From positions 630,359 through 694,358 of the forward strand of contig OZ246400.1 in assembly GCA_965230935.1 (NCBI GenBank): DNA of 64,000 bases. Reading direction: 5' to 3'. The notes under the pieces were generated by a model. It made no database searches. It saw only the letters and a list, made by a program, of their open reading frames with translations, and was not told the origin of the DNA. Every line of letters starts with the position of its first letter. Within the stretch, counting starts at the first letter, position 1. The stretch comes from an uncultured Gammaproteobacteria bacterium (GTDB lineage Bacteria; Patescibacteriota; Patescibacteriia; Magasanikbacterales; JBBTQS01). Below are positions 1-64,000 of this stretch, in pieces. The position numbers and the translations under genes were made by a program.

Positions 1-3000
1 TGAAGGCTCAAATCGTGTAAAAGTAAACTTCTCAACATATTTCTCGAGCGGAACACCATATTGCAATCCATATGACACTGACACTGCAAAACAGTTAAGG
101 ATTGATCGAAAGGCAGCACCCTCACGGAACATGTCGATAAAGACTTCGCCCAACGTTCCATCAGCATACTCACCAGTACGGATGTACACCTGTTGATTGC
201 CAACTTGTGCTTCGATCGTGATTCCACTGCGCTTGACCGGCAACTTACGACGACCTTGCATGATTTGTTCGCCATTTGCACCAGTGGTTACCATTGAGTC
301 AACCAGATCAGTCATGGCTTTCATGTCTTGCACCTGATTTTCAGTAACCGTCTTAGCGACTATGGTGTCAGCTGCAACAGATCCTGACTCTTGTGTTGTA
401 CTCTCGACTGCACTGTCGCCATTCTCAGCTTGTGCATCTTCACGCTGCTCACTATCAGACTTGGTAGCCAGCGGTTGAGACAACTTACACCCATCACGAT
501 ACAAGGCATTTGCCTTAAGACCCAGCTTCCATGACAACATATACGCATCTTTGATCTCTCCAACTGTTGCCTCGTTTGGCATGTTAATGGTCTTACTGAT
601 CGCACCGCTCAAAAACGGCTGTACGGCAGCCATCATACGAATGTGGCCATTATGATGAATAAACCTCTTTCCTTTTTTGCCACATTTATTCGCACAATCA
701 AACACAGCGTAGTGTTCTTGCTTCAAGTGTGGTGCGCCTTCGATAGTCATGGTTCCACACACAAATTCATTTGCCGCAGCGATCTCTTCTTTAGAAAATC
801 CAAGTGCGCGCAACATGTTGAAATTAAAGTCATTGTACTGCTCTTTGGTAATACCCAGTCGCTCCATGGTTTGCTCACCCAATGTCCAAACATTAAAGGC
901 AAATTGAATCTCAAACACTCCTTCAAGCTGTGCCTCAACCTTCGCAATATCCTCTTCAGTCAATCCTTTGGCTTTTAAGGTTTGATGATTAACGCCTGGC
1001 GCATCAGCTAACGTGCCAGTACCTTTCATGTACTTAATGATGTCGTTAATCTCCACCGCTGAATAGTTAAGATTATCAAGCGCCGGTACAACAGACTCGT
1101 TTACGATCTTAAAGTACCCACCACCTGCCAATTTTTTAAACTTCACTAAGGCAAAATCCGGTTCGACTCCTGTAGTCGCACAATCCATAAGCAAACCAAT
1201 GGTACCGGTTGGCGCCAACAACGTGGTCTGTGCATTGCGATAGCCATATTGCTCACCCATCTCCAATGCACGATCCCATGACTCACGCGCTGCATGCACC
1301 AAATAGCTTGGGGCATCGTTTTGTTCAATGCCAACTGGGAACACACTCAAACCTTCGTATTCATTTTGTGGCACATTGTACGCTGCGCGACGGTGATTAC
1401 GCATCACACGCAACATGTCTTCGCGATTCTTGTCATACTCAGGAAATGTTCCAAGATATGCTGCCATCTCAGCGCTTGTTGCATATGACTCACCAGTCAT
1501 AATAGCGCTAATTGATCCGGCAATAGCGCGTGCTTCATCAGAATCGTATGGAATGCCAGATACCATAAGTACGCCGGCACCAAGATTGGCATATCCCAAT
1601 CCAAGAGTGCGGGTCTCGTAACTGCGTTTTGCAATCTCATAACTTGGGTACTGCGCCATGAGGACAGAAACCTCAAGCACCACAGTCCATAAACGGGTGG
1701 TATACCGAAATCCAGTAACATCAAATTGCTTATTCTTTACATCGTAGTAGTGCGCCAAGTTGATACTCGCCAAGTTACATGCGGTATTGTCCAAAAACAT
1801 GTATTCACTGCACGGATTGCTGGCATTAATGCGTCCGGACTGCGGACAGGTATGCCACTCATTAATGGTACTGTCATATTGTGCACCTGGATCGGCACAT
1901 GCCCATGCGGCAAACGCAATTTTCTCCCACAGATCAGTTGCTTTGATGGTTTTGCAAATACTACCGTCGGTTCGCCAACGCAAATGCCAGTCAGTGTCGT
2001 TTTCTACTGCCTCCAAAAATCCATTGGTGAGCCGTACTGAGTTATTTGAATTTTGTCCAGAAACCGTTGCATAGGCCTCACCTTCATAATCACTACTGTA
2101 TCCAGCAGCAATAAGTGCGGCGACCTTTTTTTCTTCTTGCACTTTCCAATCCACAAACTTTTCAATATCTGGATGATCAATATCCAAACATACCATCTTT
2201 GCAGCGCGACGAGTGGTTCCACCAGATTTAATTGCTCCTGCCGCACGATCACCAATACGGAGCCAGCTCATAAGTCCTGAACTGCGCCCACCACCGGAAA
2301 GTGGCTCTCCCTCGCCACGAAGGCCGGAAAAATTGGTTCCGGTTCCTGAGCCATACTTAAACAATCGTGCTTCACGAACCCACAGATCCATGATTCCACC
2401 AGAATTTACCAAATCATCATCAACTGATTGGATAAAGCAAGCATGTGGTTGTGGGTGAGAGTATGCATCCTCGCTCTTTTTTGTCTCTCCAGTAATGGGA
2501 TCTGGGTAATAATGTCCTTGTGCTGGACCATTAATGCCATATGCCCAATGCAATCCTGTATTAAACCACTGCGGCGAGTTTGGTGCTACCATTTGATGAA
2601 GCAACAAATACACGAGCTCATCGTAAAAAATCTGTGCGTCTTTTTGGGAAGCAAAATAGCCATAACGCTCACCCCAATGACGCCAACACCCAGCTAATCG
2701 ATGTACTGGCTGACGCACACTACTCTCGGATCCAAGCATGGGAGATCCGTCAGCAGCGCGCTTTACACTACCATCAGTATTATGTTGTGGCACACCAGCC
2801 TTTCGAAAATACTTTTGCGCCATAATATCAATCGCGACTTGCGACCATGAATCCGGCACCTCGATATCATGCATTTCAAACACCGTGGATCCGTCTGAAT
2901 CACGAATCACACTACTACTGGTCGTCCATTGTACTGAGGTAAAGGGATCAACACCTTCTTGTGTGAAATGGCGAGCAAATCGAAGCCCTTGTGGGGAATA

Positions 3001-3057
3001 CTTTGGCGTAAAATTGGTTTGCGTATTCGTAAGGGTTGTGGCGATTGGTTGATCCAT
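1..3057 (-). CDS. nrdJ: Class II (adenosylcobalamin-dependent) ribonucleotide reductase, monomeric long form. Partial: the C-terminal end runs off the window start.
   Basis: By-hand reverse-complement translation gives one uninterrupted frame from the ATG at 3055-3057 down to position 1, about 1017 aa (MDQPIATTLTN...). It contains the RNR active-site stretch NPCSEYMF and TNPC/E-type motifs. The ORF track omitted it because there is no in-window stop. Confidence 0.85.
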   Translation of the reverse strand, partial: MDQPIATTLTNTQTNFTPKYSPQGLRFARHFTQEGVDPFTSVQWTTSSSVIRDSDGSTVFEMHDIEVPDSWSQVAIDIMAQKYFRKAGVPQHNTDGSVKRAADGSPMLGSESSVRQPVHRLAGCWRHWGERYGYFASQKDAQIFYDELVYLLLHQMVAPNSPQWFNTGLHWAYGINGPAQGHYYPDPITGETKKSEDAYSHPQPHACFIQSVDDDLVNSGGIMDLWVREARLFKYGSGTGTNFSGLRGEGEPLSGGGRSSGLMSWLRIGDRAAGAIKSGGTTRRAAKMVCLDIDHPDIEKFVDWKVQEEKKVAALIAAGYSSDYEGEAYATVSGQNSNNSVRLTNGFLEAVENDTDWHLRWRTDGSICKTIKATDLWEKIAFAAWACADPGAQYDSTINEWHTCPQSGRINASNPCSEYMFLDNTACNLASINLAHYYDVKNKQFDVTGFRYTTRLWTVVLEVSVLMAQYPSYEIAKRSYETRTLGLGYANLGAGVLMVSGIPYDSDEARAIAGSISAIMTGESYATSAEMAAYLGTFPEYDKNREDMLRVMRNHRRAAYNVPQNEYEGLSVFPVGIEQNDAPSYLVHAARESWDRALEMGEQYGYRNAQTTLLAPTGTIGLLMDCATTGVEPDFALVKFKKLAGGGYFKIVNESVVPALDNLNYSAVEINDIIKYMKGTGTLADAPGVNHQTLKAKGLTEEDIAKVEAQLEGVFEIQFAFNVWTLGEQTMERLGITKEQYNDFNFNMLRALGFSKEEIAAANEFVCGTMTIEGAPHLKQEHYAVFDCANKCGKKGKRFIHHNGHIRMMAAVQPFLSGAISKTINMPNEATVGEIKDAYMLSWKLGLKANALYRDGCKLSQPLATKSDSEQREDAQAENGDSAVESTTQESGSVAADTIVAKTVTENQVQDMKAMTDLVDSMVTTGANGEQIMQGRRKLPVKRSGITIEAQVGNQQVYIRTGEYADGTLGEVFIDMFREGAAFRSILNCFAVSVSYGLQYGVPLEKYVEKFTFTRFEPS

Positions 3058-3152
3058 AACACGATGGGTTTTTATATGAGTAAGTGGGCGCGAAGATGAC
3101 AAAGACTTCTCAGTCAAAGAAGTCTTATCCCCTCCTTACGCTGAAGAAGCTA

Positions 3153-3201
3153 CCACTACATATTGTGTTTCGAATACGATTCGAACCACTATATGTTGTG
3201 G
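3153..3201 (-). promoter_or_regulatory. Two tandem NrdR-box-like palindromes in the nrdJ upstream region.
   Basis: CCACTACATATTGTGT (3153-3168) matches the NrdR consensus acaCwAtATaTwGtgt at 14/16 positions. CCACTATATGTTGTGG (3186-3201) matches at 13/16. They are 33 bp apart start to start, which is about three helical turns and typical of NrdR tandem operators. A 9-bp-stem hairpin (aagacttct/agaagtctt) lies at 3099-3123 in the 5' UTR. Confidence 0.5.
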
Positions 3202-3367
3202 TCTTCAGATGTAAGGGTCAAACGCATTCACTAGTATACCTTAGGCAATACTGGTGTGCAACTTTTGACCGATGTGCTCATTTTCATTTGAAATTAGTCA
3301 TTTTTTTGTGTCGCTTTTTGTACGAAGCTAAGTTGTCCACAGAGACCATCTGCGGTACTATACACAC

Positions 3368-4411
3368 ATGGCAAATAATACCAAAACAAAACGATTCATC
3401 ACCCCTGAACAAACCGAACAGGAGCAACCATTTGAATCTTCACTCCGCCCAAAACGACTTGATGATTTTGTTGGACAACAAACCGTCAAAAATAATCTCT
3501 CGATCGCAATCACTGCTGCGCAACAACGACAAGAACCACTTGAACATGTCCTACTCTACGGCAATCCCGGACTAGGAAAAACTACATTGGCGCATATCAT
3601 TGCCCGAGAGCTCGACTCACACATTAAAATCACCAGTGGCCCGGCGCTGGAACGCGTTGGCGATCTTGCAGCGATCCTCTCAAACCTCCAAGACGGCGAC
3701 GTATTGTTTATTGATGAAATTCATCGCATGAATCGCACTATTGAAGAGACCCTCTACCCGGCAATGGAAGACTACGTGCTTGATATTGTGCTGGGTAAAG
3801 GTCCGGCAGCAAGAGTGATGCGCATGAATCTGGCACGGTTTACGATTATCGGTGCCACTACACGGATGAGCTTGCTCTCCTCTCCACTGCGTGATCGGTT
3901 TGGCATGGTATTTGCTTTGGAGTTTTACAATCATGATGAGCTTCAAACTATTGTGAATACGAATGCTCAATATCTCAACACCGCGATTCATTCAGATGCT
4001 TCGCAAATGATTGCAACACGGTGTCGTAAAACCCCTCGTATCGCTAACCGACTCCTCAAACGCATCCGTGACTTTTCGCAAGTAAAAGGAAATGATACTA
4101 TTACAGCAGAAATCGCAAAGCAAGCACTTGCCATGCTGGACGTGGATCACCTTGGGCTGGACCGCACTGATCGCACGATCTTGCATACCCTTATTGAGAA
4201 ATTCCGCGGCGGGCCAGTAGGGCTCAACACCCTTGCTGCATCGACCGCTGAGGAGATTGACACTATGGAGATGGTATACGAACCCTATCTCCTGCAACTC
4301 GGCATGATCGAAAGAACTCCTCGTGGACGCGTTGCAACCCGTGCCGCCTATACCCATTTGGATTTACTCCACTTGATGTCTGATCCTAAAAACCAGGATA
4401 AACTGCTCTAA
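3368..4411 (+). CDS. ruvB: Holliday junction branch migration ATPase RuvB.
   Basis: 347-aa ORF with Walker [16 protein letters not shown] and conserved RuvB C-terminal domains. Confidence 0.95.
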
Positions 4412-4412
4412 T

Positions 4413-4667
4413 ATGGTTACCATACCACTCACGATTCCCGTAATTATCTACTTCATCTTATTAGTGGTGGTCTTTATCTTTTTCTCGGTTACGTTTCATC
4501 ATTTGATTGCCACTGGGACATACTCAATCGCCTCATTCTCTATGAGTTTTTTTGTAATTGCCGGCCTGATTTTTGTGCTCTATAGCACTGGGGTAGCAGC
4601 AACGGAGATTGACTGGAACCAAAACATTGTGCTCTTTGATGGCCTTGACGCATATAAGCCATTTTAG
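4413..4667 (+). CDS. Small membrane protein of unknown function (2 TM helices).
   Basis: 84-aa ORF immediately after the ruvB stop. Two hydrophobic helices. No recognisable motif. Confidence 0.45.
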   Translation: MVTIPLTIPVIIYFILLVVVFIFFSVTFHHLIATGTYSIASFSMSFFVIAGLIFVLYSTGVAATEIDWNQNIVLFDGLDAYKPF

Positions 4668-4669
4668 CT

Positions 4670-5224
4670 ATGCATCTTAACGAGCTGATCCACAAAAAAT
4701 CCTATGAGCATGTAGTGCATGTGCTACGTCGCCATCCTATTACTTTTGTGCCAAAGGTGGCGTTATTAATTGTATTGGCACTGGTGCCATTAGGTTTGCA
4801 ATTTGTGTTCGAGGGTGCGCTTCCTGAGCTGGTGACGGAAAACAACTCGCGCGCGCTACTCATCTTACTGGCGAGCTTTTATTATCTAAGCATCTTGGTC
4901 TTTTTCTACGCGCAATTTATTGATTACTATCTGGATATGTGGATCGTGACCAATGACCGTATTGTTAATGTAGAACAGCGTGGATTGTTTGCCCGAACAG
5001 TTGCTGAACTTGATTTATACAAAATTCAAGATATTACTTCTGATGTCTCTGGAATCATTGCCAGCATTTTTGACTATGGCCATGTGAATATTCAAACTGC
5101 TGGTGCTGAGCTTCGATTTAACTTTATTGATGTGAAAACGCCACATAAACTTCGAAAAGAAATCATTGAACTTGTCCGGGTGGATAGAAAATATCATAGT
5201 AGTCAGCCAAAGACGGTGCAATAA
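4670..5224 (+). CDS. Membrane-flanked bacterial PH-domain (bPH_2 / YdbS-like) protein.
   Basis: 184 aa. Two N-terminal TM helices followed by a soluble domain resembling the bPH_2 family. Tightly coupled to the preceding ORF. Confidence 0.45.
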   Translation: MHLNELIHKKSYEHVVHVLRRHPITFVPKVALLIVLALVPLGLQFVFEGALPELVTENNSRALLILLASFYYLSILVFFYAQFIDYYLDMWIVTNDRIVNVEQRGLFARTVAELDLYKIQDITSDVSGIIASIFDYGHVNIQTAGAELRFNFIDVKTPHKLRKEIIELVRVDRKYHSSQPKTVQ

Positions 5225-5248
5225 AATTACACAACATATAAAGAATTC

Positions 5249-5275
5249 AAAAGGCCGCCCTCAAAGGGCGGCCTT
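5249..5275. terminator. Bidirectional intrinsic terminator between convergent genes.
   Basis: aaggccgccc-tcaaa-gggcggcctt is a 10-bp GC stem flanked by A/T runs. It is preceded by ACACAACAT at 5230-5238. Confidence 0.6.
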
Positions 5276-5300
5276 ATTATTCAATTTAATCTCTCAAAAC

Positions 5301-7415
5301 TTACTCAAACAACCGCTGCACTTGTGTCCCACGATAATAATACGCGAGCAACTCCGGATATTCCATGTCTTCTTCCTCAGCACGCAACAACATATCTCGG
5401 GCACTCATACCAACACCATGTCCCCACATCGTACGCCCGGCATCATATTCTGCTTTAACCGATTGCAGCCATGGTTTGTCACTTCCACCCCACACTTCAG
5501 TCCATGCGCGCGTTCGACCATCAGATCGAGAATAGTATGGTGTGATCACCACATCCCCTTGGTATGTCACCAACTCACCACGTGTTTCATTCACAGCGTC
5601 ACCAACGCGGTCAAATCGTTTCTCGCGATAATACCCTTTATATACTTGGTCATACTTTGCATCGACATCAAAATGACGATCACGATGCTTGGGACTATCA
5701 ATTTGATGAAACGCGTACGTGCGTACGGCAGTCATGAGTGCTTTTTGGGCTTCATGGTTTACTCCATTACTAATCTCAGCAACTCCAGCAACATATTGCT
5801 CAAGAGGTAACTCATTAATTAACCATGTTTTTTCATTTTTCTCTGCATACCGGATCTCGAGCGTATCACGAAAACCATTGTAATTAAGGCTAGTATTCCA
5901 TTTTGGACGATCTTCCACATTGATCACATCAATGTACGCATTTTCAACTGTTGGCTCAAGTCGCAAATATTCATTACTAATAATAGAAATGCCTGGGCCT
6001 TCTACAATGTATTTTCCAGATGATGAACGCAGTAACGATACGGTCGTATTTGCCGGAAGAGGGGCCAACACATCACCACTTGCATCAACAATTTGATATG
6101 CAAACGGACTGCGCAACAACGGCGTGCCCTTTTCTTCGATTTTATAAAGCCCCACACGGATACGTGGCTCTTCACCCAGCTCTTCTTGCCCTTCAAAAGT
6201 AATTACTGAGCTGCTGCTCGGCGCATCTGCAGTAACAGTCACCGGAATGGTGACTAATCCTCCTTCAACCGCAACACCGGCCACATAAAATTGAAACTGC
6301 GCGCTATACTCTCCTGCTTTTGCAGGGGTTCGAAAGGTAAAGGTATGTAAATCAAGTTGTCCGCTTTGCACCGTCCCGCGCGCTACTTTGACGGCAGTGT
6401 CACCGGTTAGCCAAGAGGTGTGTGCATATGGTGAAACTGCGCCGGTTGTTGCCAGGGCGGTATTAGCATTGCGAATCTCGCGCATTACCCATGGCGCGTC
6501 ACCAATATTTTTAAACCCCACGCGAAATACTACATCTTGCCCACCAACTGCCTTGATTGATTTGTGTGATTGAATCAACCGAAGGGCATGGAATGATTGC
6601 TCTGCTTCTTCTGGTGTTGGTTTATCTGATGTTGCAGGTGTGTCAGCAGAAGTGTCTGGCTGTACCGTTGCTGGAGGTGCAGCAACTGGCGCCTTTGCTG
6701 CTGAGCGCTCTGCTACATTTACATTGATCACAACTTCTCCACCTGGAATCCAGGTGGTTTCTTCTGCAGCAAGCTTAAACTTTTCAATATGACTGCCTTC
6801 AGTCTGCGGGGCAGTAAGTTCAACAACCATGTGACCGAATCCTTGAGGCTCGACTCGATCCTCTTGCAAAATCGCCGGTTGAATATCACTAAACCAATTA
6901 CTATTGGCAAAGGCGCTTTTGCGATAGTTTGGCTCGCGCGTGTACAGCGAAATATATGGGCCACTTTGATCGGTAGTCCATGCTTTGGTTCCAATATTTT
7001 TAAATCGAAGATAAATTTTGGTCGTCTCACCCGGCGCTAAACTCACTTGCTTGCGAGACTGACGCGTGACAAATACTTCATATCCCTTGCGTGGTGCGGC
7101 ATGCGCCGTTTGCACACCAAGCAGCTTTTTAGCAATAGTGCTCCAGTGCAATCCTTCTTGCGGCTCGCTCTCTTTTGCATCACCAATTACAGTCCGGCTG
7201 GTTTCTGGTTGGCCATACACCAGGTGATTGAGCGCTGCTTCTCCCAAATGCAAGCCCCATGCTGCTGCCGCAATAACTAAAAAAGATACAAGTAAACTTG
7301 TACCCAGGCTCAAAGAGTGGACATGATTGGCTTTTGCTGCAGCCTCGGCAGTATCATACATTTCACTGTATACCTGCATTGGTCGCTGGATTTCATTTGT
7401 CCGTCGGTGCATCAT
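5301..7415 (-). CDS. SpoIID/LytB-domain cell-wall protein with an N-terminal TM anchor and two repeated beta domains.
   Basis: 704 aa. The C-terminal region (NELPLEQYVAGVAEISNGVNHEAQKALMTAVRTYA ... TPYYSRSDGRTRAW ... GHGVGMS) matches the SpoIID/LytB amidase-enhancer domain. Two internal repeats, YLRFKNIGTKAWT and FRVGFKNIGDAPWV. Confidence 0.75.
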   Translation of the reverse strand: MMHRRTNEIQRPMQVYSEMYDTAEAAAKANHVHSLSLGTSLLVSFLVIAAAAWGLHLGEAALNHLVYGQPETSRTVIGDAKESEPQEGLHWSTIAKKLLGVQTAHAAPRKGYEVFVTRQSRKQVSLAPGETTKIYLRFKNIGTKAWTTDQSGPYISLYTREPNYRKSAFANSNWFSDIQPAILQEDRVEPQGFGHMVVELTAPQTEGSHIEKFKLAAEETTWIPGGEVVINVNVAERSAAKAPVAAPPATVQPDTSADTPATSDKPTPEEAEQSFHALRLIQSHKSIKAVGGQDVVFRVGFKNIGDAPWVMREIRNANTALATTGAVSPYAHTSWLTGDTAVKVARGTVQSGQLDLHTFTFRTPAKAGEYSAQFQFYVAGVAVEGGLVTIPVTVTADAPSSSSVITFEGQEELGEEPRIRVGLYKIEEKGTPLLRSPFAYQIVDASGDVLAPLPANTTVSLLRSSSGKYIVEGPGISIISNEYLRLEPTVENAYIDVINVEDRPKWNTSLNYNGFRDTLEIRYAEKNEKTWLINELPLEQYVAGVAEISNGVNHEAQKALMTAVRTYAFHQIDSPKHRDRHFDVDAKYDQVYKGYYREKRFDRVGDAVNETRGELVTYQGDVVITPYYSRSDGRTRAWTEVWGGSDKPWLQSVKAEYDAGRTMWGHGVGMSARDMLLRAEEEDMEYPELLAYYYRGTQVQRLFE

Positions 7416-7521
7416 AGACAGAAAAAGCGCTTAGTTAAGCACCTAGGACGTTTTGTATACATATATATGATAGCAAAAAAAACCGGTTTTGTCAAATGCA
7501 AACTATGATACAATAGGGCAT

Positions 7522-8931
7522 ATGTCACTTACCCGCCGGGTTGCGAACAATACGCTCATTCAAGTGTTTGGAAAGGGATTTTCAACCTTTTTAGGACTGA
7601 TTGTGGTGGCCATGATCACCCGACATTTGGGCACGGAAGGATTTGGGCAATACACCACAGTCACCACATATCTGCAATTTTTTGGAATTTTGGTTGATTT
7701 TGGGTTTGTGCTGGTGACTGTGCAGATGATTAGTGAGCACAAAGCTGATGAGCAGCGCATTATCAATAATTTGTTTACGTTACGCTTTATCTCGGCGTTT
7801 TTATTTTTGGGATTGGCGCCAATTATTGTGATCTTTTTGCCATATCCAAGCATAGTTAAGTGGGGTGTAGCGCTGACATCATTCTCGTTTTTCTTTATTA
7901 CGTTGAACCAAATTTTGACCGGACTGTTTCAAAAACACTTGTCCATGGGCTGGGTGGCCCTATCTGAGAATATCGGGCGGGTCGTGCTCTTTATCGTCAC
8001 ACTGATTGCTGTGGCCACTGGCAAAGGCCTACTTGCCGTGCTGTTGGCCGTAGTCCTAGCATCTGCAGCCCACTTTTTGACGTTACTGCTCGCTTCACGA
8101 CGGTTTGTCAAAATCAAATTTGCATTTGAAAAACACATTTGGCGCGACATTATTGTACGCAGTTGGCCAATCGGCGTGTCGATTGCCTTTAATTTGATCT
8201 ATCTTCGAGCTGATACCTTGATTTTGACCTTTGTCGCACCACAAACTGATGTTGGAATTTATGGCGCTGCATATCGTGTGTTGGATATCCTACTGATGGT
8301 TCCGGTGATGATGATAGGAGTCGTGCTCCCAATTTTGACTACTGCTTGGACCGGAAAAAATATTGCGCGTTTTAAGCGTGCCATGCAAAAAACCCTTGAT
8401 GTATTTTTGCTCATCATCATTCCAATCTTTGCTGGGGCGCTTCTACTCGCAACACCGCTTATGGTATTTATTGCCGGAGGTGACTTTGCAGCATCTGGTC
8501 CGATCTTAATCGTCTTGTTGATTGCCCTCATTGGTGCCTACGTGAGTACGTTATTTGGCCACACCACCGTAGCAATCAATCACCAACGCAAAGTGATTTG
8601 GATTTATGCAGTTGATGCAGTTCTCAGTTTGATCGGCTACCTTATCTTTATTCCGCAATATGGCATGCTTGGCGCCGCATGGGTGACGGTATTCTCTGAA
8701 GTCTTTGCCGCAGCATTTCTCGCATACCACATTATCAAACATACTCACCTCTCCTTTACCCTTAAACCGCTACTGAAAATTATCGCCTCAACTGTGGTAA
8801 TGAGTGCGGTGCTGATAGCACTCCCAACCATGCATGTACTTATTATGATCGGGATTGGTGCTGTGGTATACTCGGCGTCCCTCTATCTATTGAAGGGGAT
8901 TCCCCATATAACATATGCGAAAACAAAGTAA
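7522..8931 (+). CDS. Polysaccharide biosynthesis / oligosaccharide flippase (MOP superfamily, Wzx-like).
   Basis: Multi-TM protein with an N-terminus typical of Polysacc_synt flippases. The ORF track starts at a TTG at 7489. The first ATG is at 7522 (MSLTRRVANN...). An extended -10 TGATACAAT lies at about 7506-7514 upstream. Confidence 0.7.
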   Translation: MSLTRRVANNTLIQVFGKGFSTFLGLIVVAMITRHLGTEGFGQYTTVTTYLQFFGILVDFGFVLVTVQMISEHKADEQRIINNLFTLRFISAFLFLGLAPIIVIFLPYPSIVKWGVALTSFSFFFITLNQILTGLFQKHLSMGWVALSENIGRVVLFIVTLIAVATGKGLLAVLLAVVLASAAHFLTLLLASRRFVKIKFAFEKHIWRDIIVRSWPIGVSIAFNLIYLRADTLILTFVAPQTDVGIYGAAYRVLDILLMVPVMMIGVVLPILTTAWTGKNIARFKRAMQKTLDVFLLIIIPIFAGALLLATPLMVFIAGGDFAASGPILIVLLIALIGAYVSTLFGHTTVAINHQRKVIWIYAVDAVLSLIGYLIFIPQYGMLGAAWVTVFSEVFAAAFLAYHIIKHTHLSFTLKPLLKIIASTVVMSAVLIALPTMHVLIMIGIGAVVYSASLYLLKGIPHITYAKTK

Positions 8932-10189
8932 GCGCATTTTGCCTTTTGCCATCGCTGTTTTTCTCGCACTATTGCCAACCTATTTAGTGCGATTTTCTAT
9001 TGGAACATTACCAACCACACTCCTTGAAGTGTTATTTGGAGCATTGCTCATCATATGGCTGATCGCTGGGCCAGACTGGAAACCACTGCTCAACTTACGA
9101 AAACATCATCGCGTATTTTTCACCGGAACACTCCTGCTCCTTACTGCAGCAACCATTAGTGTATTTGTTGCGCACGATATGCGCACGGCAGCTGGATTAT
9201 GGAAAGCGTACTTTATCGAACCTGTCCTATTTTTTATCATCCTAATCACCTCACTGAAAAAAACAGATTTACACAAAATAATTACTGCGCTATCAATAAG
9301 TGCATTTGGAGTTGCACTTATTGGGATCCTTCAATTCTATTTTTTTTCAAATGGTCTTGCTGTGTTTGGGACAACGCTTTGGCAAATCCCAAACGAATTT
9401 TGGCGTGATGAACTTACGAGACGAGCTACATCGGTGTTTGGATTCCCAAATGCAATTGGTTTGTATCTTTCCCCGCTGATCCCATTGTTTATTTTTGATA
9501 TCTACAAACACTGGCAACGACGGTTTAAAAACCTCGCCCATGATCTTACGGCAATTGCATGGCTTAGTATTACTATTGTGCTTGCAATCTGGGCCATTAT
9601 TCTTGCCAGCTCTCTTGGTGCTTTGATTGCGCTTGGAGGGACGCTTATTGTGTTTGGATTGCTCTGGAAAAAAACACGCCTGATCACTGCGGCGCTGATT
9701 ATTATCATTGGAGTAATTATTCCATTTACTCAGTTAAAAGAGCCGATCAAACAAGAGGTATTACTCCAAAACTATTCCGGAAAAATCCGTTTGCAAATGT
9801 GGAAGGAAACATTGGAGCAGCTCGAGACACGGCCGGTGCTCGGCAACGGTCTTGGGAGCTACCAAGTGTCAATCACGCCATATCACAAGTTTGATTGGGC
9901 AGAAATCTATCTGTATCCACATAATGCGGTTCTCAATTTCTGGACTGAAACCGGCTTACTTGGGGTACTGGCGATTGCGATGATTGTGGTTCGTGCATTG
10001 GTCGCGGCGATCCAGCGACGCCACGGAATTACTATTGCAGGTGCGGCAAGTATTACGGTTATGATGATTCATGGACTGGTTGATGTGCCATATTTGAAAA
10101 ATGATCTTGCGATGCTCACGTGGTTTATTATTGCCATTTTTGTAATTGTAGCGAGCAAACAAACACCGCCTGTACAATCCCGTCGCTAA
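8915..10189 (+). CDS. O-antigen ligase / polymerase family membrane protein (Wzy_C domain).
   Basis: 424 aa, polytopic. YPHNAVLNFWTETGLLGVLA is the O-antigen-ligase signature region. Overlaps the flippase stop by 17 nt. Confidence 0.65.
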   Translation: MRKQSKRILPFAIAVFLALLPTYLVRFSIGTLPTTLLEVLFGALLIIWLIAGPDWKPLLNLRKHHRVFFTGTLLLLTAATISVFVAHDMRTAAGLWKAYFIEPVLFFIILITSLKKTDLHKIITALSISAFGVALIGILQFYFFSNGLAVFGTTLWQIPNEFWRDELTRRATSVFGFPNAIGLYLSPLIPLFIFDIYKHWQRRFKNLAHDLTAIAWLSITIVLAIWAIILASSLGALIALGGTLIVFGLLWKKTRLITAALIIIIGVIIPFTQLKEPIKQEVLLQNYSGKIRLQMWKETLEQLETRPVLGNGLGSYQVSITPYHKFDWAEIYLYPHNAVLNFWTETGLLGVLAIAMIVVRALVAAIQRRHGITIAGAASITVMMIHGLVDVPYLKNDLAMLTWFIIAIFVIVASKQTPPVQSRR

Positions 10190-10207
10190 ACGCTACAGTG
10201 CAGTCCT

Positions 10208-10296
10208 GGAGAGGTGCCGGAGTGGTTGAACGGGGCACTCTCGAAAAGTGTTGAGTCTTGCAAAAGATTCCGGGGGTTCGAATCCCCCCCTCTCCG
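10208..10296 (+). tRNA. tRNA-Ser (anticodon CGA), long variable arm.
   Basis: Hand fold. Acceptor GGAGAGG/CCTCTCC. Anticodon stem GCACT/AGTGT with loop CTCGAAA. Long variable arm. T arm GGGGG-TTCGAAT-CCCCC. Confidence 0.85.
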
Positions 10297-10360
10297 CATA
10301 AACTACGAACCTGCCCGAAGGGTAGGATCGAACGTCGTCCTCACTTGGACATCACGCACT

Positions 10361-10855
10361 ATGAAACCAACTATCACCTCACCCGCCAAACTCATCTTCT
10401 CCATCGTCATCTGTCAACTTGCCGGTATCTTAGGTTCACTGTTTTCCGCAGGGAGTGTCTCTACATGGTATGCCGCACTTGCCAAACCTGCGCTCACACC
10501 TCCTGGCTGGATCTTTGGACCGGTCTGGATAACACTCTACACCCTTATGGGGGTTGCGCTGTATTTGATATGGCGCCAAAAAATTACCACTAACTCCGCT
10601 CGCAAATCCAAAGTCTTTTCCCTACGTGTGTTTGCCGTACAACTCATTTTGAATGCGATTTGGACGCCAATCTTTTTTGGTGCACATCGAATTGATATCG
10701 CACTGGTAGTAATTATTGCGCTCCTGACCAGTATTGTCTGGACCATGATGCTATTTTTTAAGCAATCCCGTGCCGCCACATATCTGCTTATCCCATATCT
10801 GCTCTGGGTAAGTTTCGCAACGTATCTCAATTATGCATTTTGGATGCTGAATTAA
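10361..10855 (+). CDS. tspO: TspO/MBR family tryptophan-rich sensory protein.
   Basis: 164 aa, 5 TM helices, W/P/Y-rich motifs (LNAIWTPIFFG, YLLWVSFATYLN). The track ORF 10214-10855 overlaps the tRNA, so I trimmed to the ATG at 10361. Confidence 0.7.
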   Translation: MKPTITSPAKLIFSIVICQLAGILGSLFSAGSVSTWYAALAKPALTPPGWIFGPVWITLYTLMGVALYLIWRQKITTNSARKSKVFSLRVFAVQLILNAIWTPIFFGAHRIDIALVVIIALLTSIVWTMMLFFKQSRAATYLLIPYLLWVSFATYLNYAFWMLN

Positions 10856-10858
10856 TCT

Positions 10859-11248
10859 ATGGTCGACGAACAAAAATACAAAGAAAATCTCACCCCAGAA
10901 CAATATGCCGTACTTCGCCAAGGCGCTACTGAACCTGCATACAGTGGGAAGTATTACAAAAACACTGAAGATGGCATGTACCACTGTGGTGCATGTAATG
11001 CACAACTATTTAGCTCAGATGCCAAGTACGACTCTGGAAGTGGCTGGCCAAGTTTTGACTCGCCTACCACTACACAACATGTGAAACTGCTCGAAGACAC
11101 ATCACATGGCATGCACCGCACTGAAGTACGATGTGCTGCCTGTGACTCTCATCTCGGTCATGTGTTTGATGATGGTCCACGCAAAACCACTGGTAAGCGC
11201 TACTGCATCAACTCACTTGCGCTCAATTTTCAAAAACACGAGGGTTAA
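10859..11248 (+). CDS. msrB: Peptide methionine sulfoxide reductase MsrB.
   Basis: 129 aa with GWPSF and [12 protein letters not shown] motifs (SelR fold, zinc-binding CxxC pairs). Confidence 0.9.
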
Positions 11249-13437
11249 TTTATCCGCAACAACCGAATCAAATTTGAAAAACTATCAGTCCAGAGCCGGA
11301 CTGGGCTATATTGCGCAACATCTACTGCCGCATCTTGAATTTCTGGCGCAGCAATTGCCTCTGGATTCTTCGCCAACAATACCCATGCGGACGGGAACAC
11401 AAATTCATCCTGCTTTTCAAATCCAATCTTCGTGATTGCCAGATCAAACTCTTGCGCTGCGGCAAGTAACACCGGGTACAAATCCAAATTTCGATTCGAA
11501 ATATGAAACGCGATCACGCCGTTTTCTTGTTCTACGTGGGGCAAATAAATTTCAAGTGCCTCTTTGGTCAATAAATGCACTGGAATGGCATCATCACTAA
11601 AGGCGTCGATTGCCAACACATCAAATGATTGGGCTGCATTGGAATCTAATTCACGCTCAAGCATAATGCGCGCATCACCAGTCACGATATCAACCACTCC
11701 TGGACAATCGCTCAAATAGGTAAAGTACTCTTGTGCAATACGCACCACATCAGAATCAATCTCATAAAATCGATAGTAACTTTCCGGCTCACAATATGCT
11801 GCAAGTGTCCCGACACCAAGACCAATCACTCCCACGCGCATTGGCTCACCCTGTGCTTGCTTTGGATGATGATCCAAAATCAACTGCACTCCACTCCCTT
11901 CGCCATAATAACTTGTTGGCGTACGACGTAGCTCATCACTCATAAACTGTTTCCCATGCAAAATCACCCCATGATGTAATGTTCGTGCAGCACCATGCGC
12001 GCTCAATCGCTCTCGCACGCGCAGTACCCCATAAAAATTCCGGGTAGTCACGATAGCATCTGACAAAAACAACTGCACATGCAACACCGCGATAATTAAG
12101 GTGAAGCTCAGTAGGATACTCAGCCCAACACGCCGTTTGCGCGTTTTAAAATATAGTGTCTCTTGCAAAAAGTTTTTGCCTGGTTGATACAACAACACAA
12201 ACAATGCCAAGAAAAAACTCACCGCAAGCGCAATATGATATTCCCAGTACCCACTAAACACTTGCGGTGCAACAATACCAACGAGAATACCACCAAGCGC
12301 CCCACCGAGCGAGACCATCAAATACATGCCGGTTAGGTACTTTGGATGCGGACGCCTGCGATAGATTTCTCCATGACAAACCATGGCACAAGAAAAAAGT
12401 AATACCATTTGTGCAGCCACGTACACCCATGGCACCGTCGCGGTAAACAGCACCAGCAACGCGGCAAATACACTCAGCAGCAATGCGATGCCATAAAGAC
12501 TACGCGTGTACATCTTGGCTGAACTAAACGTCAAAATAAACGACAACAAGTACAGTACGAGCGGCAGTAACCACAAGAACGGCACTGCGGCAATACCTTG
12601 GGTGATCTGTGCAGTTGTGACGAGCAACATTACCGACGCCAATGTTGCCAATCCAACCCACATGCCGTATCGCCTCCAAGATGGACGTGATGATTTTGGC
12701 TGCGCGTCGTGCTGGGCAACGATCTCTGTATTGACTACTTTGTGTGAGCCCCGGGCACTACATCGCCGTAACAATACCATTGCTCCAAACATGCCAACGA
12801 TGTATATCACATACAACACACCCCATGCGATGTGCTGCATACTCGTATGTAAAAAAGGTTCAATCAAGAATGGGTAACTTACCAGCGCCAACACCCCACC
12901 AAGATTGGATAATGCATAAAGTTTATACGGAGATTCCCCTTGATGAATATCACTGAACCATCGCTGGAGTAGTGAGCTGGTAGTGGCAAGCACTCCATAG
13001 GGAAGCCCGATTATCAAACCCAAAATCGTTAATACTGCGAGTGTTGGAGATGCGCTATCTATTGCCACAAGAGTCCCAAATGATGTCATAGGTGAAACAC
13101 CCATTGCCATGCCATATCCAATAAACGCAAGTAGCGCAAACGCCCCAATCAGCAACACACTATGTACCCATATCTGTACGCGAGGTGTCCATTTCACTAT
13201 CACATGGGCATACCCATATCCAACAAGGAGCACCACCATAAAAAACATCATGCTCACGGTCCAAACCGAACTACTGCCACCAAACAAAGGAAGCAACAAC
13301 TTTCCCATAATCGGCTGAATCTGAAATAACAAAAACGATCCTAAAAAAATCGTTGCCCCGAAGAGCAAGCGAATCGCTTTTGATGATGGTGCAAGCACAT
13401 GAGACATAGCAGTATTGTACCCAAAACCATGATACAC
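11245..13437 (-). CDS. Spermidine/spermine synthase-like aminopropyltransferase fused to a large N-terminal polytopic membrane domain.
   Basis: 730 aa. The C-terminal region [14 protein letters not shown] ... [18 protein letters not shown] matches the spermidine synthase fold. The N-terminal part has about 12 predicted TM helices. Confidence 0.65.
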
Positions 13438-13464
13438 TACAATTGTAATTTCTAATTTACTTTT

Positions 13465-13881
13465 ATGTTTTCACTTGAGGTATCGTACCTTGGTGTGTTC
13501 CTTGCCGCCATTGCCGCCATGATTGTTGGTGGACTATGGTACTCACCACTCCTTTTCGGGAACCATTGGGTTAAACTGATGGGCTATTCAAAAGCTGATG
13601 TTGAAGCAGCCAAGAAAAAGGGTATGGCACGCGGTTATGCACTTGGGTTTGTCAGTGCACTACTCACCAGCTGGGTACTGGCATTACTTATCCTGTGGTT
13701 TGGTGCTACTAACTATGCTGCTGCTGCACAACTGGCCTTTTGGGTATGGCTTGGATTCAACGTCACTATTTTCTTGCACAACATTGCCTGGGAAAACAAA
13801 CCTTGGGGACTGTTTGTCATTAATGCACTCCACAATCTGGTTTCGCTACTAGTTGCTGCTGCGATCCTCCTTGCGCTGTAA
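13465..13881 (+). CDS. Small membrane protein (DUF1761-like).
   Basis: 138 aa with hydrophobic helices and a GGLWYSPLLFG motif. Confidence 0.45.
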   Translation: MFSLEVSYLGVFLAAIAAMIVGGLWYSPLLFGNHWVKLMGYSKADVEAAKKKGMARGYALGFVSALLTSWVLALLILWFGATNYAAAAQLAFWVWLGFNVTIFLHNIAWENKPWGLFVINALHNLVSLLVAAAILLAL

Positions 13882-13892
13882 AGCTAAAAGAC

Positions 13893-13920
13893 AAAACACC
13901 GCGAACATGCGGTGTTTTGT
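13893..13920. terminator. Bidirectional intrinsic terminator.
   Basis: aaaacaccgcg-aacat-gcggtgtttt hairpin between convergent genes. Confidence 0.55.
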
Positions 13921-13930
13921 ATTGCGTCAA

Positions 13931-15109
13931 CTACTTTTTTGGCTCTTCTATTTCATCAGAAAACCCAAACCGCACAATAAATGGAACAAGTAATGTCGTC
14001 AAAACACAAACCAAAATCATCGCGGTCAACAACGTATTGTCGAGTAAGCCAATAGCATTTGCGGCATATGCAGCGGCCAGCGTTGTAGTCAACTGCGTAA
14101 TCGTGACGACACCAAAAATCCCGGCATCGCGTTTATGCATTTTGGACAACCGCGCAGCCAAATAACCACTCAAAATTTTACTAATAATCAACCCGATAGG
14201 TAACACAATAATAATTAGATTCTGGAAATTAATCTTTCTGAAGATGGTAAGATCCATTTCCATTCCAACAACAAAAAAGAAAATAGGAACAAACAATCCG
14301 TAGCCTAACGTATTAATTTTGCCAAAAATTTCTTTTGACGAAAGCTGATCTGCCAAGAGCATACCCACCAGAAAGGCAGCGAGAATTGGATGAACACCAA
14401 GCAAGGAGAAGAGTGCGAGTACTGCCATGAGCACCACAATGATAAAACGCAATCGCGCTTCATGCTCTGCATCTTTAAAAATCCGTCGACGCTTAATAAA
14501 GTAATGGCCCAATTTTGGCAAGACCATTTTGAGTGCCACAAATGCCAGTAACAGCACAACAATATATACTGGGAGAGAAAGATCAACAATAGGTGCGAAT
14601 CGGTGAAATACGATTGCGAGCAACACCAAACTTATGGCATCTTGCACCACCACAGATGAAACAAACAAATCTTTGGCATGTGTTGAAATTTTTACGTTCT
14701 TGAGCACCGGAATGATGATGGCCACTGACGATGAGATAAAGATGATTCCTACCAAAATTGAAGTGGTCCATGAGTACCCAAACCACAGTGCGGTCGACAT
14801 TCCAAATACAAACGGAATAATCGCATTGATTGTGGACATGAGCGTGATGCTGCGCACGGAATGTTCGATATCATATGGACGCGCTTCAAGACCAGCAAGC
14901 AACATCAAAAATGTAAATCCCAAAAACCCAAAAAAGTCTACAATTTCGTTTGTTTGAATCCAATCAAGCCCAAATGGGCCCAAAATCGCTCCCAAGACAA
15001 TTACTGTGCTGACAAAAGGAACCTGAAACTTTCGAAATAACTCCGGGATCACGAGCCCAACGAAAAGAATGATAAAGAGGATCAATAATGTGTGTTCGGT
15101 TCCGGCCAT
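13931..15109 (-). CDS. Cation:proton antiporter (Na+/H+ exchanger family).
   Basis: 392 aa, about 11 TM helices, Na_H_Exchanger-like N-terminal region. Confidence 0.8.
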   Translation of the reverse strand: MAGTEHTLLILFIILFVGLVIPELFRKFQVPFVSTVIVLGAILGPFGLDWIQTNEIVDFFGFLGFTFLMLLAGLEARPYDIEHSVRSITLMSTINAIIPFVFGMSTALWFGYSWTTSILVGIIFISSSVAIIIPVLKNVKISTHAKDLFVSSVVVQDAISLVLLAIVFHRFAPIVDLSLPVYIVVLLLAFVALKMVLPKLGHYFIKRRRIFKDAEHEARLRFIIVVLMAVLALFSLLGVHPILAAFLVGMLLADQLSSKEIFGKINTLGYGLFVPIFFFVVGMEMDLTIFRKINFQNLIIIVLPIGLIISKILSGYLAARLSKMHKRDAGIFGVVTITQLTTTLAAAYAANAIGLLDNTLLTAMILVCVLTTLLVPFIVRFGFSDEIEEPKK

Positions 15110-15144
15110 AGTAGCTACAGTGTACCATATTTTGTATACTTCTT

Positions 15145-15771
15145 ATGAACCATAATCATATGAAAAAACTTATTAAACTTATTATTCTTATTTTGGTGAT
15201 CTGGTTTGGATACAAACTGATTTCACCAGCATTTATTACTAAGACCGTGGACGAAGCATTGCCAGAAGAACTCACGCCAATTGTTGAGAAACTCATGGAG
15301 CAAGCCACTCCTGAGATGAAAGATAAATTTATGGAGGAGATGAAAGAAATTGCAACCAAAGTTGTTGAGGTCGCTGAAACGATGAACGAACCTAAAGCAG
15401 ACTCGGAAGAAGAACCAAAACAAGCAACCGGTCCGCAGCTGATCGGCTCAGGAAACTTTACCGACGTGGCCCATCACGGCAGAGGTTTAGCAAAACTGTT
15501 TGCATTTGAAGACGGCAACGCACTCATTCGACTACAAGACCTTGATGTGCTTAATGGTCCTGACTTGCGTGTGTTGCTCTCAAAAAGCGAGAACGTGCAA
15601 TCATCAGATGATCTAGGCGAATATGTTGAGTTTGGCAAACTCAAAGGCAACAAAGGGAACCAAAATTACGAACTTACTCTTGAGGGCGATACTGATATCA
15701 GTGAATACCGATCTGTAGTAATCTATTGTAAGCCGTTTAGTGTGGTGTTCAACAGCGCAAGCCTGCAATAA
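15145..15771 (+). CDS. DM13 domain-containing secreted/anchored protein.
   Basis: 208 aa. N-terminal TM/signal and a Glu/Lys-rich linker. The C-terminus GSGNFTDVAHHGRGLAKLF...DGNALIRLQDLDVLNGPDLRV fits the DM13 motif pattern. Confidence 0.5.
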   Translation: MNHNHMKKLIKLIILILVIWFGYKLISPAFITKTVDEALPEELTPIVEKLMEQATPEMKDKFMEEMKEIATKVVEVAETMNEPKADSEEEPKQATGPQLIGSGNFTDVAHHGRGLAKLFAFEDGNALIRLQDLDVLNGPDLRVLLSKSENVQSSDDLGEYVEFGKLKGNKGNQNYELTLEGDTDISEYRSVVIYCKPFSVVFNSASLQ

Positions 15772-15786
15772 ACCTGAGGTCTCACC

Positions 15787-15817
15787 AAAACACACACCTT
15801 AATAGGGTGTGTGTTTT
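15787..15817 (+). terminator. Intrinsic terminator.
   Basis: aaaacacacacc-ttaata-gggtgtgtgtttt. Confidence 0.6.
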
Positions 15818-15821
15818 AGGT

Positions 15822-15851
15822 TTGACAGCAATCGATATGATTTTGTATGAT
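15822..15851 (+). promoter_or_regulatory. Sigma70-type promoter for the liv operon.
   Basis: TTGACA, an 18-nt spacer, then TATGAT. An SD-like GGGGAGGG lies before the ATG at 15910. Confidence 0.45.
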
Positions 15852-15909
15852 TCTTGTGTACACAGCTCATTGAATTGGGGAGGGATTTTAGAAACTAATA
15901 CATAATTGT

Positions 15910-17067
15910 ATGGATAATACTACAAAATCACTGCTCGGCGTGATCGTCTTGATCCTCGTCGTTTGGGGGGGATACACCCTCTTTAGTGCGCAAGAAACTA
16001 CTGCGCCAACTGATACTCCGGCTGAGAACAACACGCCGGAAAGTACCGACCCGATTAAGGTTGGCCTGTCACTTCCACTCACTGGCGAAGCTGCGAGCTA
16101 CGGCGACGCCATGCTTGGTGGTGCCGAACTCGCCATAAAAGAAATCAATGATGGCGGCGGAGTCAATGGCCGCCTTCTCGAATTGGTGCTTGAAGATGAC
16201 CAATGCGGACCAAGTGGTGCGGAAAGTTACAACAAACTTGTGAACATTGATAAAGTTCATGTTATCGTTGGTCCACTCTGTTCTGCAGCAGCAGGTCCAG
16301 CTCTTCCAATTGCACAAGAAGCAAAAATCCCCACACTTGTTCTTGGTTCTGCGCCTGCACTTACCGCAACAGGTGATTATGTATTCCGAAACTATCCATC
16401 AGACTCCTTTCAAGGTAAGTTTGCTGCGGAATATATCTACAATACATTAGGCAAACGTAAAGCATCAGTTATATATGTAAAAAACGATTGGGGACAGGGT
16501 TTGCATGATGTATTTTCTGCACGTTTTGAAGAGCTTGGTGGTGAAGTCGTACATGCAGAAAGTGTTCTACAAGATGCAACAGACTTACGAACACAACTCA
16601 CAAAAGCAAAATCAGCTGAACCCGATGTATTATACGTGCCTCTCTATCCTCAAGGTGGTGTCGCCGGGCTTAAACAGATCAAAGAAATTGGCCTCGATGT
16701 AACCGTAGTTGGTGGGGATGCATTTGACACCAATGAAATCTCAGATCTAGAAGCGGCCAATGGTGTAATCTACACTATTGCAAAAACAGATCTTCCTGAG
16801 GGCTTCAAAAACAATGTTAAAGAAGTGTCTGGAAAAGATGCAAATACTTTCTCCCCATTTGTATATGATGCGATCAACATCTTTGCAAAAGTCATGAGAG
16901 AAGTGGGAACTGACCAAGCAGCTATCCGCGATGCATTGGTTACGGTATCTCATAAGGGTATCGCCGTCCCCATGATTGAATTTGACCAGCAAGGCGATCT
17001 CAAAGCGGTTGACTTTTCTGTAAAAATCATCAACGACGGTGAGGTCAATGATTACGTGGCAGAATAA
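15910..17067 (+). CDS. livJ: Branched-chain amino acid ABC transporter substrate-binding protein (LivJ/LivK family).
   Basis: 385 aa. Signal/TM at the N-terminus. IKVGLSLPLTGEAASYGDAMLGGAELAIKEINDGGGVNGR is the Leu/Ile/Val-binding protein signature. Confidence 0.85.
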   Translation: MDNTTKSLLGVIVLILVVWGGYTLFSAQETTAPTDTPAENNTPESTDPIKVGLSLPLTGEAASYGDAMLGGAELAIKEINDGGGVNGRLLELVLEDDQCGPSGAESYNKLVNIDKVHVIVGPLCSAAAGPALPIAQEAKIPTLVLGSAPALTATGDYVFRNYPSDSFQGKFAAEYIYNTLGKRKASVIYVKNDWGQGLHDVFSARFEELGGEVVHAESVLQDATDLRTQLTKAKSAEPDVLYVPLYPQGGVAGLKQIKEIGLDVTVVGGDAFDTNEISDLEAANGVIYTIAKTDLPEGFKNNVKEVSGKDANTFSPFVYDAINIFAKVMREVGTDQAAIRDALVTVSHKGIAVPMIEFDQQGDLKAVDFSVKIINDGEVNDYVAE

Positions 17068-17088
17068 CTCCACACGCCTTAATTAGAA

Positions 17089-17120
17089 ACGAAATCCTGC
17101 TGGCTGCTTGCCAGCAGGAT
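17089..17120 (+). terminator. Intercistronic hairpin (partial terminator/attenuator) between livJ and livH.
   Basis: aaatcctgctggc-tgcttg-ccagcaggatttt is a perfect 13-bp stem followed by a T run. Confidence 0.5.
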
Positions 17121-17162
17121 TTTGTAATTGATCACACATAACGAAGATGGTATCCTACTCCT

Positions 17163-18029
17163 ATGGAAATTGTGGCTCAAATTACAATAAATGGACTCAT
17201 CGCAGCCGGTCTCTACGCTCTTATCGCACTCGGCTTTAACTTGATATATGGCGCAACCAAATTTTTTAATTTGGCTCATGGTGTGATGGCAACTGTAGGT
17301 GGCTACACAGTGTTCTTTTATAGTGGGGAATTAGGGTGGAATATCTGGTTTGGAATCATTTTTGGTGTTGCTGTTGCTGGGGCAGTCGGGTATCTTCTTG
17401 ACATCTTAGTCTACCGACCTCTTCGAAAACGAAAAGCTACAGCATTAGTATTACTCGTTGCATCACTCGGCGTTTTCACAGCACTGCAATCTTTTATTGG
17501 TATTCTGTTTGGAAATCAATTTAAGACTTTACCTAGTCTCACCAAAAACTTTCGCACCTACGAAATCTTTGGAGCAACAATTACACCCGTACAACTGACA
17601 ATTATTATCGTTGCCATACTCTGTACATTTGGGTTAGCACTCACACTCAAGCACACCCTTTTTGGAAAGTCTATTAAGGCGATCAGTGATGATGAAGAAG
17701 TCTCAAAGATTATAGGGATCAACACCAATAGAATTATAGGTTTAATTTTTTTCATCGGTTCTTCAATCGCCGGAATCGCAGGCATATTGATTGGGTTTGA
17801 TACAGGTCTACAACCAACCATGGGTCTCCCCATCTTACTCAAGGGAATCATTGCTGCAATCATTGGAGGTGTTGGCAACCTTTGGGGTGGGATACTTGGC
17901 GCCCTCTTACTCGGATTGGTAGAAAACTTTGGCATTTGGCATATTCCTGGAGAATGGAAAGACGTCATAGCCTTTGCATTATTGATACTCTTTCTGATTT
18001 TCAGACCAGAAGGAATTCTAAAAAAATAG
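17163..18029 (+). CDS. livH: Branched-chain amino acid ABC transporter permease LivH.
   Basis: 288 aa polytopic permease with BPD_transp_2-type sequence. Confidence 0.85.
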   Translation: MEIVAQITINGLIAAGLYALIALGFNLIYGATKFFNLAHGVMATVGGYTVFFYSGELGWNIWFGIIFGVAVAGAVGYLLDILVYRPLRKRKATALVLLVASLGVFTALQSFIGILFGNQFKTLPSLTKNFRTYEIFGATITPVQLTIIIVAILCTFGLALTLKHTLFGKSIKAISDDEEVSKIIGINTNRIIGLIFFIGSSIAGIAGILIGFDTGLQPTMGLPILLKGIIAAIIGGVGNLWGGILGALLLGLVENFGIWHIPGEWKDVIAFALLILFLIFRPEGILKK

Positions 18030-18030
18030 T

Positions 18031-18897
18031 ATGGACTATATTCTTCATTTGGCAATACTATCATCCATATTTGGCATCCTAACCGTAAGTCTAAACTTGG
18101 TAATGGGCTACACGGGGCTTTTATCAATCACTCATGCCGCGTTTTATGGTATTGGAGCATATACGAGTGCTATCTTGGCTAAAACATACGGGTTTGATTT
18201 CTTCATAGCAATGGGTAGTGGTGTCATCTCTTCTATGATCATAGCATTCCTCATTGGCGTGATCATGTCCAAATTCCGAGACGATTATTACGCTTTGGCT
18301 TCACTGGGATTTAGTATAATCGCATTTGGGATCATGCTTAACTGGCAGGAACTTACCAACGGCCCATTTGGAATTCCCGGCATACCAAAACCCACTCTCT
18401 TTGGCGCTAAAATAGTAGAATCTGACCAATTTTTCATTTTTTCTATTTTGTTCCTTATTGTGATCTTTCTTCTTGCGCACTCTATAAGTAAATCGTCATT
18501 TGGTCGTGTGTTAAAAACAATCAGAGAAGACGAAAAGACAATAAAGATATTTGGATACAACACTCTATACTACAAATTAGCCATCTTCGTTATTACAGCT
18601 GGAATGGCTGCTATTGCCGGATCACTCTATGCATCATATATTTCCTTCATTGACCCAGCAACATTTAACGTTATGGAATCGGTTTTTATCATTGCAATGA
18701 TTATTCTTGGAGGCTTAGCTAATAACAAAGGTGCGGTGATCGGAGCGGTTATTTTCATTCTCCTCCCAGAACTTCTTCGTTTTGTTGGCTTCCCGGATTC
18801 AATTGCCGGTCACATGCGCCAAGTAATCTATGGACTAGCATTAGTTCTCCTCATGCTCTACCGCCCACAAGGCCTCTTTGGAGAATACAAATTGTAA
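18031..18897 (+). CDS. livM: Branched-chain amino acid ABC transporter permease LivM.
   Basis: 288 aa polytopic. Second permease of the Liv system. Confidence 0.85.
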   Translation: MDYILHLAILSSIFGILTVSLNLVMGYTGLLSITHAAFYGIGAYTSAILAKTYGFDFFIAMGSGVISSMIIAFLIGVIMSKFRDDYYALASLGFSIIAFGIMLNWQELTNGPFGIPGIPKPTLFGAKIVESDQFFIFSILFLIVIFLLAHSISKSSFGRVLKTIREDEKTIKIFGYNTLYYKLAIFVITAGMAAIAGSLYASYISFIDPATFNVMESVFIIAMIILGGLANNKGAVIGAVIFILLPELLRFVGFPDSIAGHMRQVIYGLALVLLMLYRPQGLFGEYKL

Positions 18898-18898
18898 T

Positions 18899-19630
18899 AT
18901 GCCTATCCTCTCCACCCACAACCTTCAAAAACACTTTGACGGCGTGCACGCAGTAGACCATGTTTCTTTAGATTTTGAGGCCGGCAAAATCACCAGCATC
19001 ATTGGACCAAACGGATCTGGGAAAACCACATTCATGAACACCATCAGCGGGTGGTATGACATGGATGGTGGAAATGTGACCATCGGCGGGGTAAAACTTT
19101 CCAAAATAAAACCACACCAAATCGCTACCTATGGCATGACGCGCACCTTCCAACGTGTACGCCTTTTCGAACAAATCACTGTCCTCGACAATATCCTTGT
19201 TGTACTTACAGAACGCAATGTATTTGGCGCACTCTTTGAATCACACAAAGATCTGCATATGAAGCAGGCGCAAGAAGTGCTCGAGCGAGTTGATCTGTGG
19301 AGCAAACGCAACGCTCTTGCAAGCGAACTCTCCTATGGCCAACGCAAACTTCTTGAAGTCGCACGCACACTTGCCATGAAAGCTGATATTTACCTTCTTG
19401 ATGAACCATTTGCCGGTTTATTTCCTGAAATGAAAAAACTTCTCGTAGAGATTGTTAAGGAGTTACGTGAGAAGGACTCGACCATCTTACTGATCACCCA
19501 TAGCATGGATCTGATTCGCGAACTCTCGGATTATGTCTATGTTATGGATGCCGGAAAACTACTTGCACAAGGCAAAGCAGAAGAAGTGTTGGAGCAACGC
19601 GATGTTATTGAAGCGTATCTTGGTGAATAA
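18899..19630 (+). CDS. livG: Branched-chain amino acid ABC transporter ATP-binding protein LivG.
   Basis: Walker A GPNGSGKTT, signature LSYGQRK, Walker B LLDEP. The track start at 18878 overlaps livM. The ATG at 18899 (MPILSTHNL) fits better. Confidence 0.9.
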   Translation: MPILSTHNLQKHFDGVHAVDHVSLDFEAGKITSIIGPNGSGKTTFMNTISGWYDMDGGNVTIGGVKLSKIKPHQIATYGMTRTFQRVRLFEQITVLDNILVVLTERNVFGALFESHKDLHMKQAQEVLERVDLWSKRNALASELSYGQRKLLEVARTLAMKADIYLLDEPFAGLFPEMKKLLVEIVKELREKDSTILLITHSMDLIRELSDYVYVMDAGKLLAQGKAEEVLEQRDVIEAYLGE

Positions 19631-19632
19631 TT

Positions 19633-20358
19633 ATGCGTGAAACATTATTACAACTCAAAGACATCTCGGTTCACTATGGTGGTTTGCAAGCGCTCGATAA
19701 GGTCAATCTTCATATTGATGAAGGAGAGGTGGTGGCGGTAATGGGACCAAATGGCGCAGGAAAATCAACGGTGCTTAAATCCATCTTTGGCTTAACTCCA
19801 ATCACCAGCGGCCAAGTGCGCTACCATGAAACACCGATCAAACCGATCCCACACGAAATCGTGCATAAAGGCATTGCATTTGTGCCCCAAGGCCGTCGTG
19901 TGTTTACCCATCTGACGGTCGAGGAAAACCTGGAAATCGGCGGCTGGATTGTACGCGACAAAAAGGAACTCAAACGTCGCATGGACGAGGTGATGGAAAC
20001 ATTCCCAGCGCTCAAGCAAAAACGCAAAGATAAATCAGGTGTGCTCTCCGGCGGACAACAACAAATGCTCGCGGTAGCGCGAGGGCTTATGGTTGATCCA
20101 AAAATTTTACTTCTCGACGAACCAACACTCGGCCTTTCCCCAAAGTTGGTTAAAGACATGTTTGCCACCATCAAATCGATCAACGAACGACATAACACTG
20201 CAATTATGGTAGTGGAGCATAACGTCAAATCTCTTCTTGGTATTGTGCAACGCGCGTATGTGCTCGACAAAGGACAGGTGGTGTATGAAAACAATACCGA
20301 TACACTGATCAAAAGTGGGGTGTTAGAGAAAGTATTTGTGGGGAAGCCGATTAACTAA
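19633..20358 (+). CDS. livF: Branched-chain amino acid ABC transporter ATP-binding protein LivF.
   Basis: Walker A GPNGAGKST, signature LSGGQQQ, Walker B LLDEP. Confidence 0.9.
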   Translation: MRETLLQLKDISVHYGGLQALDKVNLHIDEGEVVAVMGPNGAGKSTVLKSIFGLTPITSGQVRYHETPIKPIPHEIVHKGIAFVPQGRRVFTHLTVEENLEIGGWIVRDKKELKRRMDEVMETFPALKQKRKDKSGVLSGGQQQMLAVARGLMVDPKILLLDEPTLGLSPKLVKDMFATIKSINERHNTAIMVVEHNVKSLLGIVQRAYVLDKGQVVYENNTDTLIKSGVLEKVFVGKPIN

Positions 20359-20380
20359 TTCTATTCATATTCTGTATATC

Positions 20381-20408
20381 AAACCCGTGCCAGTTCTGGC
20401 GCGGGTTT
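20381..20408. terminator. Bidirectional hairpin terminating both livF and the GC-rich gene at 20434-20934.
   Basis: aaacccgtgcc-agttct-ggcgcgggttt is followed on the plus strand by the GT tract gatgttgtgtattgtgtgtga. The same tract read on the minus strand is the CA-rich motif directly after the cassette stop codon. Confidence 0.5.
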
Positions 20409-20433
20409 GATGTTGTGTATTGTGTGTGACTGC

Positions 20434-20934
20434 TCACGGCAGCGGACCCCACCTTGCAGCATGAGAAGCTTGCTCGGCAGGAAACGTACAGCACATCATG
20501 CCAGTTGGTGATACCGGTTCATCGCCGTCAGCATCCCGGAACGAGCGAACCCGCGCATGCTCTCGCTCTAAATCACTAACAGTGAAAGCACAAGCAAGAG
20601 AATCGATCGTTGTGATCCCAAGATGTGCACACATCTGGTTCGTTGGGACGTACATGTGCGGAGAAGTTCGGGCAAGACGGGCAGGGTCAATCTCACCAAC
20701 GGTCACCTGAGAACCAAAGTACCCCATCCAGAAGTCGTCACCCCCCTTTAGGACATATTGTGGTACCATTCCTGGCTTCCAAAGCCACAAAATGAACCAC
20801 GAGACCCATTTGTACTCCATGCTTGGCGGGTACACGACGGCATACCCTGGGACAACCTCAATGGTGTGCTCAGCAGGATTCCACCGCTCTGTGGGATCGC
20901 CAAGCTTTTCCATTGATAAACGCAACACTTCCAT
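20434..20934 (-). CDS. Hypothetical protein, GC-rich cassette A (166 aa), no recognisable family.
   Basis: ORF at about 62% GC against a roughly 43% backbone. Strong SD AAGGAGGGG 6 nt upstream of the ATG at 20932-20934. -10 TATAAAT (plus strand 20959-20965) with a weak -35. No motif I recognise (MEVLRLSMEKLGDPTERWNPAEH...). Confidence 0.55.
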   Translation of the reverse strand: MEVLRLSMEKLGDPTERWNPAEHTIEVVPGYAVVYPPSMEYKWVSWFILWLWKPGMVPQYVLKGGDDFWMGYFGSQVTVGEIDPARLARTSPHMYVPTNQMCAHLGITTIDSLACAFTVSDLEREHARVRSFRDADGDEPVSPTGMMCCTFPAEQASHAARWGPLP

Positions 20935-21073
20935 TGTTTACCCCTCCTTAGGAGACCTATTTATAGGTTACATTGTGTAGAAAATACTACGACACCCCAA
21001 ACAAAATAGTCCAATTTTTTGCAATTATTTGTCTAATTTTATATACTAAATCTGTCGAAACTTTTTCTACAAC

Positions 21074-21856
21074 ATGATTAAAAAATTACTCAAAAATCTT
21101 AACTTCTCTGAAAAAGAAGCCCAAACATACTTAGGTTTGCTTGAGCTAGGGTCTGGAAAAGGGGTAGAAATAGCCAAAAAAGCAAATCTTAACCGCACAA
21201 CCACCTACGATATCCTTAATGTGCTCATCAAACGCGGGCTAGTAAGTAAATTCAAAAAAGGGGCCTCAACATACTTTCATGCGCTTGAGCCAGAACGACT
21301 CCTATCCTATCTTGAACGTGATCAGCAAGAACACCGCAAAAAGATTGAAAAGCAGAAACAAAAGGTTCAAGAATTGCTTCCAGAACTTGTCTCTCTTCAA
21401 AACCCATCGACTACCAGGCCAAAGGTTCAATTCTTTGAAGGAGAAAAGGGTCTACGCGAAGCATATGAAGATACCCTTACCTGCAGAAGCACCATGTTAG
21501 CCTACACCAACCTAACTGAGATGAATAAAGCCATGCCGAACTTCTTTCCGGAGTATTTTAAACGACGAACAAAAGCAAAAATTCCTATTAATGCGATCTT
21601 TGTACAAAACAAAGATTCAAAAGAATGTGCACATTACGACCAAGTAGAACTACGTGAGACACGATTTATCCAAGACAAAGACGTCACATGGTCTCCGGAA
21701 GTGAAAATTTATAATGACAAAATGGTTATCGCTTCATGGAAAGAAAAAATGGCGGTAATTATTGAATCCAAAGAATTTGCAGACCTCCAAAAGACGGTCT
21801 TCAATGAACTCTGGAAAACATTACCAAAACATACACTTGAACAACGCAAACGATAG
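21074..21856 (+). CDS. TrmB-family (sugar-responsive type) transcriptional regulator.
   Basis: 260 aa. N-terminal wHTH LNFSEKEAQTYLGLLELGSGKGVEIAKKANLNRTTTYDILNVLIKRGLV, typical of TrmB. Confidence 0.65.
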   Translation: MIKKLLKNLNFSEKEAQTYLGLLELGSGKGVEIAKKANLNRTTTYDILNVLIKRGLVSKFKKGASTYFHALEPERLLSYLERDQQEHRKKIEKQKQKVQELLPELVSLQNPSTTRPKVQFFEGEKGLREAYEDTLTCRSTMLAYTNLTEMNKAMPNFFPEYFKRRTKAKIPINAIFVQNKDSKECAHYDQVELRETRFIQDKDVTWSPEVKIYNDKMVIASWKEKMAVIIESKEFADLQKTVFNELWKTLPKHTLEQRKR

Positions 21857-21857
21857 T

Positions 21858-22400
21858 ATGCAAAAACCCCTCAAACGCAAAACACTTTTCAAAGGCAAAC
21901 TCTTTACTGTCACTGAAGAGACATTCAAGAATCCATCTGGCAAACCGGTCACGTACGAACGCGTTGCACGCGTTCCATCAGTATACGTCCTCCCCCTTCT
22001 CTCTCCACAAAAAATAGTTCTGCTGCGCGAATGGCGCATCAGCCAAGGAAAATACTTGTGGAGACTACCAGCTGGGCGCGTAGATAAAGAACTGGGAGAT
22101 CCACACGCAACTACGACACTAAAAAAAGCTGCCCAGCGTGAACTCCAAGAAGAAGCAGGATACCGCGCTGCCAAACTCACCAAAGTCTACAAACGATTTG
22201 TTGGTGAATCCATCCAAGCGCCAGCATATGTCTTTCTTGCACAGAACCTCACCCCAGCTTCACTCCCCCAAGATGCTGATGAAAAAATTCGCGTGCACAC
22301 CATGAATCTTAAAGACGCATATGAGCTCGCAATTACCGGCAAAATAGGTGAGGAACTCATGGCGCTCATGATCATACGCCTGTACAAAAAAACGCTTTAG
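21858..22400 (+). CDS. NUDIX hydrolase (ADP-ribose pyrophosphatase-like).
   Basis: Nudix box GRVDKELGDPHATTTLKKAAQRELQEEAGY (GX5EX7REUXEEXGU). The track ORF 21762-22400 overlaps trmB, so I trimmed to the ATG at 21858. Confidence 0.8.
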   Translation: MQKPLKRKTLFKGKLFTVTEETFKNPSGKPVTYERVARVPSVYVLPLLSPQKIVLLREWRISQGKYLWRLPAGRVDKELGDPHATTTLKKAAQRELQEEAGYRAAKLTKVYKRFVGESIQAPAYVFLAQNLTPASLPQDADEKIRVHTMNLKDAYELAITGKIGEELMALMIIRLYKKTL

Positions 22401-22439
22401 AAATAAGCGCTTTTTTGCTATACTACTTGCACGGTTATC

Positions 22440-23324
22440 TTGATATTGTCTATGCAAAAAGTTCGAAAAGCTATTATTCCAGTTGCTGGTCTTGGAACTC
22501 GATTTTTACCAGCCACCAAAGCGCAGCCAAAAGAAATGCTCACGTTGGTTGATAAACCAATCATTCAATATATTGTAGAAGAAGCGGTCAGTGCCGGCAT
22601 TGACCAAATCATTTTCGTCACCAGCCAAACCAAACGTGCGATCGAAGACCACTTTGACCGCAGTTTTGAGCTTGAATATCGCCTGCGCAAAAAAGGTAAA
22701 AAGAAAATCTTGGGCCAGATGCTGGATATCACTGATTTGGCACAATTTGTCTATGTGCGTCAACGTTCCCCGCGTGGAGATGGCGATGCAATCTTACAAG
22801 CACGCGAGCTTGTGGGGGACGAACCATGCGCAGTATTTTTTGGAGACGATCTCGTTGACGCCAAAGTCCCTGCGATCAAGCAAGCGATCAAGGTGTATGA
22901 GCGCTATGGTGATCCAGTAGTTGGTGTGGCGCCCAAGCCCAAAAAATCCATTCATAACTATGGTGTCGTTGATGGTATTGAGGTAGAAAACGACCCAACC
23001 ACCATCCAAATCAAAAAGATTGTTGAAAAACCAACTGCTGCGAAAGCACCAAGCAACCTCGCGGTATTTGGCCGGTACATCATTACTCCAGCACTCTTTG
23101 AAACATTAGCAAATCTCAAACCAGGTGTTGGTGGTGAGATTCGATTGACCGAAGCATTCAAGGCACACATGAAACAACACCCGGTGTATGCACAAATTGT
23201 TGACGGAACATGGTATGATTGTGGTAACAAACTGGAGTTCTTAAAAGCAACAGTTGAATTTGGTTCACGCCACAAAGAAATTGGCAAGGATTTCACCTCA
23301 TTTCTTAAAAAGTGTAATCACTAA
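22440..23324 (+). CDS. galU: UTP--glucose-1-phosphate uridylyltransferase.
   Basis: AIIPVAGLGTRFLPATKAQPKEMLTLVDKPIIQYIVEEAVSAGI is the GalU N-terminal signature. The start may be the ATG at 22452. Confidence 0.85.
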   Translation: MILSMQKVRKAIIPVAGLGTRFLPATKAQPKEMLTLVDKPIIQYIVEEAVSAGIDQIIFVTSQTKRAIEDHFDRSFELEYRLRKKGKKKILGQMLDITDLAQFVYVRQRSPRGDGDAILQARELVGDEPCAVFFGDDLVDAKVPAIKQAIKVYERYGDPVVGVAPKPKKSIHNYGVVDGIEVENDPTTIQIKKIVEKPTAAKAPSNLAVFGRYIITPALFETLANLKPGVGGEIRLTEAFKAHMKQHPVYAQIVDGTWYDCGNKLEFLKATVEFGSRHKEIGKDFTSFLKKCNH

Positions 23325-23326
23325 AT

Positions 23327-24742
23327 ATGCGCGCCCGTCATTTTGCACGCTATAGTATCCTCATTGCCGTACTCACTTTATTTGGGTTCGGGTGTAAAGG
23401 CACTCCAGCTGAAGTTCAAGAGCGCGTCAAAGCAGTCTCTCTTGAGTATTGGCGCGTGTTTGATGGTCAAGATGAATTTGAATCACTGATCAATGCGTAT
23501 CGTAAGACCCATCCATACGTGAGTATTAATTACAAAAAACTCCGTACCGAGGAATACGAACGCGCATTACTCGAGGCGTTCGCAGAAGACCGCGGACCAG
23601 ACATTTTCTCCATCCATAACACATGGGTCGGTGGATATGAGAATAAAGTCTTGCCAATGCCGCGAGAACTTACTATTCCAAAATTCACCAAAAAAGGTGG
23701 GCTTGCAAATGAAATCGAAATCACACTTGAAAAAACAAAAACACCAAAACCAAGCTCCATTCGTAAAGCATTCCTCCCGGTTGTTGCAAGCGATGTGGTT
23801 CGTGATATTCAAGTGGGTGATGAGCCGGGTGATGTTGAGAAAAAAGTGCTTGGCTTGCCATTGTCTGTAGACACCATGGCACTCTTTTATAACGAAGATC
23901 TCCTCGCGCAAGCAAATATTCCGGAACCACCAAAAACATGGGAAGAATTTCAAAATGCAGTGAAGACGCTGACGAAAATCGGAAGCGATGATGTAATCCT
24001 CCAATCTGGCGCGGCAATTGGAACGGCACAAAATGTAAACCGAAGTGCAGATTTAATCTCGCTGCTGATGATGCAAAACGGCGCAGTGATGGCGGATAAT
24101 TTTGATAATGTCACGTTTCATCACACGCCACCGGAACTTGCCAACGAACGTGAAATTCCACCAGGAATTGAAGCCTTGATCTTCTACACCGAGTTTGCCA
24201 ATCCACTCGAGCATGTCTACACCTGGAACGCCCGCATGCCGCAAGCATTCGAAGCATTTGCTGACGGCAAAACTGCGTTCTTCTTTGGCTATAACTATCA
24301 TATCCCGCTCTTGGCAACTCGCTCACCAAAGCTCAATTATAGTGTGATGCAAGTACCGCAACTTAATCCGAACAACTCAGTAAACTTTGCATCATATTGG
24401 GTGGAGACAGTTTCAAAGAAAACCGAAGCACCACAGGAAGCATGGGATTTCTTACTCTACTTAAGTCAAGCTGAGCAGGCAAAACTGTATTTAGAAAAAA
24501 CCGGACGACCAACTGCGCTGCGCGAGCTTGTAACTGACCAACTTGAGGATCCGGTGCTCGAACCATTTGTAAACCAGTTGCTGACTGCCAAAAGTTGGTA
24601 TCGCGGTAAGGACAGCATTGCCATGGTTTCTATTATGGAGGATATGATTGAAGAAGCACTTGCTAACGCACCAATTAATCCAAAAGAGGCATTTTCAAAT
24701 GCAATTTCTCGAGCAGTAAGCCGACTCAGTCAAACATATTAG
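23327..24742 (+). CDS. Extracellular solute-binding lipoprotein (sugar-type ABC transporter SBP family 1).
   Basis: 471 aa with a lipoprotein signal and lipobox (LTLFGFGCKG). SBP_bac_1-like features. Confidence 0.65.
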   Translation: MRARHFARYSILIAVLTLFGFGCKGTPAEVQERVKAVSLEYWRVFDGQDEFESLINAYRKTHPYVSINYKKLRTEEYERALLEAFAEDRGPDIFSIHNTWVGGYENKVLPMPRELTIPKFTKKGGLANEIEITLEKTKTPKPSSIRKAFLPVVASDVVRDIQVGDEPGDVEKKVLGLPLSVDTMALFYNEDLLAQANIPEPPKTWEEFQNAVKTLTKIGSDDVILQSGAAIGTAQNVNRSADLISLLMMQNGAVMADNFDNVTFHHTPPELANEREIPPGIEALIFYTEFANPLEHVYTWNARMPQAFEAFADGKTAFFFGYNYHIPLLATRSPKLNYSVMQVPQLNPNNSVNFASYWVETVSKKTEAPQEAWDFLLYLSQAEQAKLYLEKTGRPTALRELVTDQLEDPVLEPFVNQLLTAKSWYRGKDSIAMVSIMEDMIEEALANAPINPKEAFSNAISRAVSRLSQTY

Positions 24743-24743
24743 T

Positions 24744-25487
24744 ATGTCATCCACTTGGTACAAAAAATTTGCACTGGCGCTCATGATTGTATTTATTTTC
24801 GCGCCAACCATGGCACATGCCCAAGGATTTATTCCAAAACCAACTGGAAAGTGTCCGCAAGATAAATCTGGAAATGCGTACGAATGCGTCGAAGGAATAT
24901 GTAGTGGAACAAATATCCCATGTAACTACAGCTTGCAAGACATTCAAAACACCGTGGTCGGGATTGGAAACTGGATTTTTGGTATAATAGGAATCGTAGT
25001 ATTGATCACGCTAATCTACGGCGGATTCCTCTGGCTCATCAGTGCCGGTAACATGGAAATGGTGACTAAAGGAAGAAACATTATGATCGGCTCGATCATT
25101 GGTTTGTTACTTGTACTGAGTGCCGGCGTAGTCACGAAATGGGCGCTCAAGTCAGTGGGAGTAAAAGACGAAATCATTGATAAAATTCCGGTTGCTGGCA
25201 CCACACCATCTGATGGTAAAGGTGGTCCAGCTGCAGATCCTGCTGCTGCCGAATTTGTGTGTTCATGTTCTGCACCTACCGCACCAGTACAATACCAGTC
25301 AACCTTGCAAAAATGTTTTGATCCACCAGCGTCACAGCAGCCGGTTAATAGTACAAAATGTAAAACACTATTTTCCGCTACAGTTGACCCTGCTTTGCAA
25401 GTACACGTTGATGCTGGCCTCATTGACGAAGCTACAAAAACACAGCTCAAAGGACTCATCAATTGTTCAGCAAAAGATTCTTGCTAA
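24744..25487 (+). CDS. VirB2/TrbC-like (CPR T4SS-pilin type) protein 1, with a Cys-rich C-terminal extension.
   Basis: Signal peptide. Two hydrophobic helices IGNWIFGIIGIVVLITLIYGGFLWLISAGN and IMIGSIIGLLLVLSAGVV. Paralogous to the four following ORFs. The extra C-terminal domain has 8 Cys. Confidence 0.6.
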   Translation: MSSTWYKKFALALMIVFIFAPTMAHAQGFIPKPTGKCPQDKSGNAYECVEGICSGTNIPCNYSLQDIQNTVVGIGNWIFGIIGIVVLITLIYGGFLWLISAGNMEMVTKGRNIMIGSIIGLLLVLSAGVVTKWALKSVGVKDEIIDKIPVAGTTPSDGKGGPAADPAAAEFVCSCSAPTAPVQYQSTLQKCFDPPASQQPVNSTKCKTLFSATVDPALQVHVDAGLIDEATKTQLKGLINCSAKDSC

Positions 25488-25496
25488 CCCATTACT

Positions 25497-25880
25497 ATGC
25501 ATACGCTCACTCGCATTTCAATCGTCACACTCATTAGCGTAATTATTATTGGGCTGCTTGGCGCCATCCTAATCTCCCCAACAAACGCCCTAGCTGTGGA
25601 AGGTGTTGTTGAACTTGAAAACCCACTCAACTTAGACGAGGATCAACCGATTGCTGACCTAGCTGGACGAGTCATCCGAGCGTTCTTAGGTATCATTGGT
25701 ATCATTGGATTGGTCATCTTTATTTACGGTGGTGTCCTCTGGATGACCTCTGCTGGTCATGCTGAGCGCGTCACCCGAGGAAAAGACTTGTTTGTTTGGT
25801 CAATTGTAGGACTTGTGGTAATATTTAGTAGCTATACCATAGTGAGTTTTGTTCTTACCAAAGTTATTAGTAATGAGTAA
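25497..25880 (+). CDS. VirB2/TrbC-like pilin paralog 2.
   Basis: 127 aa. Signal/TM, then IRAFLGIIGIIGLVIFIYGGVLWMTSAGHAERVTRGKDLFVWSIVGLVVIFSSYTIVSF. Confidence 0.65.
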   Translation: MHTLTRISIVTLISVIIIGLLGAILISPTNALAVEGVVELENPLNLDEDQPIADLAGRVIRAFLGIIGIIGLVIFIYGGVLWMTSAGHAERVTRGKDLFVWSIVGLVVIFSSYTIVSFVLTKVISNE

Positions 25881-25958
25881 TCGTGTATTGACATCGTGTG
25901 ATATTCTTTGTCGCACAACGCTAATATACGATCAAATAAGAGGAAGGGGGTGAAACCT

Positions 25959-26363
25959 ATGACCACAACATTACAAAAAGCCGGAGTATGGTTTATGGTA
26001 GCGACCATGGCAGCACTTGTCGGTGTTACTATCGCGCCAACCATGAGTCATGCCGCAATTGATACTGACCTTAAAAAATTCCAAGGTACCACCGGACTTG
26101 GTAATAAGGACCTTAAAGAGACGATTGGTGGTATTGTAAAAGTCATTCTCGGTTTCCTCGGAATTTTAGCGGTATTGATCGTGCTTTGGGCAGGATTCCT
26201 CTGGATGACTGCAACCGGTAACGAAGATCAAATTGCAAAAGCAAAAGGTATCTTGATCGCCGGTGTGATTGGTTTGTTGATTATTATGTCAGCATACGCA
26301 ATTACCACATTCGTACTGAAGAATTTTGGAACAGAGACAGGAACAGCGTTCGGAGATCTCTAG
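25959..26363 (+). CDS. VirB2/TrbC-like pilin paralog 3.
   Basis: SD GAGGAAGGGGG then the ATG at 25959 (MTTTLQKAG...). Core motif ILGFLGILAVLIVLWAGFLWMTATGNEDQIAKAKGILIAGVIGLLIIMSAYAITTFV. Confidence 0.65.
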   Translation: MTTTLQKAGVWFMVATMAALVGVTIAPTMSHAAIDTDLKKFQGTTGLGNKDLKETIGGIVKVILGFLGILAVLIVLWAGFLWMTATGNEDQIAKAKGILIAGVIGLLIIMSAYAITTFVLKNFGTETGTAFGDL

Positions 26364-26400
26364 CGATACACTTGTCCGTACGATACATCTCACGTATACT

Positions 26401-26895
26401 ATGCAGCAGGGAATCCCCCTGCTGTTTAGTTTCATCACTATGTTGTTATCTATCATCACACGTGCGCCATGGCGCGCAATTACGATTGGATTATTTACAC
26501 TCGGAGTACTCTTCACTCCGCTGCTCGCAGTTCAAGCAGCACCGGGCGATGCTGCCAAAGGAAACTTTGGTCTTAATGCCGTAGGTGAAAACCTTAAGGG
26601 TGACCTCCCGTTTGCCGGAGAAGACCCTTCAACCGCTGGATCAAAGCTTCCACAAATCATCGGTCAAATTTTCCGTACACTTCTTTCCATTCTTGGTTTG
26701 ATCTTCCTGATCTTGATTGTCTATGGTGGTATGCGCTGGATGTTAGCGCGAGGTGATAGTGCTGAGGTTAACATGGCAAAAGAAATTTTGATCCATGCCT
26801 TTATTGGACTTATCATCGTAATCGCCGCCTTTAGTATTGTGAGTTTTGTCTTTGATAAAGTGGTTGTGCAAACTACCGAAGTACCAGCACCATAA
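26401..26895 (+). CDS. VirB2/TrbC-like pilin paralog 4.
   Basis: Track ORF 26326-26895. I placed the start at ATG 26401 to avoid overlap with paralog 3. Core motif LLSILGLIFLILIVYGGMRWMLARGDSAEVNMAKEILIHAFIGLIIVIAAFSIVSF. Confidence 0.6.
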   Translation: MQQGIPLLFSFITMLLSIITRAPWRAITIGLFTLGVLFTPLLAVQAAPGDAAKGNFGLNAVGENLKGDLPFAGEDPSTAGSKLPQIIGQIFRTLLSILGLIFLILIVYGGMRWMLARGDSAEVNMAKEILIHAFIGLIIVIAAFSIVSFVFDKVVVQTTEVPAP

Positions 26896-27353
26896 TGTTT
26901 ATGAAAAAACTTTTACTCGCTTTATTTGCTACCCTCCTTCTTCTCCCAAGCACTCCGGCTTTTGCACAAGAAGGCGGAGGTTTATATACCGGCACTCTTG
27001 ATGAGCTTGGCAAGGTTACGTATGGCGAAGATTTTAAAGAAGCCAAGCCGTTATCAGAAACCATCGGTGGGATCATTAAAGTATTACTTCAAGTCCTTGG
27101 TCTTCTGTTTATCATCCTATTGATCTATGGAGGTTTTATCTGGATGCTCTCTCGTGGAAATGAAAATGAAGTGACACGTGCAAAAGATATTCTTCAACAT
27201 GCACTGATTGGACTGATTATTGTTATCATCTCGTACTCTATTACCGTATTTGTCTTTAAGGGACTGGGTGAGGCCACTGGCACAGCATTTGAGAATCTTG
27301 AAGAAGATCCAAGTGGTGGCGCGGCTGCAGGTGGTGGAGGCGTCATACCATAG
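26895..27353 (+). CDS. VirB2/TrbC-like pilin paralog 5.
   Basis: 152 aa. Signal peptide. Core motif LLQVLGLLFIILLIYGGFIWMLSRGNENEVTRAKDILQHALIGLIIVIISYSITVF. Gly/Ala-rich tail. Confidence 0.65.
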   Translation: MFMKKLLLALFATLLLLPSTPAFAQEGGGLYTGTLDELGKVTYGEDFKEAKPLSETIGGIIKVLLQVLGLLFIILLIYGGFIWMLSRGNENEVTRAKDILQHALIGLIIVIISYSITVFVFKGLGEATGTAFENLEEDPSGGAAAGGGGVIP

Positions 27354-27364
27354 ATAGAGATAGT

Positions 27365-27393
27365 AAAAGCGCCCCGATTCGGGGCGCTTTTTT
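27365..27393 (+). terminator. Intrinsic terminator of the pilin array.
   Basis: aaaagcgcccc-gattc-ggggcgctttttt. Confidence 0.7.
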
Positions 27394-27451
27394 GATACTT
27401 GAACATTTTGCCAATCTCACGTATACTCCCACATGCAAAAGTCCATAGCGG

Positions 27452-27523
27452 GGTGGCTATGGTGTAGTGGTAACACAGGGGCTTGTGGTGCCCTTATCAC
27501 GGGTTCGATCCCCGTTAGCCACC
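27452..27523 (+). tRNA. tRNA-His (anticodon GTG) with an encoded G-1.
   Basis: Hand fold. G-1 at 27452 pairs with discriminator C. Acceptor GTGGCTA/TAGCCAC. D stem GTGT/ACAC. Anticodon loop TTGTGGT. T arm ACGGG-TTCGATC-CCCGT. Confidence 0.85.
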
Positions 27524-27554
27524 CCGGTGTGGGCTTTTTGTATTGATGTAAGAT

Positions 27555-27577
27555 GTACCCCTGCTAGGAATCGAACA
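27555..27577 (-). repeat. Duplicated 3' fragment (T-loop plus acceptor 3' strand) of the adjacent tRNA-Arg(TCT).
   Basis: tgtacccctgctaggaatcgaac is identical to 27621-27643 (the 3' end of tRNA-Arg) and lies 66 bp away. Upstream of it the sequence does not fold as a tRNA. Confidence 0.6.
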
Positions 27578-27622
27578 ACGCTCACTGCGTTCGCTAGGGT
27601 TCTCGCCTGTTTAAAATAAGTG

Positions 27623-27694
27623 TACCCCTGCTAGGAATCGAACCTAGATTCCAGGATTAGAAGTCCTGTGTTCTATCCATTGAACTACAGGGGT
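27623..27694 (-). tRNA. tRNA-Arg (anticodon TCT).
   Basis: Reverse-complement fold. Acceptor ACCCCTG/CAGGGGT. D arm GTTC-AATGGATA-GAAC. Anticodon stem CAGGA/TCCTG with loop CTTCTAA. T arm CTAGG-TTCGATT-CCTAG. Confidence 0.85.
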
Positions 27695-27757
27695 AAGCGG
27701 CACAATTACCACAATTGCGACTGCGCAGCATATCGCATATGCTACTGCGTGTCAACA

Positions 27758-28654
27758 TTACACCATGAATACCTTTTCTTGATAAGCCATTTTCCAAATT
27801 GCCCATCGTTCTTGGATCAAGAACAACAGCCATCGCAACTCATATCGTGCGCGCCGACGATGTGACGAATGCCACGCAAGCAACGTAATCACCGGCAAAG
27901 CTAATAGTCGCCAAAGAAGTCCAATATACTTTTTTGGAAATAACACAAAACCGAATAACATTGGAGGAGGATTATTACGATCATGATGCAAGTCATGGCT
28001 TTTTTTCAATCGAACCCACTGCGCGCTTGAATGCACCAAATCAAAATCCGGCCACCTCCTCCCATCCTGCTGATGATACACTTTGGCCTGAGGTGCTTTT
28101 GCGATTCTGCCAAGCTTCCACACGCGTAACGCGAGTTCTTTATCTTCATATCGATCATAATCACCAGCAAACCCACCCAGATGATCCAAAACACTTCTGC
28201 GATACATCATACTCCCACTCATGGGCCAACTTGCATCAGGATTTTGCACCACTCGCTCACCGCGCTTGGCAATATAATCATCAGCAACATGAATCACAGC
28301 TCCACTCACTCCCAACACTCCCTGATCGATACATTGGACCATCAGTTGTGCCAACCACTGCGGATGCGCAATACAATCCGCATCAATAAACGCTACAAAA
28401 TCGTGTTGCGCACATGCAATACCACTATTGCGCGCAGCACTTCTTCCTTGATTGTCCGTATGCACTACATACACAATCGAATCACCAAGGTCGCTACAGT
28501 ATTCATGAGTTGCATCTTCACTGCCATCATTCACCACAATAATCTGAAACTCAGGATACTCCTGCATTTGCAGCGCACCAATGCACCGCTTAAGTGTCTC
28601 AACTGAGTTGTACGAAGGAACCACCACTGATATTGCTGGCGGACGCCTGTTCAT
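27758..28654 (-). CDS. Family 2 glycosyltransferase.
   Basis: ISVVVPSYNSVETLKRCIGALQMQEYPEFQIIVVNDGSEDAT ... AFIDADC is the GT2 (GT-A, DxD) signature. I placed the start at the ATG at 28652-28654 (MNRRPPAIS), one nt from the xerC-like stop. The track ORF extends to 28804. Confidence 0.8.
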   Translation of the reverse strand: MNRRPPAISVVVPSYNSVETLKRCIGALQMQEYPEFQIIVVNDGSEDATHEYCSDLGDSIVYVVHTDNQGRSAARNSGIACAQHDFVAFIDADCIAHPQWLAQLMVQCIDQGVLGVSGAVIHVADDYIAKRGERVVQNPDASWPMSGSMMYRRSVLDHLGGFAGDYDRYEDKELALRVWKLGRIAKAPQAKVYHQQDGRRWPDFDLVHSSAQWVRLKKSHDLHHDRNNPPPMLFGFVLFPKKYIGLLWRLLALPVITLLAWHSSHRRRARYELRWLLFLIQERWAIWKMAYQEKVFMV

Positions 28655-28655
28655 A

Positions 28656-29615
28656 TTATTTTTTGCGATGATATTTTTTGTGCACAGTACGCAATCCCTT
28701 ATCAGTGATGTGCGTATAAATTTGTGTTGTGGTAATTGAACTATGCCCCAACATCTGCTGTACTGCCCGAATATCAGCGCCATTACGCAACAGATCAGTT
28801 GCATAAGAGTGACGCAACGTATGTGGGGTTACGGTCTTGGTAATACCGGCTTTGCGCGCAAGTCTCTCAATAATTCGTTGAACCGAGCGATCACTCAGTG
28901 GCCTATCTTCTGCAACGCGCGTCTTTGCCTTTTGTGCGCGATCATGCGATACAAATAGATAGGGGTTCATGTCTTTGCGCTTCTCAAGATAGCGCTTGAT
29001 CCAAAACCGTGCCTGATCTGACAAAAACACCACACGATTTTTCCCACCCTTCCCTTTAACGGTAAACTCATCGCGTTTGAGATTCACATCATCTTGCGTC
29101 AGTTTTACCAACTCTGAAACACGCAGTCCAGTGCTAAACAACAGCTCTACAATTGATTTATCACGCAACTGAGTCAAACTCAGTGACCGATCATTCACAT
29201 TGCCGGCTGCATCTTGAATTGGAGCTTGCAAAAACCGATCAAGATCCCCGGCTTCTAAAAAGGTCACGTCACGATCAGGCATTTTTGCCAATTCGATCTT
29301 TTCTGCTGAAAGTGTTTGTACATCACGCTTCGCCAAATACTTTAAAAACGAACGCAAGGCGATCAAATGATAATTCTGCGTATTTTTCTTGAGTGGTTCA
29401 CCATGAACATCAACCAATCGATTCAACCACAATCGATATTTTCGAACGTTTTCGAGTGTGATTTGTTTTGCACTAATATTGCCAACAAATTGCAAAAATC
29501 GATGTAAATAAAAATCGTAATTGCGAACCGTCCGCGCGCTTCGTCCGCGCTCCACTTCACAATACTCCAAAAAATCTCGGATGTATGGTTGTAATTTCTT
29601 TGCTGACTTTGCCAT
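28656..29615 (-). CDS. Tyrosine site-specific recombinase (XerC/XerD-like integrase family).
   Basis: N-terminal SAM-like domain YIRDFLEYCEVERGRSARTVRNYDFYLHRF. Catalytic R...HTLRHSYAT...LGHSSITTTQIYTH (R-H-R-Y). I placed the start at MAKSAKK (29615). The track ORF is 28656-29690. Confidence 0.85.
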   Translation of the reverse strand: MAKSAKKLQPYIRDFLEYCEVERGRSARTVRNYDFYLHRFLQFVGNISAKQITLENVRKYRLWLNRLVDVHGEPLKKNTQNYHLIALRSFLKYLAKRDVQTLSAEKIELAKMPDRDVTFLEAGDLDRFLQAPIQDAAGNVNDRSLSLTQLRDKSIVELLFSTGLRVSELVKLTQDDVNLKRDEFTVKGKGGKNRVVFLSDQARFWIKRYLEKRKDMNPYLFVSHDRAQKAKTRVAEDRPLSDRSVQRIIERLARKAGITKTVTPHTLRHSYATDLLRNGADIRAVQQMLGHSSITTTQIYTHITDKGLRTVHKKYHRKK

Positions 29616-29706
29616 ACCCACATTGTACGACACCTGCAACCGCAACACAACATGCAGCGATAGATAAAATACGGTATACTGACCATACATTATTAATCAT
29701 AATTTT

Positions 29707-32334
29707 ATGACAAGCTTGTCGCTATCATCTGCGCTGCGCTATACATTTCTTGTTGTTTGCGTTGCACTCTTAAGTGTTCTGTTGGCAACTCCTGCAGCAG
29801 CACAAGATGCTGATACTACTTCTGTCAGTGAAGCAGAAATTTTACAAGAAGAAAACGAAGCTGCAGAGCAAGACACTCGAGTTACTGCTGAAGACTTAAA
29901 CGCCGAAGAAGCAACGATTTTGCCAGACAGTCCATGGTATGGCTTTAAGCGCTTTGGTCGTGCATTTGGTGAATTTATTACATTTGACCCCGTCAAAAAA
30001 GCAGAGAAAAAACTACAAAACGCAAACAAGGCATTTGCAGAGTCGCTTCAACTCTTACAACGAAAAGGCAATGATGAAGAGGCAATTGCTGATGCCGCTA
30101 AAAACATCGAGCGAGCGACAGGCAAAATCGATAGTGTGCGACAGGCTGCCCCAAGACTTAAAGAAATTCGAACAGAAAAAAAAGAAGCAGTCGAAGCACT
30201 TACTGAAAAAATTCTCAAAACCGGATTTACCCACCAAAAAGTCATTGATCAAGTGGAGGAGTTTGTGGACGAACGTCCGGTGCAAGGCGCACAACAAATT
30301 CTTGAGCATATCCATACCGCACGTGAGCGAAGCGAACAAAGCACTGGTGAGTTGATTGGCACGATTGAGGATAATCCCGAGGCACTGCGCGAACGACTCA
30401 ATCATTTCCTCGATAATGAAGGTGGGAGTGATTATCGTCATATCAAGCATGGAGAGTTTTTGCGGCGATTAGAAGACCATCTTCCACAACAAGCTGCTGA
30501 TCGAGCACGCGAAGCCATTGCTGCGGCACGCGAGCGTCAGTTTGAACACCTCAGCGAAAAAATTGAACGTCGCCGCGGAGAAGACCGCGACAAATTCTTT
30601 GAAGGAATCTTTGACTATGCAGAACATCTTCCCGGAGATCATGCTGCCAACTTCCAAAACTTTGAGGAGTTTAAACATGTGATTAAAGATCCTGAGCTTG
30701 CAGCGAGACTTGAGGATGGAAAAGATATTTTTGCTCGTCGGTTTAAAGAGCGTCTTGAGCACCATGAGGAACGGTTTGACGACGAAGCGACTCGCGAGCG
30801 ATTTCGTGAACGCGAATTCGAACGCTTTGCTGGAAATGAAATCGAGCAAATCCAAGCTCAAAAAGACTTGATTAAACGTATTGAGTTTGAGTCAAAAGAA
30901 TTTGAAGCAAAAATCCGAAAACAAGAGCAAGAATTTGAGAAAAAAGCAGCAGCATCATTTCGAGAACGATTTACCGATGCAGATTCTACTGCGCTTGTTG
31001 ACCGCTTTGAGGCCTTGAGTGCACAAGCGGCAAAAAACCCAACTCCGGCAGTATTTGAAGCACTCGACGCACTGGAGCGTGAACTGACTCCTGAGCAAAA
31101 ACGATTTGTACAAGAAATTGAGGACAAAGCGCGTGGGGAACTTGAACGAAAATTTAAAGAACAAGGCGATGAATTCTTCAAACGCATTTCTACTAATGTG
31201 GCTGAAGATGTGCGAGCAATTGAGCAGCTTGGCCAACGATTTGATCACTTCGATGTTCCACCAGAGTTGATTGACCGTGCCGTACGCGAACACCAACGCC
31301 ACCAAGAAGAAAAGTTTGAGCGTCTAGAGGATCGTGAGTTTGAACGAGCGGCACGTGAGCGTATCCGTATTGAAGAAGAATTTCGTGCACGACTTGATGC
31401 GGTGGATTCTGAAGTGGAACATAGCCAACTTCTTGAAGAGAAACGTCGATTTAACGAAGCAAACCTTGAACGCGAACTTGAAGCGCGTAAACGTATCTTT
31501 GAAGAACGCATGGAAGATAGTGGGCCGTTTTGTGACGAGCGCTGTCAGGAAATCCGCCGCGAGCAATTCTTCCAAGATTTTGAACGCCACCGCAGCGATG
31601 TCAAGACTTCGACTGATCAGGATATTGTTCATGAGCGAGATGAATTCCGTCGCATGATGGAATTTGACCGATTAGAAGCTGAGGCACACGAGCGCGGTGA
31701 AGAAGGTGAATTTTTCCCACCACACCCAGGTGAATTTGGACCAGAGTTTGATCGAGGACAACCACCATTTGATCGTCCTGATTTCGAACGAGCACCGTTT
31801 GATGAACGGCCTGCATTTGAAACTGACCCTGATGAAGAAGTAAGACGATTTGACGAGTTACCACGTGATTTTGATACTCCAACACTTCCAGTATTTGATC
31901 ATCCAGAACGTCCCGAGATCCCGGAACGACCGTTTGATGAGCGACCTGAAGAGTTTCATCGTCCAGAACCAATCATCCGAGACCTCCCACGATTTGATGA
32001 TAGCCCTATCGACAAACCACGCGAATTTGATCGTCCAGACCCAGAGCATGCGCTCCCTGAGTTTGTTCCAGAACGTCCAATGCCGTCTCCTGATGCATTT
32101 CGACAAGGACCGCCGGCAGAAAGTTTTGTCGCCCCATCACAACCACCTTCCCGAGAATTTGATCAACCGTTTGGCCCACGGCCAGGTGAACCATTTATTG
32201 ACGGACCTGGGTTCGATGTGCCACCACCTGATTTCCCACAACCAGAGCTCCACTCATCATCCGGAAGCACGTGGGACTACATTGTTGAACAGTTACGCAG
32301 CTTCGTAAATCGCGCAAACGCAGGGCGATTCTAA
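29707..32334 (+). CDS. Large secreted DUF5667-type protein with a long E/R/F-rich coiled region and a Pro/Phe/Asp/Glu/Arg low-complexity C-terminus.
   Basis: 875 aa. Signal peptide. LPDSPWYGFKRFGRAFGEF motif typical of DUF5667 N-termini. Hundreds of residues of ERFxE-type repeats, then FDRPD/FDERP repeats. Confidence 0.55.
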   Translation: MTSLSLSSALRYTFLVVCVALLSVLLATPAAAQDADTTSVSEAEILQEENEAAEQDTRVTAEDLNAEEATILPDSPWYGFKRFGRAFGEFITFDPVKKAEKKLQNANKAFAESLQLLQRKGNDEEAIADAAKNIERATGKIDSVRQAAPRLKEIRTEKKEAVEALTEKILKTGFTHQKVIDQVEEFVDERPVQGAQQILEHIHTARERSEQSTGELIGTIEDNPEALRERLNHFLDNEGGSDYRHIKHGEFLRRLEDHLPQQAADRAREAIAAARERQFEHLSEKIERRRGEDRDKFFEGIFDYAEHLPGDHAANFQNFEEFKHVIKDPELAARLEDGKDIFARRFKERLEHHEERFDDEATRERFREREFERFAGNEIEQIQAQKDLIKRIEFESKEFEAKIRKQEQEFEKKAAASFRERFTDADSTALVDRFEALSAQAAKNPTPAVFEALDALERELTPEQKRFVQEIEDKARGELERKFKEQGDEFFKRISTNVAEDVRAIEQLGQRFDHFDVPPELIDRAVREHQRHQEEKFERLEDREFERAARERIRIEEEFRARLDAVDSEVEHSQLLEEKRRFNEANLERELEARKRIFEERMEDSGPFCDERCQEIRREQFFQDFERHRSDVKTSTDQDIVHERDEFRRMMEFDRLEAEAHERGEEGEFFPPHPGEFGPEFDRGQPPFDRPDFERAPFDERPAFETDPDEEVRRFDELPRDFDTPTLPVFDHPERPEIPERPFDERPEEFHRPEPIIRDLPRFDDSPIDKPREFDRPDPEHALPEFVPERPMPSPDAFRQGPPAESFVAPSQPPSREFDQPFGPRPGEPFIDGPGFDVPPPDFPQPELHSSSGSTWDYIVEQLRSFVNRANAGRF

Positions 32335-32366
32335 ACTCATCTCGTCATACGACACAAAAAAACAAG

Positions 32367-32389
32367 GCCCGGCAGTTCTGCTCGGGTCG
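32367..32389. terminator. Bidirectional terminator between the DUF5667 gene and GC-rich cassette B.
   Basis: ggcccggcag-ttctg-ctcgggtc hairpin. A7 upstream (a T7 run on the minus strand) and a GT tract gtcgtgtcgttgtgttgaattgtgtgttcg downstream. The hairpin loop is cagttctg, the same loop as the terminator at 20381-20408. Confidence 0.5.
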
Positions 32390-32418
32390 TGTCGTTGTGT
32401 TGAATTGTGTGTTCGTGA

Positions 32419-32958
32419 TCACACCACGGCGATCTCGAAATAGACGCTTCGCCCATCCTCGAACTCGAGCATCATCACTGCGGGCCGATAAATGGCCTCA
32501 CGCTTGTGATTCTGGAGTGCGGCGCGGCGCATTTGCCACCAGGCACGCCAGGTGGCCGGACGAATCCTGATGATGGTTCCGGTTACGATGCGCGGTTTGC
32601 ACTCGATAATCTCGAGTCCCCAGTGCAACCTAGCAACCTCGTCCATCTCCGGCAACATCGCCGCCTGCTGATCGGTGATCGGCCGCGCAAACACCAGGTC
32701 CAATGCCAGGTGCCAAAACACCATCCACCAGCGCTCGATCCAAAACTTGTAGTTGGAGAGCAGAATGGTGATCGTTCGTGGGATCTGCCCAGCCTCGTGC
32801 GAGAGTCCGACCTGCTTGAGGTACATGGCGGCCTTCGCTCGCACATGTGCGGTACGTGCCGCCTGGCGCGCATCCGCTGTTGAAGCGCCTTGCTCCAACG
32901 CCTCGCGGTGCGTACACAGCGAGTACAATGTCCCCCCTTGGTTGCTGCTCATGAACAT
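32419..32958 (-). CDS. Hypothetical protein, GC-rich cassette B (179 aa), no recognisable family.
   Basis: About 63% GC. SD AAGGAGG 6 nt before the ATG at 32956-32958. Trp-rich segment FWIERWWMVFWHLALDL. No motif recognised. Confidence 0.5.
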   Translation of the reverse strand: MFMSSNQGGTLYSLCTHREALEQGASTADARQAARTAHVRAKAAMYLKQVGLSHEAGQIPRTITILLSNYKFWIERWWMVFWHLALDLVFARPITDQQAAMLPEMDEVARLHWGLEIIECKPRIVTGTIIRIRPATWRAWWQMRRAALQNHKREAIYRPAVMMLEFEDGRSVYFEIAVV

Positions 32959-32992
32959 CCTCCTTGGGGGAAACCCCTGTCATGAAACACTA

Positions 32993-33021
32993 ACTATAGT
33001 GTATCATAACCGAATTGTCAA
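32993..33021 (-). promoter_or_regulatory. Consensus sigma70 promoter of cassette B overlapped by a 16-bp palindrome.
   Basis: Minus strand: TTGACA, a 17-nt spacer, then TATAGT. The palindrome ACACTAACTATAGTGT (32987-33002) overlaps the -10 and matches the NrdR consensus at 14/16 positions. Confidence 0.5.
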
Positions 33022-33122
33022 GTTCTACGCTATTTTGTTTGACAAAAGCCCTAAAAATCAATACTATTTTGATATATCGTTGTAAACAATCAATCTTCTA
33101 ATTTACCTAAAATCAAGAACAT

Positions 33123-34346
33123 ATGGCTGCAAAAAAGCCAGAACAATTTTCTGGGGAGAGCCCCGCAGAAAAAAAATTCTTCACACAGGGGGATGCTGAT
33201 ACTAAATTTGCTGAACAATGGGAACGGGCATCTAACCCTCCTGAAAAAGCAAACCTTAAAAAGAAAAGTGCTGAAGCACGGGCTCTTGAGGCACTCGACG
33301 CACCACCTACAGCAGAAGAAGTTGCAGAAGGAAAACGAGAAGCGCAACGTCTTGAAGGAGAAGGAGGACCAATCCCTACTGATTCACAAATGGAGCAAGA
33401 TTTTTTTGATACATCTAAATCCAGAAAAGAAATGCTTGCACGAGAGGCGGCCGTTGAAGCAAGTCGCCCTGCCGATCACGAAGCCAAAAAAGCAGAGCAT
33501 CTTAAAATAGCAGAAGAAGAGGAGCAAGCAATGACACAAGCAGAACGTGATGCTAAAGCAGATGAATGGTTGGAAGCACAAGATGAAGACAATCAACCCG
33601 GCCTTTTACGTCAATGGTTTGGGAAGTTGTTTGGTAAAAAGAAAGAAAAGGCAGAGCCCCGTTTTAGCCAAGAGATGCACGCTGAGGCAGGAAAAATGGG
33701 TGAAAAGTTGAACCCTGAGGAAAAAGCACAGATGGAGACTATGTTAGAATTTGTCAACGAAGGTCAAATGGGAGAAGCAGTGGTTGCTGCTGCAGAATCA
33801 GCACAGGGATCTACTCGTCTCAAAGAGCTTCTTGAAAAAACTGATGTGCTCAAACTCACTACTGGAATTGATGATCTTAATCTTGCACCTCTTGTAAAAG
33901 CTCTTCAAGAGAATCCAGGAACCCGTGAAACATTTAAAACCCAATTCGATCAACTGGTAAACAGTGAGCCGACCCAAGCCATTACACTCTTCATGCAGGC
34001 GCATGAAAAAGGGACAGGAGATCCATTCTACGAAGTGCTCCCTGATGACTTTCCACAACAAATTTTAGAACGATACGTAAAAGTCGAGGCAATTGCCGAT
34101 CTGAGAGGGCAGGCACGCGAAGATGTCCAAAAAGAACTTAAAGCATTTTGGGGTATGATCAGAGGAGGTAAGTTTGAAGATGCGCTGGAATATGTACAAA
34201 AAGCAAACGACGAGGAAGATTCACCGCAAGCACTCAAAGACTACCTCTCCAATGACAAACTCCACACCATCTTAGGAGACCTCTACACACAACAAGCTTT
34301 GGCGAAACAAACTGGTTCGCAGGATAAAGAGGTAAAAGCAGCGTAA
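33123..34346 (+). CDS. Acidic, highly charged soluble protein of unknown function.
   Basis: 407 aa, no TM, E/K/A/Q-rich. Intact ORF with a terminator downstream at 34371-34401. Confidence 0.45.
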   Translation: MAAKKPEQFSGESPAEKKFFTQGDADTKFAEQWERASNPPEKANLKKKSAEARALEALDAPPTAEEVAEGKREAQRLEGEGGPIPTDSQMEQDFFDTSKSRKEMLAREAAVEASRPADHEAKKAEHLKIAEEEEQAMTQAERDAKADEWLEAQDEDNQPGLLRQWFGKLFGKKKEKAEPRFSQEMHAEAGKMGEKLNPEEKAQMETMLEFVNEGQMGEAVVAAAESAQGSTRLKELLEKTDVLKLTTGIDDLNLAPLVKALQENPGTRETFKTQFDQLVNSEPTQAITLFMQAHEKGTGDPFYEVLPDDFPQQILERYVKVEAIADLRGQAREDVQKELKAFWGMIRGGKFEDALEYVQKANDEEDSPQALKDYLSNDKLHTILGDLYTQQALAKQTGSQDKEVKAA

Positions 34347-34408
34347 ATCTCAAAATCATCCCTGTTTTGTACTGAAAACCGCCCACCAGGCGGTTTTCGC
34401 TTTTGCAT

Positions 34409-34437
34409 TGACATCTATCATCATCCATGCTATAGTT
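34409..34437 (+). promoter_or_regulatory. Consensus sigma70 promoter of rpsO.
   Basis: TTGACA (34409-34414), a 17-nt spacer, TATAGT (34432-34437). Confidence 0.5.
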
Positions 34438-34516
34438 TGTGCGTAATTAATCTGGCCAGGCCAGTCCAAGGACAGTGGTATGTGCACTCCTGCACCTTGG
34501 TGAATATCACGCACAT

Positions 34517-34849
34517 ATGCTGAGCGCAAAACAAAAACAGCGAATCATTTCTAAATTCCAAACCCATGAGGGTGATACCGGGTCAAGTGAAGTGCAAATT
34601 GCCATTTTGACCTTTGAGATTAACGAGTTGATTTCTCATTTAAAACAACACAAGAAGGACCATTCGTCACGCCGTGGATTGCTGCGTAAAGTAGGGCAGC
34701 GTCGCCGACTCCTTCGCTACTTAAAGGAAGAAAACAAAAAAGGTTGGGAGCAACTTGTGAAAGCCCTTAAGCTTAAACAAGCAAAAACCCTTCAAGATTT
34801 TCCAAAAAAAGAAGACGTAACTGAAGAGAATGCCAGCAGCGAAAAGTAA
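34517..34849 (+). CDS. rpsO: 30S ribosomal protein S15 with a C-terminal extension of about 22 aa.
   Basis: [69 protein letters not shown] is the S15 signature (GSxEVQ..LT, HSRRGLL). The track ORF begins 14 codons upstream. Confidence 0.9.
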
Positions 34850-35396
34850 AAAAGTAAAGATTGAGCAACATCCGCTCAAACACACTGACCAGCGAGTTGG
34901 TGTGTTTATCGATGTTCAAAACTTGTATTACAGTGCTAAAAACCTATACAACCAAAAGGTTAACTTTGGAAACATTGTGAAGCATGGCGTTGGCGATCGA
35001 AAATTGATCCGATCTATCGCCTATGTCGTGCGTACTGAATCAGGAGATGAGTTGCCCTTTTTTGAAGCACTCTATAATTTAGGTCTTGAAACTCGTGAAC
35101 GTGATCTTCTCGTATACCATGGGGGGAATAAAAAAGCTGATTGGGATGTTGGTATTGCGATTGATGCCATTCGCATGGCTGACATGCTCGATGTCATTAT
35201 CTTAGTCTCTGGTGATGGTGACTTTATCCCCTTAGTCGAGTATCTACAAAACAAAGGAAAACAAGTAGAAGTGATGAGCTTTCGCGAAACCACTTCAACA
35301 CGACTTGTTGATAACGTCGATCTCTTTACTAACTTGAGCGATCATCTGGATGAGTATCTTATTAAAGAAACCAGAACTCGCCGTCGAAAAACATGA
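34830..35396 (+). CDS. NYN-domain (LabA/PIN-like) predicted ribonuclease.
   Basis: 188 aa. [13 protein letters not shown] ... [38 protein letters not shown] are the NYN/LabA conserved acidic motifs. Confidence 0.75.
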
Positions 35397-35460
35397 TTAT
35401 CTAACACACAATTTGTTTGCCCTGGGATGTATGGATTGCAACGCGCTTGCACTTCACCAC

Positions 35461-35495
35461 CTCAGGACAAGCACGCTCATCTTCCTGAGTTTTTT
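35461..35495 (+). terminator. Hairpin plus T6 in the pnp leader (attenuator/processing-site position).
   Basis: ctcagga-caagcacgctcatct-tcctgag followed by TTTTTT. It lies 36 nt upstream of the pnp ATG. Confidence 0.5.
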
Positions 35496-35530
35496 AATAC
35501 CACAAAATAGTAAACATTTAACACAAGCAT

Positions 35531-37801
<2,271 letters not shown>

Positions 37802-37826
37802 TTTCTCTTGAGAGTCGCCTCGCACA

Positions 37827-37854
37827 TAAAACCCCGCAGAAATGCAGGGTTTTA
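37827..37854 (+). terminator. Intrinsic terminator after pnp.
   Basis: aaaacccc-gcagaaatgc-agggtttt. Confidence 0.6.
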
Positions 37855-37898
37855 TTATCCTGTCGGCGCAAAAAACCATCCAATGCTCTATTTCGACT

Positions 37899-37926
37899 TT
37901 GTAATAAGGTGATTTTTTTGTATACT
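37899..37926 (+). promoter_or_regulatory. Sigma70-type promoter of the two-component operon.
   Basis: TTGTAA, a 16-nt spacer, TATACT. Confidence 0.4.
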
Positions 37927-37952
37927 ACTTATGATTTCATTCTCACTAAAAA

Positions 37953-40216
37953 ATGTTTTTTCTAAAAAAAGCCAGTATCAAAACGCGAGCAATGATTGAT
38001 GTTTCTTTTATCATTTTGTTCGTTGGATTGGTATTGTTTGTCACAGCGTATAGATCTGGAAAACAGACGTTTCAAAACCAAGTCATCAATGATTTAGAAA
38101 TTTTAGTCAATGTCCGAAAAGACCAAGTAAATTCTTTTTTAGATTCTATAAAAAATCGAGTAGTTGATTTTTCTTCAGACGGCTTTATTCAAAACAGCGT
38201 CCTAGATATCGAGAGAGGGAATCAAAGCCAATCAGCCCTAAAAACATATTTAAACAACCAAAAAAGTCATTGGATAACACTATTGATGGAATAAGTATTT
38301 TTGATTCCTCAGGTAATTTGGTAGTCTCTACCTTAAATAGAACACGAGATGATTTTGAACAGGAAATATCTTTTTTGCGCACGCTGCCCTATGTTTCTAT
38401 TGGAGAAGCGCACATACACCAGGACTTTGATGCAGCATCTCCCGACAAAGATGAAGGTATTAGTGGGTATATAGATGCTGTTTCACCAATCATTAGATCT
38501 ACTGATAAGTATCATATTGGATTTATTATCAATCATATACGTTTAGATGGATTGGAAGCAGTACTAATAGGAAAAACACAAAAGGGCGCGACGTTAACTG
38601 AATGCGATTTTGACTTTTCTTCCTCCAATACTCATGTAATAACCTCAAAAGGAAGGCATCTAGCCATGACATGTCGACATGGTCTTGAAAACTACGTATT
38701 CGATGTCTTACCTGTAAAAAAATGTGCACAAGGAGAAAAAACTTCGACACACTACACTGATTCTCGCGGGCATGATATTTATGGTGCATCAGCTTGTATG
38801 GATAATGGGTGGGTGGTTTTGACAGAAATAGATAAGTCTGAAATTGATGATTCATTGAATAAAATTTTACGTGGAATGACGCTAACCGGATTATGGTCAA
38901 GCGTGATGGTACTTATACTAGTATACTGGTATACACGTCGTCAGTTACAACCTATCGTATCTCTTACCCAAAAAATTGCAAAAAGAAAGGTTGGAAAACA
39001 AATTAAAAAAATAGATGGTAAATTTCCCGGAGAAATTTCATTACTTGTCCAGACTTTCAATACACTGTCTAGAAAAATTCTAAATAGGGAAAAACTCCTC
39101 ATCAAGCAAAAAGTGAAGGCTAGTAATTTAGCAAAGGAGCTTGAAAAATTCAAGCTTGCGGTTGACATGGCCTCGGACCAAATCGTGATTACTGATGCCG
39201 ATGCCAAAATTTTGTATGCAAATCTATCTACGAAAAAAATTACCGGCTTTTCAGTAGATGAAATGATCGGGAAAAAATCAGGAACTTCGGATCTGTGGGG
39301 TGGTCAAATGGACGAAAAATTCTACAAAAAACTATGGAATACTATTAAGATAAAGAAGTCGACCTTTTCTGGGGAGATTACAAATAAACGCAAAAACGGC
39401 GAAATTTACCAAGCATACAGCACGATCTATCCAATTGTAGATACCGAACAGAATGTTAAATTCTTTGTCGCAATTGAGCGCGATATCACAAAAGAAAAGG
39501 ACGTAGAAAAAATGAAAAGTGATTTTATCGCCGTAGCTTCTCATCAATTACGGGCACCGATCTCCGGAATTAAATGGACAATAGAGCTACTCCAACAAGA
39601 AAAGGGTATTCCCAAGAGAAGCAAAAAGCTGATAGTGGGGGCAAACGAAAGAATGGATAATTTGATTGAGCTTGTTGACCACTTATTGAATGTATCACGC
39701 ATAGAAAAAAATACGAGTGTTAAACCTAAAAAATTTGATCTTGTTGCTTCTTTGCGCGAAAATATAGAAGGATTTTCTCCCCGTACCAAACGAGGGAATC
39801 TTTCAGTATCCTTTGATCCAAAACCCAAAAAAATAATCTTAATGAGTGACGAAAAAATAATCAAAACTATTTTTGATTCTATATTCTCAAACGCCATCAT
39901 CCATACATTGGCTGGAGGATCAATTGCCGTGACAATGCGAAAACAAAAAGACACCTGCATATTGAAAATAAGAGACACTGGTATCGGGATACCGCGTAAA
40001 GATCAAAAAAATATTTTCTTAAAGTTCTTCAGAGCAAAGAATGCTAAAAAAATTAACACTGCTGGAACGGGGTTAGGCTTGTATACTGCAAAAATGGCGA
40101 CCGTATTACTCGGTGGAAAAATTAGCTTCACATCACAGGAAGGCAAGGGGACGACAATGACTGTGGTATTACCATTAAAATCAAAGTCTAAAAAAGTCGG
40201 AAAACACCTCGTATAA
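37953..40216 (+). CDS. Sensor histidine kinase (TM, extracytoplasmic sensor, PAS, HisKA, HATPase_c), interrupted by a +1 frameshift in an A6 run at 38260-38265.
   Basis: ORF 37953-38294 (TM plus sensor N-terminus) and ORF 38270-40216 (PAS, then the H-box SDFIAVASHQLRAPISGI, then the G-boxes DTGIGI and GTGLGLY). They fuse into one frame of about 760 aa if one A is added to the ccAAAAAAg run. Confidence 0.75.
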
Positions 40217-40226
40217 CAAATTATCT

Positions 40227-40634
40227 ATGAAATCATACAACAAGATAAAAAATGGGAAAACCTCTTTACGAAAGAAGATTCTATTTATAGAAGATGACGA
40301 ATTTTTACAGAATGTGTATCAATATGAGTTTGGAAACAAAAACATCACAGTTATTATGGCATCAGATGGTGAAGATGGTCTAAAAAAAGCTGAAAAAGAA
40401 AGGCCGGATCTCATCCTGTTAGATTTAATATTGCCAAAAATGGATGGATTTTCAGTGCTTGAAGAAATTAAAAAAGATCCTGAACTCAAAAATATCCCGG
40501 TCATTGTCCTTTCCAACCTAGGCCAAAAAAAAGACGTTCAAACTTGCAAAAAAATGGGTGCGGTCGACTACATTGTTAAGATGAACTCTCGATTTAGCGA
40601 GGTGGTCGAAAAAATCAACCAAAACCTTTCGTGA
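40227..40634 (+). CDS. Single-domain response regulator (REC only, CheY-like).
   Basis: 135 aa. KKILFIEDDEF ... LILLDLILPKMDGFSVLEEIK ... IPVIVLSNLGQ holds the phospho-acceptor Asp pocket. No output domain. Confidence 0.8.
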   Translation: MKSYNKIKNGKTSLRKKILFIEDDEFLQNVYQYEFGNKNITVIMASDGEDGLKKAEKERPDLILLDLILPKMDGFSVLEEIKKDPELKNIPVIVLSNLGQKKDVQTCKKMGAVDYIVKMNSRFSEVVEKINQNLS

Positions 40635-40732
40635 ACATGAATGCCTTTTCTTAGGTTGTTTACAACTTTGCAGGAGCGATGGGACACCATTCGAATATTT
40701 TTTGGTATATATAGTTGATTAGAAATAGCTCA

Positions 40733-41038
40733 TTATTCCATCCAACTTTCGTGCCCAATTAATACGTCTAAACGACTTCTTAAGTCTGCCAATTCTACTT
40801 CTTTTTCTGCAACACTTGTGTCAAATTCTTCTTTGGTCATACCTAAATCAACAGGATTATTTCTCTTATAAAAAGCCAAAAAATCTCTTAGTCGCAAATA
40901 CTCTTTTCTTTTTTCACTCATTTCTTCCTTAAGTCCTTTTTGTATTTCTCCAGACTCATTTCTATTTCTTGCCTTTTCAGACCATGCATCTACCCTTCCG
41001 CCTAAATCAGAATTAAAACCCTCTCTTTGTTCTAACAT
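40733..41038 (-). CDS. Hypothetical small protein.
   Basis: The track ORF extends to 41104 through AT-rich low-complexity codons. MLEQREGFNSD... is the more plausible start. No motif. Weak call. Confidence 0.3.
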   Translation of the reverse strand: MLEQREGFNSDLGGRVDAWSEKARNRNESGEIQKGLKEEMSEKRKEYLRLRDFLAFYKRNNPVDLGMTKEEFDTSVAEKEVELADLRSRLDVLIGHESWME

Positions 41039-41422
41039 ACTTTTGCTTACTCTATTTATCAATAGATTAGTTAGGTGTAGTTTATATAAAAATAACATAA
41101 GCATTTGTGAATGTAAACATCACCTCTCGACAGTTCTAAACATATTATCGTACCGTTGCAGGAGCAACAAGACTACATCCATCAAAGCTTTGTTAATCTG
41201 ATCGATAAATTCAAATCACTTACAAAATACTAAGTTTAGTAAAATTTCAATTTTCAAAATCAACTTTCACAACTTTTCCACATTTTGTGGACAGAAATTG
41301 CAAAACTGTGGATACATTTAGTATACACCAACAATTTTGTATAGACTTGTGTATACAAAAAATCGTAAGAATAGCGACTTTTTAAGCTTAATTTAAACAA
41401 AAAATAGCAAAATTTGCCGAAC

Positions 41423-41451
41423 TTGACAAAACCCTTTTTTTCGTGTATACT
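41423..41451 (+). promoter_or_regulatory. Consensus sigma70 promoter driving the non-coding unit upstream of dksA.
   Basis: TTGACA (41423-41428), a 17-nt spacer, TATACT (41446-41451). Confidence 0.5.
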
Positions 41452-41457
41452 AGTAAC

Positions 41458-41883
41458 AGTTCCTTAGAAAACCATTTCAAGTACGCATTAAAACGGGTGA
41501 CACCAAAAAAACATACGTGTCACAAGTCTTAAGAGCCGTGCTTCGATCGAATCATCCTCTTCCATTGCTACTGTTCTTAATTGCAAGGAAATCAAAATAA
41601 AACAAAGCGGGCGTAGTAGCTCCGCGAATAGCTCCGAGGTGCCCTATAGTCTTCCCTGTCTTGTGCAGGTCGAGGACGCGTGGATCACACCTTTCGAATG
41701 GTAGGAATGGCAAACAAACAGCCGATTGTGGGCTTGTTTGGACCGATGATGGTGGTCAGTGTACATCTTTGCGGTGTATAGCGATCACCATCATATGGAC
41801 CACGCTCACTCAACAGGCATCGGGGACTTACCTCCGGCCATCTATACACCTAGGGCGTCAGGACGTAAGTCCCTTGTTTTTTT
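41458..41883 (+). ncRNA. Candidate structured ncRNA or long regulatory leader (about 420 nt), family not identified.
   Basis: Bounded by the consensus promoter and a strong terminator (ggggacttacc ... ggacgtaagtccc then TTGTTTTTTT, 41822-41883). No ORF of 60 aa or more with an SD. Internal helices include gtgacac/gtgtcac (41507-41526) and a 9-bp stem gatgatggtg/caccatcat (41745-41796). It lacks RNase P, tmRNA and SRP RNA signature motifs. Confidence 0.35.
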
Positions 41884-41933
41884 ACTTCATTTTGCTATAC
41901 TTGCTACTGTATTTAGTATTTAGCTCCAATCAT

Positions 41934-42311
41934 ATGGCTGGACTCTCTAAAAAATTTGTTGAGGAGATGAAAGAGCAGCTTTTGGCTCAAAAAGAGAAAA
42001 TTGAAGGGGAATTGTCCCAATTTGCAACCCGCACTGGCGATAGTGATGATTTTAAATCTACATTTCCAGATTACGGAAACAAAGACGATGAAAATGCCGA
42101 AGAAGTCGCGACATACGAGACTAATCTTCGCCTTGAAGAAACACTGGAAAAAGAACTCCGTGATATTTCAAATTCGCTCAAAAAAATGGAGGATGGTACC
42201 TATGGCGTCTGCAAATATTGCAAAAAGCCCATCCCAGAAAATCGTCTACGCGCACGTCCAACATCGGGCTCTTGTGTTGAATGTAAAAAAACCTTGACCC
42301 AAGAACTCTAA
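41934..42311 (+). CDS. DksA/TraR-family C4 zinc-finger protein.
   Basis: 125 aa (MAGLSKKF...). Coiled-coil N-terminus. C-terminal CKYC...17 aa...CVEC zinc finger. The track ORF 41661-42311 includes the non-coding leader. Confidence 0.75.
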   Translation: MAGLSKKFVEEMKEQLLAQKEKIEGELSQFATRTGDSDDFKSTFPDYGNKDDENAEEVATYETNLRLEETLEKELRDISNSLKKMEDGTYGVCKYCKKPIPENRLRARPTSGSCVECKKTLTQEL

Positions 42312-42314
42312 AAT

Positions 42315-42761
42315 ATGCACCGACTATTGGGTAGCGGCATTGCTGCTCTTTTAGCGCTCATCATTGACCAAAGTATTAAATGGTTTGTTGCACAGCTCCC
42401 CAGCGGAACTGTGCTTTTGAGTTGGGGCCCAATTGGAATTGAATCACTCCACAACACAAACCTGTTTATCTGGATACCAGCCTCCCCAATAATTCTTGCT
42501 GCACTCTCTGGTTTTGTGTTAATTGTGGTCATTGTGTTGATGATGCGAGAAATAATCCACCGCCGATGTCTCTTTATTCCAGGACTCCTCCTTATTCTAT
42601 CCGGAGGAACCAGCAATAGCATTGATCGATTGCTCTATGGCACAACAATTGATTTTATTCGAATAGGCACCTTGATTGGAAACATTGCTGATATTGCGGT
42701 AGTCGCTGGTATTATCCTCATTGTTGTAGCACAACACCATCACCAAAAATCATCTGTATGA
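42315..42761 (+). CDS. lspA: Lipoprotein signal peptidase II.
   Basis: 148 aa, 4 TM. Conserved GGTSNSIDRLLYG and IGNIADIAVVAG regions (catalytic Asp pair). Confidence 0.8.
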   Translation: MHRLLGSGIAALLALIIDQSIKWFVAQLPSGTVLLSWGPIGIESLHNTNLFIWIPASPIILAALSGFVLIVVIVLMMREIIHRRCLFIPGLLLILSGGTSNSIDRLLYGTTIDFIRIGTLIGNIADIAVVAGIILIVVAQHHHQKSSV

Positions 42762-43975
42762 AAACCTACGCCTGTATACTTGGATCACACCCAGCAATCT
42801 CTGTTGCAGAAATCACCAAGGTAATCGCCCCCAATACCATAATCATTGCATCTGATTCGATCTGTCTTTTTGAGTCATCAAAACCTATTGATGCGCAAAC
42901 ATTACAAACCACGCTTGGTGGTACGATTAAGGTGGTTGAAATACTCCAAACACTCAATACAAAAAATGTTGCGGCATCTCATTTGACCAAAACCTATCTC
43001 CCATTTGCACATGATGGCAAAAATGTCATTGGGGTAAGTAGTTATGGACTTGATGCACCAGCGCTCACCCTTTCACAACGCACCACACTCACATTCAAAA
43101 AAGAATTAAAAGCTAAAGGATTTTCTGTGCGCATTGTTCAAGCAAAAGAACACGCACTTTCATCTGTTCAGGTGATCAAAAACGATCTTCTTCGCAAAGG
43201 AGCCGAACTCGTAGTGATTAGTTCTAAACGAGGAGTGTTGATTGGTAAAACACTTGCGGTACAGCATTTTGAAGCATATGCTGCGCGGGATTACGGAAGA
43301 CCGATTGCTGATGCACGATCTGGCATGCTTCCTCCAAAGTTAGCACGCATGATGATTAACCTTTCAGGAGCTAATGCAAAAAGTACACTCTTTGATCCGT
43401 TTTGTGGAACAGGAACCGTGCTTAGCGAAGCAATTGACTTAGGAGTACAAACAATTATTGGATCTGATATCAGCGCCAAAGCAATTACTGATGCACAAAC
43501 CAATATTGATTGGCTACTCGGCCAACCATGGAACACAAACAAAAAACCAAAGGTGAATATTTTTCAGCATGATGCAACACAGCCGCTTGCTGCAACACCA
43601 AAAATGGATGTTATTGTTGGGGAAACTTTTCTTGGCCCACCAAAACTTCCTACAGGAAAACAATATACCACGCTTAAAAAACAACTTACCTCACTATACG
43701 GCGATGCACTTGCACAATTAAAAACAATCAGTAAGCCTTCTACTAGAATTGTGCTCGCTATTCCTATGTTTCGTACTCGAGATGAAGGTTGGGATTTAGT
43801 TGACCTTGATTGGATACAAAAAAGTGGTTTTTCCTTAGAAAAACCACTTAACGAAACCCTTGTCCAGGATCTACGCGGGCACCTTAATGCCCGAGGAAAT
43901 TTGGTCTACGCCAGAGCTACTGCACGAGTGGGAAGAGAGCTTCTACTACTTGTGCAATCACAAACCCCACAATAG
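42758..43975 (+). CDS. THUMP-domain RNA (guanine-N2)-methyltransferase-like enzyme.
   Basis: 405 aa. N-terminal THUMP-like region. Class I SAM MTase motif I DPFCGTGTVLSEAI and motif IV-like VIVGETFLGPP. Confidence 0.65.
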   Translation: MKTYACILGSHPAISVAEITKVIAPNTIIIASDSICLFESSKPIDAQTLQTTLGGTIKVVEILQTLNTKNVAASHLTKTYLPFAHDGKNVIGVSSYGLDAPALTLSQRTTLTFKKELKAKGFSVRIVQAKEHALSSVQVIKNDLLRKGAELVVISSKRGVLIGKTLAVQHFEAYAARDYGRPIADARSGMLPPKLARMMINLSGANAKSTLFDPFCGTGTVLSEAIDLGVQTIIGSDISAKAITDAQTNIDWLLGQPWNTNKKPKVNIFQHDATQPLAATPKMDVIVGETFLGPPKLPTGKQYTTLKKQLTSLYGDALAQLKTISKPSTRIVLAIPMFRTRDEGWDLVDLDWIQKSGFSLEKPLNETLVQDLRGHLNARGNLVYARATARVGRELLLLVQSQTPQ

Positions 43976-44627
43976 CGGCACTCATTGCAATTACGACCAT
44001 TTCCAATCCACTCTTAATCCAGTTGCGATAGGTGATTTTGGTTACAGCTGCACCAAGGGTAAACAATGCCACAGCGCTTAAACCAATTGCTATCCAAATC
44101 GCCACATGAATCGGGAAAAGGAAAAAACTCGATAAAGGAATAATTCCACCTATAATATAGGAAGCTCCCATGATCCAAGCATTTTTACTTGGATTTTCTA
44201 ATTCAGTAGGAAAAATCTTCAGCTCATGATAGGCCATTTCTTCAAGCCACAACTCATCATTACTGGTAACACGCGCAACTAAAATATTAATCTCTTTTTT
44301 TGAAAATCCTCTGGAAGTATAAAACTCGATGAGCTCTTGTTTTTCTTTTTCAGGTTCGTTTGCAATTTGCCAACGCTCTTCAGCCAAATACCGTTGCGCG
44401 ATTTCGCGCTCAGATTTAGATGACAAGTAACTTCCTGCAGCCATAGACAACGCTTCTACTGCAATCACCACAGTACCCGAAAGAATCACAATAAACTGAC
44501 TTTGTGTTCCGATTGCAATACCAACTACTGCCCCAAGTGTTGATACCACACCATCTTCTAAACCAAAAATAGCCTCTCGGACACTTGAGAGATTAGGTGA
44601 CTTAGGATGGTGATGAGAGATGAACAT
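43917..44627 (-). CDS. VIT1/CCC1-family iron/manganese transporter.
   Basis: 236 aa. GLEDGVVSTLGAVVGIA is the VIT-family signature. TM-rich. Its 3' end overlaps the convergent MTase gene by 59 nt. Confidence 0.75.
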   Translation of the reverse strand: MFISHHHPKSPNLSSVREAIFGLEDGVVSTLGAVVGIAIGTQSQFIVILSGTVVIAVEALSMAAGSYLSSKSEREIAQRYLAEERWQIANEPEKEKQELIEFYTSRGFSKKEINILVARVTSNDELWLEEMAYHELKIFPTELENPSKNAWIMGASYIIGGIIPLSSFFLFPIHVAIWIAIGLSAVALFTLGAAVTKITYRNWIKSGLEMVVIAMSAAIVGFVIAQVVEALFPLVQ

Positions 44628-44640
44628 ACACTGTCTACTG

Positions 44641-45717
44641 TCATGCTACACGAAAATAACAAACGTCGCCATCAGTTATAACATATTCTTTTCCTTCAAG
44701 GCGCATCTTCCCTTGATCTTTAACACCAGACCAGCCATCATACTTCACAAAATCATCAACACCAGCAACTTCGGCACGAATAAACCCTTTTTCAAAATCA
44801 GTGTGGATCACCCCTGCAGCTTGCGGAGCTGCCGTACCACGTTGTACGGTCCATGCGCGAGTTTCAATTTCTCCTGAAGTAAAGTACGTAACCAATGACA
44901 GTAATGTATATCCAGCACGAATAATTTTATCAAGTCCGGACTCTTGCACACCAAGTTCTGACAAAAATTCCTGTGCATCTTCTTGATTCATCTGCGCAAG
45001 TTCTGATTCAATCTTAGCACTCACCACAATTACAGGAAGATCATCATACTCCAGCACATCTTGCTGAGTGATTGCTGCCTCATCCACATTGGCAATCACC
45101 ATCATAGGTTTTCGAGTAAGTAGATGGAGTTCGGATAAATACAATAACTCTTCTTCATCAGTAATCGACAATTTTCGCGCCGGCTTTCCTTGAGTAAGCT
45201 GCGCATGTAATTTCTCAATTAGCGCTTTTTTCTTCTCTAGTAGTGGATTCGTACCAGCCTTAGCCTCATTCGCTAGTTTTGCCTGCTGCTTAGCAATGGT
45301 CTCAAGATCGGCTAAGGCAAGTTCGGTGTTGATGACATCAAGATCAGCTTGCGGATCAACGGTGTTATGCACATGCGTAACGTTTGAATCAATAAACACA
45401 CGCACCACTTGTGCGATAGCGTCGACTTCACGAATATGAGATAAAAACTTGTTTCCCAAACCTTCACCTGCTGATGCTCCTTTAACTAATCCGGCAATAT
45501 CTACAAACTCAACCGTAGTGGGTACAATTTTTGCAGATTTACTCACAGTTGATAATTTTTCTAAACGCTCATCAGGAACTTCAACAACACCAATGTTAGG
45601 ATCAATAGTGCAAAATGGATAATTCTGCGCATCAGCTGATTTACTTTTAGTAAGTGCATTAAACAATGTGGATTTTCCAACATTTGGCAATCCAACAATG
45701 CCGATTTTGAGTGCCAT
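44641..45717 (-). CDS. ychF: Ribosome-binding ATPase YchF (Obg-family GTPase).
   Basis: MALKIGIVGLPNVGKSTLFNALT (G1), DIAGLVKGAS (G3), TGS domain C-terminus. The track ORF starts 4 codons upstream. Confidence 0.9.
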   Translation of the reverse strand: MALKIGIVGLPNVGKSTLFNALTKSKSADAQNYPFCTIDPNIGVVEVPDERLEKLSTVSKSAKIVPTTVEFVDIAGLVKGASAGEGLGNKFLSHIREVDAIAQVVRVFIDSNVTHVHNTVDPQADLDVINTELALADLETIAKQQAKLANEAKAGTNPLLEKKKALIEKLHAQLTQGKPARKLSITDEEELLYLSELHLLTRKPMMVIANVDEAAITQQDVLEYDDLPVIVVSAKIESELAQMNQEDAQEFLSELGVQESGLDKIIRAGYTLLSLVTYFTSGEIETRAWTVQRGTAAPQAAGVIHTDFEKGFIRAEVAGVDDFVKYDGWSGVKDQGKMRLEGKEYVITDGDVCYFRVA

Positions 45718-46030
45718 AATACGCAACAATTACGAGTAGTCTGAAAAGTATACGCTATTTGTGCGCATCTGTAAAAGGGTGCTTTTTTGTAAAAATATTG
45801 TACGAAACTATTTTTTGTTTAAAGTAAAACATATTTCTTAATTTTCTATACAAATACGGCGCCTTCCTTCCATATGGAACAAAAAAGACAATCTAAAGAC
45901 TGCCCCACTCCAAGTGATTCTCCATTAAGCTGTTAAATTGTCCCACACTCCAAAATGAGACAGGTTCAAGAAGATATTAGATTATTATAATACAAAAAAC
46001 TAGTATTGTCAATTCAAAGCTGTGGAAAAC

Positions 46031-46075
46031 AAAATGTCTACACTATTGTAGACATTGCACAACACGTAGTGTTCT
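46031..46075 (-). terminator. Terminator of the 46082-46966 gene, with adjacent palindromes.
   Basis: 8-bp stem tgtctaca/tgtagaca (46035-46054). On the minus strand it is followed by TTTTGTTTT. A palindrome aacac-gta-gtgtt lies at 46061-46073. Confidence 0.45.
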
Positions 46076-46081
46076 CAATAC

Positions 46082-46966
46082 TTATGCAGCTGCCCGCATA
46101 TCACCCTTACCACTCTGAGATACCACCTGGCGAGCACGAGTTGATAATTTACGTGCGAGTTTCATTTCATCATCTGTACGCTCCTTCATATTAGTAACAC
46201 TTACCACGATCGAATGCTCAAATTGCCCTTTACGAATAATGCTAAAATCAAGGGTTTTATTTCCACCTTTGCCTGCCAATTCAATACTAAAATCGCCCAT
46301 CGGCCTAATTGAGCGTGTTTTTGAGACGCTTCTTAATTTGTCCGATGGTTGAAAATAACCAAATGAATCAAGATATTTCGCTAACAAATCGACAACTTCC
46401 TCCTCTGAAGAAGCATGTACTGGCATATCTTGCTCTAGTATTTCAAGAATAGCCTCTTTTCGCTGTTCCACACTTAAATCTGGAGTCTCTGAGGTGAGGA
46501 GTTGCGCTTCAATCTGCGCACGACCTATCTGTTTACCAAGATCGACTTCGTGCTGAGAAGCAGCCAACGCAACTCGAGGCGTTGTATCCCGTAATCTACG
46601 AACTGTACCATCTCCTTTATCATCTTGAAAATAGAGCTGCACCGCCTCAGCAGCTGTCATTTTACCTGTTTTTACTGATCCGGACAATGTATCCCCCTTG
46701 ACATCGACTGGGGCATGTAATGTTTCTGATGTCGCAAAAAAATCAACGTCTTCGTCAGGTGTTGGATTAACAGAATCTACTGCCGGTTCGGTCGGTTCAT
46801 CCGTAAAAGCTTCCTTTTTGATTTTGGTCTCTGATCGCAACCTTACCGTAGTTTTTTCATGAACATCATCCAATCGTAGAGTGGTATCATCTGCTGACTG
46901 TTCTTCTAGTTGACTTGGTTCGTACGTTGGATGCGCCTCGGGTGCAAATCCTTCTCGATCTAACAT
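46082..46966 (-). CDS. Hypothetical protein (acidic N-terminal half, conserved-looking C-terminal region).
   Basis: The track ORF (to 47023) overlaps tRNA-Arg, so I trimmed to MLDREGF... at 46966. No motif recognised. Confidence 0.4.
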   Translation of the reverse strand: MLDREGFAPEAHPTYEPSQLEEQSADDTTLRLDDVHEKTTVRLRSETKIKKEAFTDEPTEPAVDSVNPTPDEDVDFFATSETLHAPVDVKGDTLSGSVKTGKMTAAEAVQLYFQDDKGDGTVRRLRDTTPRVALAASQHEVDLGKQIGRAQIEAQLLTSETPDLSVEQRKEAILEILEQDMPVHASSEEEVVDLLAKYLDSFGYFQPSDKLRSVSKTRSIRPMGDFSIELAGKGGNKTLDFSIIRKGQFEHSIVVSVTNMKERTDDEMKLARKLSTRARQVVSQSGKGDMRAAA

Positions 46967-46998
46967 AATATAGTAAGCTAATGTGACCAGTATAGCAG

Positions 46999-47070
46999 TG
47001 CCTCCGGTAGGAGTCGAACCCACATCTTATCCTTAGGACGGATCTGTTCTATCCATTGAACTACAGAGGC
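46999..47070 (-). tRNA. tRNA-Arg (anticodon CCT).
   Basis: Reverse-complement fold. Acceptor GCCTCTG/CGGAGGC. D arm GTTC-AATGGATA-GAAC. Anticodon loop GTCCTAA. T arm GTGGG-TTCGACT-CCTAC. Confidence 0.8.
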
Positions 47071-47116
47071 TTATATTGTTAATGCAATTTGTGTCGTAAA
47101 ATATAGATTCTCCTTC

Positions 47117-48238
47117 ATGCCAAACTATGCTATATTTGGAGAACTAACCACAGCTATGCAAATAGGATTTCTTCTCACGGTAACCGCAATCATTGTTATT
47201 GGTATTCTTTTCATACTATACGCGGTTAACAAAAAATTACAATCACTGGAACATAAAAAAGATGATGAGCGGGTGATTCGCCTTCAGGAACATATTGAGT
47301 TTTTGAGTAAATCAATCAATGAACAACGCCAATTGTTTTACAATCAACTTAATGCTACTACTGAATCAATCAACAAACGCCTGCAGGACAACTCCCGATT
47401 GATTCAACAATCTCAAAAAAACGTTGGGGAACGACTAGACAACGCTTCAAAAGCCTATTCTGCAGTTACGTCCAAACTTTCTGCTCTTGAAGAAGCAAAC
47501 AAACGCATTTTTGACGTTGGAAAGGATATTTCATCCCTTCAAGAAATATTGCGCTCTCCAAAACTTCGTGGATCATTAGGCGAGTTATTTTTAGGAGATT
47601 TACTTGCTCAAATTTTACCTAAAAACAACTTTAAGCTTCAATATAGTTTCAAAAATAAGGAGATTGTCGATGCAGTCATCAAACTTCGTGATGGGGTACT
47701 TATTCCGGTTGATGCCAAATTCCCGCTAGAAAACTTCAAAAAAATGATTGATGCTGATGAGACACAGGACCAAAAAACACATAAAAAAACCTTTATTAAA
47801 GACGTCAAAAACCGCATCAATGAAATCGCAACCAAATACATTCTGCCGGACGAAGGAACGCTCGATTTTGCACTCATGTATATTCCAGCAGAAAATGTTT
47901 ATTACGAAATCATTATTAAAGATGAACACAATGAAGGGCTGATGAATTTTGCCTTAGAAAAACGTGTTATTCCGGTTTCACCAAATTCATTTTACTCATA
48001 CCTGCAAACTATTCTCTTGGGACTCAAGGGCATGCAAATTGAAGCAAGCACTAAAGAAATCCTTACGCAACTCTCACGACTTAAGGGTGATTTTGATAAA
48101 TTTTCAGAGAATTATCGCGTGCTAGGTGGTCATTTGTCCCATGCAAACAAATCCTATGCTGAATCTGAAAAACGCCTTGGGAAATTTGGTGATAAGCTTG
48201 AAATTGCGAGTGGGCAACAAAACAAGCTTATTGAATAG
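47117..48238 (+). CDS. rmuC: DNA recombination protein RmuC.
   Basis: 373 aa. N-terminal TM and coiled-coil. LRSPKLRGSLGELFLGDLL and VDAKFPLE ... TLDFALMYIPAENVYYE are the RmuC conserved blocks. Confidence 0.8.
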   Translation: MPNYAIFGELTTAMQIGFLLTVTAIIVIGILFILYAVNKKLQSLEHKKDDERVIRLQEHIEFLSKSINEQRQLFYNQLNATTESINKRLQDNSRLIQQSQKNVGERLDNASKAYSAVTSKLSALEEANKRIFDVGKDISSLQEILRSPKLRGSLGELFLGDLLAQILPKNNFKLQYSFKNKEIVDAVIKLRDGVLIPVDAKFPLENFKKMIDADETQDQKTHKKTFIKDVKNRINEIATKYILPDEGTLDFALMYIPAENVYYEIIIKDEHNEGLMNFALEKRVIPVSPNSFYSYLQTILLGLKGMQIEASTKEILTQLSRLKGDFDKFSENYRVLGGHLSHANKSYAESEKRLGKFGDKLEIASGQQNKLIE

Positions 48239-48295
48239 AGAATTCTTGACATAATTACCCTGTTTTGATATATTCGTCCCACATAAACCTATACT

Positions 48296-48559
48296 ATGCC
48301 AAACAAAAAATCAGCAATGAAAGAGTTGCGCAAAACCAAAAAGCGCACTGCTCGCAACAGCGCACGACAAAAAAACCTTGCCTATCTCGTTAAGCAAACA
48401 ATCAAGGCGGTTGAAAAGGGAGACAAGGTAGAAGCAACACGCCTTGCCAAGCTCGTGCAAAAAGCAGCTGACAAAGCTGCAAAAGGAAACGTGATCAAAG
48501 CCAATACTGCAAATCGTCAAAAAGCACGCGTAATGGCCAAAGTCAATGGTATTGCATAA
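48296..48559 (+). CDS. rpsT: 30S ribosomal protein S20.
   Basis: 87 aa, MPNKKSAMKELRKTKKRTARN ... basic helical protein typical of S20. Confidence 0.9.
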   Translation: MPNKKSAMKELRKTKKRTARNSARQKNLAYLVKQTIKAVEKGDKVEATRLAKLVQKAADKAAKGNVIKANTANRQKARVMAKVNGIA

Positions 48560-48656
48560 TCACCTTTTGCTTCTCTGCATCAACCATGCAGAGTGTACAG
48601 GAGATGATTCACCCGAGGGCCCATGAAGGGCTCTCTTCGTAAGAGGAGAGAATTGG

Positions 48657-49226
48657 ATGACACTGAGCAAGAGACAGAAAGAGATTCTGGGTTGCTTCCG
48701 GGATTACGTGGGCAACGCGCTCATGGCCCCCTTGGGCAATACCGACGTGTGGCTGGAATCAGGTGACGAGACCATCATGGAGGAGCTGGCCGCCATGGAC
48801 GAGTACCTGGCCAACGATGCGGGGGCTCTCGAGACCTTCCAGCAGTACCGTGAGCGGCTCCGTGAGCAATTCATCAAGGACCGGCCGGACTCGCCCACGT
48901 ACGAGGAGTGCATCGCCGCATTCCCGCACATGGCGGCCTGGGTTGACTGGGTCTGGGAGTTCGTGAACAGCCGTATGGAGGCCATGCACGCTGAGCGCGA
49001 CAGCCGGGCGGTGTACCGGGTGATGCGCTACACGATCCTGGGACAGGAGATCTTGAAGTTCGTCCGCAAGATCAGCAGGCTGGTGGTGATCATCTTCAAG
49101 TTCCAGGCGCCGACCCTGGATCCGGTGTACGCGTCGTATCTTCAGGAGAAACACCTGTTCGACCAGACGATGGCCGACACCTTCGGCACCACCAGCGACT
49201 CCGGAGGACCTGGAGTCATTCCCTGA
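48657..49226 (+). CDS. Hypothetical protein, GC-rich cassette C (189 aa), no recognisable family.
   Basis: About 61% GC. SD AGGAGAG 6 nt before the ATG. No own -35/-10 found, so possibly read through from rpsT past a T-less hairpin at 48576-48596. Followed by the CA tract ACACACTACACAACAACAACCC (49227-49250) and a terminator. Confidence 0.5.
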   Translation: MTLSKRQKEILGCFRDYVGNALMAPLGNTDVWLESGDETIMEELAAMDEYLANDAGALETFQQYRERLREQFIKDRPDSPTYEECIAAFPHMAAWVDWVWEFVNSRMEAMHAERDSRAVYRVMRYTILGQEILKFVRKISRLVVIIFKFQAPTLDPVYASYLQEKHLFDQTMADTFGTTSDSGGPGVIP

Positions 49227-49235
49227 CTCGACACA

Positions 49236-50189
49236 CTACACAACAACAACCCAATGCAGGAGCTCGCGCATCGACGCCGCTCCTGTTTTGATTTTGCGAT
49301 CCATTACTAATAAAATGCGCTCGCCATTGATCAACTCCACCTTACGATATCGCCCCAACAAGGGGAGTGTCTTTTTTACAACAAATGGATGCAACCCGAG
49401 TTTTTTTGCCAAATCTGCCGGATTCTCATTTGGATGTTCTTGCTGCGCACTATGCAAATCAAGCAAAATACGATATTGCCGAACGAGCATGCCAAATACC
49501 TGCATTGGCTCAGCGCCGTATCGCCATTGAGATTCAAGAAGTTGCAACGCCCGGCTCCGATCCTTTTGGGTAATCGCATCCATCAACGCAAAAATAGCAT
49601 CCTCAGTTTTAGCTTCAACAAAAATATCAACGTCTTTAATAGTAATTGCTCTGTCGGCACAATACATCACTAACTGATGCAGTCGATTTGCAAGCTTCCA
49701 TGAATCATCAGCAAGCGCATCAGCGATTCGTGTTACGGCACCCGGCTCAATCGTACCACCATATTCACCAACCAACTTCTTAATCCACGTCTTGAGTTGT
49801 GCGCCACTGGGGAGTTCAAATTGTTGCGCAAACTTTTGTGTGCGCAAAACATCAAAGAGTGCACTTTGTGCTTTTTTTACTTTTTCAAGCTCAGTCCACA
49901 ACACAAATACCGTGTCCTCACGTAACGCGAGCATGGTATGTTGCTGCTCAAACCATTCAAATAGTATTTTACTTGCCTGCTCAAAAAGACGTGGCACAAT
50001 CACCATGCGCTTTTGCGCTAAAAACGGTGCTGCGAGCAACAACTCTTTGTTTTGTGCATCAGACTGGGATAAATCTAACGTCACTACGTTCATTCCAGAC
50101 GGATCACGATCTTGAATAAACTTATCCTGCATCTTATGCAGTTGCGCATGAAGACGATAGGTATCTGCCCCGTACAAAAAAATAATCAT
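49236..50189 (-). CDS. holA: DNA polymerase III delta subunit.
   Basis: MIIFLYGADTYRLHAQL... matches the HolA N-terminal domain. I placed the start at 50189, 1 nt from the polA stop. The track ORF extends to 50264. The last about 20 codons read through the cassette C terminator hairpin and end inside its CA tract. Confidence 0.7.
   Translation of the reverse strand: MIIFLYGADTYRLHAQLHKMQDKFIQDRDPSGMNVVTLDLSQSDAQNKELLLAAPFLAQKRMVIVPRLFEQASKILFEWFEQQHTMLALREDTVFVLWTELEKVKKAQSALFDVLRTQKFAQQFELPSGAQLKTWIKKLVGEYGGTIEPGAVTRIADALADDSWKLANRLHQLVMYCADRAITIKDVDIFVEAKTEDAIFALMDAITQKDRSRALQLLESQWRYGAEPMQVFGMLVRQYRILLDLHSAQQEHPNENPADLAKKLGLHPFVVKKTLPLLGRYRKVELINGERILLVMDRKIKTGAASMRELLHWVVVV
49256..49297 (+). 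terminator. Intrinsic terminator of cassette C. It lies inside the 3' end of the holA reading frame.
   Basis: caggagc-tcgcgcatcgacgcc-gctcctg followed by TTTTGATTTT. Confidence 0.6.
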
Positions 50190-50190
50190 A

Positions 50191-52830
50191 CTATTTTGCC
50201 TGACCCCAACTCTTTCCAATTCCAGTGTGCACCTCAATCGGTACCGCAAGTTGTAACACGTCACGCATCTGCTGCTCTACCACTTTTGCAAATGCTTTGG
50301 CTTTTGCTGTTTTCACTTCAAAAACTAATTCATCATGTACTTGCAAAATCATAGTAATGTCATCATCATCTTTACTCTTTCGATCCAGTGCAATCATGGC
50401 CAACTTCATTAAATCAGCTGCTGTGCCTTGAATAGGGTGATTAATCGCCATGCGCTCTGCTGCGGCACGCAACTGAAAGTTGCCAGTTGCAATTTCTGGA
50501 ATATACCGACGACGACCAAACAAGGTCTCCACATACCCATGTTTCTTTGCGTGTGTAATGGTCTTATCTAAATACTGCTTTACTCCTGAAAACGCTTCAA
50601 AATATTTATCAATAAACTCCTGGGCTTGTGCACGCGAGATGCCGGTTCTGCTTGCCAACCCAAATGACCCCATACCGTACAACACGCCAAAATTTACCTC
50701 TTTGGCACTCCGACGCATGTCATGCGTAACTTGATCAAGTGGTACGTCGTGAATTTTAGCTGCAGTAGATTGATGAATGTCCTCGCCCTTGTTGAAAATC
50801 TTCATCATGGCCTTGTCTTTAGCCAAAGAGGCCACGATACGCAGCTCAATCTGAGAATAATCAGCCACCACCAATGTCTTTCCCTTTCCTGCAACAAACG
50901 CATCTCGAATCTTACGCCCCTCTTGCGTTCGGATTGGAATATTTTGCATATTCGGATCAGAAGACGAGAGACGGCCGGTGGCAGCAACGGTTTGGTTAAA
51001 CGTGCTATGAATCCGATGACTCTTTGGATGCACAAGGGTAGGCAACACATCAATATACGTGGTTTTGAGCTTCATCAACTCCCGATATTCCTCGATCTTG
51101 GCAATAATTGGATGGAACTCACGAAGCTTTTCAAGCTCACTTGCTGCAGTTGAATATCCGGTCTTTCCTTTTTTAATACCATCCGTTGGTAATCCCAATC
51201 CATCAAACAACACCTCACGCAATTGACTGCTTGAGTTAATGTTGAACTCTTGGTTTGCGTCTTTGTAAATCGCTTTAGTCAATTTATCAAGTCGACTGTC
51301 CGTACTTTTAGCAAGTGTTTTGAGTACTGAATCATCAAGAGCCACACCAGCCATTTCCATACGCGCCAACACCTCAATAAGTGGCCCCTCAATATCATTG
51401 TACAGTTGCTGCAGATCTTCTTGAACTTCTTTTTTGATATGTGTGGCGATATTTAAAATGGCATGCGCTTCTTGTACGAGCTGTTCTTTTGGTTTGCCAA
51501 ACAAGCTTGCTTGCTTATCATCTTTTGCAATTTTTGTACCAAGATATTTAAGGGCAAGCGCTGGAAGATCATGGGCACGGCTTTCTGAGTGAATCAAATA
51601 CGAACCCACCATAATATCAAAAAGATGCTTTGGCTCTTGCAAACCACATTGCCAAAATACTTTCAAAGACTCTTTGATATTATGGCCGATATAGTGCGCT
51701 GATGTGGTAAGCACCTTTTCCCAACCTTTTACTTGTGTGCTTACATACCAGCTATTCTTTTGACTTACAATCAGCACACCGCACAATGTGACATCAAGAA
51801 AATTCCCAAGACTTACATCAAGTACAAAGCCAACGTGTTTGACTGACACAATCGCAGCAATAGCATCTGCCAATGTTTTCTGCGTTATCTCAACACATTC
51901 TGGTGCGGTTGCTACTTGAGCGGTAACCTTATGTTTCATACCAGGAATCCGAGAAAGTAATGAAGTAAATTCAAACTCTTGAAATAACCTCAACAGCGCA
52001 TCTTCATCTACTGGCTGACGCGCAACAGTTTTAAGTGAAAACATAATTGGGACATCTTGATGAATCGTCGCCAATTCTTGAGAAAGATACGCATCTTCTT
52101 TTCCTGCAAGAAGTTTTTTACGTAGTGCCGGCTTAATCCGCTCGTCCTCTTGTTCTGCTGCATAATAAATATCATCCAAAGTGGGAAATACAAGTAACAA
52201 TTCGGTAGCACCCTTGTCTCCAATACCTCTTACCCCTGGAATGTTGTCACTACTATCGCCCTTGAGCGCCTTGTAATCAATCACTTGCTCAGGAGTGAGT
52301 CCATGATATCGCTCTTGCACGGCAGCACGGTCATACATAACCAAATCACTCATGCCTTTACGCATGGTGTTAACCACCACATGATCATCAACTAATTGTA
52401 GAGCATCCATATCACCGGTAACAATAATGGTATTTGTGGCATCTTTTTCTTTCCTCACCTTTTTGACAAGTGTTCCAATACAATCGTCTGCTTCAAACCC
52501 TTCCTTCTCGTATATGGTGATATTAAACGCATTCACCAAATCATAAATCAATGGGATTTGCTCATACAACTCATCATCAGCCTTTTCTCGAGTTGCTTTA
52601 TAATCTTCGTATTGCTCGTGACGAAACGTGGGGCCGGCTAAATCAAATGTCACGGCAATATGGGTGGGGGAGAGCTCTTTGAGTACTCGCAATAAAATAG
52701 ATGCAAATCCATAAACGGCATTTACCACACGACCATCCTTAGTTTTCAGCGGCGGGATAGCATGATAGGCACGATGAATAATTGCGTGACCGTCCAAGAT
52801 AACAAAAGTGTTTGGTGTATTTTGAGCCAT
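50191..52830 (-). CDS. polA: DNA polymerase I.
   Basis: 879 aa. N-terminal 5'-3' exonuclease (TFDLAGPTFRHEQYEDYKATR) and C-terminal family A polymerase motifs (RRSAKEVNFGVLYGMG, QVHDELVFE). Confidence 0.95.
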   Translation of the reverse strand: MAQNTPNTFVILDGHAIIHRAYHAIPPLKTKDGRVVNAVYGFASILLRVLKELSPTHIAVTFDLAGPTFRHEQYEDYKATREKADDELYEQIPLIYDLVNAFNITIYEKEGFEADDCIGTLVKKVRKEKDATNTIIVTGDMDALQLVDDHVVVNTMRKGMSDLVMYDRAAVQERYHGLTPEQVIDYKALKGDSSDNIPGVRGIGDKGATELLLVFPTLDDIYYAAEQEDERIKPALRKKLLAGKEDAYLSQELATIHQDVPIMFSLKTVARQPVDEDALLRLFQEFEFTSLLSRIPGMKHKVTAQVATAPECVEITQKTLADAIAAIVSVKHVGFVLDVSLGNFLDVTLCGVLIVSQKNSWYVSTQVKGWEKVLTTSAHYIGHNIKESLKVFWQCGLQEPKHLFDIMVGSYLIHSESRAHDLPALALKYLGTKIAKDDKQASLFGKPKEQLVQEAHAILNIATHIKKEVQEDLQQLYNDIEGPLIEVLARMEMAGVALDDSVLKTLAKSTDSRLDKLTKAIYKDANQEFNINSSSQLREVLFDGLGLPTDGIKKGKTGYSTAASELEKLREFHPIIAKIEEYRELMKLKTTYIDVLPTLVHPKSHRIHSTFNQTVAATGRLSSSDPNMQNIPIRTQEGRKIRDAFVAGKGKTLVVADYSQIELRIVASLAKDKAMMKIFNKGEDIHQSTAAKIHDVPLDQVTHDMRRSAKEVNFGVLYGMGSFGLASRTGISRAQAQEFIDKYFEAFSGVKQYLDKTITHAKKHGYVETLFGRRRYIPEIATGNFQLRAAAERMAINHPIQGTAADLMKLAMIALDRKSKDDDDITMILQVHDELVFEVKTAKAKAFAKVVEQQMRDVLQLAVPIEVHTGIGKSWGQAK

Positions 52831-52864
52831 AGAACATCATCACCATACCACTAAAAACAAACAA

Positions 52865-52899
52865 GGGCTACCACGGTGACGCGAGTCGATGTGGTACCC
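52865..52899 (-). terminator. Terminator of GC-rich cassette D1, 34 nt upstream of the polA start codon.
   Basis: Minus strand: gggtaccac-atcgactcgcgtcacc-gtggtagccc followed by TTGTTTGTTTTT. It is preceded by the CA tract ACAACACAACATTTACAACC. Confidence 0.5.
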
Positions 52900-52933
52900 A
52901 AGTTGGTTGTAAATGTTGTGTTGTCCTCGGTGC

Positions 52934-53703
52934 TCAGCGGCGCTCCAGCGGACCGAAGAGGTGATCGCTGATCTGCTCGAGCATGCCGCCCGGCAGGTCC
53001 GTGCTGCGGCCCAGCTCCTGGGCCGTGCCGGAAGCACTCCAGACCTTGCCATCACGCCGGTAGTACACGTCCATGACCCGGTCGTGCGGATCCAGGTATG
53101 CGATCTGCAACGCGTCGCAGCCCTCGATGGCGATGGGCTCACCGTGCTCGGCGACCATCTCCCAGTCGGTCCCGGCTTCATGCGCAGCGGGAAGCCTCGA
53201 CGGGTGAGCACCGCGACCCCCGGCGTGGGACCACCCAGGTGGGCGTTCCGGAGTCGGTTGTCACCCAGGTACATGGCCAACACCGAGGCCCCATCACGCA
53301 CCAGATCGTACTGCTGCAGGTACCCGGGAAGGATTGCGCCGCTGGTGAGCAGCTGCTTGCAGAGCTTGGTGACGGCGTCGGCCACCCAGCCCTGGCACAC
53401 CCCCATGCCCAACACCTGATCGAGCGTGATCAGCGCCCGTTTGCTGTGGCCGTTTGTGCCACACACCTGGATGCTGTACACGCGCCCGTAGCGCGGATCC
53501 GGATCCTCGATCATGGCCGGTGCGGAGTTGGTCTCGTCGCTGTTCTCGGCGAACAACACCTCCACCACCAACCCATCGGGGTTCCCCTCATGCACGATCT
53601 GATCGTGCCTGATACGAACGCCGAGCAACTCGTCTCCGACGTGCGCGTCGAGAATGCCCAGCAGGCCGCCCGAGAGCTTGCCTGCCTTCCACGTCTGCCG
53701 CAT
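52934..53703 (-). pseudogene. GC-rich cassette D1: hypothetical protein (about 256 aa if repaired) interrupted by a -1 frameshift at a G5/C5 run (53216-53220).
   Basis: Frame X (from the ATG at 53701-53703, MRQTWKAGKL...) reads as real protein for about 165 aa, then degenerates into S/R/T-rich text. Frame Y (... MVAEHGEPIAIEGCDALQIAYLDPHDRVMDVYY ... FGPLERR, stop at 52934) reads as protein. Adding one G in the G5 run joins the frames. About 68% GC. A consensus promoter (TTGACA, 16-nt spacer, TACACT; plus strand 53751-53778) and SD TAAGGAGGT lie upstream. Confidence 0.45.
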
Positions 53704-53834
53704 GGCAAACCTCCTTATCTACATTGCTACGCCAGACGCGCAGTAGTATGAGTGTAACTAAAATAAGGAAAATGTCAAGGAGTTTGGCGCAAATTCAAAA
53801 TATTTCCTTATGAAAACCCCTAAAATCACAAAAG

Positions 53835-53872
53835 CCACATGCGTTGTTGATGCCGGTAGGCAAACGCAGTGG
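53835..53872 (-). terminator. Terminator of GC-rich cassette D2.
   Basis: Minus strand: ccactgcgtttgcc-taccggcatc-aacaacgcatgtgg followed by CTTTTGTGATTTT. It is preceded by the CA tract TTACACACAAAACACATACAACC (plus strand GT tract 53904-53926). Confidence 0.45.
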
Positions 53873-53995
53873 CTCTTGGCTCTCGCTAAGTCGCGAGTGC
53901 AAAGGTTGTATGTGTTTTGTGTGTAATCCGATCCGCACGACCCTCAGCGCGAAGGCCGAGGACTACCGCGCCTTACGGCGCCGGCAGTGGCCTGA

Positions 53996-54991
53996 TCAGG
54001 CCGCGGCCCGGATGGGCGCGGCCAACTTGCGGCCGATGTCCTCGATCGACGCGCCCGGGATGCCGGCCGCCTCGAACTGCTCGACGCCGCCGATCGTCGG
54101 GAGCGGGAAGCCGTCGTCGTCCTTGGCGAACGTCGAGAGGCCGACCTTGTCCTTCTTCCACGGGGCGGTCCCCTCGAGGCCGACGACGCGCTGGATGCCG
54201 TTGTCGATCTCGTTGGTGCCGAGGCTCGAGAAGGTCAGCTTGCCCGTCTCGTCCTTCTCGCCCTTGAGGGTCAGGATCTCGCGCTTGCCCGTCTCGTCCT
54301 CGATGTGCACGCCCAGGTTGAACGTGGTCGAGTCGTCGGCGCGGTAGTAGCGCGTGCAGGTGTGGTGCTTGCCGCGGACCTTGAAGCCGCCGTCGATGGT
54401 CTTGAAGCCCTCGCCGGCGAGCAACTTGCCCGCGTTGTTCTCGTCCAGCATCTGGATCTCGCCGATCTTGTTGGTGTACATGATCGACGCGCCCGGGATG
54501 AACGAGGCCGTGCGCACGCGGCCGGTGGACGGCAGCGTCGTGACCTGCTTGGTCGCCACGTCGACGAAGAGCACCGTGCCCTTGTCGTAGCGGCTCGCGA
54601 GCGCGGTCATGCCGCCGTACTTGCCGCCGAACATGTCGTCGACCGCCGCCCCGATCTCGCCGAGCACCCGCTTGCCGTTGAGGTTGGCGGCCGGGTAGTC
54701 GTCGTCCACGGTCACCAGCTGGCGCCGGATCGGGCCGCTGTACGTCGCGACCGTCTGGATCGCGATGTAGCCCTCGGTCGTGCTGAACTTCTCGACCGGC
54801 TCGCCCGTGGCCCCCTCGGCGCCGACCTGGTTGATCGCGACCTGCACGCGCACGTCCTTGTACGCGCAGGTCAGGATGTCCATGCCGTGCACCCACAGGG
54901 CGACGAGCTGCGTCGGCAGCACGCCCGCGAGCAGGCCACCCAGGTCTTTGAGCTGGATCTCGGTCTTGAAGGTCTGGCGTTTGATGTCCAA
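53996..54991 (-). CDS. Hypothetical protein, GC-rich cassette D2 (331 aa), Gly/Thr/Asp/Lys-rich and probably beta-rich; family not recognised.
   Basis: About 68% GC with extreme GC3. TTG start with SD TAGGAGAC 7 nt upstream. The overlapping ORFs on both strands are high-GC artefacts. Confidence 0.5.
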   Translation of the reverse strand: MDIKRQTFKTEIQLKDLGGLLAGVLPTQLVALWVHGMDILTCAYKDVRVQVAINQVGAEGATGEPVEKFSTTEGYIAIQTVATYSGPIRRQLVTVDDDYPAANLNGKRVLGEIGAAVDDMFGGKYGGMTALASRYDKGTVLFVDVATKQVTTLPSTGRVRTASFIPGASIMYTNKIGEIQMLDENNAGKLLAGEGFKTIDGGFKVRGKHHTCTRYYRADDSTTFNLGVHIEDETGKREILTLKGEKDETGKLTFSSLGTNEIDNGIQRVVGLEGTAPWKKDKVGLSTFAKDDDGFPLPTIGGVEQFEAAGIPGASIEDIGRKLAAPIRAAA

Positions 54992-55104
54992 GATGAAGTC
55001 TCCTAACAGTTTCTACCCGACAGCGCGTCGGGGCTGGAAATGACGTCTCGTCCCCTCACTCCCCCTCACACACTTCTGGCGGGTTTGGAAACAAAGCTGA
55101 CGAG

Positions 55105-55133
55105 ATTCTACAGCAAACTCAAATCCATGTCAA
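55105..55133 (-). promoter_or_regulatory. Consensus sigma70 promoter of cassette D2.
   Basis: Minus strand: TTGACA (plus 55128-55133), a 17-nt spacer, TAGAAT (plus 55105-55110). About 110-nt GC-rich 5' UTR with a hairpin cccgac-gcgct-gtcggg just before the SD. Confidence 0.5.
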
Positions 55134-55244
55134 GAGCAAAATTACGCCTAAAATTAAAGAAGTTTTTTCACACAAACAAAAAATGCGGACAATATTTGTC
55201 TCACATTGAGAAAAAAGCTCGAATCTGCTATCCTGGGGATGCTG

Positions 55245-55316
55245 GCACCGTCGCCAAGTGGTAAGGCAGGGGTTTGCAAAACCTCTATTCGCGAGTTCGA
55301 TTCTCGCCGGTGCCTC
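55245..55316 (+). tRNA. tRNA-Cys (anticodon GCA).
   Basis: Hand fold. Acceptor GGCACCG/CGGTGCC. 3-bp D stem. Anticodon stem GGGGT/ACCTC with loop TTGCAAA. T arm GCGAG-TTCGATT-CTCGC. Confidence 0.85.
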
Positions 55317-55323
55317 ACAACAG

Positions 55324-55383
55324 AAAAAAGGTATAAATTTTATTGCTAAGGCCGGGTAAAGCAACAAAATTTATACCTTTTTT
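55324..55383. terminator. Long perfect inverted repeat (17-bp arms) immediately 3' of tRNA-Cys.
   Basis: aaaaaaggtataaatttt ... aaaatttatacctttttt with a 24-nt loop. Bidirectional terminator-like. Confidence 0.55.
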
Positions 55384-55412
55384 CGTAAATATATATCTAA
55401 TTTTACTTTATT

Positions 55413-55937
55413 TTAGTGGACTGAGGTGTATTGGCGACCAAGGACTTCCAACTCAAGGCGCTGCACACCAAAATCAATAGAATCTTGCTTATTTTCCATC
55501 CAAATATCAATTCGACCACGCCCATATCGCTTATTCATGCGGTCATCTACACGATAAATCTTATCTCCGGAATACTCAGGAATACGTACCAATGTCCCAA
55601 ATGGCAAAAAGTTAGCTGCGATCATCCCATCATACACATACGTACCATTGGCACTAATAAACGGGGAGTCATCTGTTTGGCCCACTTCACTATTATACGA
55701 AGTAGCATATACGATCACATTTTTCTTCTGCGCGTCACGTTGACCACCAGACAATGGCAATCGACGTGCAAAATCACGGCTTTGGGTGTATGATAGGAGA
55801 GAAAATGGCCCAGAATAGGCACCAGCTACATTTGGACTAAACACAAAGAAAACACCGACAACAATGGCCATTGCGAGGCTAAAACTACGCAATAAAACGT
55901 GTTCAAATGTATCTGGTTTTGTTTTCATATTTTTCAT
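55413..55937 (-). CDS. 3D-domain (MltA/RlpA-like double-psi beta-barrel) cell-wall protein.
   Basis: I placed the start at MKNMKTKP (55937). TM/signal. C-terminal KIYRVDDRMNKRYGRGRIDIWMENKQDSIDFG fits the 3D domain. Confidence 0.55.
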   Translation of the reverse strand: MKNMKTKPDTFEHVLLRSFSLAMAIVVGVFFVFSPNVAGAYSGPFSLLSYTQSRDFARRLPLSGGQRDAQKKNVIVYATSYNSEVGQTDDSPFISANGTYVYDGMIAANFLPFGTLVRIPEYSGDKIYRVDDRMNKRYGRGRIDIWMENKQDSIDFGVQRLELEVLGRQYTSVH

Positions 55938-55981
55938 AAAACAAGCGCAATAATAGCACATTTTAGCGATTTTGTCAATAT

Positions 55982-58927
55982 ATGCCAGTGAGTAGACACA
56001 ACTCAACCAATCCACGCCGCAAGAGTCGTCATTATGGCTCGGGAGGCTCTTCCTCATCACCAAAACACAGAAACAAAAAACCACAGTTTGGCCGTGGAGG
56101 CAAATCAGTTATCCAGATGGTGTTTGCATTTGTAAAAAAACTCATGCGAGGACTCTGGCGACCATTTCGCAAAAAATTCTCCTGGAAGCGAGCCGTTCTT
56201 GGTGCGATTACCCTTGGGGTACTCGCATTTGCACTCGTAACAATCTACGCTGCGTGGATCTCGCGTGATCTTCCTGATCCAAATAAGCTTGGTTCACGCC
56301 AAGTTGCGCAAAGCACAAAAATTTACGATCGCACCGGTGATCATCTCCTGTACGAAATCTTTGCTGACAAAAAACGAACTATTGTTGAACTCGAGGATAT
56401 CCCGTCCTATGCCATCAATGCTGCAATTGCCGTAGAGGATTCAAAATTTTATGAGCACCGAGGAATTCGCCTCACCTCTATTTTCCGCGCGGCAGTCTCA
56501 AACCTACTTGGACTTGGTTCAGGAAAAGGCGGAGCATCAACACTCACCCAACAACTAGTCAAAAACACTATTGTTGGTAATGAACGATCGATCAATCGAA
56601 AAATTAAAGAGGCAATCCTCTCTCTTCAACTAGAACGCAAAAACACCAAGCAAGAAATTCTTAAGTTGTACTTTAACGAAATCCCGTACGGTTCCACCAA
56701 CTATGGAATCGAGGCTGCTGCACAAAGCTACTTTGGCAAAAGCAGTCGTGACCTCACACTCGACGAAGCGGCAACCTTGGCCGGGATTGTGAAAGCGCCA
56801 ACCTTTTACCTCAACAACCCGGAAAAGCTTACCGAGCGTCGTAACTTCGTGTTAACCAGAATGGTTGCTGAGGGATTTATTACCCAAGAGCAGGCAGACA
56901 CGGCAAGTGACAAACCACTTGAGCTTAAAGAACGGCTCACTGGAATTGAAGCACCGCATTTTGTGCTCCATGTCCGAGAACTCCTTACTGAACAATTTGG
57001 AGAAAAGATCGTGGAAACCGGTGGACTCAATGTGATTACCACACTTGATTATGACAAGCACAAAATCGCTGAAGAGGAAATCACACGATTCCTGGTAGAT
57101 GATGGGGCAAGTGAAACCTACAATATTGGTAACGCTGCGCTTACTGCAATTGACCCCAAAACTGGACAAGTACTGGTTATGGTTGGTTCGCGAGACTTTT
57201 TTGATGAAGAACACGACGGACAAGTAAATGTGGCATTGCGCCCACGCCAACCCGGTTCATCATTCAAACCATTTGTATACACTGCCGGTTTTGAAAAAGG
57301 CTACACTCCAGAAACTTTACTCTACGACGCCAAGACTAACTTTGACGCGCGCAATGGCGCAAGCTACTCACCAACAAACTATGATGGGGAGGAGCGCGGT
57401 CCAATTACCGCTCGTGCCGCACTCCAAGGATCGCTCAACATTCCAGCGGTCAAAATGCTGTATCTAGTTGGCGTACAAAACATGGTTAACTTTGCGCAGC
57501 GCTTTGGCTACAGCACGTTTAATGACCCTGACCGATTTGGATTGTCTATGGTGCTTGGGGGAGCAGAGGTTAAGCTCTTGGAACACGCCGCTGCCTACGC
57601 AGCACTCGCCAACGAGGGAGTGTATCATAAACCAAGTTTTCTACTGTCAGTTAAAGACCCGGACGGAAGCGAGCTTTTCAAATGGAAAGAACGCAAAGAA
57701 AAAGCAATCGAACCAGAACTCGCGCGAACTATCAACAATGTTATGGCAGATGATGCCGCTCGTGCGTATATCTTCGGTCTAGGATCTACCCTTACTCTCC
57801 CCGGACGAGCAGCTGCAGCTAAAACAGGAACTACCAATGATTTTCGTGATGGCTGGACTCTTGGATTTACTCCGCAACTTGCCGCTGGGGTATGGTCTGG
57901 AAACAATGACAACAGTCCCATGACTCGTGCTGGCGGAACCCGAGCGGCATCACCAATTTGGAATCGATTTATGCAACGTGCACTTGAAGATGTACCAGCA
58001 GTGGGCTTTGGTGATTCTATAGAAAACGATGCACAAAAAGCAGTTCTGCGCGGTACTGACTCTGGAAAAATCACCCTACTGGTCGACACCATTTCTGGCA
58101 AGCTTGCCACCTCTTCAACTCCAGATGAATTTATTGAAGAGCGCACCTATTTACAACCCCACTCAATCCTCCACTATCTCAAAAAGGACGACCCGCGAGG
58201 AGATCCACCATCTGATCCGTCCAGTGCTGACCCACAATATACGAACTGGGAATCTGCAGTACAAGAATGGATTACTGCGCAACAAGCAAAACAAGAAGAA
58301 GGGGAGAGTATTGTGCTTGAACTTCCTCCAACAGAGTATGACGATGTCCATGACCCAGCGCTTGCACCAAGTGTGACGATTACAACCCCACCAGCAAATT
58401 CACTTTTTAGCTCACGTACGATTATCGCTGATGTTGATGCCAGTGCTCCGCGAGGTATTGCACAAGTGCGTTGGTTTATTGATGATCTTCAAGTCAAGGT
58501 GCGCGATCGGTTCCCATTCTCACTCACCTATAATGCCAAAACAATTGAAAATGGCGAACACACCCTAATCGCCAAAGCCTATGATGATGTCGGAAATGTT
58601 GCGCAAAGCGAAATCCCATTCTCTCTAGACGCACCACCAGCACCAGCAGAGATTACTTGGCGCTCACCCAAACAAGATGCAACCTACTTTGCGTCCAGTT
58701 TTCCACTTACCTTCACTTTTGGAGTATTTAAACCAGAAACGATTGATGAAATTTCTGTAGCTGCGTCCAAAGATGGACAAACAACGACCATCTTCACCAC
58801 AAACGAACAAAAAGAAGAGCACTCGTTTGAATGGGCGAGTGCCTCTCCTGGAGAATATACATTGTCCTTCTCAGCGCAATCCTCAAACGAGGTCACCAAC
58901 AACACTGTTCTGGTCACCATCAAATAA
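55982..58927 (+). CDS. Penicillin-binding protein 1A-type bifunctional transglycosylase/transpeptidase with C-terminal Ig-like repeats.
   Basis: 981 aa. Basic N-terminus then a TM helix. The GT51 motifs EDSKFYEHRGI and ...QQLVKN are present. The transpeptidase SSFKPF (SxxK) and KTGTTND motifs are present. The last roughly 250 aa resemble Big/FN3-like domains. Confidence 0.9.
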   Translation: MPVSRHNSTNPRRKSRHYGSGGSSSSPKHRNKKPQFGRGGKSVIQMVFAFVKKLMRGLWRPFRKKFSWKRAVLGAITLGVLAFALVTIYAAWISRDLPDPNKLGSRQVAQSTKIYDRTGDHLLYEIFADKKRTIVELEDIPSYAINAAIAVEDSKFYEHRGIRLTSIFRAAVSNLLGLGSGKGGASTLTQQLVKNTIVGNERSINRKIKEAILSLQLERKNTKQEILKLYFNEIPYGSTNYGIEAAAQSYFGKSSRDLTLDEAATLAGIVKAPTFYLNNPEKLTERRNFVLTRMVAEGFITQEQADTASDKPLELKERLTGIEAPHFVLHVRELLTEQFGEKIVETGGLNVITTLDYDKHKIAEEEITRFLVDDGASETYNIGNAALTAIDPKTGQVLVMVGSRDFFDEEHDGQVNVALRPRQPGSSFKPFVYTAGFEKGYTPETLLYDAKTNFDARNGASYSPTNYDGEERGPITARAALQGSLNIPAVKMLYLVGVQNMVNFAQRFGYSTFNDPDRFGLSMVLGGAEVKLLEHAAAYAALANEGVYHKPSFLLSVKDPDGSELFKWKERKEKAIEPELARTINNVMADDAARAYIFGLGSTLTLPGRAAAAKTGTTNDFRDGWTLGFTPQLAAGVWSGNNDNSPMTRAGGTRAASPIWNRFMQRALEDVPAVGFGDSIENDAQKAVLRGTDSGKITLLVDTISGKLATSSTPDEFIEERTYLQPHSILHYLKKDDPRGDPPSDPSSADPQYTNWESAVQEWITAQQAKQEEGESIVLELPPTEYDDVHDPALAPSVTITTPPANSLFSSRTIIADVDASAPRGIAQVRWFIDDLQVKVRDRFPFSLTYNAKTIENGEHTLIAKAYDDVGNVAQSEIPFSLDAPPAPAEITWRSPKQDATYFASSFPLTFTFGVFKPETIDEISVAASKDGQTTTIFTTNEQKEEHSFEWASASPGEYTLSFSAQSSNEVTNNTVLVTIK

Positions 58928-60046
58928 TTATTGCCGGATCGGCATCACAATGTAGAGATACTCTTGTGAATCTTTTGGAGCAAATACCACTGGTGCTGTT
59001 GCATTAGTAATTTTAATTTGTGATTCTTTCGTATCAATTGCATTAAGTCCATCGAGTACATACCGATAATTCAACAACGTACTCCCTTCTTCACCAGAAA
59101 GCTCAGCAGTAAGAGTGGAAGCGTGTTCACCAAGTTGTGTGCTTGTAGACGAAATACCAATTGTTCCTTCGTCCACATTACAATCAAGCACCACTGCATT
59201 AATTCCTTGGCTTGCAAACAAACTTGCTGCTTTAATCTCCTGCACAAGCGCATCAGTTAAAAATATCGCTGATGTTTTATCTTCTTTTGGAATAATTTGC
59301 GTGTAGTCAGGATATTTCCCCTCAATTTTTCGACTCGTTATTGTCACATCACCCAAGACAAACACCACCTGTGCATCATCAAACAACATGGTGAGTTGCT
59401 CAGCCCCACCATGCACATGTAACACACGGGAAAGTTCAAATAAGGTTCGGTAGGGGATAATACTCTCAAACACTTCTGTGTTTGGTGACTCAGCTAATGG
59501 TACCACCACTTCAGCAAGCCGATAACTATCTGTTGCCGCCATAGTCAACATCCCTGGGGTTTTATTGAACTGGAAATACACACCGGAAAGCTCTGGTCGA
59601 ACCTCACTTCGTGAGCAGGCAAACAATACTCGTGTCAACGCTAATTTAAATTCTCCTGAAGTCAAATTAAACTGATACTTTGTCTCAATCTTTGGCACAA
59701 TAGGAAAATCTTCTGCTGAATTCCCTTTGATTCTTGTTTTACTTTTTCCAGCCTTAACCACAAGCTCATTATCCTCAAGTGACACTGTAACCGTATCACT
59801 TGAAACCAATTGAATATATTCAACAAGTGTTTTTGCCGGAACAGTAAACGAACCGTTTTCTTCGATCTTGGCCCGCACAGTTGTTTTGATTGCCATCTCA
59901 AGATTTGTGGTGGCGAGATTTACTGTTCCATCATCTGTGCTAATAAGCACATTGTTTAATATCGGCAAATGAATATTCTTTCCTGCTGCACCACTTACTT
60001 GTTGTAAGGCATGCATGAGATTTTCTTTGGTACATGTGAACAACAT
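58928..60046 (-). CDS. dnaN: DNA polymerase III beta sliding clamp.
   Basis: 372 aa, three-domain clamp (MLFTCTKENLMHALQQVSGAAG...). Its stop abuts the PBP stop with zero spacer. Confidence 0.9.
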   Translation of the reverse strand: MLFTCTKENLMHALQQVSGAAGKNIHLPILNNVLISTDDGTVNLATTNLEMAIKTTVRAKIEENGSFTVPAKTLVEYIQLVSSDTVTVSLEDNELVVKAGKSKTRIKGNSAEDFPIVPKIETKYQFNLTSGEFKLALTRVLFACSRSEVRPELSGVYFQFNKTPGMLTMAATDSYRLAEVVVPLAESPNTEVFESIIPYRTLFELSRVLHVHGGAEQLTMLFDDAQVVFVLGDVTITSRKIEGKYPDYTQIIPKEDKTSAIFLTDALVQEIKAASLFASQGINAVVLDCNVDEGTIGISSTSTQLGEHASTLTAELSGEEGSTLLNYRYVLDGLNAIDTKESQIKITNATAPVVFAPKDSQEYLYIVMPIRQ

Positions 60047-60322
60047 AGGCGCTATCTAATATTATATTTTTATTTTTTAATTATAGTTGTAGTAGTAGTG
60101 TCTGTGGATAGTGTGGAGAACGTACATTTTTGTTTTGTTTTTCTAGTAAAGTTTTGTGTTTTGTGTTTTTGAGTGGTGTGGGTGGATTGTGCGAAGATGT
60201 GTGCGAAGTGTGTGTGAAATTTTGTTTTTGATTTTTGGGTGTGGGTAGTCCTTTTCTTTTGTGTGTGTTTTGTGAATGTATTTTTGTATTTGTGCAAAGG
60301 CTACACACAGCATGTACGCAGG
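60047..60322. other. dnaA-dnaN intergenic origin-type region: AT-rich 35-bp block, a DnaA box, and a long GT-rich (plus) / CA-rich (minus) tract.
   Basis: AT-only block at 60055-60090. TGTGGATAG at 60103-60111 is an 8/9 match to the DnaA box TGTGGATAA. About 200 nt follow with almost no C on the plus strand (ttttgtgttttgtgtttttgagtggtgtgggtgg...). Confidence 0.5.
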
Positions 60323-61720
60323 TCATTCGTTCATTTTCGCTTTAAGTGTTTCAATTTCCTGTTTTAATTGAATATTGTCTTGGATTTTTGTACTGATTTT
60401 TGTGTGCGCATGCATTGCTGTTGTGTGATCCCGTCCCCCAATTGAGGTTCCAATCGCCGGGTAGGACAATTTAAGCTCCTCGCGCATTAAAAACATGGCA
60501 ATTTGTCGTGGAAAGGCAAGTCGCTTTTCTCGTGATGTACCTAATACCTCATCTTCAGTTATGCCGTAGAAATCCGCCACCATTATTACAACCTGCTTCG
60601 GTGTTTTTGGTTGACGTGCACCAGTAGTTTCAAGAGTGGAGACCAGGTTTTTGACGGTATCCATGCTTGGTGGGATATTTTTGAGCTCGTGATAGGCAAC
60701 AACTTTATTAAGCACTCCCTCAAGTTCACGGATGTTGTTGTGCGCAACACTTGCAATAAGAGTGAGGTGCTCTTTCGTAAGATTAAATCCTCGTGCTTGG
60801 CACTTGTATTCCAGAATTGCAATACGAGTTTCTAGGTCTGGAGCAGCAACATCAGCAATCATTCCCCACTCAAACCGTGACTTAAGACGATCTTCCAAAG
60901 AGGAGATAGCTTTTGGTGGTCTATCAGAGGATAAGATAATCTGTCGGTTTGATTGGTGAAGTTCATTAAAGGTGTGGAAAAATTCTTCTTGGGTACGTTC
61001 TTTACCAGCTAAAAATTGCACATCATCAATGATGAGCAAATCAACGTTTCGATATCGGTTTTTAAAGCTCTTGGCATCTCCGGTACGCACTGAGTTCAAA
61101 AAATCATTGGTGAATTTTTCACAAGATACATAGAGGAGGTTGTTGATACGTTTGGTGCGCAAAAGCTCAGCTCCGATAGCTTGCAAAAGGTGGGTTTTAC
61201 CCAGTCCTACGCCACCATAAATGAACAGTGGGTTATAGGCCACTCCGGGACGGGTTGCGACCGCCTGTGCCGCAGCGTAGGCAAGTTCATTGGTCTTACC
61301 AACAATAAAGGAGTCAAAGGTATATCGTGGATTAAGGCCAAATTCAGTGATACGCTGTGTTGGCGCGGTTACTGCAGCGACTTGTTCAGTGGCAGCTGGC
61401 GTCTCGGTTGTTTCTTCAGAAATTTTTTCTGGCTGTTCCGATTGCTCTGGCTGTTTTGGAATATGTTTAATTTGCTCTACCTTATAGATAATTTTTTGAA
61501 TAGGAGTACCAGAGACTTTTTCAAGTGTTTTCAAAATTTTGGCGTGGTATTTTTTTTCAAGCCAAGCTTTAGTAAAAGTATTGGGGACACACACAATGAC
61601 ATTTCCATTTTCAAAAATACCAATACCAGTATTGTGAAACCAGGTTGTAAAGTTAGCCTTGCTAAGATTGAGTTCAATCTCCGCGAGTACAGCTTCCCAA
61701 AGCTGTTGGTTGTTAAGCAT
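60323..61720 (-). CDS. dnaA: Chromosomal replication initiator DnaA.
   Basis: 465 aa. AAA+ Walker A GGVGLGKTHLLQAIG, Walker B LLIIDDVQF. C-terminal DNA-binding domain. Confidence 0.95.
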   Translation of the reverse strand: MLNNQQLWEAVLAEIELNLSKANFTTWFHNTGIGIFENGNVIVCVPNTFTKAWLEKKYHAKILKTLEKVSGTPIQKIIYKVEQIKHIPKQPEQSEQPEKISEETTETPAATEQVAAVTAPTQRITEFGLNPRYTFDSFIVGKTNELAYAAAQAVATRPGVAYNPLFIYGGVGLGKTHLLQAIGAELLRTKRINNLLYVSCEKFTNDFLNSVRTGDAKSFKNRYRNVDLLIIDDVQFLAGKERTQEEFFHTFNELHQSNRQIILSSDRPPKAISSLEDRLKSRFEWGMIADVAAPDLETRIAILEYKCQARGFNLTKEHLTLIASVAHNNIRELEGVLNKVVAYHELKNIPPSMDTVKNLVSTLETTGARQPKTPKQVVIMVADFYGITEDEVLGTSREKRLAFPRQIAMFLMREELKLSYPAIGTSIGGRDHTTAMHAHTKISTKIQDNIQLKQEIETLKAKMNE

Positions 61721-61899
61721 ACAGTGGCGATGCGTTACGAGCTATAGTACTTCTCAGTCTAACACTACTTTGGTAAATGAAAAAGGGTTTTGCAAAATGA
61801 ATTTTGGGCATGAAGTGGGGATGGGATGTGGATGGAACAAGCGGGTATTTGGCTTGCAAAAAATAGCGTTGCATGATATAGTCTCGGTGCTAAAAATCT

Positions 61900-62052
61900 A
61901 TGCCAAAGCGCACATATCAACCAAAACGTCGTAAGCGAGCCCGCACCCATGGTTTTCGTAAGCTTATGAGTACCAAAAATGGGCGAAATCGCTTGAAACG
62001 CCGTCGAGATAAGGGTCGAAAGCAATTGGCAGTAGGAACCCGAAGAGTGTAA
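61900..62052 (+). CDS. rpmH: 50S ribosomal protein L34.
   Basis: 50 aa, [50 protein letters not shown]. Below the ORF-track size cut-off. Promoter TTGCAA, a 17-nt spacer, then TATAGT directly upstream. A DnaA-box-like TGTGGATGG lies at 61828-61836. Confidence 0.9.
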
Positions 62053-62131
62053 TACAATATTGCTGTTTTCTGTGTTATCCCGGCATGGTGGCCGGTTTTT
62101 TGTTATACTAGGCACAATCTATTGAACATGT

Positions 62132-62476
62132 ATGTACCCAGCAAAGTATCGGCTTAAACACGACAAAGACATTGCCCGTGTGCTTAAAAGTGGGAAAAGC
62201 ACATCTGGTGTATTTTTGCGCTTAAAATACATAAAAAATAAGCTTGACCACCCAAGATTTGCTGTAGTGGTTGGTAAAAAAGTACATAAAAGTGCAGTTG
62301 AGAGGAATAAAAAAAAGCGTCAAATTAGGGAAATTATTAGAAAATCAATGATGAATCAAGGATTTTCTTTTGCTCGAGATGTTGTGGTAATTACGCAAAA
62401 GTCGATTATGGATAAGGATTTTCAGCAGATTAGTGATGAATTGTGTGGGTTATTAGGGGTTAATTCAAGGAAATAG
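62132..62476 (+). CDS. rnpA: Ribonuclease P protein component.
   Basis: 114 aa, basic. RLKHDKDIARVLKSG...FAVVVGKKVHKSAVERNKKKRQIRE is the RnpA pattern. Confidence 0.85.
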   Translation: MYPAKYRLKHDKDIARVLKSGKSTSGVFLRLKYIKNKLDHPRFAVVVGKKVHKSAVERNKKKRQIREIIRKSMMNQGFSFARDVVVITQKSIMDKDFQQISDELCGLLGVNSRK

Positions 62477-62530
62477 TAATTTTTTGTCTAATTTTAGTAC
62501 CTAACTAGTTATACACACGTGTGAATAAAT

Positions 62531-62794
62531 ATGTGGATGGTTAAATCATTGATACAGGTTCCAGCGCGCATTGGGATGGGAATCATACGGTTATATCAAA
62601 AGACTGTTTCTCCAGATCATGGTGTGTTTAAGGCACGCTTTCCGCATGGATATTGTAAATTTTACCCAAGCTGTTCTGAGTATGGGTATCAAAGCTTACA
62701 AAAACACGGATTGATTAAAGGTGGCGCCAAAACCACTTGGAGAATCCTGCGGTGTAATCCATGGACAAAAGGTGGTGTTGATGTAGTGAAATAA
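62531..62794 (+). CDS. yidD: Membrane protein insertion efficiency factor YidD.
   Basis: [44 protein letters not shown] is the YidD/DUF37 signature. Confidence 0.8.
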
Positions 62795-62798
62795 TCGT

Positions 62799-63545
62799 AT
62801 GCCTAAAGATAATGTCATTGCACTCTGGGAGGTTTCGCTGGAGTTTTTGTATGGTGAAGAATATACAGAAGGTTTATTGGCGTTTTTGCGACAACATAAG
62901 GCGCAAAGCGTGCTTGACTGTTCTCGTGGTGGTGGGTTTCCATCGATTTTTTTACAACGAGCCGGGTTTGATGTAACAGTAGTCGATGGAGATAAAAATG
63001 TCATTGCTCAATTACGCCACAATTTAGAACAAGAAAGGATGCAAATGGACAATCATGTCCTTGATTGGCGCGCCTTGCATACGTTGAATCATGAGTTTGA
63101 TGCGGTGTTATGCAGTGGGAACTCTCTGGTGTATGTTGGCTCCTGGCACAAAGAAGAGACGTTGCGTGATAGTGCCAATAGTATTGTTTCAGCATTACAA
63201 AATATGTATGAGGTGTTGCGCCCGGGCGGGGTACTCTATGTTGATATGCCGAGTGAGTATGAATATGCACGCGGCCCAAAACTTGATCGGAATTTTCCGC
63301 CGCGGGTAATTCACGGGCAAGAGATGACATTGCGATGGAAAGTTGAGCATGATTGGCCACGTCGGGTACGTCAGGTTACCTCAGAACGAGAGGTGGGTGG
63401 TGAGGTATATACATATCTCTATCATAGTTTCATGCTTAAGCATGATGAGCTGCGTAAGATATTGCACGGTGTGGGATTTAATTCGGTAAAACCGTGGACA
63501 TTACCAGGAGAGCGGATATATCAAGGCTATGTTGCTATTAAATAA
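62799..63545 (+). CDS. Class I SAM-dependent methyltransferase.
   Basis: 248 aa. Motif I VLDCSRGGGFPSIFLQRAGFDVTVVD. Motif post-I/II around LRPGGVLYVDMP. It occupies the position where yidC is usually found. Confidence 0.65.
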   Translation: MPKDNVIALWEVSLEFLYGEEYTEGLLAFLRQHKAQSVLDCSRGGGFPSIFLQRAGFDVTVVDGDKNVIAQLRHNLEQERMQMDNHVLDWRALHTLNHEFDAVLCSGNSLVYVGSWHKEETLRDSANSIVSALQNMYEVLRPGGVLYVDMPSEYEYARGPKLDRNFPPRVIHGQEMTLRWKVEHDWPRRVRQVTSEREVGGEVYTYLYHSFMLKHDELRKILHGVGFNSVKPWTLPGERIYQGYVAIK

Positions 63546-63570
63546 ACCGCGGTCATATGACCGCGGTTTT
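63544..63570 (+). terminator. Intrinsic terminator.
   Basis: aaaccgcggtcat-a-tgaccgcggtttt is a perfect palindrome. Confidence 0.65.
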
Positions 63571-63594
63571 GCTATGCTTTATTTTTACGGAAGA

Positions 63595-63993
63595 CTATGC
63601 TGCTATTTCCTCGACACCACGTTGTGTTTGATCAAATTCCGGTGCTAGTAGTTGGTATGCGTACTCTACCGCTTCAGTGAATCCCGCGCTTTTAGGATCT
63701 TTTTTTAGTTGATCAACAATGAGTTGATCCATTGCATCATGGTCTCCTTTATTTTTGGTGTTTTTGCTTGCGATTTTGCACGCAGTTTCGTAAGCTTCCA
63801 TAAATGCGATAAGCTGTTCGGCTTGTTTTGGATCGGTTGGGTCTGTGGGGATTTTGAAGCGTTTGATAAGATCTCGCTGAATACGATTATGCGCCGTAAG
63901 GATTTCTGCTTGATATTGTTCTCGTGCTTGATCAAGTGGGTTTATTTCGTGTTGTGGGTCACCGGATGTGCCTGCTGGATTAAATACACTCAT
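63595..63993 (-). CDS. Hypothetical soluble protein (132 aa).
   Basis: ORF with an ATG at 63991-63993. Acidic and helical. No motif recognised. Confidence 0.4.
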   Translation of the reverse strand: MSVFNPAGTSGDPQHEINPLDQAREQYQAEILTAHNRIQRDLIKRFKIPTDPTDPKQAEQLIAFMEAYETACKIASKNTKNKGDHDAMDQLIVDQLKKDPKSAGFTEAVEYAYQLLAPEFDQTQRGVEEIAA

Positions 63994-64000
63994 AGAGCAC

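Follow-up and report, generated by a model that had tools for sequence, protein, structure and literature searches.

Results

The stretch of DNA analysed here (64,000 nucleotides, henceforth the window) harbors a pair of minus-strand genes, D2 and D1, in a GC-rich block of 2.2 kb between tRNA-Cys and polA, ~5-7 kb from oriC. The GC content is 64-68% at 52.85-55.1 kb vs. 44% in the genome, and in 100-nt windows it ranges from 0.60 to 0.76 between ~52900 and 55050 (mean of the window 0.444), with an AT-rich gap at 53700-53850. Thus, the GC profile bears out an earlier, sequence-only reading of this DNA, according to which the block is the strongest compositional outlier of the window. Likewise, D2 and D1 are two autonomous transcription units, as had been proposed, each having its own TTGACA promoter, a leader with a Shine-Dalgarno (SD) sequence and a hairpin terminator. 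The tRNA-Cys(GCA) gene (55244-55316, plus strand; tRNA search) is divergent from D2.

Structured RNAs are frequent among the GC-rich islands of AT-rich genomes, and public annotations place implausible antisense ORFs of 233 and 165 aa across D2, so that, rather than coding for proteins, the block might specify a structured non-coding RNA or stem from misassembly or contamination. However, D2 has an extreme three-base periodicity (GC1 0.61, GC2 0.43, GC3 0.99), its protein is kept full-length in two homologues, and tRNAs are the only Rfam matches, i.e. the block itself has none. Moreover, two MEGAHIT assemblies from two runs give the identical block sequence, a Logan contig that breaks off within D1 at 53136 matches the D1-polA junction exactly, a 931-kb NCBI contig likewise carries the frameshifted D1 ORF, and the same architecture is found in related species from other studies. 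As the sequence is identical in independent assemblies, an assembly chimera is ruled out, and we regard a non-coding or artefactual origin as effectively refuted.

The D2 promoter (TTGACA-17-TAGAAT, 55133-55105, minus strand) is perfect, as stated earlier, and aligns with the promoters of the related loci L083, L084, L036 and L003 (see below). Perfect TTGACA-N16-18-TAnnnT sites occur 12 times in the window vs. 2.45 expected, so the TTGACA promoter is the genome's normal form and not peculiar to the block. The 5' leader (54992-55098, minus strand), its start being placed from the sequence, would comprise ~107 nt with a 5'-terminal stem CUCGUC/GACGAG, a G-rich SD-like tract, GUGAGGGGGAGUGAGGGG, and an SD sequence, UAGGAG, 8 nt upstream of the TTG start. 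Of the structured leader of about 110 nt that had been suggested, the length thus holds, but the folding energy is unexceptional (z = -1.2). The 5' leaders of the cassettes described below also fold no better than shuffled controls (z -0.1 to -2.1), and no riboswitch or other known RNA was found in them at the gathering score of any Rfam family. Nevertheless, the closing stem of the L083 and L084 leaders has another sequence with the pairing retained, which, for these three sequences, is suggestive of a 5' stem whose pairing is kept in the D2 family despite sequence change.

The D2 coding sequence (53996-54991, minus strand) encodes 331 aa, its GC3 of 0.988 fixes the reading frame, and the TTG start, already recognized before, aligns with Met1 of both homologues. 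According to the computed fold the 3' UTR (53816-53995, minus strand) contains several hairpins, i.e. a GC-rich hairpin (~53994-53954), a CA-rich tract (53927-53904), a small hairpin (53897-53882) and, at the end, the terminator hairpin (~53876-53835) with its T-tract (53834-53822); a 131-nt segment has a folding energy of -44 kcal/mol (z = -4.1). GC-rich sequence extends beyond the ORF into the hairpins and part of the D2 leader, as though a GC-rich flank had arrived with the gene.

When 1.84 billion representative proteins were searched in full with HMMER, only two homologues of D2 were obtained, P0001 (42% identity) and P0002 (32%), and they remained the only ones among about 15 billion proteins over all searches. 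The contigs that encode them are short; in both, the gene has AT-rich, CPR-type flanks, is preceded by a TTGACA-17-TAnnnT promoter and has a leader that can be aligned, and, as the L084 contig starts with tRNA-Cys, one of them adjoins this tRNA gene. The three members are 30-42% identical pairwise, have GC3 values of 0.988, 0.967 and 0.958 (GC1 ~0.6, GC2 ~0.43), and contain at least as much Lys as Arg (K/R = 1.0-1.5). As had been noted, D2 is beta-rich and cannot be assigned to a family: neither D2 nor D1, the products of cassettes A and B or those of the slot genes L036g and L003g match any Pfam, PHROGs, PADLOC, NCBIfam or PDB sequence, the best PHROG E-values being 0.029-0.09, none of them significant. 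The suggestion of a pore-forming protein, in contrast, finds no support, as the low-confidence structure model (mean pLDDT 48.6; Foldseek TM-scores of just 0.2-0.3) resembles a soluble beta-propeller; a single-sequence AlphaFold2 model was uninformative (pLDDT 33), and HMMER gave a weak match to a WD40 protein (E = 8.6e-4). Tentatively, D2 may thus be modeled as a soluble, beta-propeller-like protein. Of the two genes D2 is the intact one, and it probably codes for an abundant soluble protein.

The D1 promoter (TTGACA-16-TACACT, 53778-53751, minus strand) was confirmed by sequence match. Its -35 box is bracketed by an inverted repeat, ATAAGGAAA (53763-71 and 53803-11), which had been described as having 10 bp; the repeat is present, but it comprises 9 perfect base pairs, and no 10-nt inverted repeat exists in the real sequence around the -35 box. 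The 9-bp repeat is a possible operator of D1. The gene is indeed frameshifted, as the frame changes before the stop codon at 52934 and does so equally in the assemblies: an upstream reading frame of ~177 codons (53174-53703, minus strand, ATG at 53703, GC3 0.85) is followed by a downstream one of ~78 codons (52934-53170, minus strand, GC3 0.82), the sequence being one base short, and repair gives a protein of 256 aa. The lesion had been located in the G5 run at 53216-53220, whereas sliding GC3 puts the frame switch at ~53157-53187 (minus strand). Between the G5 run and GGG at 53171-53173 GC3 is ~0.87 in the upstream frame vs. ~0.59 in the downstream frame (hand count of 15 to 17 codons, with the same crossover at 10-codon resolution). 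Thus, the GGG in AAGCCGGGACC, near CCGGGA, is more likely the site of the lesion than the G5 run. The 3' UTR of D1 (52853-52933, minus strand) consists of a CA-rich tract (52925-52902), the terminator hairpin (52899-52865) and a T-tract (52864-52853).

We infer that D1 is a decaying pseudogene inactivated by the loss of one base, which fits birth-and-death turnover at this locus. Alternatively, D1 might be expressed by recoding, through either a programmed -1 ribosomal frameshift or transcriptional slippage within a run of G. In favor of this, all assemblies show the frameshift, GC3 is still high in both halves (0.85 and 0.82), and the overlap region contains the G5 and G3 runs. However, a canonical X XXY YYZ slippery heptamer is absent at 53171-78 and 53216-22, runs of three or five G are short for transcriptional slippage, and searches of protein clusters, genomes, metagenomes and phages gave no D1 homologue besides D1 itself in which the shift could be conserved, so that we consider recoding improbable.

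The D1 terminator lies close upstream of polA, as had been pointed out, its T-tract ending ~22 nt before the ATG at 52830. Between the two an extended -10 box, TGGTATGGT (52842-52850, minus strand), is located 11 nt before this ATG, has no SD sequence there and is conserved in the alignment with L003 and L036. In the relatives, too, the transition from terminator tail to polA is conserved, so the earlier view of a cassette dropped into a pre-existing polA upstream region is not supported; instead, the conserved junction with its extended -10 box suggests that polA is probably transcribed from its own promoter directly after the D1 terminator. A 19-nt boundary motif, CTTnTnTnnTTTTAGnnGT, found at all three cassette borders was considered as a recombination site and not accepted, because these very sites had served to define it and because it is largely accounted for by the T-tracts of the terminators together with the -10 region of polA.

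polA is most similar to that of L036 (79%), followed by L003 (66%) and Magasanikbacteria (49%), and the host, as placed by sequence, is a Patescibacteria (CPR) lineage near Magasanikbacteria. In L036 and L003 the gene order is kept, i.e. dnaN, PBP1a, 3D-domain gene, tRNA-Cys, the slot, polA and holA, the core neighbors being collinear and 51-79% identical in the three genomes. Both relatives have one GC-rich gene in the slot (64-66% GC, GC3 0.88 and 0.89) with the same orientation and the same promoter type as D2. These two slot genes are only 23% identical, whereas the corresponding polA genes are 61-73% identical, and neither BLASTP nor hhalign revealed any similarity of D2 or D1 to them, so the slot gene may equally well have been replaced or have diverged to the extreme. 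Among 80 polA loci such slot genes occur only in L003 and L036; tRNA-Cys abuts polA only in the distant L009, there in a different orientation. An empty site was not found at the orthologous locus of the close relatives L036 and L003, both slots being filled.

The sequence-only reading had interpreted the block as a foreign cassette at a tRNA integration hotspot and had named matching genes and GC content at orthologous loci as evidence to the contrary; GC-rich slot genes at these loci in L036 and L003 are largely that evidence. Similar genes at the same spot in relatives point to a long-standing feature of the lineage rather than to a fresh foreign insertion, and the D2 homologues, lying in AT-rich flanks with related promoter and leader and in one case beside tRNA-Cys, further weaken the idea of a recent event. 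Moreover, the block is located upstream of the 5' end of tRNA-Cys and is divergently transcribed, there is neither an integrase or recombinase nearby nor a repeat of the tRNA 3' end, and a foreign high-GC donor is unlikely since no homologue was found in any GC-rich organism and the amino-acid usage is native-like. No recombinase Pfam family was detected in the called genes, the neighbors being the 3D-domain gene, PBP1a, dnaN, dnaA, polA and holA, and the sole tRNA-related repeat (17 nt, 82% match) lies inside the D1 coding region.

Within 74 kb there are at least five further cassettes built in this way, namely A, B, E, F and G. Cassette B (48657-49300, plus strand) encodes a 189-aa orphan with a GC3 of 0.84, and its terminator is contained, in antisense orientation, in the final 16 codons of holA; its counterpart at the same position in L003 has a GC3 of 0.55 and weak similarity (E = 0.007). 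Cassette A (32345-33021, minus strand) has a TTGACA-17-TATAGT promoter, a 179-aa orphan (32419-32958, GC3 0.76) and a 3' end with a CA-rich tract followed by the terminator. Cassette G (20380-20990, minus strand) codes for a 166-aa orphan (20434-20934) with a GC3 of just 0.53 and ends with the same CA-rich tract and hairpin. The z-scores of the 3' UTR folds range from -1.0 to -7.5 and are strongest in D2, B and three relatives. Circularization of the mRNA by pairing of the CA-rich tract in the 3' UTR with the GU-rich leader was rejected, as in eight cassettes the RNAduplex energies did not surpass those of shuffled sequences. Across the cassettes GC3 forms a gradient of 0.99, 0.85, 0.84, 0.83, 0.76, 0.72 and 0.53; a gradient of this kind is also expected from the amelioration of imported genes.

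The compositional shift hardly affects the proteins. Pooled cassette proteins contain 28.3% GARP and 22.5% FYMINK residues vs. 25.5% and 25.2% in native proteins, and GC1 and GC2 of D2 are not raised in step with GC3, contrary to what literature values for a high-GC donor would lead one to expect. At four-fold sites of conserved residues D2 and L083g share the same base in 54% of cases vs. 46% expected at saturation, and the two pairs with L084g in 71% and 65% vs. ~47-49% expected (40-61 sites; two of the three pairs lie above the saturation expectation). A or T together make up 0-6% of these sites in the three members of the D2 family and 57-60% of the four-fold sites in native genes. Given native-like amino acids and synonymous sites that look nearly saturated, the high GC3 of the D2 family appears to be actively maintained. 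Translational selection was rejected as the cause, as core genes, rpsT included, are not GC3-rich. A self-templated loss of adenines as in diversity-generating retroelements (DGRs) was rejected as well, as there is no reverse transcriptase (RT) and the A vs. T bias at third positions is inconsistent between cassettes; neither an RT family among the called genes of the covered regions nor a long internal repeat was found.

Discussion

Based on our findings we propose that the block consists of resident, fast-evolving and strongly expressed orphan cassettes in a conserved accessory-gene slot and is not a recent import, a reading that we judge to have about an even chance of being correct. Each cassette would be driven by a native-type consensus σ70 promoter, which is followed by a leader of ~50-110 nt with a strong SD sequence, in the D2 family extended by a 5'-terminal stem-loop, by an ORF for a lineage-restricted, very fast-evolving protein written in almost all G/C-ending codons, and by a 3' UTR with several hairpins and an intrinsic terminator at its end. 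Judged from its sequence, such an architecture may yield an unusually stable and strongly translated mRNA. The G/C-ending codons might then be kept in place either by selection or by a bias confined to the transcript, with the synonymous sites rather than the protein as the target, e.g. by selection for RNase-resistant, long-lived mRNAs or by a targeted GC-biased mutator. Somewhat more speculatively, the cassettes may represent a dispersed class of orphan genes, about one per 10 kb, in which a transcript-limited force has driven synonymous sites to near-total G/C while the proteins have diverged beyond recognition with native amino-acid usage.

The most serious alternative is that genes are imported time and again from an unsampled GC-rich donor pool, e.g. 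a hitherto unknown phage, plasmid or host lineage, enter at a permissive hotspot and then decay to the composition of the recipient; D2 would be the latest import, and D1, B, E, A, F and G would be progressively older. The composition boundaries are sharp, GC3 falls from 0.99 to 0.53 across cassettes of one build (and is only 0.55 in the L003 counterpart of B), in D2, E, L083g and L003g the stop codon is immediately followed by a GC-rich hairpin resembling a terminator brought in from the donor, every cassette protein is an orphan, and unrelated families fill the slot in close relatives. However, GC-rich genomes and viruses are sampled densely in the databases and yielded no homologue; searches of 5.8 billion protein clusters, GTDB genomes, JGI metagenomes, IMG/VR and INPHARED phages gave no relatives of D2 or D1 beyond P0001, P0002 and D1 itself. 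Amino-acid usage is native-like without a shift to Gly, Ala, Arg and Pro, and from the Muto-Osawa relationship one would expect a GC1 of ~0.73 at a GC3 of 0.99, whereas the GC1 of D2 is 0.61. Furthermore, an AT-rich promoter and leader are common to all three genes of the D2 family, and at least two of these genes lie at the tRNA-Cys locus; although only 30-42% identical with synonymous sites at or near saturation, all three have kept a GC3 of at least 0.96. As integrase, att site and transposase are all absent, too, we regard import as unlikely, albeit as an explanation to be taken seriously. A high GC3 might also arise from GC-biased gene conversion at a recombination hotspot if the slot was exchanged between strains via natural transformation. 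The GC rise being concentrated at synonymous sites with native-like amino-acid usage, the fast turnover of the slot and the general presence of competence genes in CPR bacteria would agree with this. Heteroduplex would, however, be expected in the homologous flanks, where GC is not raised, be it in polA, holA, the tRNA or the promoters, and the GC boundaries track the transcript or ORF rather than flanking homology. To our knowledge, an equilibrium GC3 of ~0.99 would need a conversion bias far above anything reported for bacteria, which makes gene conversion very improbable.

In bacteria, compositional outliers are routinely taken as recent horizontal transfers. Here, the outlier signal is nearly all synonymous and is found at one locus across species, and the family members all lie in an AT-rich context. 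If GC3 is actively maintained, strong gene-specific selection or biased mutation would act on synonymous sites in an ultra-small symbiotic bacterium. A synonymous-site force of this kind would be linked to the fastest-evolving proteins, i.e. to candidates for host interaction or conflict, and it would constitute a previously undescribed mode of gene-specific composition control hidden by antisense gene calls. As spurious antisense ORFs cover the cassette genes in public metagenome-assembled genomes, the real cassette proteins are largely absent from protein databases and from the analyses that depend on them. Neither PRJEB17505 nor GC3-rich genes of Patescibacteria were the subject of any paper retrieved in literature searches.

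The cassettes share individual features with several known systems. With ~330 aa D2 would suit a propeller of 6-7 blades like those of the WD40, YVTN or lactonase type, but it matches neither Pfam WD40 nor any other repeat family, so that the propeller fold, modeled with a mean pLDDT of 48.6, may be taken as a lead and not as an assignment. Like tRNA-linked islands and integrative elements the block adjoins a tRNA gene, has an atypical composition and varies in content among relatives, whereas it lacks an integrase and att direct repeats, lies on the 5' side of tRNA-Cys, is only 2.2 kb long and has native, conserved regulatory flanks. Integron gene cassettes, too, are small single-ORF units with a hairpin-forming element at the 3' end and many orphan ORFs. 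In contrast to them, the units described here have their own promoters, are dispersed rather than arrayed and show no intI, attI or attC consensus; their 3' hairpins are terminators and not attC sites, because they are unrelated in sequence and are followed by a T-tract.

In their expression signals the cassettes resemble cry and S-layer genes, which likewise combine a strong promoter and strong 3' stem-loops with a long leader whose SD-like G-rich tracts are remote from the start codon, and whose products differ greatly among strains. In Bacillus thuringiensis cry genes a 5' STAB-SD and a 3' stem-loop retroregulator confer mRNA stability (PMC4113751). The cassettes, however, lack a signal peptide or crystal-protein domain and have an extreme GC3 that does not belong to those systems. 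The cassettes also resemble phage morons, i.e. independent promoter-gene-terminator units between prophage genes (Cumby, Davidson and Maxwell 2012, PMC3594210). Like morons the cassettes are single-gene units between unrelated genes with their own σ70 promoter and intrinsic terminator, their nucleotide composition is unlike that of the surroundings, and the products are mostly of unknown function; at the sequence level an own promoter and an own terminator are indeed found around a single ORF. The cassettes have no prophage context and no significant PHROG match, and, unlike morons, are located in the core chromosome among housekeeping genes beside oriC. Moreover, their slot is conserved across species and their composition shift is almost purely synonymous, seemingly being maintained and not decaying.

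Results

GC content averages 44.4% in the window, and from ~52.9 to 55.05 kb it lies at 0.60-0.76 (100-nt windows), except in an AT-rich gap at 53.70-53.85 kb. This block is filled by two ORFs, both on the minus strand, i.e. D2 (53996-54991; 331 aa, TTG start) and D1 (ATG at 53703, stop at 52934), whose reading frame changes before the stop. The codon-position GC of D2 (GC1/GC2/GC3 = 0.61/0.43/0.988) fixes its frame beyond doubt, and D1 has a third-codon-position GC (GC3) of 0.82-0.85 vs 0.38-0.43 in native genes. Each ORF is preceded by a promoter with a perfect -35 box, TTGACA-17-TAGAAT for D2 (55133-55105, minus strand) and TTGACA-16-TACACT for D1 (53778-53751, minus strand); promoters of this type are the genome's normal form, and the window holds 12 of them vs 2.45 expected. 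The Shine-Dalgarno (SD) sequences are strong (UAGGAG for D2, AAGGAGG for D1), and both 3' UTRs contain hairpins followed by a terminal T-tract, the D2 3' segment folding at -44 kcal/mol (z = -4.1). D2 is divergent to tRNA-Cys (55244-55316, plus strand). From this anatomy, D1 and D2 are predicted to be transcribed as two units insulated from each other, in a slot (the interval between tRNA-Cys and polA) that is conserved. The two-gene GC-rich block described in the sequence-only reading is confirmed, with two corrections, one to the site of the frameshift and one to the length of the inverted repeat.

Two further features accompany the slot. A 25-nt inverted repeat with 96% complementarity (55323-55384), located between tRNA-Cys and the neighboring 3D-domain gene, is probably a bidirectional terminator. 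Moreover, a 19-nt motif, CTTnTnTnnTTTTAGnnGT (minus strand), occurs without mismatch at exactly the three cassette borders (52847-52865, 53816-53834 and 55144-55162) and at no other position in the window; the pattern was built from these three sites, and it overlaps both terminator T-tracts and the -10 region of polA.

Two MEGAHIT assemblies, made from two runs of PRJEB17505, give the same sequence, a Logan contig (L002, run ERR2281801) that ends inside D1 at 53136 carries an identical D1-polA junction, and the frameshifted D1 ORF is also on record on a 931-kb NCBI contig; therefore, chimerism is excluded. The break of L002, which falls ~35 nt downstream of the likely frameshift site, could be due to heterogeneity in the population or to reduced coverage of the GC-rich block. 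The polA product is most similar to those of two metagenome-assembled genomes, L036 (79% identity) and L003 (66%), followed by Magasanikbacteria (49%), which places the organism among the Patescibacteria/CPR. The cumulative GC skew changes direction at ~60 kb, adjoining dnaN (58928-60046) and dnaA (60323-61720), with rnpA and yidD next. The replication origin region is located at 58900-62100; the block thus lies 5-7 kb from oriC, and its transcription would be co-directional with replication. A second compositional outlier, opposite in direction, is a low-GC island (38000-41500, 30-37% GC) with a PAS/HisKA histidine kinase and a response regulator.

The key result is the comparison with the closest relatives. 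L036 and L003 keep the gene order dnaN, PBP1a, 3D-domain gene, tRNA-Cys, slot, polA, holA, rpsT, rmuC, their core proteins being 51-79% identical to those of the window, and in both the slot is filled by a 1.1-kb block of 64-68% GC. It holds one gene per relative (L036, 360 aa, GC3 0.88; L003, 336 aa, GC3 0.89), oriented as D2 and preceded by TTGACA-17-TATCAT or TTGACA-17-TAGAAT. The two slot genes share a mere 23% identity (E = 1e-9), and neither has detectable similarity to D2 or D1. L003 and L036 are the only ones among 80 polA loci with GC3-rich genes; in the distant relative L009 tRNA-Cys lies 15 bp from polA in tandem orientation.

In all three genomes (window, L003, L036) the stretch joining the terminator tail to polA is conserved and holds TGGTATGGT, TGGTATTCT or TGGTAATCT, an extended -10 box 11-24 nt before the polA ATG, without an SD. 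In the window the box, TGGTATGGT, lies at 52842-52850 (minus strand), 11 nt before the ATG. Whereas polA had been expected either to be read through from upstream or to use a promoter at the cassette end, this conserved box makes a promoter of its own, directly after the D1 terminator, most likely. The short distance to the ATG and the missing SD further suggest that the polA mRNA is nearly leaderless.

The downstream frame of D1 is offset by -1, so that the sequence is short by one base. This shift had been placed in a G5 run (53216-53220). From this run to AAGCCGGGACC, GC3 is ~0.87 in the upstream frame vs ~0.59 in the downstream frame (hand count over 15 to 17 codons), and by sliding GC3 the two frames cross over at codons 172-182 (~53157-53187); as the upstream frame keeps its GC3 past the G5 run, the -1 shift stands, but GGG at 53171-53173 is the likelier site. 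The only homologue found for repaired D1 (256 aa) is its own frameshifted ORF. We read D1 as a pseudogene; that it is made by programmed frameshifting is highly improbable, neither the GGG nor the G5 run having a canonical slippery heptamer.

No D2 homologue was found by word-indexed search in 5.8 billion protein clusters, and searches of GTDB genomes, JGI metagenomes, IMG/VR viral contigs and INPHARED phages yielded none either. Exhaustive HMMER search of 1.84 billion representatives yielded two full-length homologues, P0001 (42% identity, 332 aa) and P0002 (32%, 329 aa), and a marginal third match to a WD40 protein. P0001 and P0002 are encoded on contigs of 1.3-1.4 kb (L083 and L084) with AT-rich flanks, a TTGACA-17-TAnnnT promoter and leaders alignable with that of D2 (CAGCTTTGTTT...GTGAGGGGG). 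L084 opens with the 5' half of tRNA-Cys, i.e. the locus is the same as that of D2. Folded alone, the first 43-61 nt of each leader form a hairpin with a 6-bp closing stem of varying sequence (CUCGUC/GACGAG, UCUGCC/GGCAGA, UCGCCC/GGGUGA), which suggests a 5'-terminal stabilising stem, not statistically established at n = 3 (z -0.8 to -1.5, three sequences only).

AlphaFold2 reached a pLDDT of 33 for D2 as a single sequence and of 48.6 (pTM 0.50) with the three-sequence family alignment, with a beta-rich core at residues 80-262. Given its ~330 aa and the marginal WD40 match, a 6-7-blade propeller is a reasonable lead, no more; the proposed pore-forming role is without support, and neither signal peptide nor membrane segment is evident by eye. 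All three family members end in Ala-Ala (...IRAAA, ...AIAA, ...LAAAA; in D2 at 53999-54010), reminiscent of ssrA-like C-terminal degrons.

Orphan cassettes that are GC3-saturated and hyper-divergent form a class in this CPR lineage, with about seven in 74 kb, D1 and D2 among them. Cassette A (ORF 32419-32958, unit 32345-33021, minus strand; GC3 0.76) has a TTGACA promoter; B (ORF 48657-49226, unit 48657-49300, plus strand) lies just downstream of rpsT with no evident promoter of its own; and G (ORF 20434-20934, unit 20380-20990, minus strand; GC3 0.53) is weaker, with a TTGGAC -35 box. Just past the right end of the window, on contig L086, are E (ORF 14784-15248, unit 14700-15352, plus strand), again with a TTGACA promoter, and F (ORF 20096 to >20747, unit 20030 to >20747, minus strand), whose 5' end lies beyond the fetched sequence. 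GC3 of the A, B, G, E and F ORFs is 0.53-0.85. The TTGACA promoter is thus shared by A, D1, D2 and E (perfect for A and E), an SD leader by the six cassettes with known start (all but F), and all seven have an orphan ORF together with a CA-rich tract (ACACAACA...), a hairpin and a 3' tail that is T-rich in most cassettes. A test for pairing between the CA-rich tract and the 5' leader gave a negative result. At 49236-49300 the terminator hairpin, T-tract and CA-rich tract of B lie antisense to the last 16 codons of holA, which are conserved (MDRKIKTGAASMRELLHWVVVV, then stop), so that the end of this housekeeping gene also serves as terminator of the convergent cassette.

Public annotation misses these cassettes. 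On the source contigs (L001, L085, L086) antisense ORFs of 233 and 165 aa replace D2 at 53996-55006 (plus strand), and an antisense ORF of 203 aa is called over E. Since these were annotated instead, the exact D2 protein has no record in public data, and the true D2 and E proteins are absent from protein databases.

Discussion

The block had been proposed to be a foreign insertion at a tRNA hotspot. This is largely unsupported, as no cassette protein has a homologue in a GC-rich organism or virus, composition is native, GC3 appears to be maintained and the slot of the relatives is filled as well. Pooled cassette proteins contain 28.3% GARP and 22.5% FYMINK residues vs 25.5% and 25.2% in native proteins, and K/R in the D2 family is 1.0-1.5, i.e. 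the cassette proteins are compositionally native. According to the Muto-Osawa relationship, a genome with a GC3 of ~0.99 would show a GC1 of ~0.73, whereas that of D2 is 0.61. The three D2-family genes are only 30-42% identical, and at conserved residues the four-fold sites of D2 and its L083 homologue agree in 54% of cases vs 46% expected at saturation; the two pairs involving the L084 gene agree more often (71% and 65% vs ~47-49%). Nevertheless, all three have a GC3 of at least 0.96, 0-1% A at four-fold sites and 147 of 152 Lys/Glu/Gln codons ending in G (whole genes), although neutral decay should have erased this pattern, native four-fold sites being 57-60% A or T. Moreover, the family is accompanied by its AT-rich promoter and leader.

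Taken as a whole, these observations favour long residence with active upkeep of G/C at synonymous sites, a reading that we consider about as likely as not. Recurrent import from an unsampled donor followed by amelioration would account for the GC3 gradient of the cassettes (D2 0.99, E 0.85, B 0.84, D1 0.83, A 0.76, F 0.72, G 0.53), for the GC-rich hairpins directly beyond several stop codons, for the unrelated families in the slot of the nearest relatives and for the GC3 of 0.55 in the positional counterpart of B in L003; in view of the native amino-acid composition and the lack of homologues in GC-rich organisms or viruses, we consider it rather unlikely. As causes of the high GC3, translational selection is disfavoured because core genes are not GC3-rich, and gene conversion because homologous flanks are not GC-enriched. 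The finding is more interesting than first proposed, and for another reason, namely the cassette class that public annotation misses.

How long-resident, actively maintained cassettes might work can be sketched from their signals. Consensus promoters, strong SDs, multi-hairpin 3' ends and synonymous G/C saturation would resemble the architecture of stable-mRNA, high-output genes, and codons ending in G or C may deprive endonucleases of AU-rich targets. The products appear to evolve or turn over extremely fast, as would be expected for conflict or host-interaction proteins. In the cry genes of B. thuringiensis a 5' STAB-SD is paired with a 3' retroregulator (PMC4113751), a picture that the G-rich, SD-like tract located far upstream in the leaders of the D2 family would fit. 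In form, the phage "moron" (PMC3594210) is the closest named concept, but the cassettes differ from it in being chromosomal, locus-conserved and, apparently, maintained in composition.
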